A stretch of 60,501 nucleotides of DNA, counting the filler, from Hausera hauseri (Eukaryota): NCBI GenBank assembly GCA_046269625.1. It is 10 parts of 10 records of this genome, joined end to end, with 100 filler letters (N's around TTAATTAATTAA, not from the genome) between each part and the next. Parts side by side here need not be neighbours in the genome. Positions count along the whole stretch, not along the records: positions 48,670 to 56,056 come from JBJURY010018121.1; 9 more parts are not named here. One strand, written 5' to 3'. The translations under genes were made by a program, and so were the position numbers. The notes beneath the pieces are model-generated. The model was given only the letters and a program-made list of their open reading frames with translations. It made no database searches and had not been told where the DNA came from. Below, piece after piece: positions 1 through 60,501 of this stretch (position 1 is the first letter of the stretch; every line of letters starts with the position of its first letter).

Positions 1-1390
1 CAATTTGAAGGCCTATCATAATAATCAGCTATTTGGATTTTCATGTTATTTTAACCATTTCAGAGGTCGATGGTGTGTATATATTAACAAGGGTTAGTTT
101 TCACTAGTATAAGGTGAAAATACATCTAATACTAAAACTCTTTCTCGATAACTGCGTACTTCTTTAGTGTTTATTTAACTTTCCTGATGCATAAGCTACT
201 GAGTGTTCCTTCCCAATCTTCTCATTTTTGCGATAAGATCGCACCAACCCCGTAATCACTTACGTCCGTTGCTAGTATAAATGATTTAGTTATATATGGG
301 TAGATTATGACTGGAGCACTTAGTAATCTGTCCTTTTGGTTTTCCAAAGCTTTTTGGCAATTGCTCATCCATAATACTTTTTCCAAATCTTCTTGTTACT
401 TCCTATACAGGTTTGGCTATTTTGCTAAAGTATTTTATGAATCTTCGATGGTAAGTGGCATGCCCAAGAAATCGTCGTAATTTCTTCACTATGGTAGGTT
501 TTGAAAAATCTTTGATCTTTTCATAAAGCTTATCTTGGGGTTTTACACCATGACTATCGACTTGATGTCCCAGAAAATCCACTTCTGTTTTGGCAACCAA
601 ACATTTCTTTGGGTTTATTTCAAACCCGTTATTTCACACCTGTCAAAGAGATCTTGTAAATCTTTTAAATGTTGTTAAAAGTCCCATGAGACTACTACTA
701 TGTAATCAATATAAACCATGAAATGTGGTGCATCCAAAAGTAATAACTCTCTTCCTCATTGAAATGTTGATGGTCCGTTTTTCAATCCTAATGGCATTCT
801 ATTAATTTCCCATAATCCTTCGCCTATCTAGAAGGATATTTTTGGTGTATGTTCTTTTACTTCTACTTGTTAATATCCTTTCTGTAATCAACGGTGGCGA
901 ATATTCTTGAACCATGTAATTTATCCAATATTTCATCAATCCTTGGCAACGGGTACGTATTATCTACTGTTACTTCGTTCACGGCGCGGTAATCCACACA
1001 CATTCTGATGGATGCATCTTTCTTTTGTACAATTACAATGGGTGCTGCCCATGGTGAATTACTGGGTCTAATAATATCACTTTGTCTCATTTCGGCTATT
1101 ATTTCCTTAGTTTTTTCTCTTTTATCGTAATTAAGCCGATATGGCCTTTTCTTGATAGGAGTTTCCATTCCAGTTTTTAGCTTAATCTCATGCTTGATAA
1201 CGGGTATTATACCCATATCATATTCATCTATAGCAAAAGTATCCTTATATTGTTGTAGTATTTTGACTATATCTTCTTTCTCCACATCTGTCAGTGTGCT
1301 ATCCTTTCCAAACAAATCATAATCGTTCCAGTTAATAGGCGTCTTAACAAATTTTGTTATTTCCTTATTTCTATCAAGATGACTTTCAAT
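1..1390 (-). pseudogene. Ty3/Gypsy pol fragment (reverse transcriptase + start of RNase H), frameshifted
   Basis: IIRPSNSPWAAPIVIVQKKD..RMCVDYRAVN..YPLPRIDEIL (863-1315); VDFLGH..LRRFLG (403-600); degraded YIDY catalytic motif near 700-715; RNase H-like ILATDVSDYGVGAILSQ near 230-280. Confidence 0.93.
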
Positions 1391-1416
1391 TTATTCGTGG
1401 GTTCATTTTCTAATCG

Positions 1417-1430
1417 TATTCCGGCTTCTA
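1417..1430 (-). repeat. 14-bp direct repeat (TATTCCGGCTTCTA), second copy at 4110-4123; encodes E-A-G-I on minus strand
   Basis: Exact match read from the sequence at both positions, flanking the helical-domain + glycoprotein block. Confidence 0.8.
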
Positions 1431-1580
1431 TTCGTGGTTTATGTCATTGTCTTTCCATTAATGCAGACAATTCCTGTATGGTGGGAATAATGGCTTCCGT
1501 TGCGTTATTGCCTGTCTTTTATGATATATACATGGGCAATTCTTATACATTTTCTCAATAGTTTCGGTTTATTTGAGGTA

Positions 1581-3450
1581 TTAGCTATTCGAACACTTAC
1601 TTTTTTTTACTTTTTTAATCAGAAAACAACTGGCTATAGATGGAATTAGTGCATAAATGATTTTCCATGTACATCCAGCAGCTTGTTTAACACCGTATCC
1701 CTTAGTTATCATAGTCAAAATCGCTTTTATGAAAGCAAAGATGTAATAGAATCCTAACCATCCAGAATTGAATTGATCAAACCACATGTACCATCCCCAT
1801 GCGGTTGCAAATATATCCTTAGCTATTTTCTTTGCATAATCAGGTCCCATCAAATTTTCCCAGTTGGCTTTTCCGGTGTGGTCGGCTAACACTTTCATCG
1901 CCATTTCTGTTAAAACTTTCTGTCTCTGTTGAGGAAACATCGTCATCCGTCTATGATTTTTTATATCTTGTTCGGAATATACACCCATCTTTACTAGATC
2001 TGTTAATAACTTATACGTTTGTCCCGTCTTCAAATTGATTAAACTAATTCTACGAGGTGGAGTAATTTGCTCCTTTTTCGGCATTCTTATTCATAAATTG
2101 TCGCTTAGTCAAAATGCCGGCGACATGGTATATGTACAAATCTGATGTATATATGATTTTTCTGCTGGATCCAGCAGTATCCGTGTGATGGGTTGCAAAA
2201 AACGCGGCTTTTCCTTGTACCATACATGCAATTCCATAGTACAATCAGTAGTTGGTCTTAATTTTACAGCTACTTTTGTACACTCCAAAGTTACAAGTGT
2301 TTCACCCATAGTTCGAGCAAACTTTCCCTCTGCATCTGATGATTCGGCTGGATCGTTTATTATTCCACCCGTTATTGATGATAAGTATATCCGATTTCTA
2401 ATTACCTCTCTATTCAGTTTACAATCGTTTAACATTATCTCTCGATACATGGCATAAATATTTTCTTGCTGAAAATGATAAATGAAATCAATCTTGTTGT
2501 CAAAATAGAGGTGAGGTTTTACCTTTGATTTATCAATGTTCCTCTTAGCTTTTGCTATTTCTGTTGTGGATAGAAATACCTCCTTATAATTTGTTCGAAA
2601 TACCGTGTGATCACAGCTGCTGGTATTACTTTCTAACTTAAATCTCATTTTATCTTGAGCATTTGCTGAATATACTGTAGTATGGATCTCAATCATGTCT
2701 GATGCTCGGTCTATTTTGCTCTTAGATACCTCTTCTTTGTACATTCGTTCTTTTGTTTCATTAAACTTTCCTACTTTTAATAGAGCTAACTGACACTGAT
2801 CCCTATCGACTTTATGTGACATAATTGATTCGCCAGTGTCACATTCTTTATTATAATAGTCACAATCAGGAAATGTCATTATCTTTCCTGAGGATAGTTC
2901 AAAGAGGGTATCATATTCTCTCAACTCAACTTGATAATCTTTTATGGCTACTATGTTGTCCAAAATTTCACCATGAATATTATATGACTCGCCCTTACAA
3001 TATCCTGCCTTGTCAATTGTTCCGACCACGAAAATTCTTTCACTAATAATTTTTCCTGTCTGTGCCTTTAACCGAATATTCCAGATATTAATTTGTTTTG
3101 TTACAAATGTCTCTATACACATTCATTTACTTATATAGAGTGGCTCAAACGGAGTAGTTGGTTCGACTATTGCTGAGTTTCTATACCTGTAACCACAAAT
3201 AAAGTGAAAATGATTTTTTCGAACAAAACATTCTTTCACTTTGGTCTTTACAAATTCCGACTCTTGATAAACGTAATATTCCTTATCTGTTTTTGTGGTT
3301 AATAAAGCTGGATTGGCAAAAGGACATTTCTCTAGATCTAATAAGAAATATATCGGACCTTCCGTAGATTGGCTACAATAATAAGCAATAATTGAGAGTG
3401 CTTTTGGCATAAGACTAAACAGAAGGAGTATAGGTATAACTTTAGTTAAC
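1581..3450 (-). pseudogene. Chuvirus-like (class III/gB-type) envelope glycoprotein, broken by in-frame TGA stops
   Basis: ORFs 3123-3410, 2109-3122 and 1581-2084 share one frame, separated only by TGA at 3123, 2109 and 2091. Hydrophobic signal VIPILLLFSLMPKALS|IIAYYC. Cys pattern and blocks HLYFDNKIDF, YREIMLNDCKLNREV, GETLVTLEC..V.LRPTTDC..EL.V.Y...RFLQPITRIL, GVYSEQD..MFP and a C-terminal double hydrophobic segment match chuvirus G as I recall it. Confidence 0.8.
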
Positions 3451-4636
3451 CATGATAAGTCAAAATCTGGTTGTAGGTTTCGTTGTATTTCTGACTGTTG
3501 AGGTGGACGATAGTCTGTTCGTTGTTGTGTAGTTGAAACCGATTCATGTATTACTGTATGAACTAAACTAGTAATTCACTCGCCTCTACATTTCACCCAT
3601 CCCTCTACATTATCCTTTAATGCACTTGTAGCGATTTCTATGTTTCTTTCTACCTCTTCTTGATTTGGGTTTACCCCGTTCATTACCATTATTTTATATA
3701 AGCGGTAAGACATAGCTGTTATAATTTTACTCTCAGATATATCTGTTCCCATCATTCTTGATAAAATATCTCTCTCCTGTATTTCACTTATCCTCTCGTC
3801 AGTAGGGATATCTGCAAACTGTTCACTAATCTTTGCAATTTCATTCCAAATAGCTTGCATCAATAAATCCAGTATTTGCAAATTGGTATTAAGCTCAATG
3901 AATGCATTATGCATTCTTGTTAACAGGGTTTGTAACAATGTTGTTAATGGTACATTGTCTATATCATATTCATCTTCTATTGTTAGTAATCTTTGGACAA
4001 TTTCGTCATCTCTGGCCTTTCTACCTTTCAGTTGATACAGTTTCGTTGTTCTTTTTGGTCCGCCGCGGTTCTTTTTATCCGTTTGTATTTTCTCTGATAT
4101 AGGCATATTTATTCCGGCTTCTACTGGTTGAGCCTGATATTGATGTTCAGCCTCCTGTATTTCTTTCCGCCTGACATCAGTGATAATTTCATCGATTACT
4201 TCTTGTTTTGACTGTCTATATAGTAATACACACAGGATTGTATTGGTTTTCCCAAATACCTACCTCATATAAAGTTCCATAATCCACCAAGGTCCATCCA
4301 TAAAAGCGCAGCTCCAATTCTCCTTGGGATTGGCTTATTTCATTAACTCTGTGTTTGAATATAGCTGTTGTATCCAATGATTTCATTCTTAAAACAGGGA
4401 AGTCCTGATTATACTGTTGGTGAGTAACCATTACTTCCGGGTTTTCTCAGACTGTCCTTACTCTATCGGCATATCGATAACTTATATATCGTATAAAATT
4501 CTGATATGGACTTGTGCCAGCAGCATACACTAAGAGTAAGTCCAATAAATTAGGAAATTGTTGATGGTTAATTGTCGGTGACAATAACATAGAAAGGTCT
4601 TGTCTAAACTCAGTGTGGGTGAATAAAAGTCCATTG
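3451..4636 (-). pseudogene. Upstream part of the same degenerate polyprotein (unknown helical domain plus possibly nucleoprotein-like segment)
   Basis: ORF 3576-4106 is in the glycoprotein frame, separated by one TGA, and that frame stays open to ~4259; a shifted frame (4216-4636) has one TGA near 4447 and reads LLSPTINHQQFPNLLDLLLVYAAGTSPY. Confidence 0.5.
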
Positions 4637-4736
4637 NNNNNNNNNNNNNNNNNNNNNNNNNNNNNNNNNNNNNNNNNNNNTTAATTAATTAANNNNNNNN
4701 NNNNNNNNNNNNNNNNNNNNNNNNNNNNNNNNNNNN
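4637..4736. other. Artificial contig linker N44-TTAATTAATTAA-N44 (stops in all six frames)
   Basis: Identical linkers at 9901-10000, 14199-14298, 22435-22534, 27528-27627, 38939-39038, 44389-44488, 48570-48669, 56057-56156; plain N gaps at 19823-19922 and 29669-29678. Confidence 0.98.
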
Positions 4737-7700
4737 TCGTTGGCTCACTTACGTACTTTAGGCGTCACCAAGGAACATAATCCAGATCTACTTCGACGAT
4801 ATTTCCTTAATGCTTCACCCACTCAAATTAGGGCTTTACTTACCGTTGTTGAATATTCTACAGCTTTAGATAAACTGGCTGAATTGGCCGATAAAGCACA
4901 CGAAGTCTTACAAATCCATTCACAACCCATCATATCAGCTGCTATTACGACCGATGACAATCAACGCCAAACATCCATCGAACACCAACTGAACCAATTA
5001 CTCGCCGAAAATGCGGCACTCCAACATACAGTCAACACCATCAATGATAAGCTGAATGACGTTTATTTACATCGACGGAATGCTTCCTTGCCTCTTCGAA
5101 CACGTTCTCTTTCCAGAAATCGAACACCGTCACCAACGCGTTCATTCATATGTTATTACTACAACAGATTTAACAACAAAGCGAATAAATGCTGTAGATA
5201 TTATTCATCGAATCTATACTCGGATAACATAATTTGCATCTATCATGCAAAATTCGGATCTGGAGCTCGAAATTGTATTTCGGGCTGTAACTATAAAACT
5301 AACAATAACTACACCACTGATAAACATTCCAGTTTCTCTAAAAATAGCCGTCCTAACTCATCAATCCCAGAAAACTGATTTCGCCGCCAGTATTTTCGGC
5401 AGATCATGGCAAAGGCAATTTATCTAATTCCTTTTGCCGACACACTTCATTTGCAGTCTTCACACTAAAAGCTGCAATCTCTAATCCTAACATTCAATCC
5501 ATAGATTTTCTCATCGATACTGGCGCAGCGATTTCACTACTACCAATTTTTTTTCAGGTTCAACGTTCTTCAACTAGAATGAAACCTTTATACACTGCAT
5601 CTGGTCAATCTCTCCGTATTGCCGGAACTTGCAAATTATCTTTCAATCTACCAAACTTTTCCTCTTCATTCCATTGGACATTTACAGTCGCTAAGGTCCA
5701 GACGGCAATACTTGGCTCAAATTTCCTTTCGCACTACAACTTGATAGTCGATTGTAACCGACGCTGCCTGAAAACGAATACACCTGTTGACCGTTGCACA
5801 GGTATAGACAGCATCCCAACGACACCACAAGCAATAGTAAGTAAGCAGTCTATTTTAAAACAATCCGTTCCTCGTTCTAATTCCAACAACTATCACGTTT
5901 TACGTAGTAAACTTCCAAAAGACAATGTCGACAGCCAATCACAGCTCAATGTTCACAATGACAATCTGGTATTTTCTGTAAAATAATGGAACAATAACAC
6001 CTACTCAAACACGGTTGCGAACCCGACCATCCTACTCCAAACTCCACTTGATTCCTCATCATTAACCAATTACCATATACCAAGTACTGCTAGAAACCTT
6101 GGTTTATCGTCAGTTACAACATTCCAGAAACTACCCACAAGTTTACGACAATTCGTACATACTTCTTGTCCTCGTGTACTTCAGAAAGATTGAAATTTCA
6201 CACCAGTAAACGGCATTTACCATCATATAATTACTAGACATCAAAGGCCAATTAGACAAAAGGTCCGTCCATTGTTACCACGACGCAAATAGACAGTAGA
6301 AGTTAAATTTTTGGAACTCGAACAATCAGGTATCGTCCGCAGATCTAAATCACCATGGTCTTCGCCCTCCACGTTATTCAAAAAAGATGGATCCTTCCGA
6401 TCATGTGGCGATTACGGCCAGCTTAATACTTTAACCATAATGGACGCATATTCACTACCATTAATTAAAGACATATTACATAGGCTTAATACTACTTCCG
6501 TTTATTCGACAACTGACCTAGCTAAAGCTTACCATCAAATTCTGGTCGCACCGGACGACATTGAGAAAACTGCAGTTACCACACTTTTGGTCTTTATGAG
6601 TACTTGTATATGCCTTTCGGTCTCCGGAATGCTTCGCAGACTTTTTAACGACACATCGATTCAATACTTTCAGACTTCACTTTTGCACATCCATATATTG
6701 ACGACATCTTGGTTGCCTCCTCATCAGTTAAACAACACGAAAAACATCTACGATCCATTTTCAAACGCCTTAACCAGTTCAATCTACAAATCAATATTGC
6801 GAAGTGCAACTTCTTTCAAGAACGCGTTAATTTCCTCGGATATATTATCGCATCAGACGGCCATTCGCCTCAGCCTGATCAAGCTGAAACTCTTAAAAAT
6901 GTCCAAATACCTAAGACAACCACAGAAATGCGCAGTTTTCTTGGTACCTTGCATTTTGTCCACAAATATATTCCGTATTGTTCGGAACTCACGGCCCCTT
7001 TTGTACACTTAAGCGGAGGAAAGAAACATCAGAAAATAATGTGGACAGGACAATTGGTTAATGATTTTGACAGGTTACGTGAAAGGCTAAAGACTGGAAA
7101 TACTGGCATTTCCTAAACCTGACGCTGAGTTAATTTTAACTACGGATGCATCAAACATCGCAGTAGGTGCTGTACTACACCAGTTATACAAAGGGGAAAA
7201 TCAACCGCTAGAATTTTTTTCCCGAAAATTAACGCCACCAGAAACCAGATATTCAACTTTTGATCGGGAACTGTTATCAATAGTCCTCGCTTTAAGACAC
7301 TTTTCTCATTTACTTACAGCCCGCCGTTTTGTTATACAGACAGATCATAAGCCGTTGATTAATATAATGTCTATGAAACACTCTTCAACTCGACAAGAAC
7401 GGCAAATTTCATATTTGTCCACATTCAACTTTGACATCAAACATATCGAGGATGTTGACAATCTAGTTGTCGATTTCCTATCCAGATCAGTCGGTTCAAT
7501 TAATTTTTTGCCAATCTTCACTCAGACAAAGCTCCAAGAAAATCAACCATCGCAATATATTCTCAAATCGTTCAAATCTCACCAGATAATCGACGGCGTG
7601 GCCTTAGATACCTCCAAACCAGGACAATCTAGGATAATTCTTGCTCCATCCTTAAACAAACAAGCATTTCAAAATGTACACTCGTTACATCATCCTGGTG

Positions 7701-9357
7701 CCAAAGCAACTTTTCGCTTACTCCATCAACAATTAATATGGCCTACTATGAGTTCTAATGTGCAAGCGTGGGTTAAGGAGTGCGTGGCTTGCCAGAAATT
7801 TAAAATCACCCAACATTTGAAGCCACCACTATACCATTTCCCATGCACATCACGTTTCGAGTCTGTTTATGTTGATCTTGTTGGCCCCTTTCCTCTTGAC
7901 AACGGTCATCAATTTATTTTAACCATGGTGGATCGTTCATCACGATGGCTTGAAGCCGTCCCACTGCGGAGCACCAATAGGGACACGATAGCCGAAGTTT
8001 TTATAGGCACGTGGATCAGCAGATTTGGATCCCCTAGATTCATTATTACGGACCAATGCACTCAGTTTGAGTCCAATCTGTTTAAATCTCTCGTTAGCCG
8101 ATTAGGAATCAGTCACATCCGCACGTCACCGTATCACCCTCAATCGAACGGTCTTTTAGAGAGATTCCACAGAACACTGAAACGTCATTGAGGATCCTCG
8201 CAGAATCCAATAGCAGTTGGACTACTCTCTTTCCGCTTGTTCTTCTGGGATGACGTAATATACCTTCTAGCTCTACGGGTTGTTCACCTACCCAAGCCCT
8301 TTTCGGAACACGTGTACGTTCATTGTTTGAATTAACAGCCTTCGAAGATATACCGACAGACGAAGCTATCCGATCAACACAAGACCATTTTGTTTCAGTC
8401 AGCCAAGATTCCTTCTGTAGGATCTTGAATAACAATAGAAAATACTTACCGGAGGATCTGTATTCTGAAAAATTCGTCTGGTTGAGAAACCAAATGCCCT
8501 GCGGTTTTCAACCACGGTATTGTGGGCCTTACAAACTCGTGCAATTGCATTTCCACAATGCCATTATTCTTAAAGACGGCAAGGACCTAGCGGTGCACAT
8601 CAACAACGTAAAGCCCGACTTTTTCGTTGATTATGCACCTCAAACTGAACCTTCTACATCTTATCTGACATCACCGCCTTTTTCAATTTCTATTCCTCCA
8701 AACTGTACACCTACCCCGTTACTAGAACCTATTCCTCAAACTCCTTCCACTAACATCCCAACTTTTCTTCCCTTTTCTCCTACATTTTCACCTCCAGCCC
8801 ATTCTTCGTCACTGAACAATAAACCAACTTCAACTACGACATCCGACATAGCTTTATCTCCATCAACTAGTCAACCATATTCAACGACACAAAAAATTGA
8901 AATTGGTCACTTTCAGTAGCTACAGTAGAATGCTAAATACTGAAGGCATACAACGCCTTGTACATACGTAGACCGTATAGTCAGTTCACATCATTTCGTT
9001 TTGTGTTCGTTTCGTATTTACTTTCATCCTTACAGTCCATTAATCGACACTAATTCACCTAATAAAAGATCACATAGTTATTCCAGACTGTTCCGTTTCT
9101 GTGTTCGTTTTGTATCCCCACTTATCTGTATAGTTCACACTTAGCCTCGGGGGGGGGTAATGTTATGCCCAACAAGGATTCCTAAATACTCTGTTTTGTT
9201 TTCCCATTTGTTGTTCTTTGTTATGTAATCGCTGACGCATTGACAACGTTTTGATATTTTGTATCATCGTGTCGGAGTGCCTGGTCAGGACGTCAGTAGC
9301 TCGGTTTTACATATCCCTGTTCGAGATCTGACACAACGTTCTAGCGATATGGTAACA
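4737..9357 (+). mobile_element. Ty3/Gypsy LTR retrotransposon (CsRN1/Kabuki-like), 5'-truncated by contig edge, degenerate gag-pol
   Basis: Gag with tandem C-x2-H/Y..C motifs (4740-5378); protease FLIDTGA (~5505-5527); RT (6311-7116, YIDD); RNase H TTDAS (~7135); integrase HPG..WP..C..CQ, DLVGP, ITDQ..QF, YHPQSNG..ERFH (7355-8191); GPY/F module; PPT and LTR. Confidence 0.95.
9149..9357 (+). repeat. Polypurine tract (G9, 9149-9157) followed by putative 3' LTR TGTTA...TAACA (9161-9357)
   Basis: G-run then TAA then TG; 5-bp inverted termini; no 5' LTR in the contig to confirm. Confidence 0.55.
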
Positions 9358-9710
9358 GTCGATAATTGAAACAAGTCCAAAAAAGAAAATAAGCAGATTA
9401 ATAGATACGTCAACGAAAATTTAGTTCAATTGTTTTATTGTTCTACCAAAATAAAATATTCACCGAATATTCAGGACACAATCTCCAAATTTATATTTCA
9501 AAGGCCGTTTGATCTTTTCTTCAACGAAATTTATCTGGTTGTCCCTACAACTAAAACGATAATTGATAACAACAAGAATTGATAAAACACAATACTGTAA
9601 ATAAGTATTGAGTTTTTTACGTTTTTTAATTTGAATAAAAGATGAGTATAACTTGGCTTACTTCTTACTCTTATGCTTTAATGAATTTATCTGAACACAC
9701 TAACCAACAA

Positions 9711-9722
9711 TGGTGTCAGAAG
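9711..9722 (+). promoter_or_regulatory. Primer-binding-site-like motif TGGTGTCAGAAG (tRNA-Leu type) after an ..AACA LTR end, belonging to another element
   Basis: CA end, short spacer, then TGG-initiated PBS consensus. Confidence 0.5.
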
Positions 9723-10000
9723 CTTCCTAAAATTCAACTGGACAACTGTTCAATTTCTCATTCCACTGAAGAAACACTTGCTTGATTTATTTACACGCTC
9801 GTTTCCTGATATATTGCGTCATACTTTTCAATATTTAATATTCAAAATGGATACATTGGAAGTTTTTATCATTAGACAATCATGTGAGATATTACAAGGT
9901 NNNNNNNNNNNNNNNNNNNNNNNNNNNNNNNNNNNNNNNNNNNNTTAATTAATTAANNNNNNNNNNNNNNNNNNNNNNNNNNNNNNNNNNNNNNNNNNNN

Positions 10001-12915
10001 AATGCCAAACGGAAAAATGTCTGTATCAATTGGTCTTAGTACGCTTTTAAAAGAAATAGCATTTTTCAAAGTTGACTTGGATAATATGGTGGTTAAGGCC
10101 TTGGAATATTGCGCGAAGTTGTTCCTTGTGCTGTTTGGCTAAAGACGAAACAATCACAATATCATCAATGTAAGGGTGCGCAAACGGGAAATCTGAGAGA
10201 ATTGAGTCGATATGTCGCTAAAAGGTCTGTGCGGCATTTTGCAGACCGAATGGCATAAACGGGTACTTGTAGAAGCCAAAAGGAGTAGTGACAGCGGTCT
10301 TTTGTATGTCTTCGGGTGCGACTAGTATATGATGGTATGCTTTGGCCAAATCAATGGTCGAATAAATTGTCGAATTAAGGCGATGCAAGATATTTTTGAT
10401 TAGTGGCAGGGGGTACGCATCCATAATTGTCAAGTTGTTCAACTGGCGATAATAACCGCATGGTCTAAAAGTTCCGTCCTTTTTTGTACAACATGTAAAG
10501 GTGACGACCAAGGAGATTTGGAACGGCGTACAATGCCGGAACGTTTTAGTTCAAGAAATTCGGCTTCTACGGCCTGCATACGATGAGGTGACAGTGGTCG
10601 TACCTTTTGGCGTATTGGTCGTTGATGCTGTGTAATTATGTGATGTAAAGTGCTGTTTGCAGGAGTAAACGTGCGATCTTTTTTGAGTATTCGTGGACAT
10701 AATGTGGTGACGAATTGCTGTAAAGTTGTAGGCAACTGTGAGAGATTCGGTAATGATGGTGAAACAGCCTGAATAGTATTGGATGCAATTTGTGAATTGT
10801 TTGTTGATGTGCAGTCAAGTGGTATTTGATGTAAGATGGTCGAATTGAAAATGGTGTTGGATGAAGTGATTTCGCCGAGTGAATGAACTTTCTTGACAGT
10901 ACCACAATTAGCGTCATCGAACCTAGATTGAATATCAATATTATTATTTAAGAATTTACGAAATGAATTATTGTTACAAAAATTCGGATTATATTCTGAA
11001 TTTCTCAAAATTGATCTCCGCGTCTCGATCGACTGCGCAATAGTCGAAATGCTATTGACATGCTCAGTAATGCTGCCAGTAATGCCGCTCCTCAGACATC
11101 GTTGACTGCAGTCAACCAATAAATTATAATATGATAGAAAATCGGACTCTAGAATTGCCGTCTAGACTTTAGCAACTGTGAACATCCAGTGGAAAGGTGA
11201 AGGAAATTTTGGTAAAATAAAAGATAGTTTAGCCATGCCATAAATATGCAGCGGTTGACCCGAAGAGGCGTATAAGGGCTTAATTCTGAATGGTGAATTT
11301 TTCACAGGGAAAGTTTGTATTAATAGGGAAATCGATGCATCTGTATCAATGAGGAAATCGACGGATTGCGTTGTAGAAGCGGCGATTGCAGCCTTTAGAG
11401 TAAAGATAGCGAAAGAGGCGTGTCGGCATTTAGAAAGTGTAGCAGTGCCTTTACCAGAATTTGCCGTAACTTCTGGCGACAAATATAGCTTTTTGAAAAG
11501 GTGAACTAAGACGACTATTAAAAGGAAAGGTAGTACGTCCGTCGTTTGTACCTGTTTTGAAAGTGCAACCTGGAATGCATTTACGAGCAAGGTTTTTAAA
11601 CTTTTTATTGTAGATGCAAACGACAGTGTCTGAAAAAAAATTATTATTATAAAATTTGCACCCCAGACATCATTTTTTGGCATTTTTATTGAATTTGCTG
11701 TGTTAGTAGCAGATAGACGACCGCGCAGGCGATGGTGACCGGTTTCCAGACGCATAATGGGCGCGGTCAGCAGCAAAATTCCTTTGCCGGGACAGGGAAA
11801 GTTCGTTTATTTTGTTGTTTATATTGTTAATTGTTGCTTTTAGTGCTGTATTTTCGGCACGTAACTGATTTAGTTGTTGTTCTATTGATGTGTTATTGCT
11901 TTGAATATTGTTAGCGGCAACTGCCACCGAAACAATTGGTGGGGAGTTTATGTGTAGAACGTCGTGTGTTTTGTTGGCTAATTCGGCCAATTTCTGAAGA
12001 GCCGTGGAGTCCTCTACCACGGTAAGTAGGGCCCGAATTTGGATGCGTAACGTGTTGAGGAAGTAGTGGCGCAGTAGTTCTGGGTTGTGTTCTTTAGTGA
12101 CGAAGAGAGTGTGCAGATGTGTCAAAGAAGTGCGTAAAAATCTGATGGTTGTTGTGTGCCTATAGCATTGTCGTAAAAGAAGCGTTGTATGATAGTGTCC
12201 ATTGAGGGCTCTGTGATTTTAAGAAGAGCGTTAAAAAGTTGTGGATAATGATCAGGAAGTTCAAACATTTCAAGGATGTTGTGAATTCGTGTTTTCATAT
12301 TGTTAGGGAGTAATAAGAGAAGGTTGTGTGCTTTAGTTAAAGAATCGGTAACGTTGTTTGCCTGTAGCCACAGTTGGTGGAATTGCAACAAAGTTTTGCT
12401 GGAGCCTTGGTTGTCGATGAAGAATTCAGTGTAGTGAGGGAAAGGAACAAAAGAAGTAGGGTTTGAAGTGTTATTATCAGAAGTAGTAGTGGAATTTTGT
12501 AGTATAATGGGCTTTGGTTTCTTGATGAGTTTATCCATGATGCCTATGGTTGGCGTTGAATTTATGCCACCACGGATGCGAAAGTGTATATGGAGATGGA
12601 TATGAGGCGAAGAAGGATTTAGGATCCCACAGATAGGTACGTTAGAGCCGTTGTGCGTGATGTAGAAGTCAAATGAACAGATGAAGGCGCAGACGATGTT
12701 ATAAATTTGTGTGTTGTTTATTTGCGATGTCTTGATGGTGTAAATATGTAAGTTATTTAAGAAAAAGGAAAATGGAAAATGGGGTTGGTGTGTAGCCAGG
12801 AGCGCTATGCAAGATCCCCACGAACAGTGCCGTCCGACCCAATGACTTAAGGCGGGTGGCCGGAAATTCAGCGCCGCCGCGTTAAAACCGAAACTTCGGG
12901 GTGGTCGACTCTTCC
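10001..12915 (-). mobile_element. Same Ty3/Gypsy family, 5' half (leader, Ubl-Gag, protease, RT), degenerate
   Basis: Gag 11703-12538 homologous to the other copies (LLRHYFLN..IRALLTVVEDS..KLAELA); FLIDTDAS protease; RT 10218-10511; GC-rich leader 12780-12915 collinear with 37590-37720. Confidence 0.93.
12566..12780 (-). other. Ubiquitin-like domain in frame with Gag (..DFYITHNG..HLHIHFRIRGG|INS)
   Basis: Manual translation upstream of ORF 12122-12538 is open and ends in a ubiquitin-type RIRGG. Confidence 0.75.
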
Positions 12916-13759
12916 TTTTCGAGTTCCGTCATTACAACGCCATTTTGTACTATTTCCTTAGAGACATATATCGTTTTTATATTCAAATAATTGGAATGAT
13001 AATTCGGCTGGGTCTCCAGTTTGAAATTTGCATATTTTTTCAGTGGAATAAACTTTATAACGCTCGTTTCTTTAACGATACACTTGTCACCTGATTGTAT
13101 CCAAGAATTCATGATTGTAGTTTTCCCCTCATTTTTCCAAATCGATTTAATATCAATGGTTTTGAACGTCATCTCCGGTAATTTGCTTTTAATCTGATAA
13201 TTTCGTGGACTGAATAAAGCATCATGTGAACAGATCAGATTTGAGTCTTTTTCAATTGATAAACGATTTGTAGAAGAACTTTTGACTAGAAACAAATTCA
13301 TTCACAACTTTGATTGATGGTAGTTCCAGAATTTTGGAAAATCCATTTAGATCTTCTTTTTTATAAAATCCATTAATCGCCATTTGTAAAGCTTTTCAGA
13401 ACTTGTATTGAACGTCAAGATTTCCCATAACATTACCATTTTTCTGTTGAACTGACTATATGGTTCTCATGTTTTACAATGACTATGGTCGATAGCAGTT
13501 CAATGTCAGCGTTAACTCGTCCGTTTGATACATCTTCTAGATAGATTTTTAGACCGATTTTCAATTTCCTTGGTAAATTTTTAATCACCGGTAGTTTGAT
13601 CATTAGATTTGATTCGTAATTTAAATTTGATATTTGTAATTGGACACTGTTTATTGACAGCGTGTGAAAGTTACACAAACCTTCAAGATCGAACTCAAAT
13701 TTTCTCACGTCAACTTCTTTAAGATTCCAAGGCGACAGGATTTCAAATCGGAATTCCAT
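12882..13759 (-). pseudogene. Unknown protein fragments (two ORFs, different frames) abutting the Gypsy leader
   Basis: ORFs 12882-13301 and 13433-13759 with protein-like composition; no recognisable motif. Confidence 0.25.
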
Positions 13760-14418
13760 TTACCATAATCCAACGAGAAAGCCAACGTAAATCGTCGATT
13801 GAAAAGTCTTGAATTTGGTGTATCAAATTCTATTTCGAAAAAACTGTTATAACACGTTGTATCGTCCATTACAACATGAGGCACGATTGATGAGACTCCT
13901 TTGAAAACATATCCGGTTTGTGTATACTCTTTTTATATTGTTATTCCGTTGGATTCGAATTTTGGGATCGAAAATAGGTAATTCTCCAAGTGATTGCTTT
14001 GCAATTTATATCTGACAAAAACTTTTGTATGCGGGCAGGAACAGAAATTTGGCAAACCAAATAAAAAGATAAAATCAACAATGTGTCAATTCACAATAAC
14101 ATGACGCAAAAGGAGAATACGATTGTGATTAAAAACGGTTACAAAAATATTATAAAAAAATCCAGCCGGACTACGCACAAATACCAGTATTACCTTATNN
14201 NNNNNNNNNNNNNNNNNNNNNNNNNNNNNNNNNNNNNNNNNNTTAATTAATTAANNNNNNNNNNNNNNNNNNNNNNNNNNNNNNNNNNNNNNNNNNNNTC
14301 TTGGAAAGCTTCAATATCTATAAATGCTGTCGCCATTACTCAATATTTATGCGTAGAATCATTATTTGTTTATAACACAAACGAAACAATTAACTATTAT
14401 TATTATCATAACAAATCA

Positions 14419-14883
14419 TTAAACATAGGTGGTTTTGTCCATATCACCAAACCCGAATTCTTTGCGTTCATTTCGTGTCGATTCATTGACACAAAACAGT
14501 CCCCATTGTTCCGGCGACAGTACACTGAATTCCGCCTCTTCACAGAGAAGAAAAACGATTTGTGCGATTGCACTGCCTTTCGAAAAAGCATACGGTTCCC
14601 CGAATTGATTTGCCAGCAACATCTTAATTTCACCACGAAAATCGGAGTCAATGACACCGCCCACAACCGTCAGTGCGAGCTTTGCCAATCCGCTTTTCGA
14701 TAAAAGTTGACCGTAGTAACAGGGTAGAATCGCCAATCAAATCCCATTCGTTATGCATTTGATAGTGCTGTACGGAATTGTCGTATTGACATTGAAAAAC
14801 ACATCGTAGCTTGCACTGTTTGTTGTAGCACGTCTTGGTACCAAGGCATTTTCGTCTGGTAAGATAAACTTTACATCACTCAT
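14419..14883 (-). pseudogene. dut: Trimeric dUTPase, intronless, one in-frame TGA (14737-14739)
   Basis: Motifs ASYDV, SKSGLA, GVIDSDFRGE, AIAQIV, R..FG in one frame from ATG 14883. Confidence 0.92.
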
Positions 14884-14989
14884 TGTATTTATTCCTACGC
14901 CAATAATAAAATTACACGTATATTTATACACGTTAATTGGGTTGATGAAAGAAAAACGGTAAGAGAAAATTTATTGATAATTAAAATGT

Positions 14990-17900
14990 AGAACGTACGA
15001 AAGAACGAATGAACGAATGAACGAAAGAGAGAATGACAGAACAATGTAGGAAACCAAGGAACGAAAGAAAGAACGAAATAACAAATGAAAGAATAAAAAG
15101 AGAAAGGAAGAAACGAAAGAATGGTAGAAGGAGCGAAAGAAAGAATGAAGGAACGAATGAGGGAACGAAAAGACGAAGGAATGAACAAATGAGTGAACGA
15201 AGGAACTAAGGAAGGAAGGAACGAACGGAAAAACGAACGAATGAAAGAACAAAAGAACGAAAGAACGAATGAATGATCGAATAAAATAACAAATGAAGGA
15301 ACGAAACAAAGAAGGAAGGAAGAAAGGAATGAGTGAACGAACGAACATAGGAAAGAACGAACGAAAGAATAAAGGAATGATCGACGAAATAAAAGAACGA
15401 TGTAACGAACCCAGGGACGAAAGGAAGAACAAATTATCGAATGACCGAACGAAAGAACGAATAAATGAATGAACGAAAGAAGAAACGAACCAAAGAATGA
15501 AGCAAGGAATGAAGGAATAAACGAGCGAAGGAATGAACGAACGAAAGAAAGAACGAACGAAAGAACAAACGAAAGAATCAACAAACGGATGATCGAGCGA
15601 AATAACGAGCGATCGAACGGAAGAACGAACGAATAAACAAAGTAACGAACGAATAAAAGAAGGAGTGAACGAACGATCGAACGAACGAACTATAGAATGA
15701 AAGAAGGACAGAACGAGGTAACGAACCAAGGAATGATAAAAAGAACAAAATAACCAATGACCTAACGAAAGGCCGAATGAAGAAACGAAGGAATGACGGA
15801 AAGAAGGAAAGAAAGAACAAACGAAGGAACCAATGAAAGAAGTAAAGAATGAAAAATAGAAAGAAGGAACGAAAGAATAAACGAACGAATGAATGATCGA
15901 ACGATCGAACGAATGAACGATCGAATGATAAAAAGACAGAACGATGTAACAAACCAAGGAACGATAGAAAGAACAAAATAACGAATGAAAGAAGGAAAGA
16001 AAGAACGACGAAAGGAAGAAATGACGGAAGATACGAAAGAAAGAACGAACGAATGAATGAACGAACGAACGAACGAAGGACAGAATGAAAGAATGAAAGA
16101 AGGAAAGAATGCACGATCGAATGAATGAAGGAACGAATCAAAGAAGGAAGGACGGAAGGAATAAGTGAACGAACGAACGGAGGAAAGAAGGAACGCAGGA
16201 ATGAAGGAACGACCGACCGAATGAAAGAACGATCGAACGAACGAAAGAATGAAGGAACGATAGAGAGAACCAACGAGCGAAGGACTGAAGGAAGGAGAGA
16301 ACGAAGGAACTAACGAAGGAACCAAAGACAGAAAGAATGAAGTAAGAACAGAATGAAAGAATGAAAAAATGAAGGGATGAAAGAACGATCGAACGAACAA
16401 AAGAACGAAGGAACAAATGAACCAACGAATGGATGAAGGAACGAACAAACAAATGGTAGAATGACCGACCGATGTACCGAACTAAGAACGAAAGAAAGAA
16501 CGAACTAACGAATGACCAAACTACAGAATGAAAGAAGAAACGAAGAAATGACGGAAAGAACAAAAGAAAGAACGAAAGAATTAATAAAAAAGAACGAAAT
16601 AAAGAATGAAGAAAGGAACGGAGGAACGAAAGAAGGAAAAAACGAACGAAAGAAGGAACGTGCGAACCAACGACCGATCGAAGAAACGAAAGAAAGAACT
16701 ACGTAGCGAACGAAGAAACAAAATAAGTAACGATTTATCGAACGAAAGAAATAATGAAGAAGCGAAGGAATGACTGAACGAACGAAAGGAAGAACGAACG
16801 AAAGGAAGAACGAACAAAAGAAAGAACGAACAAGTAAACAAAGGAATCACGGAAAGAACGAAAGAAAGAAAGAACGAATGAATGAAAGAACGAAAGAATG
16901 AAAGACCTAACGAAGGATCAAACGAACGAACTAACGAAAAAATGAAGGAAGGAACGAACGAACGAACGAACGACTGAACGAAAGAAAGAAGGTACATGCG
17001 GCCGAACGAAGGAACAAACGAGCGATCAAACGACAAAATGAAAGAACGATGTATCAAACCAAGGAACGAAAGAAAGAACAAAATAACGAATGACCGAACA
17101 AAAAAACGAGCAAAGAGAGGAAGGAATGAGGGAAGGAACGAAAGAAAGAACCAACGAATGAATTAAAGAAAGAACAAAAGAAAGAATAAAGGAATTAACA
17201 AAGAAACAAAAGACTGAATGAATGAAAGAACGAGGGAATGATGGAACTATCAAAGGAACCAACAAACGAACGAAAGAAAGAACTAACGAAAGAAGGAAAG
17301 AACAAATGAACGAAAGAGACAGTGATAGAACGATGTATCGAAAGAAGGAACGAAAGAAAAAACGAAATAACGTATGACCAAACGAAAGCGAAAGTAGTAA
17401 CGAATGAACGAACGAATTAAAGAAAGAATGAAGGAAAGAACCAAAGAATGAAGGAACGAACGACTAAATGAAAGAGTGAACGAAGGAAGGAAAGATCTAA
17501 CAAACGAATGGAAGAAAGTATTGAGGAACGACGCAGCGAATGAACGAAAGACTGAATGAACGAAAGAACAAAAGAATTAACGAGCGATCGAATGAACGAA
17601 CGAAGGAAAGAACAAACGAAGAAAGAAAGGAACGAACGAATGACCTAATGAAGGAACGAACGAAAGAAGGAATGAAAGAACGAAAAAACGAACGAAAGAA
17701 CGAAAAAAAGGAGGACCGGAAGAAAAAAGGAAAGGAGGAACAAAGAAAGGAACGAAAGAAGGCCGAAAGATGAAACGAACGAACGAACAAATGAAAGATC
17801 GAACAGACAAACGAACGAAGGAAAGAGTGAATGAAAGAAATAACGAGCTAACGGACGAAAGAACAAAGGAAAGAAAGAACGAAAGAACTAAAAAAATAAG

Positions 17901-20900
17901 GAACCAACGAAACAAAGAACGAAAGAAGGACTGAAAGAAGAAAGGAACGAACAAACGAACGAAGGAACGAAAGAAGTACTGAAAGAAGAAACGAGCGAAC
18001 GAACGAAAGAACGAAGGATTGAAGGAACGGGCGATCGTACGAACGAAAGAACTAGGAAGGAAGGAAGGAAAGAACAAATTAAAAACCGAACAGAAGAATG
18101 AACGAACGAATGCAAGAGCGAATAAGCGAACAATCGACCGAAGGATTGAAAAAAAGAACGAAATAATTAAAGAGACCCTAAAAGGGAGGAAAGAGAAAAC
18201 GAAGAAATGAACCAACGAGCGAACGAGGGAATGATCTATCCAACGAAAGGATGAAAGAACAAATGAAAGAAAAAATGAACGAACGAAGAGATAAACGAAA
18301 GTACGAACGAACAAACGAACGAAGGAACAAAGGAAGGAACGAATGAACGAAGGAAAGAATGATCTAATGAAGGAAAGAAAGAAACATCGACCGAACAAAC
18401 GAAGGAATGAAAGAAGGACCGAAAGAAGAAAGGAACAAACGAACGAAAGAACGAACGAAAGATAGATCGAAAGAAGAATCGAACGAACGAGAGAAGGAAC
18501 AAATGAAAGATCGAAAAGACGAACGAAAGAACGAAAAGAGGAGGAAACCACCGAACGAACGACCGAACGATTGAACGAAAGAACGAAAGAATTAACGAGT
18601 TATCGAAGAAAAATTCGAGGGAACAAAGGAAAGAACAAAGAAATGAACGAGCGAAAGAATGAACGAACGAATGATTGAATGAAAGAGTGAAGGAACAAAC
18701 TAAGGAACGAATGAAGGAAGGAATAGATGAACAAATGATTAAACAAAAGATCGAAGGAAGAAAAAAAATAAGGAACGGGCGATCGGAACAACGGACGAAC
18801 GAGGAATGAAGGAAGGAAAGAACGAAAAAACGAAAGGACGAAAGAAAGAACGAAAGAAATAATGAGCGATAAAAGGAAGGAAGGAGGGAACAAAGGAACG
18901 AAGAAGGAAAGAACAAATTAAAGATCAAACAGAAGAATGAACGAACGAATGGAAGAGCGAATAAGCGAACAATCGACCGAAGGATTGAAAAAAAGAACGA
19001 AATAATTAACGAGCGATAAAAGGAAGGAAGGAGCGAACGAAGAAATGAACCAATGAGCGAAAGAGGAAATGATCTATCCAAGGAAAGGACGAAAGAACAA
19101 ATGAAAGAAAGAATGAACGAATGAAGGAACAAAGCAACGAAAGAACGAAGGAAGGAACGAGTGATCTAACAAAGGAAAGAAAGAACAAACGAACGAAAGA
19201 AGGACCGACAGAAGATTCGAACGAAAGAGCGAAGGAACAAATGAAAGATCGAACATGCGAACGAGCGAACCAATAAAAGAGCAAACCAGCGACCGAACGA
19301 CCGAGTGATTGAACAAAAGAACGAAAGAATTAACGAGTGATCGAAGGAAGAACGATGGAACGAACGAATGAACAAAGGAATGAACGAGCGAATGTATGAC
19401 CGAACGAATTATTGAACGAAAGAGTGAAGGAACAAACTAAGGAAAGAACGAAGGAAGAAACGAATTAAGGAACGGGCGATCGAACGAACGAACGAACGAG
19501 GAACGAAGTAAAAAAAGAACGAAAGAACGAAAGGACGAATAAACGAACGAACGAATAAAAGAACAAAATAACCAAGAAACGAACGACAGAACGAACGAAC
19601 AAACGAGCGGACGAAGGAACGAACGAAAGAACGAAAGAAAGAAGGAAAGAACGAAGGAACGAACGAAGGAAAGAACGAAAAAACGAAAGGACGAAAGAAA
19701 GAACGAAAGAAATAATGAGCGATAAAAGGAAGGAAGGAGCGAACGAAGGAACGAAGAAGGAAAGAACAAATTAAAGATCAAACAGAAGAATGAACGAACG
19801 AATGGAAGAGCGAATAAGCGAANNNNNNNNNNNNNNNNNNNNNNNNNNNNNNNNNNNNNNNNNNNNNNNNNNNNNNNNNNNNNNNNNNNNNNNNNNNNNN
19901 NNNNNNNNNNNNNNNNNNNNNNTTGAAAAAAAGAACGAAATAATTAACGAGCGATAAAAGGAAGGAAGGAGCGAACGAAGAAATGAACCAATGAGCGAAG
20001 GAGAAAATGATCTATCCAACGAAAGGACGAAAGAACAAATGAAAGAAAGAATGAGTGAATGAAGGAACAAAGCAACGAATGATCTAGCGAAGGAAAGAAA
20101 AAAGAACGAAGGAACAAACGAACGACCGAAAGAAGGACCGAAAGAAGAATCAAACGATCAAACAAAGGAGCGGACGAATCAAGGAAAGCACGAGCGAAAG
20201 AAAGAAAGAACGAAGGAAGGAACAAAGGAATGAAGGAAAGATCGAAAGAACGAACGAAAGAACGAAGGAACGAACGGACGAATGCATGATCGATGGAACG
20301 GAGGAATGATCGAATAAACGAATGGTTGAGCGAAAAAACAAACCAATGAACAACCGAACGAATGAACTAACGGACGAACGATAAAAGCAATAAAGGAAAG
20401 AAAGAACGAGCGATAGAAAGAACGAACGAATGAGCAATTGAAATAACAAAGGAATGACGGAATGAACGAACGAACCGGACGAAGGAACGAACGCAGGATC
20501 GGGCGAACGAAAGAAACAAAGAACTAACGGCCGAACGAATAAATGAATAAATGAGCTAATGGACGGACAAAGGAACGAACGAATGAACGAATGAACTAAC
20601 GAAGAAACGATGGAATGAAAAAATGAATGAACTAAAGAACAAACGAACGAACTATCGAAAGAACGAACGAATGAACGAATTAACGAAAATATGAACAAAC
20701 AAGAGGAAGAAGGAAGGAAGGAACGAACGACGGAACGAAGGAACGAATGATGGAAAAAATGGAGCAACGAACGAACGAAAGAATGAACGAACGACTGAAC
20801 GAATGAGCGATCGAAGGAACGCAGGAACGAACGAATGAACGAATGATTAAGCGAAAGAAGGAAGGAACGAACGAAAGAAGGAACGAGCGGAGGAACGAAC

Positions 20901-21699
20901 AAACGGACGATCGAAGGGTCAAACAAATGAACGAATGAACCAACGTAGAAAGAAAGGAATAAACGAATGAACTATCGAAAGAACAAACAAATGAACGAAT
21001 TAACGAAAGGATAAAGGAACGAAAGGACGAAGGAAGGAAGGAACAAACGAACGAACGAACGAACGAAGGAACGAATGAACGAAAGAATGAAGCAACGAAC
21101 GAACGAAAGAGCGAACAAACGAACTATAAAAGCAATAAAGGAACGAAAGAACGAACGATGGAAAGAACGAACGAACGAGCGATCGAAATAACAAATGAAT
21201 GACGGAATGAACGAACGAACCGGACGAAGGAACAAACGCAGGATCGGGCGAACGAAAGAAAGAAAGAACTAACGGCCGAACGAACAAATGAATGAATGAG
21301 CTAATGGACGGACGAAGGAACGAACGAAGGAACGAACGGAAGGCGAACAAATGAACGAAAGAACGAACAAACGAACCACAGAAGCAATTATGGAAACAAC
21401 GAAGGAATGGTCGAAGGAATGAAGGAAGGAGCTATTTAAAGAACGAAGGAAGAACCGCATGAACGAGCGAATGGACAAACGAAAGATTGAACAAATGAAA
21501 TAACGAAAGAAATAACGGGTGATCGAACGAAGGAACAAAAGAATGAAGGAATGAACAAATGAACGATCGATCGAATTATCTAACTAACGAACGAACGAAA
21601 GAATGAATGAACGAAAGAACCAACGAACGTACGAATGAAGAAACGGACGAACGAAAAAATGAACGATCGAACGATTGAACGAACAACCGAACGAACGAG
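14990..21699 (+). repeat. ~6.7-kb degenerate purine-rich (GAAC/GAAA/GAAT/GAAG)n satellite with higher-order repeats
   Basis: Continuous GAAN tetramers; block at ~18065 repeated at ~18905 and ~19757; block ~20440 repeated ~21190; ACGATGTA-containing unit recurring 15040-17340. Confidence 0.97.
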
Positions 21700-21932
21700 C
21701 TGACTGCACCCATAGCATACTATGGGTTTCGTTTCCGGACAATTCCTGTTAATGTGCCTTTCTTTCCGCAACCAAAACATCTTGGTGCTTTTTGGAGGTT
21801 GAATGTCCTGCTTGTATGCCCGTTCTTCTGGCACGACCAGCATTTCATCCTATTCTTTGCCTGTGTATTTTGCAGTTTGATATCCCTCCTTTCCTGTCTT
21901 GGTTTGTCACGTTTCTGCATTGCCACATCCAT
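21700..21932 (-). pseudogene. Gag C-terminus with three CCHC zinc knuckles (different Gypsy family), cut by the satellite
   Basis: CWSCQKNGH..CFGCGKKGH..NC..CYGC; homologous to 44832-44990. Confidence 0.8.
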
Positions 21933-22080
21933 TTTTTCATAATAGACATTTTAACATGGTTATTTATACCAGAAATCCGAAAATAGAGGTACCTTTTGGG
22001 GTCATTTTTTCTCCTGTGGGTCGATTTTTGTCCCTAGGGGTCAGTTTTGGGGGAGTTTTGGGGTCTTTGTTCGGTGGTAG

Positions 22081-22290
22081 AAATAGTGAAACCCCTATGA
22101 GACCAAATTACCTTTGTTCTCTGGGGTTGTACCGAATACTGCTCTCTGATAGGTCAGTTTCCTTCACACACCCCCGATGACGCGTCCTCCTCTCATTGGC
22201 CAGTTTCTTTACTACCGATGACGTGTTTAACTCTGATTGGTTACTTTCTTTCCCTGAAGGGTGTTGGCCTCATGTCTTCACATCCTGCTA
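22081..22290 (+). repeat. Dispersed ~200-bp repeat with several ATTGG (CCAAT-box-like) motifs; second copy 22967-23165
   Basis: Shared AATAGTGAAACCC..TACCGAATACTGCTCTCTGAT..GTCCTCCTCTCATTGGCC..TTCCCTG in two separate contigs. Confidence 0.8.
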
Positions 22291-23329
22291 CTAAAGGATA
22301 AGAATGATGAGGGATGTGTGTCAGAATGATAAAAATGCATAAACGCTGATTGATAAGATTTATGTTTAATGTTATGGGCTCAGTTCAATCTATTCCAAAT
22401 TTCACATTGAATATTCAATCCAGTTGTTGTGTTGNNNNNNNNNNNNNNNNNNNNNNNNNNNNNNNNNNNNNNNNNNNNTTAATTAATTAANNNNNNNNNN
22501 NNNNNNNNNNNNNNNNNNNNNNNNNNNNNNNNNNTTATTTAGCAAAGTCATTAATTATATTGTTCAGCTCCTTATGACTGTTTTCTAATTCATTCACCAT
22601 TCTGATTAATTTCTTAATTATCGGACTACAATAAGCAATCTGCTTCATATTACCTTTAATAGAATCTCCGGTGATACATACGCTAAATCATCTGTTGTAG
22701 TAAACAGTGCCTGCAATTCATGTAATCCTTGCTGAATATCTTCCTGTTTCAATTTAATCACTGCTGCATAAACTGTCATTTTCAACTTAAATGATGCCAA
22801 CATATCTGGTTGAGACATTTTTTCACAAGTGACATTTTCACAAGGGTATTTATATCAACTTTGCAAATTTTAAACAAAAATTTTTGGAGCAAACCGATCA
22901 ATCAGATTATACCAAGTGGGTGGGAATAGTGAAACCACGATCAAGCCACTTTGTTCTTAGGGGTGGCAATAGTGAAACCCAATCTGCGCCAGAAATTCCT
23001 TTGTCTACCGAATACTGCTCTCTGATTGGTCAGTTTTTCTTTCCCTCCCCCCCGAGGACGTGTCCTCCTCTCATTGGCCTGTTTTCCCATCTCTGATAGC
23101 GTATTCTCGTCTCATTGGTTTCCTTCCTTCCCTGGAAGGTGGCGCAGAGATGCCACATCTACCTACTCTCGTATGTCAACTTCATACACATGTACTTTAT
23201 ATACATTAATAAAAAAATCCATTTTTACGTTTTCTGAGATGCGCTGAATAGTTATTAGGTAGTTTAGTTATACTGTATACTGTAAAGTTGCACCTTTAGT
23301 ATCATTTTAGTGACGGTAAGTTTTAATGA

Positions 23330-25532
23330 TGACTACCTCGACAGTTATATCAAAAGTTACAAAAATTACAGTTACATGTCCTATTTTTTGGTTCGCCGAA
23401 AGATCTTCATTCGTCAATGCTTCCGAATTACGAAAATGTAATTTCATGTTTACTGGAGAAGTACAACATGCTTGTAATTGGTAACAGGAAAAACCCTAGT
23501 TTGGAAACTATCACTAACATTGTAACACATAACATTTTGCGGTTATATGAAAAGCATCAATTCCTGTAGTCTCACACTTTAGGGTTGTAACAAAGATAAG
23601 ATCCTACTATAAAATTTATCAAAACCCAAAAAAATCGTACCAATGCGATATGAAGAAGCAGAATGACACGAATAGAGTAGAGGAATTTATGAGGAATGCT
23701 AAGAGCGAGCTTTCTGATATTGCTGCCTTCTAGTGCTCTGATTTCAACTCTTGTCAGAGCGAGAAATCTAAACGAGCGCGAGACTTTTTAACCGACCAGA
23801 GGACTTTAAGAAAACTTAGTATTTGGTCGAATGATTCTGCAGAGACTGCGAAAATCAATTAAAGAAGTGGAAGGCAGCAGCGCAATTTGCTTTGCAAGTC
23901 CGCCGAGGTTATAGAAATGCGGAATCGGCATTAACGGTTGATAATTCGGATGAATGACCACGTCCAGAACACTTAAAACCGGTAGATATGTTCGAAGGTC
24001 CATTTGATGGACAATCAACGTCTCAAGTGCGACTCCTTGCAGCCTCCTTGGTCAGTGACCGTTTTTGGGTGTCCGACCGAGCAACCGCAGCCATAGCGTC
24101 GAGCGTTTTGGAAGACATTGGCGTAGTTAGCGAGAGCGATCGTTCCTTCGTTGTCGACGAAAACAAAATTCAACGGGAAAAGCTCAAAGTCGGCACAGCG
24201 GAGAAGACGATAGGATCATTGGGCTTTACTTCGACTGCCGAAAAGATAAAATATGCACCAACATGAAAGAGGGATATAAATTCTACCGTTCAACTATTTT
24301 CGAAGAACACATTTCTCTTTTACAGGAACCAGAATTGACATATGTTGGACACGTGTCCTAAATTTGGGTCGGCGGCTAAAATCTTTAAAATCATTATTGA
24401 TTACTTTTCATCAACATAAGAAGTCCTGGCGGAACTGATAACGATCGGTTGTGACGGAACTGTGGTTAACACGTGAAATAAGGAAGGTGTAATTTGTCAT
24501 TTTGAAAATAAGCTGCAGAGGCAGTTGCAATGGTTTATATGCCTGCTTCATTTCAAGGAGTTACCATTTTGCAATCTATTCAGTCATCTCGACGGAAAAA
24601 CAACGGGTCCTCGCAACTACAGCGGACCGATAGGAAAACAGCTTCATACATGCCAGAATCTACTACTTGCAGCTTTTCGGAAGATCGACTGCTAATTACT
24701 TATAATCAACTCTATTGAATACCTGAGCACGAACCAGAAATATCTACTTGAAATTTCACAAGCAGTGCAGTCTGGCATTTGTTCCCCAGATCTGTTTCGG
24801 AAGGATCCTGGATATCTCTCCAACTCTCAATGGCTGACGGCTGCGAATCGCCTCCTGAGATTGTATGCAGCAACCGAAAATCCAACCCACAAACTACAAA
24901 TTCTTGCAGAGTTCGTCTTACGCGTCTACATTCTTGGGTAGTTCAGGATAAAGATAAACAGTTCGGTCAAGGGTGGAGTAAGGCATATCTAGGAAATGAT
25001 TAATTTCTCGCGATACCTAAGACCGGATGTGCTGAGTATAATCGACCTGGTGATAACACGAAACTCGTTCTTCGCTAACCCAGAAAACATCTTGTTATCG
25101 ATGCTGACAGAAGAGAGGTCGCACATTCGTAAGTTCGCAATCCGGGATTCTAGAAGCCAAACAGACCAGAATGAACAACCGGAGCTCAATCAGGAATTTT
25201 GAATTGCCGATCCTAAACTTCCAGGCATCAGACTACATTGAACTAATTGATTAGAGTTCCTGTGTGATTACACCTCCTCCTGCCTTAACCAGCGAAAGCA
25301 CCGAATACTTGAAAGTCTACTTCAAGCTGATGAAATTCCTCGTAACTGGAATTTCTATGAATTTCTCTGTCACACTCAAGCAGTGGAATGTTGCATAAAG
25401 ATGGTGACCCAGACGTGGGAGAAGGTTTGCCGTGCTGAAGTTTGAGATGGCTTCATCGGAGCTAAGCTTAAATCAATAAAAACATTGCCACAGTTTGAAT
25501 CAAAAAACCAATTTTGCACTACAGACATGTAA
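23330..25532 (+). mobile_element. Degenerate DDE DNA-transposon transposase (hAT-related, hATx/hATm-like)
   Basis: Across frames: VSDRATAAIAS, GCDGTVVNT, LQWFICLLH, LDGKTTGP..YSGPIGK, WLTAANRLLRLY, FFANPENILLSML, CHTQAVE. Confidence 0.8.
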
Positions 25533-26187
25533 TTGTTTCCGTAATATTTTTAGCAACACCACGAAACTGTCAGTCATTGTACATGGAAAGAGCTGAAATT
25601 ATAAATGTTGCAATTAAAAATTATATTATTTAATTTTTATGCCGCTTCAATATATTGACATTAAAATTCGCGTTTACAACAAAAATCTATATATGTTTGC
25701 GTATTTTTGACAACCCTATGTAGCAATTATAAAAGTTTTTTTGGTTGAAATATTTTTCAGTACTAAAGTATATGCTAAAAAAATTAATTTCCTTCTCGGA
25801 AGAATTGTTGCAATTAATATAAATGTGTGAATAAAGGTATCAACAATTTGCTGTTTTTTGCGATTTTTATCAATTTCAGGCCTCTTGCGGAAACTGTAGA
25901 CCTCAACCTAGAGGCTCCAAATTTTTGATGCTTTGTCCCCATACCCAATGGCAACTTTTCTGCACTATATGTTTTCCGGATTCGAAAATGTTTAAAATTC
26001 GGCCCACCGTAGTTAATGTAGTTTGAATATAATTGACACACTCAGGAAACTGTATTGTATACACTTACACTAATAAAACAGAACTATCTAAAATAATCTA
26101 AAAAGTGAAAGTCTAATATGCTTTTTTAAAACACGCTATTCGATCTCCGTATTTAAACAACGTTATTGCTGCTCCAACATCTTCTTT

Positions 26188-27527
26188 CTAAAAGTTACGA
26201 AAACGCAGAAGAAGGCGCCGATCTCGTCGCGGGCGCCCAGAAACAATATCTGCCACCGGTAGTTTCTCTTCCCCGTTACTATGAATCTTTCCGTCAGCAG
26301 CGTCACTGTCGGCTGTCGTAGGCTGCGTGGCGTCTGGATCACTTTCTGCCGCCGGTGCCAGAGAATATGATTCTCGGTAGTGTTGAGGTGCAGAGTGGTG
26401 GATGAGCAGCCATCGCATGATCCTCAGTGCTTGGAGGATCCGTTGTAAATCGGTGTATTGCAGCATTCTCTGAGGCAACTGTGCAACCAGCTGGTGTTGC
26501 TGTTGAACCTCGTGGAGGCCGAATGTGGACTTGATCTAAGTGCTACCGATGCACAGAACCGTCTTGATGGTCAAGCACGCGGATGATTCTAGCATCCTCT
26601 TTGCCACAGATGACACCTTGACACATGCGGTTCTCCTTGCCACGGAAAAACGTGACTTCAGTGGCATCCAGGTTCAGGATGCGTGGATTTCTTTCCGTAA
26701 AGAGTAAAGCAGGGGGTTGCCTCGTCAATGCATGCGCCATGATGCGGTATTGAAATAGGTAGTTGTCGATGCATTCTTCTAACGCCGTGAATGTAGGAGG
26801 GTTTGAAGAGCGTATACATATTTAAGTGACTTGACAAAATTCTTAGCTAGACCATTCGACTGGAGATGACGTGGAGGAGCAAAAACTTGGCAACAACCTA
26901 TACCTTTTAACCAGTTCTGCATTTCACTGCCTGTAAAATGTGTACCATTATCGCTGACAAGAACACACGGAATGCCTTCACGCGAGAAGAATTTTCTCAA
27001 AGCCATTTTCAAAAATGAGGCAGACGCAGACACAGCCACGAAAACTTTACGATATTTGGAAAAACTGTCAATGACCACCAGTGTATAGTATTTCCCGAGG
27101 AAGGGACCACAGTAATCAAAGTGAATCCTGTTTATTGCTTTGAAAGTGCTTGGCCAAGGTTTCCATGAACAATGAGACTTCGGTTTGGCTTGGCAGCCGT
27201 TACACAATTTGATGTAAACATCGATTTCAGCATTAAGCTCGGGCCACCAACACAATAATCGAGCAAGCGATTTTATTTTATCTCTGCCAACATGGCCTTG
27301 ATGTAGATGTTCTAACATAGCACTGCGGCATACTGGTGGAATAAAGACTCGCTGATGAAACAGAAGCACTTCATCCACATCTATAGAAAGTTCATCCCGA
27401 TACTTAAGTAGAACCGAGAATCTTTTCTTGGCGCTTAGACTCCATCCAGGTTTCAAGCAGTGGAGGACTGAACCGTAAAAATGACGTGTTTCCAGAATCA
27501 AGCGATTTCGGTCAATGGGCACCGGAT
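26188..27527 (-). mobile_element. Ty3/Gypsy (Mag/K02A2.6-like) integrase and 3' end, degenerate
   Basis: LH.GH.G..WWP..C..CQ, RIHFDYCGPF, VVIDSFSK, LVSDNGTHF, QSNGLA. Confidence 0.9.
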
Positions 27528-27866
27528 NNNNNNNNNNNNNNNNNNNNNNNNNNNNNNNNNNNNNNNNNNNNTTAATTAATTAANNNNNNNNNNNNNNNNN
27601 NNNNNNNNNNNNNNNNNNNNNNNNNNNTGAGATGGAAATTAGAATGTTAAATTGAATGTTCTGAATAAATATTCATCCGCTTAAATCGACTTTTTATTTT
27701 AGAAATTTAATCGGAACAGAGAAAAGAAAGCACATATCATTACTTCCAAAGTGTTTCAAATGTTTGCGATTACCAAAATATAACAATATGTTGTTGGTGC
27801 AAAGAAATATAACAAATAACATTTCAATGCACCAACAAAACCTGGTTATTAACTTTATATCATATA

Positions 27867-28394
27867 ATGTTATTAATTACTTGCGAGGATCAACGACCGT
27901 CATACATGCACGACAAAAGGACTACAATGAACATTAATATTCCAATGCTAGAAGATCTTCCTATCTGTCACACTAATCAGCAAACTGAACAGTTTGTTGC
28001 CACCTTTCACCAGGTTTATCACACTATGTTTAACCGGAGCTTCAATTTTGATATATCCACAAATTTCAGCCTTACAAATTGGCTACCAACGGTGCGGTCC
28101 TGTGTTGAACAACTTGTTAGACTTTACCAACACGGTATCATCTCATATGAAGAATGGCTGTGCACCGTAAATGAGCGAAAAACGCTACCTAACGGCAAAG
28201 TATGGCACAAACATTCTCTATTGTGTGACCTCAATATCAGTCGTACCTATACATGTTTGAACGCTAATATTCGAGGGACAGTGTATGCAGAACTTGATAT
28301 TTTCGTGGAGGAAGAGAACGTCAAAAGAGCACGCCTAGCTAAATTCAGTATGAAGAACCAAAAAGTACTTGAAAACTTGGCAGACAACGAGTGA
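27867..28394 (+). CDS. Hypothetical protein (175 aa), intronless
   Basis: Open frame with ATG and normal composition; no motif recognised. Confidence 0.3.
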   Translation: MLLITCEDQRPSYMHDKRTTMNINIPMLEDLPICHTNQQTEQFVATFHQVYHTMFNRSFNFDISTNFSLTNWLPTVRSCVEQLVRLYQHGIISYEEWLCTVNERKTLPNGKVWHKHSLLCDLNISRTYTCLNANIRGTVYAELDIFVEEENVKRARLAKFSMKNQKVLENLADNE

Positions 28395-28659
28395 GCCTGT
28401 ACATTATATCAAACTACATGTTTTCTATCGGCGATTTAATATTGCTATACCAATGACAAAACAAAGGTAACAAAGGCTTTCCATGCATACAAAAGACAGA
28501 GTCCGGTTTACTTGCAATATGTTGATGTAATGTTTTCTACCTGTGTACCCGAAACATACGTAACGTCTGTGGATAAATCCAAGAAGACTTTTAAGAACAC
28601 TTTGGCAAAAAATTTTAATAGAAAATTCGATCATCCGAAAGATACGTTAAATAATCAAA

Positions 28660-30200
28660 ATTCGGCGCCGATTTTCACCAGGCAATCGAAAGCCACTCTG
28701 ACGGTTGGGTTCTGCGACAGGGATGCCTTTACCCCGGTGTTTCGTCGCAGCTGCGGCGTGACCGAGGCATCGGCTGCTCGCCTAATGGCCGTGGGGCAGG
28801 CGTCTCAACGCTCGGGGTTACCACTCCACGCCCTAGGCACTCACTCGCCCACTATGTTTTCATTTGTCTTCCAGAATAAATATATACACATATATTACAC
28901 GCACACAAACCACACCACACCATTTGTATTCTCTTGTCACAAAGCACCTTCCCTTTAAAAACTTCTACTTGAATCTCAACGGATTCATTCTTCAACCCGC
29001 AGACTATTCACCTTATACCACAACTTTCCAATCTTCTCTTAACATCATAACCGTAACACCTCGCCTTCTTGGTGGTTTTGACATAAACCCAGATACGTCG
29101 GAGCATAAAAAAATTCACTCATACCCAGTCATAGTGATAAAATCACCTTCCAACTCCTCAACATTCCAGTGTATCGATTTTTTTGACAGCCAAAACTCCC
29201 CACGGACTTGGCTAGACTTCCATGCTCGTTGACTAAAAGCTCAAAATCTGACAGATTCTTTCTTAAAAGCCAACAGTCTTCTTATTTACATTCCTTCTTC
29301 TTTAAGTTTACGTTTATCAAATCTGGCGGATATCTTTGCTGGAGGGGACTCTTATAACTCACTTCATGCCGCAGTTCTACAGCTTACTGAATCATCTATC
29401 GATGAAATATTTCAAAAACTCTAATGAAAACGTATTAGATAACATCAAACCGTCCGAATTTCTTCGCACGTCCTTTTCACAGCTCAGCAATCTGGGTGTA
29501 ACTCAAGACCACAATGCTGATCTCTTACGTCACTACTTTCTCCAATCGCTGCTGAAAGAGATCAGGGCCCTGCTTACTGTCATTGAGGACAGTGCCTCGC
29601 TGGAAAAATTAGCCCAACTGGCGGATAAAATCTTTGATATACTACATACTCAAAATTTACTCAGCATTNNNNNNNNNNTACGTCGAAAACGTTGCATTAA
29701 GGCAAGCTATTACATCAATAAGAGACAAATTAAATCAAATTACAGTGCCGCGCAGATCTTTTTGCCACAGGGCGACAACTCCCCACCAGATCAAATGGTT
29801 CTTCGCGCAAAAGTTCTGTACGTGGCCACATCTGTTTTTTTCATTCCAAATTTAAACAACGCGCCAATAAATGTTGCATATGATGCAGATTTTATAATCA
29901 AAACTTTACATCAAATGACTCCGTCTGCGTTTATCACAACAAATTTCGCGACAATGCTCGCAAATGCCTACCAGGCTGTAAATTTTACAATTCTTCGGCA
30001 CAGTCAAACTTACCAACGCATTCAAAAAACTAACAATGCCATCAGAAGTAACGGAAACTTCTGGTCAAGATGCAAACGCTTCATTAAACAGACATACTGC
30101 ATTCTTTGCTGTCTTTACACTGCAAGCTACCACTACGTCCAAAAATTCTTCCATCACTTTTTTTATTGACACTGGAGCTGCAGCATCACTTCTGCTGGGA
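28660..30200 (+). mobile_element. Ty3/Gypsy family copy, 5' fragment (GC-rich leader, Ubl-Gag, frameshift site, protease start)
   Basis: ATG 28854 MFSFVFQN../..NFYLNLNG..ITVTPRLLGG (GG 29071-29076); Gag LLRHYFLQSL..IRALLTVIEDS; AAAAAACTAA 30024-30033; FFIDTGAA ~30160-30185. Confidence 0.9.
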
Positions 30201-31049
30201 CCCGAGTGTTAGTTGGGGAATCCGGTAAAAGTCCGTTCAAAAGTCTAAATTAGTATAAATAAAATTGTGCGTGGGTGTATGCATGAATATAGAATGTGTT
30301 ATAAATTTGGCCGATAAATATCCGAATATATATAATATAAATTCCAAAAGATTAGACTCGAAAACTGAAAAGTAAAATGGTTGACAAAATCAATTATATT
30401 TTTAAATCAAAAATTTATAACTTTAAATAACTATCTTTACATTATTTAAACAAATTTGTCCGCATAACACGATACAAATTTTCCTTTCTTTTCATAATTT
30501 GCCCTTAATAGAACGTTATCACTGCTCACTAATATACACACAAAGATTGACAAAAAATAATACTGTTAATTAACATAAACGGGAAAAAGCAACATTTGAA
30601 ATAAACGAGCCATTGATTAAAATCTGCCGAAGTATATTTACACATACAAAATATGATCACCGAAAGCAAGAAAAAAAACAAAACAAAATAATATTAACAT
30701 CGGATATCGTCAGTTAAAGAATATTAAATGCTTTAAACTTTACTAGTAAAGATATTTCAACAAAAGGTAGGAGATAGTCAAAACCATATCGTACGAATGT
30801 TTATTGATAAAATCAAAATATGACTTTGAGAGGTCGTCGAGGACATTCAAACTCCACAGACTATTTATTTTCATGGTATATATATATGTATAAATTAGGA
30901 GCTTGTTATTCATTGTACTGAACAAAATAAAAACAAAATATGATAAAGACTAGATATTCGATGAACACACAGAGACAGACACACAGACAAAACATTGTTG
31001 CTCGATCGAAAGTTCGTTTTGTTTTCGTTTTCTGATCAAATGATAACGG

Positions 31050-32267
31050 ATACATAGTATACACATTTATATTTGATTCCCTCTGACTCATGTTAACTGA
31101 TGTAGTTGAGCTATGGATGGGTTTCACCATACATTTCTTTTTATGATAATTGTACGATGCGTTCCAGAAATATTCTTTACCGCATTTTTCACAACAGTAT
31201 TTGGCTTGATCTGAATGTTTCCCATCGAGATGCTGTTTGAGACTGATTTTCGTCATAAAACGACTATCACAAAAGTCACATTCGAACGGTTTTTCATCAT
31301 GGAGATTGTATGAGACGGTTTGCGGTTGTTGAGGTTGAGAATGCCTTATTGGTTGTTTTGGCAATTGATCTTGTTGTGACGCAACGGTATTGGCTACGGA
31401 TGCTGCGACCGCTGTTATGGACTGGTTCAGTCCGACGTTACTGCCTTTAGTCGACGTTAATTATGGGAAACTTGACATTGACTGTGTGTTAACTGCTGAA
31501 CTAGGCGGTAACAAATTCTGAATGAGATTGTGAACGTTCCCGCTGACACTTTGCATATTTGACATCAACTGACTGTGTTGAAGAGACTTGTAGTCGATGA
31601 TTTTCTGAAGTAACGTTGCTCGAGCAACCTGGAAACAAGTTCGTTTGTGTTCGTATATATTCGACAGGATATTTGTTTTGAACCCGCAAACGCACTGTTC
31701 GGCAACCTTATGGGAAAAGACTTTTTGCGACGGTTGCATCCGAGAGTCCGGACGACTGAACGAACTGGATATTGCAGAATAACTAAAATTTGACTGTTTC
31801 GAGTCTTGAGATTTATGGAGTGCTAATTTTCGTTTACTGCAATGCTGTTTGTGGGTGTAGAATTAGGGAGGCCATCGGAAACGACGGCCGCAATATTTGC
31901 ATTTGTGCCGCGGTGGAAAATGCAAGTGTTTGTGCTGACCGAGCAAACCTTTGGATTTAAAATTCTTTTTGCAATGTTCACATTCGTACACTTTGCCGGA
32001 CTTTTTTGCTTGGTCTTAATTGCCTAGTGATGAGGTACTAACAGACGGACTGCTATTTGCAACAGTGATTGGAAGACGTCCTTTGTCGTTATTGAAAGCA
32101 GATGAATTGTGAAAATCGAAATTGATAGCGTTAATTGAGTAATCGGTAATGACTGTCGAGGATGAATCTTTATTTAAGAGATGGTTTTCGCTTTTAAATT
32201 GATGACATACTAAAATGGGAATTCGATTGACAGAGTCGAGTATTATAATTGTTCGGATCTGAACTGT
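31050..32267 (-). pseudogene. C2H2 zinc-finger protein (five fingers) with three in-frame TAA stops
   Basis: One frame: YECEHC..HKHLH, KCKYC..HKQHC, CVCG..HKRTC, FECDFC..HLDGKH, YCCEKC..HKKKC; TAA at 32016, 31863, 31461. Confidence 0.85.
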
Positions 32268-32382
32268 TCATGGGAAAGAAATGAAATTTTACATACATAG
32301 AATTTAAATAATTTTCTGTTTACATTCAGCTATTAGAATTTTCTTCATTGCAGCTAAGAGTAGGAATATCAGAGCCCGCCTA

Positions 32383-35300
32383 TGTGGCCGACGCACCGGC
32401 AGTGGACGCCCGGCCGTGTCCAACCGAATGGGTCTGAGGGCGACGGTCAATGTAGGCACCACATCACCACCCCCCAGTGACAAAGTTAAAACTATGAAGA
32501 GTAAAAGGATAGAGAGAAAAAATTGCAAAACGAAAAGTGTTTGTGTCAGCTGAGCTTAATGGGAATAAGACGTTCGGTACCTTCGACTGATTTTCCCCTG
32601 CTATACTTGCTGTATGTGACTTTGCGTGTTGTGTCTTTATTAAGATTGAGGTTGGGGAAAGAATTTGTAGATTTTGGTGTAGGTGTTGTGTCGTGCTAAG
32701 ATGAGTCGGAATAAAGAGAAGAAGAGGGAGAAGAAGGAAGAGGGATTGTTGAAGACGGGTGGTTAAAGGCATTGAAAAGAGCGTTACAAGATGAAGGAGT
32801 GATGACAGGTGTATTGGCGGATAAAGAATGAGAGGAAAAGTTGGAGTAGAGTTTGGAATTGTGTTGAGTAAGAGTGGAGGAGGAAGATAATACAGAGGGA
32901 GTGGTAGGAATAGAAGTAGGAAGTGTAGAAAATGATAAAGCAGGACTAGTCGTAGAAGAGGAAGGTGGAAATGGTGCAGCAATAGATATCTTGATAGCAG
33001 GGAGTGGAGGAATGTGAAAAGAGGTTGACGTGTCGATTGGTAGGGTGTCGTTGACAAATAAAGCGGGCTTTAAGTTGATAATATGTACTGCAAGTTCTTT
33101 GCCGTCTTTAGAGATAATGGTGTTGTGTGAGTGTAGCTGTATCACTTTGTAGGGTCCCAGGTACCGTGGTTGGAAAACCCAATGCGCTTGGTTCTTTAGC
33201 CATACGAATTTTGCCCAATACAAATCTTTGGGTAAGTATTTTCTATCTTTCTGAAGCAGCCTGCAGACTGTGTCTTTGCTGAACTCGACGAAGTGATTTT
33301 TGCGCCGCCCGTATCGTCTCATCCGTAGCAGTGTCGTCTAGGGCGGTTAGTTCGAATAATTATCGTACAGGAGCTCCGAACAAGGCTTTAGTAGGTGAGC
33401 ATCCTGTAGAAGTGGACGGAATGTTCCGCCAGCCGAGCAGAACGAAAAGAAGAAGATTCATCCAACTAATGTTGGACTCTGCAAGGATTCGTAGTGACGT
33501 TTTCAATGTTCGGTGGAAACATTCAAGAAGGTCATTCAATTGGGGTGATAAGGCGTGGTATGTGTGCGATGTATCCCCAATCGGTTAACAATGGATTTGA
33601 ACATGCTGGATTCAAACTCTAAACCCTGCTCCGTGATGATGAAACGAGGTGATCCCAACCTGCTAATTCATGTGCGAATGAAAACGTCAGTTATAGTGTC
33701 AGTAATTATGCTCTGCAGATGTATGGCTTCTGGCCATGGCGAGGAACCGTCCATCATGGTGATGAGGAATTGATGACCGTTGTCTGGAGGAAGAGGGCCA
33801 ACGATGTCGATATGCACGGATTCGAAACGCAATGTGCAGGGAAAGTGGAATAGTGATGGCTTTAAATGCTTAGCTGTTTTGTATTTTTGGCAAGCCACAC
33901 ACTCCTTAACGCATGCCTGCACATAAGAATGCATTGACGGCCATGGTACTTGTCGATGGAGTAGACGAAAAGTGGCTTTAGCACCAGGATTGTGTAGTGA
34001 ACGCACGTTGTGAAAAGCTTGCCTTTGCAATGATGGTGCTAGAATTATTCCGGAATGGCCTGGTTTGGAGGTGTTTAAAGCCACGCCGTCAACAATTGTA
34101 AAAGACGTAAAAGACTTAAGCATGTCTTGAGGTGGCTGGTTCTGTTTAAGTTGATCTAGCGTAAAAATGGGAGAAAAATTAATCGAACTAACCAACCTAG
34201 ATAAAAAATCAGCAATCAAATTGTTAACCCCGTTAATGTGTTTAATATCGAAGTTGAATGTCAATAAGTATGATATTTGTCGTTCTTGGCGTGTGGCAGG
34301 TGTTTCATGGCCATGATGTTAAGTAAGGGTTTGTCATCAGTTTGTAAAGTGAAATGACGAGCGACCAGTAGGTGTGAGAAATGCTTTAAAGCGAGAACGA
34401 TGGCTAATAGTTCACGGTCTAACGTGGAATATCTGGTTTCAAGTGCTGTCAGCTTGCGAGAGAAAAATTCTAATGGTTGATTTTCTTTCTTGTGGATTTG
34501 GTGGAGTACAGCGCCTACAGCAGTGTTTAACGCGTCTGTAGTAAGGATGAGTTCTGCATCAGGCTTCGGAAAAGCTAGAATATCGACGGTTTGGATTCCT
34601 TCGCATAGCATGTCAAATTTGTCAACCAATTCTAATGTCCACTGGATTGGCTGATGTTTTTTGTTGCCGCTTAGGTGTGCAAATGGTGCTGTCAATTAGG
34701 AGCAATATGGTATATATTTATGTACAAAGTGTAGTGTACCAAGGAAGCTACGCATTTCGGTGGTCGTCCGTGGCAACTGGATGTTTTAAGAGTTTCGACT
34801 CGGTCTAATTGCAGGGAATGACCGTCTGGTGTAATAGCATGGAATAAAAAGTTAATGCGCTTTTTGAAAAAATGGCATTTGTCGAAATTGACTTAGAGGT
34901 TATGGTGGTTAAGACGTTGGAGTATTGAGAGAAGATGTTCCTCATGTTATTTGGCCGAGGATGAAACGACTAGGATATCATCAATATAAGGGTGTGCAAA
35001 CGGGAAATCGGAAAGAATTGAATCGATGTGCCTCTGAAAAGTTTGTGCGGCATTTCGCAAACCGAATGGCATAAACAGGTATTCGTAGAGGCCAAAAGGA
35101 GTAGTTACTGCAGTTTTTTCTATGCCTTTGAGTGCTACCGGTATTTGATGGTATGCTTTAGCTAAATCAATGGTTGAATATTTGGTGGTTGAATTAAGAC
35201 GATTCGAAATATCCTTGATGAGTGGTAAAGGGTATGCATCCATGATAGTCAAGTTGTTAAGCTGTCGGTAGCCACCGAATGGTCTAAAAGTATCGTCCTT

Positions 35301-37720
35301 TTTTGTACAACGTGTAGAGGTGATGACCAAGGAGATTCGGAACGGCATACTATGTCGGAACGTTGTAGTTCAAGAAATTCGGCTTCAACAACCTGTCTAC
35401 GACGAGGTGACAGAGGCCGTACTTTTTGGCGTATCGGACGTTGGTGCAGTGTGACTATGCGGTGTCAAGTGCTGTTTGCGGGAGTAAAGGTACGGTCTTT
35501 TTTAAGTACTCGTTCACATGATGTGTTGCCGAACTGTTGTAAAGTTGTAGGTAACTGTGAGAGATTCGGTGAAAGTGGTGAAACGGCTTAAGTAGTAGCA
35601 GATGCAATGTGTGAGTTGTTTGGTGATGTGCAGTCAAGTAGTATTTGGTGTAAGATGGTTGAATTGAAAATGGTGTTGGATAAAGTATTGTTGTCGAATG
35701 AGTTAACGTTGGTGGTAGTACCACAATTATCGACATCGAACCTCGATCGTATATCAATATTATTATTTAAAAATTTACGAATGGAATTATTGTTACAAAA
35801 ATCAAATTATTCCCTGACTTTCTTAAGATTGACTTCCGCATTCCGGTCGACTGCGCGGTAATCGAAACGCTATTTACATGTCTAGAAATGTCGCCAGTGG
35901 TGCCGTTCCTCAAACATCGTTGACTGCAGACAACCAGTAAATTATAGTGTTAGAGAAAGTCTGACCCTAAAATTGCCGTCTAGACGTTAGCGACTGTGAA
36001 CGTCCAGTGGAAAGGTGTTGAAAAATTTTGTAAAGAGAAACATAATTTAGCCGTGCCAAAAATGTGCAGCGGTTGGCCTGAAGTAGTGTATAATGGCTTG
36101 ATCTTGAATGGAGAAATTTGTGCAGGGAAGGTTTGTGGTAATAAAGAAATCGCTGCACCTGTATCGATGAGAAAGTCAAGAGATTGTGTTGTAGGAGCAG
36201 TGATTGCCGCCTTTAGTGTAAAGACAGCAAAAGAGACGTGTCGGTGTTGAGAATGTGAAGTTGTGCCTTTGCCAGAGTTTGCCGTGACTTCTGGCGCCGA
36301 ACTTAGTTTTTTTCGAAGGGTAAACTAGGACGACTATTAGAAGGAAAGGCAGTACGTCCGTCGTTCGTGTTGGATTTAAAAGTGTAGCCTGGAATACATT
36401 TACGAGCTTGGTTTTTGAACCTTGCATGGTAGATGCAAACAACTGTGTCCGAGGAAAAATTCTTGTTGTAAACTTGCACCCTAGGCAGCACTTCTGAGTA
36501 TTAATGTTAAATCTGCTGTGGTAATAGCAGATCGACGAACGCGCAGGCGATGGTGAACAGTTTCTAGACATAGAACGGGCGCGGTCAGCGGCAAAACCTT
36601 TTCGACGGGACAGTGGCAATTCGTTTATTTTATTGTTGATGTTGTTGATTGTTGCGTGTAGTGCAATGTTTTCAGCACGTAGCTGATTACGCTGTTGTTC
36701 TATGGATTTATTATCTTTAGCGGCAACTGTTGCTAAAATGACTGGTGGAGAATTTACGTGTAAGACATCATATGTCCTATCGGCTAATTCGGCCAATTTC
36801 TCAAGCGGCGTGGAGTCCCCCACCACGGTAAGTGGGGCCCGGATTTGGATGTGTAACGCATTAAGGAAATAGTGGCGCAGTAGATCTGAACCGTGCTCTT
36901 TAGTGACGCCAAGGATATGTAGATGTGCTAAAGAGGTGCGTAAAAATTCTAATGGCCGTTGGGAGCCTATCACGTTGTCATGGAAGAAACGTTGTATAAT
37001 CGTGTCCATGGAAGGTTCACTGATCTTTAGGACTGCGTTAAAAAGTTGGGAATATGGATCTGAAAGTTGAAAGATTTCGATGATGTTGTGAATGCGGGTC
37101 TTGATGTTATTAGGCAGTAGGAAAAAAATATTATGTGCTGTAGTTAAAGAGTCACTGATGTTATTTGCCTGTAGCCAAAGCTGATGGAATTGCAACCAAG
37201 TTTTGCTACAGCCTTGGTTGTCAATGAAAAATTCGGTGCAGTTAGGGAAAGGAACGGAAGAGGTAATAAATGGGAGGTTGCTAGCAGGGTTAGGAGTTGG
37301 TTTTTGGAACAATATAACAGGTATTGGTTTCGCGGTGGTTTTATCCGTGGAGTCAATGGTTGGCGAAGATTTCATGCCACCACGGATACAGAGATGTATG
37401 TGGAAGCAAATTTGGCTTGAGAAAAATGGTAGGGTTCCGGTGAGAGGTATGATAGCGCCGTTATGGGTGAAATAAAAATCGGAAGAATTGGGTAAAAAAG
37501 AAATGGAGATACGAAGGGTTGGGATGTGTGGATGTGATGTATTAAGGGTGTAAATATGTGTATTGTTGATAAAAAGAAAATAGAAGGGGAAGAAGTCGTG
37601 CGCCTGGGACGTGGTGTGGGGCCGACGCGAAAAGCGCCATCCGACCAACCGGCGCAGGGTTGACGGTCGAGTCTTCCGCCACAGCGGGGCGAGCAACAAA
37701 ATGCAGGGTGGCCGAGTTTC
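32383..37720 (-). mobile_element. Near full-length copy of the Ubl-Gag Ty3/Gypsy family (degenerate gag, PR, RT, RH, IN) with very short GC-rich terminal repeats
   Basis: FHIHLCIRGG|MKS (GG 37376-37381); Gag; slippery AAAAAAC 36306-36312; FLIDTGA; RT YIDD (34947-35348); RH LTTDA (34261-34695); IN (33668-34264); GPY (32696-33322); PPT GGGGGGTGGTGA ~32464-32475 then TGTGG..CCACA 32383-32463 resembling 37615-37683. Confidence 0.95.
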
Positions 37721-37734
37721 CCCTCAAATCGCAC

Positions 37735-38800
37735 AATATCGGGATGTTGTCTGGTATAAATGTTTGGAATATTTGATCAAGGTTTCGAATTCCGTCAGAA
37801 AATTGATAAAAATGTGAATAATTTGTAGTTGGGTTCATTAATCCACATCGAACAAAAGCAATAATATCCGCTGCGATTCTTGGTAGTTTGGACAAAGACG
37901 CAAAATGTAAACTTTCGAAAAATCGTTTACAAACATCTAAGGGCCTTGGTTGTGCTGAATAAACGTGAACATTACTACGTAGTCGACTTTGGTGACGTTT
38001 ACAGTTAAAATCTGGGGGCATCTGTGGCTGAATAGCTACAATGACTCTTGCAACAGAACGTATCAGTCTCGATACAACTCGTTTTACTTTAGATAATTTA
38101 TTTGATATTTGCATTTTTTCATGTTGCAGTTGTTTATTAATTGTATTCAAAAGAATATCAACAGATGATGATGGCGTTTTCGCAATCAAGGTAAAAACAA
38201 ACTGATCCAATTGTTCCGAAAAACTTTGATAATTCAAAAATACTTCATCGTCGGAAAGCGGGTTTATTCCATTGGTGTTAAACATATTCACATTATTAAC
38301 AATACCGCTTAACCAATCTGATTTATCACCAGCGAGAAATAATATTTCTATAGCGGACCAGTTGGACAAAACTGAATCAAGAGCGTTTACCGCAAAATTA
38401 GATGGTTCAAGTCCGTATTCAGGCATAGGAGGATCATATGATGGATGCTGTGGTTCCAATATACCAGAGTGTGGAACAACAGCTGCGTTATTAATATTAG
38501 TATGTCTACCATTCAGAACAGATAACGGATAACGCCTATTTGAATTTCTGTATTGTTTGTGTTCTCTGATCTGTCTATCAACAGCTTTAACAAGAGATAG
38601 TAGAAGGTGTTCCTTTCGACGATTCGGCAATGTAGCAAAGTCAGTGTGGTGAAGTAGTTTTTTAGTAGTTCTTGCCTGCTAACAATATCTCCAATAATCA
38701 ATGCTTTACAGCGACAATTTTGCCAACAATCACAATAAGCTGTTGGTGAAGTTTTCTTTAAATGGCAATTATGACCTTTGTGACAGCCTTTGGCACATTC
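37735..38800 (-). pseudogene. UBR5: UBR5/hyd E3 ligase fragment (second half of UBR box and downstream region), intronless, frameshifted, ending at the Gypsy leader
   Basis: [69 protein letters not shown]. Confidence 0.9.
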
Positions 38801-38938
38801 TCGCTTGCAAACCTCACGCACACATTTGCGGATAGGTAGGAAAGAGGCATTAATAATTTATTGATAAGTTTCAGCGCCGCACTTGTCACAAATGTAAGTG
38901 GCTACTTTCATCAAAGGTTTAACTTGAGTAGCCCGAGT
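38801..38938 (-). pseudogene. MCM7: MCM7 N-terminal zinc-finger fragment joined in frame to the UBR5 fragment
   Basis: [43 protein letters not shown] matches MCM7 TR.SEVKP.M.VATYTCD.CGAETYQ. Confidence 0.8.
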
Positions 38939-39928
38939 NNNNNNNNNNNNNNNNNNNNNNNNNNNNNNNNNNNNNNNNNNNNTTAATTAATTAANNNNNN
39001 NNNNNNNNNNNNNNNNNNNNNNNNNNNNNNNNNNNNNNTATTTGTTTCTGTCTTGAATTTTTGTGGTTATTTAATTAATTTTACTGATTTTATTTATTTT
39101 ATTTTTTGTAAGGTGGAACCTTACAAGGCTCCCCCGCCTGAAAAATAAAATTAAAATTAATCAATAATTTTAATTTTTAAATTTTACGTAATTTAAATGT
39201 CAAAATTTGAGAATTGTGAAATTGGAAAAAATAACTCAGGATTCACGAAATATTGCCATAGTTTTGGTTGTGCACATAATTTAGATTTTTCTTAAAATTT
39301 AGTTATTGTAATATTTCGATTTTAAAAGATACGAGATTCGTTTGGCTCAGATTTGTTGACTTATCAATTGTTTGGTTACAGTTCGCAATTTAAGTTTACT
39401 CTCCGTTTAAAAATTGATACATTCCACAAATTAAACAGATGAAATGAATTTCCATTGCATGTAATAAGCGTTTTATGTACAAATTTTAATGTACGGCGTT
39501 ATAACGATTTTCTATGGAAATAAAACTGATGATGCAGTAATGATAAAATATATTGGATATTAAAACTTCATAAGATGCGCAACTGTTTATAGTATTAAAA
39601 CGTAATTAAATATATATGGCATAGTTCTAATTTATTCCAAAAACATAAAACTAATGATAATAAAATACACCAGGGATTTTATTTCCAAGAATGACTAAAA
39701 TTAGATGAATTTCTACATTTTTAGTAATCATAAATTAGAGCATTTCCGAATATTTTATTATTAATAAAATTATGTGGTCGTTATTAAGCATTAAACACGT
39801 TCAGAAATCAGCCGAATTTGCCCAACGAAAACAATTTATTTTTTACTATATAGTTTAAAGAAAGAAAATTTATTACAAACATGTGATTTAAATATATTTT
39901 TCAATGAAAATCACTTTCTGAAGTTAAC

Positions 39929-40925
39929 ATGCTCAGTCAAATTGATTCCATCACCAATATCGGTAAAGTGGAGCGATGCAAAATGGTTATATTATCCAGC
40001 GGAAAATCAACATTCTGCACGTTGGTGCACACGTGTCAATCGAAAATTTCCAAATTCCCTAAGCCTGTCGTATGCTCCATGGAGTCCAAGGAATCTATTA
40101 TTGATTTTGAAGTACTTGGAAAAGACAACGAAATATTTGTTTATGTTCTTGTTGAGAGGAACATTTTCAGTTATTCGTGTAAAGGACGAAAATCAGTAGA
40201 TGGCAAAGGCGAAATAGGTGAGATGCGAAATTTTATGACGGTATCTATTTTGGATAATTGTAATAGCGCATGAATTAAAATTTGTTCGCTGATTGTGTGT
40301 GTGCAAATGGTTTATTTCTTTCTAAAAACAGATTTTTGGTGTGACCAATAAGGTTTTTGTTAGCAATTTAGTCAAATTATAATTTATGTAATTTTTGTTT
40401 TTGTCAGAATTTCCATGCAAATTCGATGTCACCAACAGGCTGTCATTCGAATGCAGTGATCCTATTTCCGTCAAAGTCAGTCGCAACGGATCCGTCATTG
40501 CCATTAGCAACAAAATTGGTGAAATTATTATGTTGGGCATCAATGAAAATTGCCAAATTGAAGACACCAACAGAGTCATTCTGCAATCAAAATCGTCTAT
40601 GGTCGTCCGTGACATTTCTCCTGATGCTGAATATTTACTGACGTTCTCAGCTTGTCTGCAACGATCCGAATTGTGGCGTGTTGAAAAATGCGAGAAATTG
40701 ATCGAGTTATTTTATGCAGATGATGCGCAGTTGGCCGATTGTTGTTTCAGTCGACAGGAATCTGTTAGTCATCTGTACAGCGTGTTGGAGGGATACAACA
40801 TCCAGCATGGTTACCGCATTGTCATACGCAATTGCTCAAATTTCACTATTACCAGAACGACCGTTGTCAGTGATAAGCACTGCCGCAATGTTTATGCCGG
40901 CTTCTTCGGGCATATGTTTTATTAA
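39929..40925 (+). CDS. Probable beta-propeller/WD40-like host gene exons
   Basis: Two ORFs separated by an intron-like AT-rich stretch; PISVKVSRNGSVIAI..GEI, DISPDAEYLLT, CCFS repeats. Confidence 0.4.
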
Positions 40926-41891
40926 AATGTAATTTGAGTACGACTTTTTGTAGTTTACTGAAGGCAACTTTCTTACGTAAATGTTTTTCTAATATGAATC
41001 ATTTTCAATTCGTGTTTTAAATTTCTGATCAGTCATTTTATTTTATTTGACTAATAAAGTATAGTACCAGTTACGTAAATTTCAATTAAATGAATAATTA
41101 TGGACAGTTAATTCTGAAATCCCGATGACTTCTAAAAACTCGTGGAATTTTTCTTGTGCTCTCGTTAAGATTCAATTATCTGTATATGCTTTCCTTTTTA
41201 TACAATTAAGACAGGCTTTTAACATGGACACAAATCTAAATTTCCTGTAATGATAAATGGTAAATAATTTTGAATTGAATGGATTGTAAATACTTAAGGT
41301 CAGTGAAATGTGTTACTTTTGCATCATAAGTTTGATACAAATTTAGGCTCAATGTATTGGAAATATTTGCAATTTTATCAAGAGCAATCCGAAAGCCTCT
41401 CCTGAACAGCAGAAAGAAGTCATACAAGAAGAAATTGCAAAATTCGCTGCAGCTCTCAGTCAATTATAACTCATAACTTGTGATTTTACAAATTAGTCTT
41501 GTTTCTTTAGTAAAGTTTTTGTTGTTCTACCATATTTTTGCATGAAAATTATCAGGATGAGTTCCGTTCCATAGGAGTGGATTTTGCAAGTCTGTCGATT
41601 TAACTAAAAAAGTCGATCTTCATCAACGCAAACTAAGTGTTTGTAACGCATTTTATGAATCATGTAGTATATTTTTGTTTTATTGAATTTCCTTGGACAA
41701 TCTAAACATTCTTAATAAAATTTGCACTACTCTTGATTAGATATCATCTAAATTTAGTTTTTATGAAAAAATTATGTGATACACAAATTAAATGGTATTA
41801 AATAAAGAATGTTACTATATAGAATTGTCGAGTTGCGCTATAAACATTAAGTTTGTGTTGCATTAATTTTTGAATAGGACTCTACAACAAC

Positions 41892-41909
41892 CGGTGCCGT
41901 GACCAGGAT
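41892..41909 (+). promoter_or_regulatory. PBS-like motif (tRNA-His type, GGTGCCGTGACCAGGAT) after ..ACAACA; relic of an LTR element 5' end
   Basis: Close match to the TGGTGCCGTGAC..GGAT PBS consensus following a CA end. Confidence 0.5.
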
Positions 41910-42127
41910 AGTAATTCTAATGATACTGCGTCACACCAAATCTCATTGTATATATGGTTCCCCAAACGTAGCTTAATATTTACGGCACTTCTTGTATACT
42001 CGGTTCACAATGGGAAAATTTATTAAAGTTTAATTGTTTACAAAATTTTTAAACGTTATGAAAAATAAAATTAATTAGACGATAGATCCTATGAAAAAAA
42101 TTTGTGAAGTCAGATTCCATGGAGGAT

Positions 42128-42696
42128 TTAAACCACTAAAGAACCGTTTGGCACGCCACTGTCAGAAAGCACTGTTGAGGAATGGTACAAAACCGTTTCA
42201 TCTTGTGAGAATTTTGAGACCACTGGTGTCCTTATAGCTCTACCGAATACCATCTCTGTGAGAAAGGCCCCTCTAGTCCTCGTGGATATTCTGTGATGAT
42301 GCAGAATTTTTTTGTAGAAATTCTTCAAAACTAATTTTCATTGTATTGAAGCTCCATGCCTTCGCTGCCTGTTTCACGGTCTGGACAATCCGTTCGGCTG
42401 CTCCATTAGATCTGGGGTTATATGGGGGTTTCTATCTTTGACGTTCCTTGTTTCTGTAGCCATGCGTTAAGTCTTGTACTCACGAACTCCAGACAGTTGT
42501 CCGATAACACAGTTGGGAGAACTCCAAATGTTGTGAAAACTGTTCGTAGACATTTTATAACGGTGTCTGTAGAGCGCTCGTTACAGCGAAATGCTTCAAT
42601 CCAACCTGTTCCTGCGTCCATGATGATTAGCACGTTTCCAATGATTGTTATATGTGCCAAATTGATGTGCATTATTTCAAATGGTTCAGGAGACAA
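42128..42696 (-). mobile_element. Ty3/Gypsy integrase core fragment (Mag/K02A2.6-like)
   Basis: PFEIMHINLA, IIMDAGTGWIEA, FGV..TVLSDN..EF, PRSNGAAERIV. Confidence 0.85.
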
Positions 42697-43609
42697 AGCA
42701 TCAACATCAATTATTTCATCTACATCATTTTGTAAAAATACATTTTCATTTACCTAATAAAAAATTATAAAATTAAATTAAAACAATTATTTACATTTTC
42801 AAGAATAATTTCCTCATGCTCGTAATCCTCACTAATACTCTGCCATAAATCATCAAGATCAACAGTATCATTTTGAGTCATTATATTGCGTAAAATATTG
42901 TAAAAATAATGATTTAATTTCATAAATACACCATTATATATGGACGTTTGTTTTACTAAATTAATTTATTAACCTTGATATAATTTTCTTACCTAAGAAA
43001 CATTTAGAAAATAAATGAGTAACCAATTAGAAGACGGTAAATACGATTGGCTACTCAAATAATGAAAAAGGTTTTATCGGGGTAGAAAAATATTAAAATA
43101 GTAACCAATAAAATAAATCGAATTAATTTAGTGCCAAAATACTACTGATAATTGTCAGTAGTTTAAATTAAAATAATAAATAAAAATCAAATCAGCCGAA
43201 AAATCACCGAACAATTATTAGTCAAAATTATACTACTTATAAATATAAGTAGTTTAAATTAATTCTGTGTCTCAATTAAATGACTAATAAAGTACATTAC
43301 GATAAATCATCACTAATTCTATTAATAGCACAGTGACTACACTAATTGCTTTGTCAGCGGCAATTCTTGGAATTTCAGTGCAAATTTATTTTAATTCCAG
43401 GAATTACATTTATTCATATCCTTTTATATTTTTATGCCACATTTATTTACTTATCTTATTTTATTATTTTATATTATTGTGAAGGAATAGGTTTGGAGTG
43501 AAATAGAAGTCAGAATGAAAATTTACAAAAAGAAATTAGCACAATCAGTTATTATTTCATACAAAGAAATGAAACCTTTTTAAGGATATTTAGCTTTTCT
43601 TTTTCACAG

Positions 43610-43778
43610 AACCCTTCTCATCTGGTGAAAGTGTCATGCTTACAAGCAGTTCATATCACAGATTCAACAGGAAACAGAAGACAGTTTTTAATAGCTGCTG
43701 ACAATGCAAATAGAATTCACATTATCTGTAATGGAGAAATTGTATCATCCCTAGTCACACCAGCAAACATTACAGCAG
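43610..43778 (+). CDS. Single exon of an unidentified host gene
   Basis: Polypyrimidine..CAG acceptor before, GTGAGT donor at 43779, open frame between. Confidence 0.3.
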
Positions 43779-44488
43779 TGAGTGGGAAACGTTCTGTGTC
43801 ATTTTAAGCATTTCTGTGTGTGCCATCTTTTTTTTTTCTTCTTGTTGACTTCAGACATCTCTGTGCAAGCCATGGGAACCTTCTCTGTTCCTGTGGGGTG
43901 CATGGAGTCCATAGGGCTTCACAAACATAGGGTTAGCTTGAATGAAACACCGAGAATATGCCACCCTTACTCCCCCTCATCCTTACAAACAAAATAAAAC
44001 TACGGACTGAGAGTGACATCCACTTAATAGTCTTTGGTACGATATGCATGTATATGGTATCGAGATAACTATTCCACTGGATGTAGAGAGTTAATTGTGG
44101 CAGGGCAAACTCAACAGCAACAATAATAAATGTGCCGAACCAAGTGGGCACAACATTATTCAAACCCAGCTGCTAATGCTGGACAAGGCAGAGTACTGAT
44201 AAATCAAACACTATCTTTATTAAATTAAAGAATAGAATTATCAAGATCAAAGATTACATGCATGCATATCATCAACAGGAAAAGGAAAAGACAAAACTAA
44301 AGCCTACAACTAAGACCAATCAGCATCACCTGTTCTTTAAGCAAAACAATAGAGAGGATAATAAACAACAGACATTTGATTCCTGGAANNNNNNNNNNNN
44401 NNNNNNNNNNNNNNNNNNNNNNNNNNNNNNNNTTAATTAATTAANNNNNNNNNNNNNNNNNNNNNNNNNNNNNNNNNNNNNNNNNNNN

Positions 44489-44990
44489 GCAGAACCGTCT
44501 GCTTACTTCAACAAAATCGAACAGCTGGTGAAGGGCATCCTTAGTCACAATGTAACATTGGAAGCTCTAACAGAGGAATTGATGATGTACTGTTGCGACA
44601 ATCCAGAAATGAGAAAGGAAATCTACCACAGAGACGAAAATAATCGTAGAAATCAAAGAGAAAACACAGAAAGTCCACGAAGTAGCAACAAGGACGGAAG
44701 AGAAAAACACAGTCAGAGAATAGACTAAAGAGCGTCGACTGAGTTATCGGGATGTGGTGGTGCACAAATTTGCTAAACTATGACAGGAAAGGAGAGGTTT
44801 CAAACTACACAATACGCAGGCAAAGAGTAGGATGAAATGCTGGTTATGCCAGAATGACGGGCATATAAGCAGGATGTGCAACCTCCAACAAGCACCAATA
44901 TGTTTTGCTTGCGGGAAAGGTCACATTAACAGGAATTGTCCGGAAGGAAAACCCATAATACGCCATGGGTGCGGTCAGCAAGGACACACT
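44489..44990 (+). pseudogene. Gag fragment with triple CCHC zinc knuckles
   Basis: KCWLCQNDGHISRMC..CFACGKGHINRNC..GCGQQGH; homologous to 21700-21932. Confidence 0.8.
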
Positions 44991-45195
44991 TATTTTTCCT
45001 CCTATTTTACACATCCACCCACCTAGTGAAGTAGCTCTAAAAGCAAATATATTATAGTTATATTGATGATATATCAAGGGACGCAATGGGATCATTTTAT
45101 TTTGGCTCAAAATCAGAAAGACAAACAAAATTAACTACCAAAGTCAATACGAAAAATATATTTAATTTAAATTGTACATTCAATAAAATGCCATT

Positions 45196-45497
45196 TTATT
45201 TCCCCTTTTTATTGCCAGTTTTCGTTTTGGCTTTCTTTACAGCGGGCTCCTTTTTCCCATCTGCTTTGGCCGGTGGCTGCAAAGGTACAATCAGGTTGTG
45301 TACATAAAATATATTACGCGTTTGTTGGTAATGTTTGTTGATGGTTTAGCTGTGAAAAAGGAATCAATGCGAATTTGGGTCGTCGTACTTCGTGCTTTTA
45401 TCAACCGCTGAATACCGCTCTTGATACGATCCTCTCTACGAGTAATCGTAACGAATGGGCACTACCCATGAATTCTTACCGGAATTGATTCTTTGGA
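45196..45497 (-). pseudogene. FEN1: FEN1 3'-end fragment: partial exon, 44-nt intron, exon 45318-45435, 41-nt intron, terminal exon 45196-45276
   Basis: Spliced reading KNQFREDRIKSGIQRLIKARSTTTQIRIDSFF (PIP box)..KKAKTKTGNKKGK*; GT..AG introns 45436-45479 and 45277-45317; homology stops upstream of ~45497. Confidence 0.85.
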
Positions 45498-45929
45498 TCC
45501 TAAAGCTGGACGATTAGAAAGGGCTAAAGATTTCGAAAGACTAAAAAAACTTTGCAGAAAGATTTTTCTGATGGTGCTTTGATAAGAAAGCATTAAGCAC
45601 ATTTTATGGCTATTTAAGAAGTTTGGAGGAGTTAAGTGCGTTTGTTGTCTGTCTATTCAATACAAGCAATGTAAGTAGGTAGAAGTGAGTGTTCTGTCGC
45701 ACTTCTCTGATTGGTCAGCTGACCAGATTTTCCACCTGATTGGCTATTGTGAGCATTTCACTAAAATTTTCCCATGACGCCGCCCCTAGCCGAAAAGAAG
45801 GTCGAGCAATGGACTTAGGACTGAGTGATATCGATAGCATGTGACGATCTGAGCAAACGTTAATAGTGGTGAGGCTTTGAGAAATGTAAGTGAGAGGCGC
45901 TAATAGAGGAAGAATCAAAACAGGAAATG

Positions 45930-46835
45930 TGCCACGCGTAACGCGAAACGTGTTGCTAGCATTTACAAGATGTGTACAAAGGGTAAATCGATGTTGGCAA
46001 ATCCAATGGACACGATTGCGACTTAATAAGATAATGGAAACATGGGGAAAAATCAATAGGAAAATTTCAAAAGGGGAAAATTTCCCCTTACACAAATCAA
46101 ACGGTGATGGAAATGGGTTGAGCTCATAGCACATCAGTAGTTGAGCATTTCATATTATAGCCGCCTTACGATCAGACCAAAGGATCCAGGTGAAAATGGC
46201 AACCGAACGAACAAACAAACCTAAAAAACGCAATGTTAATGTCAAAATCAGTGTAGTAGGTAGAAGTGTCCGCTCCACCCCCATCCCAAAAAGTGCTCAG
46301 ATAGACATTGGACCTAGTTTTCCCCACGTATCTCGCAATTCTGAGCATTTCATGTTTTGTGGTCAGAGACCCCCAGCCGGAAGCACATGTCACATGTCGT
46401 ACATGTCACCGATGGTAATCGGTAGAGCTCGATGAGTGGAGAAAAATTGTCTCGCGCGGCGAGAGTCGAAAATTTTACTGGGCGGCACTAGAAGAAAAAG
46501 AAGCAAAACATGAAATTTTTTATGAGAAACGAGACACGAGTTACGAATTGCTCAATGTTCAGTGCAAATATCAAACCGATGTCGGGGAATCGAATGCGCA
46601 CAATTTCAACTCGGTCTGACCATGAGAACATGGGGAAGAATTGATGAGAAAATTTCAAACTGTGAAAATTTCCCATAGTTCAAGTCAGCTGGTTATGGAA
46701 ATGGGTTGAGCACGCAGCCCATCAGTGGTTGAGCATTTAATATTATAGCCGCCTCACGATCAGACAAATGGATCGGGGTGTGAAAAATGTGCAACCGAAC
46801 GAACGAACAAACGAAAAAACGCATGGTTAAAAAGT
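45930..46835 (+). repeat. Diverged direct duplication, period ~600 bp
   Basis: AACATGGGGAA..GAAAATTTCAAA..GAAAATTTCCC..GGAAATGGGTTGAGC..CATCAGT.GTTGAGCATTT.ATATTATAGCCGCCT.ACGATCAGAC at ~46040-46180 and ~46625-46765. Confidence 0.85.
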
Positions 46836-47365
46836 CAAAATCTCGTTTTGTTTTGTAAAAAGTCGTTTACGACGACCACGATGAGCTCATGATGGAGTAC
46901 TCTAGACTTACAAGGAGAGTGATTGTGATGAAAAGTCACACATGTCATATTGTTTCTCATGATTTGTTCAAAAGAAAAACAACAGCAATAAAATGATACA
47001 CATATATTTATATAGTTCACAAAGGTAATTGTAATGTAAGCCATAATAAACAGTAATTTCCACACAGTATAATCATTGAATGTTGATAATGAACTCGATT
47101 ATATTCAACAGGGTATGATGATAATGATTGCCGTTCAATTTGAGAAACTAACGATGACGGATAATAAAATCCGAGCGGATTGAATACTCTGACGACGTTG
47201 GTCTGATAGTGGACATACGCAGCAATCCAATGTGTGTATTGACAATAAAGCCGCCGGATTGTCGTAAATCACGCGACACACAGTTCAGTAGAAACACGCC
47301 ACGAAATTTCACGCCCAAGAGCAGTTTTCGGTAGTGATTGAGCTCGGTGGAGCTAAATGTGAATT
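46835..47365 (-). pseudogene. Polinton/Maverick adenain-like cysteine protease, degenerate
   Basis: STELNHYRKLLLGVKFRGVF, FIVNT, HWIAAY, FNPLG, CGNYCL across shifted frames; directly downstream of the capsid gene. Confidence 0.75.
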
Positions 47366-47436
47366 AAGTATAATAGTAATAGTAGTAATAAATTAGTTCT
47401 TAATACGACGAAGAAGTGAGACACATCAGATTTTAT

Positions 47437-48569
47437 TTATACAATGATGGTTCCGTTTTTCGTTATTTCAACCCCGGCATCAAATACACCGTAAATGTAC
47501 ATCATGCTAGATTGCTCCAACGCTTTAGCAAAGTGAACATCCAGTCGTAGGTTTCACTGCTTAGGTAATTGTGTCTCTTCAACGTCATAATCCGGAGCCA
47601 GGAGAAATGTGAAGAATGGGTAGGTGGACTTGAACAAATCCATCGATATGCCATTGTTGTCATTTATTTTGAGCAAACATATGTTGCGCACGATAGATTG
47701 CATACATGTGCAAACATAATCATTAGATGCAAAGTCCCGTTTGTACGTCTCGGCGAAATCTGCATTCCGACCCAAACTGATGTAATTCACATTGCTATGG
47801 GTAAACGTTTCCGAATTGGTCGTATAACTGCCCCTTTGTTGAACAGTCGTTTGAAATGTAACGAGAACAAATTTCGGCAATCACATGTCGCCAAACAGTG
47901 CGTCCTTGTAAAACGTTGTCGAACCTTTGGGTATGGCGAAAAAGACGAGTTCTCTGAATTGTATCGGGTAACAGACATTTTGTGTTTCCAAGCCCAATCG
48001 ATGTCCTATGAGCACAGATGGTTCTACCTTTACTCGACGTACGTATAATCGTGCCTCGGTAATTTTCAGTATGGGTTTAAGCTATGGAACGGCGGTTTTC
48101 AAACAAGAGACACTGTCGCTGCGTTTGAGCCGAATCATGGTTTTACCCCGGGCAGTAGGTATTTCGGCTGATCGAAAAAGTCAAAATACAGCGGTACACA
48201 TATGGTAAGTTCTTTTGATTCTGCCACCCATGCCTAACGGTTTGCCGCTGTGGCATCGTATCCGATGGTTTTCGTCAAATGAGTCGTTTTCATGTCTGCT
48301 CTGTAATTCAGGGCTGTTTTAATGGGTGCTTTGCTACTGTATAGACTTGTGTTGTCTTCTATCTTGACGCTGTTCAGAGTTAGTGAAGCCTTCCGGAACA
48401 GTATGAGGAAAAGGTAATTGGCCGGTGTGGCAGTGTCTGCAGTAAAATCCGTTGACGAATCCTTTTTCACAATGACTTTTACATAGAGTAGGGTATCGTT
48501 CAAATCCAGATATTCATTGTCCGATGCCATAATGTTGAATTGAATGTCAATGTTATCGTCCGTTGAAAC
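47437..48569 (-). pseudogene. Polinton/Maverick (adintovirus-like) double jelly-roll major capsid protein, degenerate
   Basis: EYLDLNDTLLYVK, PANYLF..LF....L.LN, YSSKA.IKT.LNY, PKFVLVTF, F.H.NV, F.L.PD, LRLDVHFAKAL. Confidence 0.85.
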
Positions 48570-48669
48570 NNNNNNNNNNNNNNNNNNNNNNNNNNNNNNN
48601 NNNNNNNNNNNNNTTAATTAATTAANNNNNNNNNNNNNNNNNNNNNNNNNNNNNNNNNNNNNNNNNNNN

Positions 48670-50045
48670 GTTGAAACGGCCAGTAGTTTGAACGATATTG
48701 CCTGTACCAGAATGTGCCGTGGCATCTGGTGGCATTATTGGTTTTTGAGACTTGTTGGTAGAAAGAGGAAGAATAGTGAGTGCGCGGAGGCGACAAAAAT
48801 GGAGAACTAGAATTCCTTTTATAATATTTACATCCTGGCACGCATGACTTAGCCTTGGACTGGTACTTTGCGTGATAGATGCCGATTGGATTGTCTACGG
48901 CATATCGTACATCGTAGAATCGACAGCCTAAAACACATTTCCTTGCATTTTTGAGGAATTTGTTGTGAAAAAAAACACGTCATTTTACCATCTCTAGATT
49001 TAGAATGGGAAGAGTGCCTAAAAAAACTGCGATTGCGAGAAGTACGATTTTCGCTTCCTCGGGGCACAGATAAGTCGCTGAGTTGGACTGTGATTGCAGA
49101 AATTGCTTGTTGTAGGGTATCGAATTGTTTCTGCATCATGTTTAATTGTTGTGCAAATAAAGTGTTGTTTGGCAGTGTGTGAGCAGTTGCTGCGGCTACA
49201 GGCTGCGAGTTATTGGACTGCAGAATATCAAAATTTTTGTCTGCCAATAAGGCGAGCTTTTCGAGGGCAGTAGAGTCATCTACTACAGTAAGCAAAGCTC
49301 GAATGGAGGTTGGCAAAGACGAAAGAAAATATCGACGAAAAAGATCGGCATTATTTATAGGAGTCACGCCTAAAGAGTTCAGTTGTGAGATTGCCGTTTT
49401 TAGGAAATCCGATGGTTTTTGATTTCCAATGGCGTGTTCGTTAAAATACTTCTGGATTATGCTGTCGATAGGAGGGTCGGTGATATGTAGAACCGATTCG
49501 TACAGCATATCATACGGGCTTGAAGAGGAGAGTATGTCAGCCAGATTACTTATCTGCAGTTTGATGTTGGCTGGGAGTAATGGCAGAAAACTGTTAGCCC
49601 GCAGAAAGGGATCTGTAATATGATTGGCTTTAAGCCATTGCAAATGGAACTGCAGCCAGGTAAGACTAGAGTTCGTCTTGTCTAGAAAGAAATCCGTGCA
49701 GGGGAGATTTGGAGAAATTGTTGGTGTGGTGTCGACAAGACGACGACCAGATCTAGTTTTTGTTAAGTGTTCGGTAGAAGGATCAAGGTCTGATCCACCA
49801 CGAATGCGAAAATTTACAGTAAGAGTGATGGAATATTTCTCGGGTGCAAAGAATGAAAGAGAGTCGTAAGGTTGCAGAGTTAGACCGTTGTACATAAGGT
49901 AAAAATCAGAAGAGCCAAAATAAGAGGACAATTCAGTATAAAGAATATGAGCTGTTTGTTTGTGCGTAACCCTTAATGTGTGGACATGTTTGTTACTAAA
50001 AAAGATAAGAAAAGAGAGGGGACATGGCGCAACTGGGGCGGCACG
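48670..50045 (-). mobile_element. Ty3/Gypsy family copy, 5' fragment with the clearest Ubl-Gag ORF
   Basis: ..SNKHVHTLRVT..DFYLMYNGLTLQPYDSL..SITLTVNFRIRGG|SDL (GG 49794-49799) in frame with Gag to 48849; tandem CHCC motifs after a frameshift. Confidence 0.92.
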
Positions 50046-50222
50046 ATCGGTCCCTCAACCAAATCATTTATGAATGATGGAATACGGATAAGTAAGTTAC
50101 CTCTTGATGAGGGTAAACAATTCTACGAACCATCGACATTTTCGTTCCTTGTAGAATCGGGAGGTAATTCGACCATCTCCGGACCGACGATTCAAAGTTC
50201 CAGATTAAGAGGCCAGAGTGAT

Positions 50223-51938
50223 TCAGCCTGTTTCATTTCTCCTAATATTTTTCTTGAAAGAATCTTGACTTTCGAAGTCCGATTTAATAATGTTCATGTA
50301 TGAACCCATCGATGCTACAGTGACTAGTGTAACCATTGTTGGATGTTTAATGTAAATGGACTTGTTGTCAGTCATAATGAGTTGATAGTTTAATTGATTG
50401 TAATTTGAGATGTTGGGAGTCTTAATGGAACGATAATATAGAAAGAGATTTGTTGGGCAATTTAACATTGTGAGACAATTAGAGAGGTCACAATTATGAA
50501 AAAAGGACGTTGGATGTGGAGTAATATTAGTATTCACATTAGCTGTCAAGATCATATTTTCTGAATTGTAATGTAGCTTTATCTACTGCCCAATTTTCCG
50601 AATTATAATTTAAATCAATTAAAGAAGCGAGGAACTGATTAATCGGTATTACCATAGGAGTTAGTAGTTCTACAGGAGTTAGTAGTTCTACCTGGAGAAA
50701 TGTTACCTTTCGTAAATAAATATTATATGGAAATTTTTGTTTAAATTCTAAACTGACGTCAATCAATTGAATAAAATCATCAAGGAATAATTCATCAGTC
50801 TTGAACATGTTTTCTGACGTATATTGCTGGACATTTGTCGAAATATTTTCGTATTGTTTTTGCTAGATAGTTGTGCAGATCATATAAAAAATATATAGAT
50901 GTGAGGTACAAAAGAAATCGTCACATTTTTTACATCTATTATGTATATATTGAAGTACTTTATTGTTTTCGTTGGTAATTATTTTTGTGCAGTAAGACTG
51001 AATGTCACCTGATGGTGTCCGAGATTTTAGGTGGATAAATTTTTGTGCAAATTGAGTCCGAAGATTAGGTGGGTTTATAATAAATATATCCGGAATTGCA
51101 TCGGTAATGAATAATTTGATTGCAACAGGATATAAGCGACAGAAAACATCTACATCCTCATTTGTCACACAGTTCTATTCAATGTTATGTGAGGTTCGAT
51201 GATTATACTATTTTTATCCAATACCGTAAAGTTGTAATTATGATGGAATGCAACACCCTGTATATTTAATCTGCAGACTGATGGATATTTCACGCAAGTC
51301 ACCGTTTCATTGACTTTCTTTAGATATACTATACTATTTATAATGTGCAGATCAATTACATTACAAATCAGTACATTACAAGTTATTGTAGAATTCGTTT
51401 CAGCAAGATACGTCGTATGCTTTGGTTGTCTAATAAACTTTAGACAGACATCATTGTTTTTAAATATTGGGTTTGTGTATTGCAAATGGATGATCAAAGT
51501 ACCTTCAGTATAAAATTTACAAGTTGTTAGATTGAAGGTAGTACCGCGAACATTAACTTTTGTGCTTTTTGACTTTAAGAAAATTTTGTTTATCGTATAT
51601 ACATGAGTAAAACGGCAAATATACTCAGTCATATAAGTCGAGAAAGTAGGATAAGTATATAGATCTACCGTTTTGATATCGATTATAAGGAAAATTTTCT
51701 CTGTGCTTATCATTTTGTAGGGTATGATTCGTGAAAATATAAAATTGATGTAACATATCGATGACCATGTACTCTGAATGAAAGTGTTTAACATATATGT
51801 TAATTTTGAATTGCCCTTTATTATAATTTCACCATCAATGTATAGTGCTAAGAATGGATTTAGTACCTGCTTTTCTTTTAAAGTTAGAGGATAAGATGTC
51901 CATAATTGACAAATACTGCGCCGACTGTTCCATGTCAA
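50223..51938 (-). pseudogene. Cluster of closely packed unknown ORFs (257, 101, 89, 110 aa)
   Basis: Co-oriented, touching or overlapping, intronless; beta-rich composition; RCKKCDDFFCTSH Cys motif. Confidence 0.3.
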
Positions 51939-52319
51939 ATTAGCGGGTTTGGATTCAATTTCTGATGCCGTGTTTTTGTCGGCATAAGTGAAAGTATTGT
52001 TTCTTTTAACCCATGTTGCACCCTTTGTCGGTATTAAAAAATGTCACCATTGTTCATATCGTTTTTATCAATGTTAGGCCTCTGAGAAACAGAACCAATA
52101 TTTGGTTGGATTCCAGGAATTCGAAATGGATTGGGTCTCGACCGAGAAATAGTTTGCGTACCATGTGACATTTCATCGTTAGATTGTGTGTTGTTCCCAT
52201 AGAAGGACTTGGTTTAATATTTGTAATGGGATGCTTCGTGGATGATTTACCTTTTGACGATGACACATTACTTAAGTCATCATTTCCAACGGGAGAATAA
52301 TTAGTTTTAATTTCTGATG

Positions 52320-53320
52320 TCATATCCTTGGTCTCACCATTAACTTTAGCGCTTGTTCCAGATTCGACAGCACTTCCTGACCTAGTAACGCCTTTAGAGT
52401 CACTCGATGCATTTGTTGTAATGCTCTTTTGTTGTTCCTTTTGGCTTTGAGAGCTGATGACATTTTTAAAGCACTAACACTGTCTAATTTAGAGCTGTTT
52501 TCTAATGCATTATTGACTTTATAATCCAATAACAAATAGGTCGCAGTTACATTATTAAATTTAGCATTATACAGAAAATCGAATACTTCGTCTTTTGTAA
52601 ATCCTAAAGACTTCATCACCGCTAGTTTAACAGGGTCATCATAATTTTTCGTCAGTTCTTTGTAAGGAAGTAAATTATCGTCGTATCCAATATTAATCCA
52701 TTTATCCTTCATGACATAAGGAGGTGTGTATAGTTTCTGTGGATTGACAACAAGCATCATCTTTAACAACATCTCACAGTCAGTAGTCATGTAAAATGGT
52801 ATACGATATTTGCCTCTTAAAAGTCTTTCTCGTAATTCTAGCATATTGTTCATCGAACGGCAATGAACCGCTGAATAACGAATATAATATAACTTCCAAT
52901 GACCAAACGACAACTTCTGGACCTTCATACTTTCGACCTTGAAATAACTCTGGTGCTGCGTACGGAGGGATGCCACAAAATTTGTATAATTGTTTTTTGG
53001 CATCGAACATATTTGCAAAACCAAAGTCGGCGATTTTTATTCGATTGTCACTACCTAGCAATAAATTCTTGGCTTTTAAATCTCGATGAACAATGTTCTT
53101 CTGATGACAATATTGAATTGCAGAAATAATTTCACGAAAACTTGTTCGCATTTCTTTTCCATTAACTGGATAATCAAAAACTTTGCCTTTCGGTGCATAT
53201 TCCATTAACAAATAGACAGCGTTCGGATTCGATAACCTTGAACAACATAACGATATTCGGATGGTCCAAAGTTTTCATAAGTTTCACTTCAAGAAAAAGC
53301 TTTTGTAAATTCTGACACCA
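52320..53320 (-). pseudogene. MARK: MARK/PAR-1 Ser/Thr kinase, intronless, frameshifted (kinase + UBA domain)
   Basis: [74 protein letters not shown] ..ATYLLL. Confidence 0.92.
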
Positions 53321-54249
53321 ATTTAGTTCCATCAAGTAGACTACGAATGAATACTGAAGAGAGTAAAATCCAAAACCTTGATAACTAATTGTGATTTATT
53401 TTGAAAATTCAAATTCTATAACACGATCAATTTCTTAATATAACAAATTCTATTTGTAGCCATTCCAACATTGTTCTGACAACAAATCCCATTAATTATT
53501 CATGTCACCATCACGAAATTTGGCGTTTTCCTGGATTGTCTCATTTACAAAATACATGTTAAAATTTCTCTGATATCTGTGTTCAAATTACTGGAATTTA
53601 TCCAAATGGTATCGACAATTTTATTTCAAAAACTTTGGATCTATTTTCATTAACAATGAGAAATTAGCGTTCCATGTCTATATCACTAATCTTTCACACT
53701 TCCAAATTATTTAACATAAAACTTAACACAATTTACATATAATAAAATATATTCCAGTTATACAACAAAACCAAAAAAATTCTTCAAAAATCACAAAACA
53801 TGATTGAATTTTGTCGAAACAAAAAGACATTTAGTTTTCTCGCCATGAAATATCATCCGGCATGTTCGTATAAAAATTGGATGTAGTCCATGAAACAAAC
53901 ATTTTCAGAGAAACCGAGCCCTGGCATCAAATTGGAAAATGAGTAGTCTTCGTTAAAAATGTGATTACTCTGCAACGACAAATAAAAATTTATCCGTAAA
54001 AATTCAGCACGTTGGAAAGAGATGACGTTAACATTTCAATTGCCGGATATTAATGAAGATGAAGTAACTGTTGTATCTTTTTCATGGAGTACGATTCACC
54101 CCGAATTGGGAGACGAATAAGAGTGATTTAGTGATCGACAACTGGTACATTCCGTTGATTGAATTGTGTCCGCAATATTTGAGATTAATGATTTGCAAAT
54201 CCGGTGACGAATTGTGTCCGCAATATTTGAGATTGACGATATGCAGATC

Positions 54250-55620
54250 CGCGGCACCACAGCTGGAAGCAGCATGCAACGCATGCAATTTAACAAGACG
54301 TGTGCGGCCACTCCTACCGGTGATCTTTTATAATTTCCTAGGTTATGATTGTCACCATATACTGAAATGGACCATCAACGGATTTCCACAGTGGGAACTG
54401 TCTATAATCCCAACAACAATGGAGAAGTACCTGTCCGTGTCGCCACGCATAAACCGGTTCCAGGTACGCTTCTTTGATTCATTGCAATTTCTCAATGAAT
54501 CATTGTCGAAACTGGTAAATGCCTTGCCGGATGTGTCGATAACCTAAACACAGTTCCCCACACATATTGCACACAGCAAAGGCATATTTCCATATGACTT
54601 TGCAACATCATATGAGCGATTGCTGACAGCAGAGGAATTATTGTCGCGACGGACAGGCATCACAGAAGATGAATATCAAAGAGCACAAGAATCTTGGACA
54701 GAACTAGGCTGTAGAAACATGTAGGATTACATGCTCCAGTATCTCAAACTGGATATATACTTATTATCCGGTGTGTTCCGGGCGTTTTGAGCGAAAGCAT
54801 TGGCAGAAGATAGGCTGGCGCCACTTAACTTTTACTCAATACCCGGAATGAATTGGGCGTCAGCTCTAATGTCACTGGATCGGAATATTGAGCTATTAAA
54901 AGACCCGGAAATGTACCGAATGTTTGATGTTGGTAGCGGCATGACATTTTTCAACATGCATCAGGTCCGTGCTACCAATACCACATCACTGCTGTATATT
55001 GATATTAATAACCTCTACAGCTGGGCACTTTTGCAACCCTTGCCGTACGCTTCATTCGAACGGGTTGTCGACAGACAAGATCTGGACGACATAATGGTCA
55101 ACCTACCACAAGCAAACATGACAGGCTCAGTCGGATACCTGATGAAGGTCAATCTCGTTGTACCAGTTGAGCTGCATGACGCTTTGGACGATTTACCGGT
55201 AGCACCATTTAACCATTGTCCACCAGACTCAAAAGTGAAGAAACTGCTCATGACGCATGAACCGAAGCTGAATTACGTAATCCATTGGCGTCTGCTACAT
55301 TTCTACATGCAGCTCGGTGTTCGCGTTGCTCATCTGCATCGTGCAATCCGATTTGCTCAACCTCCCATATTCAAGGCGTACATAGATGTAAATTGGGAAA
55401 AACGAGCCGCAGCTTGTATAAGGTTCAAGAAGGACTATTACAAGCTGAAAAATAATTTCCTGTACGTAAAAACAATGGAGAATCTGAAAAAGTGGCTCAA
55501 TGTACGCCTGTGAAATAGCGAAAAGCGGTTGGTCACGTACACGAGTAAGGCGCAGTTTCGACGGTCAATGCATATTGCCAATGGATTGGTTGCGATGCTG
55601 TTAAACAGGGAAGAAGTCCA
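54250..55620 (+). pseudogene. Polinton/Maverick protein-primed DNA polymerase B, degenerate
   Basis: AACNACNL, PVIFYNFLGYDCH, EKYLS, RFFDSLQFL..SL..LV, KGIFPYD, YIDINNLY, YKLKNN.LY.KTMEN. Confidence 0.9.
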
Positions 55621-56156
55621 ACTATCCACCGGATCATCCGTTGTACAGCAGCGCGATCACTAACAAAATCGACTGCTTCAAGGATATTCCTACGCCCAAA
55701 GTGCTACAGTCTTTTAATGGACTGTGGACCGAAAATGCGGGCAAAAAAAGTCCAGCTATTGCAGACGGTGATTATCAACGTATATATAAAGAAGCAGCAG
55801 CAGAAGGAGGATAATCATTGACTGTTGAGTCTCAAACGATCATCCGATCGATTGAGCACCAGTTTATAAAATAACTAGTGCGAAAGTCGCTTTGTCATGC
55901 AACGATAATAAGCGAAAGTGGATGGGCCAAAATAAGAGTTTGGCTTATGGACATTGGAGGTTGAAATAAAACACGTTTGGTGGTGTCAAATCAGATACAT
56001 GCAATTCAATCTGGTCTGGATATTGTGACAATTATTGACAATGATTATCTTTTGTANNNNNNNNNNNNNNNNNNNNNNNNNNNNNNNNNNNNNNNNNNNN
56101 TTAATTAATTAANNNNNNNNNNNNNNNNNNNNNNNNNNNNNNNNNNNNNNNNNNNN

Positions 56157-57316
56157 ACAATTGGTAGTGGTAGTTGTGAAAATGATTACAGCAACCACGA
56201 CGCCTTGAGTGGTGCTGCAGATGAAGAGTCAGATCAGCCTGTTAACTACAGTCTGAAGTACCAGGATGGAACTAGCAGCGACAGAGGCAACAAAGTGTCA
56301 GCTGGTAGTAAAATGAACGTGTCCTATAACCACTTAACATCGGTTGGTGCTGGTTCCAATTTTAGACCTGGAGTAGAGCATGTCAGATCTGGCAGTATGA
56401 ATGAGTGTAATCGTCTGCTAAACAACTCAGATGTTCATGATAAAGTTATCACAGGAAGTAACTCATGGTTGAACTCATCCATTTTGGCCCCGCTCAGACC
56501 TGTTCCAAACCTTGTGCGTAACCACTTCCACACTCCTCAAACTTACCAGTCTGCAGGGATCGTCAGTCATCCTCAATTCATAACGCCTCACGGACCATAT
56601 ACTAACACCCACTTTCATCCAAGAGGTTATATCCATTCACCACGCCCTGTTCAGAGTTCAAACCTGTGTCTTCCATCTAGTCTTGTTGTCACTAATTCAA
56701 GATATGTACAACAAAGAAAGCTGTATAGCAACAGTACCAACAAATTCTGTACTGCCCAAGCTGCACACCAGAACTCCAGACATATCCATCCTATTCAGCA
56801 GTCAAGCACGTATGTTGAAATTTGTCTTGACTCTGTTGTTGACCAGTCAACAGATTTTAGTCACAGTTACAGTGAAGTCTCTGAAGACAACTGCATCGAG
56901 GACTATCAAGATCAGCCAGTCAACTGTTCTATGCATTTCCGTGACAGAGGAGGAAGAGACAACCAAGAGATGGGGAATTACAGGGATGAAAGGCATTGTG
57001 TAGAATGTGAATATTCCGAGGCCAGGCGCACAAACGAACATCTTGATATCAGTTCTAATGATGACCAGGTTCGTACCTTCTGCACTGAGGGAACTCCATA
57101 TTTGTCTACAGCCACGTCTTTGACAGATCTGACTCAGGCGGGTAAGAACGAAAGGGAGGAGGCAGAAGTGAACCCCCGGAAGATAAGCGTTGACACTGAT
57201 AGAAGTGGAGCCAGAGGAGATGTGGTGACAGCCACGGCTAGTAGTTTGGGAAGTAAAACAACAGTCAGACACACAGGATCAACATTAGTTGATCCATGTA
57301 GGAATCAGAGTCTTTG
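56157..57316 (+). CDS. APC: Adenomatous polyposis coli (APC) central exon with beta-catenin-binding repeats
   Basis: 15-aa repeats DQPVNYSLKY, DQSTDFSHSYSE, DQPVNCSMHF; 20-aa repeat DQVRTFCTEGTPYLSTATSLTDL; GTAAGT donor at ~57316. Confidence 0.85.
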
Positions 57317-57946
57317 TAAGTACCAACGATTTTTTGTCTAAATGTGTTATGTGTCTATAATATTCATTTAATATGGGTAAATTAAAGGTGCGGGTGATCG
57401 ACAGAATCACCGAACCACCAACGAACTCGTCCCTTATCTTCCTTTCTTTGTATTTAACATGTATAAATCAAGTATCACAGCCTAATATTGACACCAAATA
57501 TTATTGTCACATCGAACGATCTGAAGACAACTCAAAATATAATTCCGATTAGTAATATGCAAATGTAAATCAAAATGCGAAACCAAAAATGTTTACAGAT
57601 GCTATCTGCATTGGTGAGCCGCAATATAAATCTTTAGGTAAGGCTGGAGGAACTTTATTGTCTTTCGGAGTAATGCTACCGGAAGATATGCGGTTACAGG
57701 ACAACGGAGTATAGTTTGTTACAGGATTGGTGGTGGATGACAACAAGTTATCTCAAGATGATCTTAAAGATTTGTTTTATTTATTGGAGATAAGTATAAT
57801 GTGGGAAAACGTGATCTTTTAGTACTTAATGGACTAGTAACGGTTGGCGAAGGTAGATTACGAGTTTGAGTTCGAATGGATGAATGAAGAACAAAATTGA
57901 TTCATATGTGTAATTTTTGTTTGTGATTTGGTGTTTCTTGAAGGTT

Positions 57947-58441
57947 TTATGGCGAACATTGTAGTTCTGCTTCATAATTATAAATATCCCGTTCGATTAA
58001 TGAGCAATCGTCAATTAGATTTCTGTTAGATTTCACACCCTCACTTAGATGATTTGAAGTTTGATGATAAAACGTTGATTGATTTTCACTGGGGAAGAAT
58101 TGAGGATACTGATAGTTTGGAATACAGATTTGGTCTGAATAACGTGACTGGGACACTTATAATAGTGGGAAAAATTGACCGTTTTGATAGTTTGTATCCG
58201 TTTTCAATGAAGGACAATTCTTGGAGTACATTGGTAACATTTGATTTTGATGGAATTCAATCTGATCATCACCAAAAACATATCTACACTTATCGTGTTG
58301 CATTTCAACCATCAGACGATCAGAACTTGTATTGTTGGCAGATAAAGAAAACATGTTAGGTCGAATCATAGGCATGTCTGAACCAAAATCATAACTGTTA
58401 TAATGATAATTACTCATATTAGAAGTTCGATAATAATTCAC
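57947..58441 (-). pseudogene. Unknown Q/N/Y-rich protein, in-frame TAA stops
   Basis: ORFs 58157-58441 and 57947-58156 share a frame separated by one TAA. Confidence 0.3.
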
Positions 58442-58830
58442 TGATGATTGTGATTAGCAAATTTCCCGATTTAACACCTTATACTATTGCTAACGAGAAG
58501 CTGGTGATACATCTGATAAATCATCTCAACAAATAATAGTAAACCCAACGTCAATAGAAAAATAACAAAATCGAAATCCGCATTATATATTTTATTATTT
58601 AAACAAAAATTTTGTTTTTTTACATAAGAACTTCCACATATAGTTCACCAATTGGGTGAATGTGGGCACCACACTGTCGATTCAATTTTAAATGCTTTAA
58701 AGCATCAAAAGCAAATTTAACGAGTGCTGCATCGCCGATGATGCTTTAAAAGAAGATGAAGAAGGTAATTTTGAAGAATCAATGAAACTTTGCGAGGACT
58801 CATTATCTTGTCTGCTGAAATTGTCTAATA

Positions 58831-59274
58831 ATGCGGAAAACATTACAAAATCTACGTAGGCAAGAGCGGACATTTTCCGATCAAAGTAATTTAAGTTTTT
58901 CAGACAGTAGCAACACGGATTCTAATGTTGACGCACAACCGGTCACAAGCGACAATGAATTATTGGCGAAGGAACGAAAGCCGAAACCCCAACAGAACCG
59001 GAAAACAAAGTTCATTAAAATTTCAGTGCGTAAGGAAAACAAAACTGGCGGACTTCAGCGGCGATATGACGAAGGATTAACAGTTGAGGCTCAAGCAGAT
59101 TTAGTTCGATTGACGATTGCAAAACGGCAACGAGAAGTTGATGCGGCTAAACGAGAAATGGAAAATAAAAGGAAAGAAGCAAAGAAGAAAACTCGGGGCG
59201 CTAGAATAACTGCCAGGGGTTTTAATAGACAAGGACTGGATTTGCCCGACCTTGCGAATATACAGTCTTTTTAA
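58831..59274 (+). CDS. Hypothetical basic, coiled-coil protein (147 aa)
   Basis: Intact ATG-initiated ORF, K/R-rich; no family recognised. Confidence 0.3.
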   Translation: MRKTLQNLRRQERTFSDQSNLSFSDSSNTDSNVDAQPVTSDNELLAKERKPKPQQNRKTKFIKISVRKENKTGGLQRRYDEGLTVEAQADLVRLTIAKRQREVDAAKREMENKRKEAKKKTRGARITARGFNRQGLDLPDLANIQSF

Positions 59275-59599
59275 TGTTTGTATAAATATTCAAAAATTCA
59301 GAGTAAAACTAAAAAAATTTTGGACATTGAACCAATCTATATGTAAAATACTTTTTTCCAGTCCAGTTTATTCATATTGATATATTGATATTTAATATAC
59401 ATTTTTTGGTCTAAAGTTGGCGAATCCAAATCCAGATGTGGCTATTTTTAAATCCCTTCAAAATTTCGGGGTGCAAAAATTCGTTGGCTATGGGGGTCGA
59501 TTCGAGCACCACAAAAGGTCGATAAACTTTTGTTTTTATTCGAAATTTATGTCACTGGCAGGTAATTCTTGTCTAAATCAACAGCTACAAAAAGCATAG

Positions 59600-60450
59600 T
59601 TATCAAACACGCATGGCCTTATTTGGTTTACTCTACACTGCTGGGTCTATTCATTGTAGACGTCAGAACGTGAAGGATTTGTGGTCAGGAGGTAGAGTAA
59701 GGATAAAAATATACAGAACAAAAATGAGTCTCCGTAGGTAAAATGCCTTCGTTTTGATGGTGTAGACAAACGTAATGAAAGACGTAAAACAAATAAACAC
59801 GCTCCAATCCTGGATGTTTTTACAATTTTTCAAAACAACTCTGTAAAGGCGTAAAGGCAGTATATACAGAGAAAACCAACAAAGTATGGAATCGAAATAT
59901 TTGCCAAAACATGATGCTCATTGATATTCGAAATATATGTAAGCCAACAACCCGAAAGACCTTATGCAATATCAAACAATGCAAATAGCACAGTAATGCG
60001 GCTGGCTCAGCCGATTTTGGGTTCTGGCCGAAATATAACTGGAGATAATTGGATTTCCAGTATCCCACTTACGGTAGAATTGTTACAAAATCAATTGACG
60101 TATGTGGGAACTATGCGTAAAAATAAAAGAGAGGTACCAAAACAGTTCGTAGAAACCAAAAGAAGGGCACTCAAAAGTTTAGAATTTGGATTTAGATGTT
60201 GTCATCAATGCATTTAGAAGACGACTCTATTGACGAGAAACAGGAGATAAGAATCATCCAAATATAATTGCATTTTACAACAAAACCAAGTCAGGAGTGG
60301 ACAAGGTTGATGAGCTATGTGGTTCATACTCCACAGCCAGATGGTCATTAGTTGTATTTTTAGAATGCTTCACACAGCTGGCATTAACAACGACCTTGTG
60401 AAAGACTGGCTGAAAATAAGATCAACAAACTGACACATTCCGCATGCAAT
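59600..60450 (+). mobile_element. piggyBac transposase relic (PGBD4-like) with deletions
   Basis: RNITGDNW.SS..L, TYVGTMRKNKREVP, YNKTKSGVDKVDELC..YST. Confidence 0.88.
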
Positions 60451-60501
60451 ACGTTAGAAGACAACAAAATATATTGGAGGTTCTCCTGAATCTGATGAGA
60501 C

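Follow-up and report, generated by a model that had tools for sequence, protein, structure and literature searches.

We found that contig 1 of the analyzed Hausera hauseri DNA very probably represents a decayed fragment of a Ty3/Gypsy element with gag-env-pol order, of the Burro-like kind, whose envelope tail and protease were likely lost by an internal deletion near position 1610. The window, by which we mean the whole stretch of 60,501 nucleotides (assembly GCA_046269625.1), consists of contigs strung together with N spacers between them, contig 1 corresponding to window positions 1 to 4636. The element lies on the minus strand, is truncated by the contig ends on both sides, and displays, in this order, a ubiquitin-like domain (Ubl), a Bcl-2-like domain, a signal segment, a class III glycoprotein (G), the rear part of a pol linker, an RT, and an RNase H. 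It is a decayed and inert copy of a Ty3/Gypsy element, and the polyprotein cannot be made from it.

A long frame interrupted by four TGA codons

Positions 4259 to 1581 of the minus strand form a single frame of 892 codons in which only four stops occur, all of them TGA (3578, 3125, 2111, and 2093). This is what the sequence-only reading of this DNA had described, and it compares to about 71 stops expected by composition and to 84 and 80 stops in the two remaining frames across the same region. The element extends upstream of 4259, beyond a frameshift, up to the contig end at 4636. A different genetic code with TGA read as an amino acid was ruled out: TGG is used 11 times in the frame, and the RT region is rich in stops and frameshifts. 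Searching the PDB with the whole frame using phmmer returned only weak rows corresponding to haemagglutinin coiled coils. Since G and RT are encoded in separate frames, the window copy does not represent one polyprotein; the apparent single polyprotein proposed earlier thus holds for the intact relatives but not for this copy.

G is predicted to be a class III fusogen

The same reading had recognized in this frame a helical domain, an internal signal peptide, and a Cys-rich glycoprotein with C-terminal transmembrane segments, and all of these were found. The glycoprotein, a class III env of the chuvirus-G/herpes-gB type, spans positions 1596 to 3437 (minus strand) and includes three of the TGA codons (3125, 2111, and 2093). 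Its amino acids (aa) 275 to 888 match Pfam PF24664 (Monjiviricetes_fusion) with an E value of 1.2e-72. An internal hydrophobic segment resembling a signal peptide is located at positions 3384 to 3440 of the minus strand (aa 274 to 292; Kyte-Doolittle value of 2.15 over 19 aa), and a similar segment lies directly ahead of G in the related proteins P0004, P0005, and P0006. Two further hydrophobic segments are found at the C terminus of G (1763-1707 and 1673-1617, minus strand).

We then considered the structure of G, which was modeled with X at the frame breaks and an alignment of 110 sequences (pLDDT of 91). As anticipated in the sequence-only reading, which had expected a Chuviridae G or class III fold, the best Foldseek matches of the model were G proteins of chu-like viruses (E value of 1e-34, 16 to 19% identity), and herpesvirus gB was matched as well (2e-12). 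Furthermore, gB accounted for 33 of the 35 rows obtained in a profile search with G. Because of the PF24664 match, the similarity of the model to chu-like G and herpesvirus gB, and the gB rows of the profile search, we assign G to the class III fusogens on the basis of sequence and predicted structure. G is 28 to 35% identical to retroelement-borne G proteins and 16 to 19% identical to viral ones. In a tree of G (127 of 135 rows kept), the window G falls into a clade of 24 sequences (support of 1.0) containing all 19 polyprotein-borne G proteins.

Domains predicted upstream of G

At the upstream end of the contig, positions 4219 to 4635 (minus strand) encode a helical segment followed by a Ubl at about 4446 to 4237; this piece contains one TGA, is cut by the contig end, and is linked to the next frame by a frameshift near 4235 to 4222. 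It is 66% identical to aa 396 to 533 of P0127. When a profile was built from eight homologous segments, each of the best 60 rows was a chain of ubiquitin, ISG15, or another ubiquitin-like protein, while scores for the single domain were weak (e.g., an E value of 0.0045 for ubiquilin-2).

The helical domain noted earlier corresponds to positions 3564 to 3902 (minus strand, with a TGA at 3578) and is probably Bcl-2-like. Pfam Bcl-2 was matched by three of five aligned segments (best E value of 1.8e-5), the window's own segment being unmatched, and profile matches in the PDB were mostly to Bcl-2/Bcl-xL, although weak (E values of 0.09 or higher). When the helical segment of a relative was modeled (pLDDT of 68), fold searches listed solely chains of the Bcl-2 family, with Foldseek E values of at least 0.28 and VIA Z scores of up to 6.3 (rmsd of 3.5 to 5.2). 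A search of the ESM Atlas with the helical domain gave no matches, and a search with the Bcl-2-like profile retrieved nothing beyond its own three source proteins. Each of these sequence- and model-based tests is weak, but they agree with one another and with the published annotation of Burro.

RT and G trees point to one lineage

Downstream of G, tblastn confirmed a Ty3/Gypsy RT-RNase H in the same contig and orientation. The rear part of the pol linker, which is normally located after the protease, lies at positions 1505 to 1612 in the RT frame (E value of 2.5e-5). The pol leader and the front of the RT occupy an open frame of 175 aa (863-1390) and show 42 to 49% identity, over 132 to 142 aa, to the five polyproteins found first. 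The remaining RT and the RNase H (1-887), all on the minus strand, contain many stops and several frameshifts: the tblastn pieces alternate frames, two overlapping HSPs carry 13 and 10 stops, and the catalytic motif is altered. The contig ends before an integrase, and Gag and the LTRs likewise fall beyond its limits. Among proteins of 308 to 2000 aa, a search with the RT front identified no close relative, the best matches showing 35 to 55% identity.

We placed the RT-RNase H in a phylogeny, as had been suggested, using 87 sequences of Gypsy-type pol proteins, a set with neither named reference RTs nor BEL/Pao references. The window RT joined 11 G-carrying polyproteins with a FastTree support of 0.948, and its best nine BLAST matches all carry G. 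Additionally, the window RT and these 11 polyproteins (12 of 12) have in common a spacing of 15 residues before the catalytic motif; the spacing is 17 residues in 35 of the 37 other RTs in which it was measurable (38 were not). The presence of Gypsy-type RT and RNase H, as seen by tblastn and in the tree, assigns the element to Ty3/Gypsy (Metaviridae). Since the RT and G trees both place the window with the G-carrying polyproteins, these sequence comparisons indicate that RT and G are of one lineage and lead us to reject chance nesting.

G precedes RT in related polyproteins

To describe the gene order in relatives, we relied on 164 proteins with a G match, 23 of which are multidomain, and on domain profiles built partly from the same proteins. 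Of 2252 candidates from a search among long proteins, five were matches; each of them had G and protease in one chain, and four also had RT and integrase. All 11 proteins having both G and RT read G, one to five proteases, and RT in one open reading frame (ORF), in good agreement with the earlier proposal of an env located before RT in a Ty3/Gypsy lineage. However, the search for relatives with the same G-to-RT junction in an uninterrupted ORF, also suggested then, gave another result: the intact relatives all have one or more proteases in between. The order protease, RT, RNase H, integrase is present in the 10 relatives having an integrase; the window copy has no protease and ends before the integrase. 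Four proteins (P0002, P0004, P0130, and P0276) harbor a further protease-like domain after the integrase. On the basis of these sequences, we consider the G-before-RT order to be a trait of the lineage.

The protein P0127 is 74% identical to the window frame and combines a capsid-like region, a CCHC knuckle, Ubl, Bcl-2-like domain, and G in one ORF. As P0127 carries the capsid-like region and the knuckle upstream, the sequence evidence indicates that the element family has an ordinary Gag; Gag is found before G in eight more proteins. A relocation of the protease ahead of G was ruled out, no protease being located there in P0127 or in any of the 19 proteins having G and protease. The same order was also found in at least one locus among the matches listed for metagenome_contigs, L001, which is a single frame of 3426 aa; no LTR pair was found for it, and its 5' end is open. 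No related loci were found in viral_contigs or genome_contigs.

The protease is missing at one junction

The sequence-only reading had reported that no aspartic protease lies between G and RT, and both a motif scan and a profile search bore this out. In the six frames of contig 1, the only D-[ST]-G occurs inside G, and the protease profile gave nothing real on this contig (best E value of 0.34) but detected the protease of contig 2 (1e-7). The gap of about 190 bp that had been described between G and RT is, however, not a spacer: pol sequence, read in the frame of RT, begins at about 1612, overlapping the stop codon of G, directly after the last hydrophobic segment of G. The profile built from the protease-to-RT linker is matched from mid-domain only, starting at profile position 77 to 79, with 15.3 bits compared to a maximum of 2.9 among 1000 shuffles (0/1000 as high). 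In relatives, the linker motif, located in eight of 11, lies 232 to 1552 aa after the end of G. Because the linker resumes mid-domain right after the last hydrophobic segment of G, we conclude that roughly 0.7 kb or more, comprising the tail of G, the front of the linker, and the protease(s) between them, is absent at one frame-changing junction (1609-1612, minus strand), which is A-rich. The sequence thus suggests that the absence of the protease is likely a lesion at this junction rather than a feature of design. Since database searches found no close relative spanning the G-to-RT stretch, the expectation that intact members of the window's family would carry a protease is drawn by analogy from relatives at 30 to 35% G identity.

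We also looked for the stretch in public sequencing runs. No RNA run was listed as containing it, and it was found in a single run, X1 (share of 0.28; contigs only, possibly not independent). This run comprises 15,396 contigs with at least 80% likeness covering all 30 bins, a depth that does not translate into a copy number. Among the best six of 234 loose ends, those of at least four contigs fall at 1610, on the side beyond G, and no contig piece bridges 1610 among the best eight of about 3,450 pieces. For the region 1370 to 1612, the run supplies dozens of variant contigs.

The strongest competitor of a genomic deletion is that the element is the same and its protease-less junction results from an assembly join of two stretches of a high-copy repeat, which we regard as possible but unlikely. 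The A-rich run at the junction would fit such a join, as would the very large number of diverged family copies in run X1 and the fact that 1610 is unbridged among the listed pieces and that other contigs diverge there. On the other hand, the two sides of the junction are of one lineage and in the right order, and they are evenly decayed, as in an old insertion that was also gathering deletions. By our estimate, genomic deletion is considerably more probable than an assembly join.

It is much less probable that the junction reflects a widespread protease-less subfamily that kept its env and spread, with a protease supplied in trans or placed after the integrase. If true, such a subfamily would represent a Gypsy element that is enveloped and whose polyprotein has been rewired, and the four relatives with a protease-like domain after the integrase are in line with it. 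We had initially counted the dozens of variant contigs over 1370 to 1612 as proof of this subfamily but dropped the argument: the stretch is ordinary pol linker, so this cover would be expected of any copy. Moreover, the junction cuts a domain, shifts the frame, and removes the tail of G, and the loose ends at 1610 indicate that other copies continue differently.

Finally, a recent chimera of a negative-strand RNA virus and a Gypsy element, or a chuvirus fragment nested before an unrelated Gypsy RT, is extremely improbable: G folds like chuvirus G and neither protease nor LTR separates it from RT, but G is closer to retroelement-borne than to viral G, RT and G come from one clade, Gag and not nucleoprotein lies upstream, and P0127 and the 11 G-protease-RT polyproteins already contradict such an origin. 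The hybrid of RNA virus structural genes and RT inferred earlier is thereby not upheld, P0127 having Gag upstream and the helical domain being probably Bcl-2-like.

Proposed function of intact members

While the window copy is broken by internal deletion, as we favor, intact members would be translated from one long ORF. Gag, Ubl, and the Bcl-2-like domain would remain cytosolic, while the internal signal would direct G into the ER, where signal peptidase would free it. A stop-transfer segment would then bring the chain back to the cytosol, and the aspartic protease would release RT, RNase H, and integrase. By means of G, the particles would be able to fuse with another cell. A putative role of the Bcl-2-like and ubiquitin-like domains would be to dampen host cell death or defense or to act on protein turnover.

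Comparison with known elements

The arrangement, which the sequence-only reading had contrasted with the usual position of env downstream of pol, has already been described, both for Burro (PMC6431247) and for the GAG-ENV-POL errantiviruses (PMC13524379), and the window contains a dead copy of this architecture. According to the accessible part of PMC6431247 (Arkhipova and Yushenova 2019, citing Grohme 2018 and Jurka 2007 as sources for Burro/GYPSM1), planarian Burro encodes a single polyprotein comprising Gag, CCHC, Ubi/SUMO-like and BCL2-like domains, an in-frame env, protease, linker, RT, RNase H, and integrase. The Burro env matches mononegavirus fusion proteins and sits between BCL2 and protease, the linker between protease and RT is dUTPase-like, and the giant ORF includes AIR1, Smc, MATH, BIR, and ankyrin as well as two to three knuckles; in Dugesia japonica, fragments decayed by stops and frameshifts have been described. 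Compared by description to this account, the window, P0127, and L001 have in common with Burro/GYPSM1 the order Ubl, Bcl-2-like, in-frame env. However, unlike Burro, P0127 is compact, with one knuckle and about 200 aa from knuckle to Ubl, no Pfam matches to MATH, BIR, ankyrin, AIR1, or Smc were found before its G, and the window copy has no protease. The linker between protease and RT is conserved, and that of L001 gave no dUTPase match in the PDB or Pfam. The window element is therefore Burro-like in its order but, failing the giant-ORF feature, is not Burro proper.

Non-canonical nematode ERVs reportedly have a continuous gag-env-pro-pol frame. GAG-ENV-POL errantiviruses with a gB-type env are reported from Nematoda, Bryozoa, and Platyhelminthes (Chary and Hayashi, eLife 2026, PMC13524379), and the portion of this paper available to us describes chuvirus-like glycoproteins beside gypsy pol, multicopy elements, intact copies, and, citing Sacco et al. 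2022, a flipped env/pol order in nematode ERVs. The element shares with these errantiviruses a class III env and, with Gag as seen in P0127, the position of env between gag and pol, but the window copy is broken, unlike the intact copies covered there. The motifs and cysteine order of six Schmidtea mediterranea C1a env proteins from that study resemble those of the window G, by eye only. This likeness hints at a flatworm-like host, and the other contigs of the window have the look of AT-rich animal DNA. In the accessible text and supplements of PMC13524379, "Ubiquitin" does not occur, and the single supplement match to "bcl" is an assembly name.

Anakin elements, which are BEL/Pao, carry a chuvirus glycoprotein (Dezordi 2020, PMC7642597, as far as accessible) and thus have the same glycoprotein family on an LTR retroelement, but they differ in their BEL/Pao backbone, compared to a Gypsy-type RT and an env before pol here. 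We rejected an Anakin-type pol, as the RT nests with Gypsy-type proteins in a tree built without BEL/Pao references and its best matches have the order G-protease-RT-RNase H-integrase. An endogenous chuvirus fragment was likewise discarded, retroelement domains lying on the flanks of a G with 16 to 19% identity to viral G, and Tor (PMC4402516) and Troyka (PMC12440569), judged from the parts of these sources at hand, fitted poorly. Compact Burro-like elements with Ubl, Bcl-2-like domain, and a gB-type env in frame occur across public assemblies, with at least 11 near-complete polyproteins, and link the description of Burro with the GAG-ENV-POL errantiviruses.

Repeated protease-like domains and a possible second membrane protein

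Many relatives of the contig 1 element carry several protease-like domains in a single polyprotein, as seen in the database proteins P0002, P0004, P0130, P0133 and P0276 and in the polyprotein ORF of the metagenome-contig locus L001. Up to five such domains lie between the class III fusion glycoprotein and the reverse transcriptase, and up to seven were found in total (P0276), with some of the extra ones located after the integrase. D-T/S-G motifs were present in the domains that were inspected. In the portions of the literature on related elements that we examined, we found no mention of multiple protease-like domains per polyprotein.

C-terminal to the integrase, a second signal-like segment followed by a beta-rich stretch was found in P0002 (aa 3290-3710), P0005 (aa 3300-3610) and P0006 (aa 2655-2974). 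This stretch is closed by a transmembrane segment in P0002 and P0005, and in P0006 it gave an Ig-like Pfam match (E 1.5e-5). By eye, an apparently similar unit is located between proteases in the L001 ORF. This post-integrase unit could possibly represent a second membrane protein of the element. The L001 polyprotein is followed by a separate ORF of 496 aa (L001:10617-12107) harboring an exonuclease domain (RNase_T, E 1.4e-5).

Another relative, the gag-env-pol-type polyprotein P0131 (HBK71150.1), comes from an entry filed as a Flavobacteriaceae MAG, which likely reflects contamination from the host animal.

Other features of the window

Decayed ordinary Gypsy elements of a lineage other than that of the contig 1 element occupy positions 4737-9900 (contig 2, with a protease), 10001-14198, 33300-37700 and 48849-50054; two copies among them are about 80% alike. 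Positions 14900-21400 consist of a degenerate, purine-rich microsatellite of 4-base units (about 6.5 kb); the long minus-strand ORFs to which this repeat gives rise are spurious. Judged by eye, positions 52320-53274 look like a broken MARK/Par-1-like kinase gene, and positions 54068-55513 like a Polinton-type family-B DNA polymerase, which is broken as well.

Follow-up and report, generated by a model that had tools for sequence, protein, structure and literature searches.

A ubiquitin-fold domain ending in Gly-Gly precedes Gag in CsRn1-type Ty3/Gypsy elements and may act as a spacer cut by host deubiquitinases

Why would a retrotransposon carry a ubiquitin-like (Ubl) domain directly in front of its Gag? 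The question is raised by a 60,501-nt stretch assembled from ten records of the Hausera hauseri genome (GCA_046269625.1; hereafter the window), in which the initial annotation had placed four di-glycine tails before Gag. All four were found with the reported sequences and coordinates, in the copies named c49 (TLTVNFRIRGG followed by S; GG at 49794-49799, minus strand), c12 (HLHIHFRIRGG followed by I; 12566, minus strand), c37 (FHIHLCIRGG followed by M; 37376, minus strand) and c29 (ITVTPRLLGG followed by F; GG at 29071-29076, plus strand), and the internal D/NFY-x3-NG block was likewise recovered in 4/4. These copies belong to a single Ty3/Gypsy family, represented five times in the window with 64-79% DNA identity where alignable; in the fifth copy the contig edge falls within Gag. 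They had been described as highly diverged and on different contigs or strands, and they are not four independent samples: c12 and c37 are 78.8% identical over 2.6 kb (2569 nt), and c29 and c37 lie on the same contig. With c12 and c37 so closely related, the number of independent lineages in the window comes down to about three. The features of the elements are as follows.

4737-9157, plus strand: fifth copy, from the end of Gag through PR, RT, RNase H and IN to a G-rich, polypurine-tract (PPT)-like run at 9149-9157 (Pfam; 5' end off the contig)
12566-12787, minus strand: Ubl spacer of c12, RIRGG before I; frame shift at the leader/Ubl boundary
28852-29076, plus strand: Ubl spacer of c29, RLLGG before F; frame shift within the domain near 28890-28900
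32467-37375, minus strand: Gag-pol of c37, ending at a G-rich, PPT-like run (32467-32475)
37376-37597, minus strand: Ubl spacer of c37, CIRGG before M; frame shift at the leader/Ubl boundary
48797-48973, minus strand: two CHCC-type zinc knuckles of c49, decayed and in another frame (tblastn of the relative P0001)
49212-49691, minus strand: Gag capsid domains of c49, DUF7041/CsRn1 type (helical, pLDDT mostly >95; 45% identity to P0001)
49692-49793, minus strand: disordered linker after the GG of c49 (pLDDT <50 at model residues 81-99)
49794-50018, minus strand: ubiquitin-fold spacer of c49, RIRGG before S (AF2 model, Foldseek, VIA-align)

Judged by their sequence, the Ubl-Gag elements are CsRn1-type Ty3/Gypsy retrotransposons of animals. 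The window reads as animal DNA by its APC repeats and its UBR5 and KDM5 pieces. The Ty3/Gypsy order PR-RT-RH-IN after gag is seen in the fifth copy, where Pfam returned PR (weak, E 0.023), RVT_1, RT_RNaseH, Integrase_H2C2 and rve in succession. The DUF7041 capsid, which we take to be linked to the CsRn1 clade, is matched weakly in the window (Pfam E 0.053) and in 56/66 aligned members at E <=0.2, and the family profile search recovered canonical DUF7041 Gags and Gag-Pol. The knuckle CX2HX9CX3C, given as the signature of the clade (CsRn1, PwRn1, AgCR) in the CsRn1 paper (PMC2582038), has four matches in the window. A CHCC knuckle, a DUF7041 capsid and the PR-RT-RH-IN order are common ground with CsRn1, while the Ubl-Gag elements differ in having the knuckle doubled within Gag, Ubl-GG before Gag and a host-mRNA mosaic upstream; the word ubiquitin has 0 occurrences in that paper. 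A tRNA-Trp primer site, expected after the 5' LTR in the CsRn1 clade, was not found beside gag: six matches (at most two mismatches) compare with 4.1 by chance, and none lies in sense orientation beside a Ubl; the site may sit upstream of the mosaic. One exact primer-site motif occurs at 28812-28823 (minus strand), antisense to gag and in the c29 leader only. The window yielded no tRNA genes and no paired 5'/3' repeat that would mark LTRs (z at most 1.5), its contigs being 4-11 kb long with upstream ends that may be off them. A short LTR, with the GC-rich leader described below as the post-PPT sequence, was rejected after 26/300 shuffles scored equally high.

The beta-grasp fold expected by the initial annotation was borne out by structure models, Foldseek and VIA-align. 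An AF2 model of c49 built from a 66-row alignment shows strands 2-8 and 11-18, a helix at 24-35, and strands 40-44, 47-49 and 65-71, that is, a full beta-grasp with an extended GG tail, followed by the disordered linker (81-99) and the helical capsid domains; block pLDDT is 82-94 over residues 1-70. Foldseek ranked ISG15/ubiquitin best for the c49 Ubl (E 5e-5 to 5e-4, rmsd about 2 A), VIA-align gave Z up to 11.5 against ubiquitin-fold proteins, and the c49 capsid aligned with MLV CA-CTD (Z 9.9, rmsd 2.7, 81 aligned). The Atlas search also returned ubiquitin-family leads for c49, and no usable match for P0001 residues 96-185. Folded from four rows only, the domain gave a mediocre model (pLDDT 68, all Foldseek matches >=0.001), with ubiquitin-fold proteins still at the top; single window segments had no Pfam ubiquitin match and a poor PDB sequence match. 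According to these models, each of the four copies encodes a predicted ubiquitin-fold domain that ends in GG before Gag. Given the support for the beta-grasp and the conservation of GG far outside the window, the feature is not due to chance.

That conservation was seen in a profile search of 1.84 billion protein representatives, which gave 1131 matches; the best 150 plus P0003 (151 in total) were examined. In line with the selection on the di-glycine proposed earlier, Ubl-GG recurs across these relatives: 34/151 score at least 12 bits with the Ubl profile (31 seeds, 3 not; best 150 of 1131 plus P0003), and two further ones of the 151 retain the tail only. A doubled CHCC per Gag occurs in 35/151 (among the matches listed). 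Where such double-CHCC Gags have at least 70 residues before the capsid, Ubl-GG is present in 26/26, the N-termini of the other nine being too short to judge; ten Gags that have the room but carry a single CHCC, or none, lack it (all among the matches listed). Gags whose record begins just before the capsid may conceal an uncalled Ubl. Pfam ubiquitin gave an independent match in 13/66 aligned members. By these counts Ubl-GG appears to be a trait of the whole clade.

In capsid trees, computed by a quick method with short-core rows and about two thirds of the lower-ranked canonical Gags omitted, the 35 Ubl rows form one deep group, and P0050 and P0083 fall within the canonical group. A single clade for all Ubl rows was rejected (p-AU 0.026, 35-row subset), which implies at least two gains, or a gain followed by losses. 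P0050 and P0083 are single-CHCC canonical CsRn1-type Gags with Ubl-GG outside the main Ubl clade, and their Ubl is a candidate second origin. Scans for related loci gave 0 loci in viral contigs and 0/95 candidates in genome contigs (the alignments being too diverse for the scan); L001 and L002, from the metagenome-contig scan, turned out to be bacterial false matches, and searching proteins by word index yielded no more than 3, 3 and 9 of them. P0003 joins a bacterial DUF5777-type N-terminus to the C-terminal half of a Gag of this family and is probably a metagenome mis-join.

As to the source of the domain, a FUBI-like module had been among the suggestions, and this was not upheld: both the family profile and the Pfam matches indicate ubiquitin itself. 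Small profiles searched against PDB placed SDE2 best at non-significant values (E 0.057 and 0.15), the large profile, of which P0032 is part, ranked ubiquitin, and the Sde2 Ubl family is absent from the best 25 of 83 Pfam families listed for the 66 members. An origin from SDE2 or FUBI was therefore set aside, the large profile (P0032 included) and Pfam both favouring ubiquitin. The Ubl of P0032 is identical to ubiquitin at 55/76 residues (72%) and to the Ubls of six sisters at 19-28%, the capsids of the same pairs being 58-72% identical. Most simply, ubiquitin was here captured anew in place of the older domain, which likely happened at least once, and the case suggests that the capture step recurs.

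What lies upstream of the Ubl bears on how it is translated. Ahead of the Ubl, each of c49, c37, c29 and c12 has 1.3-3.4 kb of decayed frame on the sense strand, whose openness was expressed as breaks/kb, the minimum number of stops and frame changes that a reading through the region has to pass. In 3/4 copies this region holds pieces of UBR5, KDM5 or MARK.

12790-14198, minus strand: upstream stop-poor frame of c12 (5.7 breaks/kb versus 11.7 antisense)
27813-28851, plus strand: upstream mosaic of c29, with a KDM5 piece (27813-28391), a further piece and the leader (4.4 breaks/kb)
37600-38938, minus strand: upstream mosaic of c37, an MCM-like piece and then a UBR5 piece (1.9 breaks/kb)
50025-53400, minus strand: upstream mosaic of c49, with a MARK-like kinase (52780-53274), UBA pieces, and ORFs 51165-52043 and 50223-50582 in the Ubl frame

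The UBR5 piece of c37 is intron-free (E 7e-23) and joined in frame with the MCM-like piece (MCM_OB E 0.0054, weak), and its 378-codon frame crosses the leader to the start of the Ubl. In c29 the frame of the KDM5 piece (E 2e-19) is that of Ubl strand 1, and the leader shares 34% identity over 108 aa with the in-frame extension of P0001. The kinase piece of c49, presumably MARK, matches Pkinase at E 1e-37, the UBA match being weak; the region has 3.7-4.8 breaks/kb in sense versus 12-15 in antisense, and its stop-poor stretch ends after ~3.4 kb. No PDB match was obtained for ORF 51165-52043, and a reading of it as env was dropped, having neither Pfam nor PDB support; for the frame upstream of c12, Pfam and PDB returned no source gene. 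Taken together, upstream regions require 1.9-5.7 breaks/kb and gag-pol 1.4-3.9, against 11.6-15.1 for antisense and 10.7-17.6 for three control stretches, and 0/200 resamples were as low as the observed upstream values. Low breaks/kb alone are no proof of read-through, since copies of coding mRNA contain few stops even when no selection acts on them. Contigs of two runs (2530 X1 and 111 X2 records, the depth of which is no copy number) span the greater part of the region upstream of c49. At several variable sites there, 10-12 contigs of X1, which may be the source sample, suggest that this region is repeated with the element. Neither a 5' LTR nor a primer site or start codon came to light in the window, so that the mosaic is putatively part of the element. 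A GC-rich leader of ~190 nt (12760-12950, 28680-28870 and 37570-37760; z 7.5-9.1) is conserved in c12, c29 and c37, was not detectable in c49, and could be a packaging or primer element that is read through as protein.

The Ubl had been described as the N-terminus of Gag; it proved usually to be internal to a longer frame. No in-frame ATG at or before Ubl strand 1, back to the previous stop, is found in 3/4 copies, and the remaining one, c29, has a Met before strand 1, yet its frame stays open ~135 codons further upstream. Among the relatives in the matches listed, at least 100 residues precede the Ubl in 19/35, at least 200 in 11/35 and at least 400 in 4/35, compared with 3, 0 and 0 of 98 non-Ubl Gag controls; fewer than 30 precede it in 9/35. 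Host domains were recognised in 5/19 long upstream regions (CNOT1 with Rrp44/DIS3, histone H2A, SCC3/STAG, 5'-nucleotidase and HSP90) and not in the other 14/19, and only one pair among the 21 regions compared showed similarity. These relatives are predicted proteins, and where gene callers permit introns a long N-terminus could be stitched together; P0004 uses 2988/3554 bases and P0015 3816/4702, which leaves little room for introns.

The same data can be read with the Ubl as a leader that is cleaved off and sits at, or close to, the true N-terminus, much as in ubiquitin-ribosomal protein fusions, starting at its own AUG or at a near-cognate codon in the GC-rich leader, the host pieces being passive cargo or neighbouring retrocopies. 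A Met does stand at the Ubl start in P0164, as one stands before strand 1 in c29, and the conservation of the ~190-nt leader in three copies would suit such a start. In every window copy the frame is interrupted somewhere between mosaic and Gag (in c49 by stops upstream), and the long frames of the relatives rest on gene calls. Against it, ubiquitin position 1 is never Met in the 26/26 rows (of 35) with a residue there, always I, F, V, L or Y, with P0164 as the exception at the Ubl start; the upstream extensions far exceed those of the controls; P0001 and P0152 have leader and Ubl in one frame; and the frames of the host pieces agree with that of the Ubl or the leader. We regard this reading as unlikely, if the most serious of the rivals, and prefer one in which active copies would translate mosaic, Ubl and Gag as one continuous precursor.

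Residue counts for the tail and exit position refer to 40 aligned sequences, window copies included, and those for the surface to 35 rows, with relatives taken from the matches listed. Position 72 is R/K in 31/40 (R in 26/40) and position 73 is L/I in 39/40, in agreement with the earlier idea of a captured ubiquitin-type module with a conserved deubiquitinase (DUB)-type tail; position 74 is variable, with R in just 13/40. The residue after GG is S in 17, M in 6, N, T and G in 3 each, A in 2, and D, V, Q, K, I and F in 1 each. G/S/A/M/T thus make up 31/40 there versus 28% over the 11 positions that follow (p 1e-10, uncorrected for kinship), Pro occurs in 0/40, and primary destabilising residues in 3/40, two of them from decayed window copies. 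Residues such as G, S, A, M and T mostly lie outside Arg/N-end rule targeting, and their excess supports the suggestion that the Ubl tunes the N-terminus of Gag. In sequence and model the family has the exposed R/K-L-x-G-G tail, with no Pro behind it, that is typical of a DUB-cut precursor. We consider it reasonably probable that the spacer is cut by host DUBs, which would free Gag from a variable host-mRNA mosaic.

Could the domain instead stay uncut, as a folding or binding module, or be processed by the aspartic protease of the element? The conserved fold core (L43, L50, L56, Y59 and I61), the variability of residue 74 and the presence of a protease in the element would all allow this. Type II Ubl domains that are not cleaved, however, usually lose their GG, and the sites cut by retropepsins usually have hydrophobic residues on either side. 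GG in 26/26 Gags with room, L/I73 in 39/40, the missing Pro and the disordered linker form a pattern expected of selection for DUB cleavage, which makes an uncut domain improbable.

In contrast to the tail, the surface has decayed. I44 is T/S in 22/35 Ubls, R42 is Y/F in 24/35 and retained in 4/35, and K48 is retained in 12/35, so that the type I ubiquitin surface (the I44/L8/V70 patch, R42 and the linkage lysines) is mostly lost, P0032 being the exception. Sister Ubls are 19-40% identical versus 51-72% for their capsids. The proposal that the element releases a conjugatable or decoy Ubl fares poorly on these data. Made its main purpose, with the free Ubl conjugated to host proteins or acting as a decoy for DUBs, E1 or ubiquitin receptors, it would gain from the C-terminal GG that cleavage exposes, from R72 in 26/40 and from the one near-canonical member; the altered I44, R42 and K48, the divergence of sisters beyond that of their capsids, and the arbitrary N-terminal mosaic that the released piece would bear all speak against it, and we hold it to be very improbable, slightly more so than an uncut domain. 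Codon comparisons partly confirmed the purifying selection anticipated for the Ubl: pN/pS is below 1 (0.47-0.76, with 0.29-0.47 for Gag), whereas 2/6 Ubl intervals include 1, and an unguided DNA test found a significant third-position excess in 2/6 pairs. The codon evidence for constraint on the Ubl is thus moderate, and the whole pattern fits selection acting on fold and cleavage tail and not on signalling surfaces.

Under the preferred reading of a DUB-cut spacer, the steps would be as follows. Reverse transcriptase would switch templates onto co-packaged mRNAs and so capture host pieces; translation would start in or before the mosaic, so that Gag is made only where the frame is open and bears an arbitrary N-terminal burden; a host USP/UCH-type deubiquitinase would then cut after GG and leave Gag with a fixed, predicted-stable N-terminus. 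Capsid assembly and Gag half-life would thereby become independent of the upstream fusion. The spacer is likely there because of the host-mRNA mosaic upstream, and as ubiquitin would be needed only for fold and tail, its binding surfaces would decay. More tentatively, and with somewhat less than even confidence, we propose that capture of host mRNA has become a regular step in the life cycle of the lineage: an open, continually reshuffled mosaic at the head of the Gag frame would supply or follow the start codon, and a DUB-cut spacer, with at least two origins among CsRn1-type elements, would make Gag indifferent to the cargo. The cargo (KDM5, H2A, STAG, CNOT1, DIS3, HSP90, UBR5, MCM and a MARK-like kinase) could provide RNA self-camouflage or dominant-negative fragments against silencing. 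On this proposal the element would continually give rise to translated chimeric proteins. If the reading of a DUB-cut spacer holds, a retrotransposon outsources Gag maturation to host deubiquitinases, like ubiquitin-fusion technology, and can carry arbitrary translated host fragments without harm to its capsid; one testable system would then link gene capture by template switching with exon shuffling and the N-end rule. The ~40 natural and highly diverged ubiquitins, in which only fold and tail persist, would also form a set for defining minimal DUB recognition.

Ubiquitin inserts of pestiviruses serve as a host-cut processing site. In cytopathic pestiviruses, ubiquitin or ubiquitin-like inserts stand before NS3, often within mosaics (PMC13517609), which resembles the present case in that cellular ubiquitin was captured just before a viral protein. 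As described there, those inserts are sporadic, near-exact and found in single strains, whereas the Ubl-Gag spacer, set before Gag and heavily decayed at its surface, appears to be inherited across a deep clade of retrotransposons. LTR-mediated retroposition and Bs1-type chimeras also combine partial sense pieces of several mRNAs by template switching and are re-amplified, with the retrocopy replacing part of the element ORFs (PMC5131818); the Ubl-Gag elements keep gag-pol, and their pieces are likely read into Gag by way of a spacer. Sde2/SDE2 is made as a Ubl-GG precursor that DUBs cut after GG to give a defined N-terminus, and the Lys so exposed acts as a degron (PMC9508853 and PMC6486553). 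Ub- and FUBI-ribosomal fusions are, like SDE2, Ubl-GG precursors cut by DUBs. Unlike the GG-K of SDE2, the exit residue of Ubl-Gag is mostly small or Met, with Lys in 1/40. The nearest published element found is Burro, giant Gypsy elements of planarians with a polyprotein that carries a Ubi2/SUMO-like domain and host-like cargo domains; in PMC6431247 its CCHC Gag is N-terminal, the Ubl lies downstream between MATH and BCL-2, the cargo is fixed, and no GG spacer before Gag is described. Listings from an open-access literature library gave no description of a natural Ubl-GG-Gag retrotransposon, and the papers listed contain 0 occurrences of DUF7041 or PF23055.

A splice acceptor was considered and rejected, an AG after a pyrimidine run occurring in only 2/4 copies and behind strand 1. 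The PPT-like run of c37 is followed immediately by an intron-free stretch coding for C2H2 zinc fingers (30250-32465, minus strand; three ORFs in one frame, 4.5 breaks/kb, then an AT-rich tail), which may be cargo inside the 3' LTR. At 406-4446 (minus strand) a decayed retroelement places a Monjiviricetes-type fusion glycoprotein (Pfam E 5.6e-29) ~190 nt upstream of a frame that we take, from its motifs, to be RT-like. With an envelope-like gene ahead of RT, the arrangement is reminiscent of Burro, or else two elements have been joined. A decayed piece of protein-primed DNA polymerase B (Pfam E 4e-5) and ORFs that are presumably Polinton-like occupy 54068-55513 (plus strand) and 47557-48569 (minus strand). 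Positions 14940-21500 hold a 6.5-kb purine-rich satellite with a degenerate four-base period and extreme AT skew, and the open 394-codon stretch at 56157-57338 (plus strand), with APC 15-aa and 20-aa repeats, is probably a host exon.
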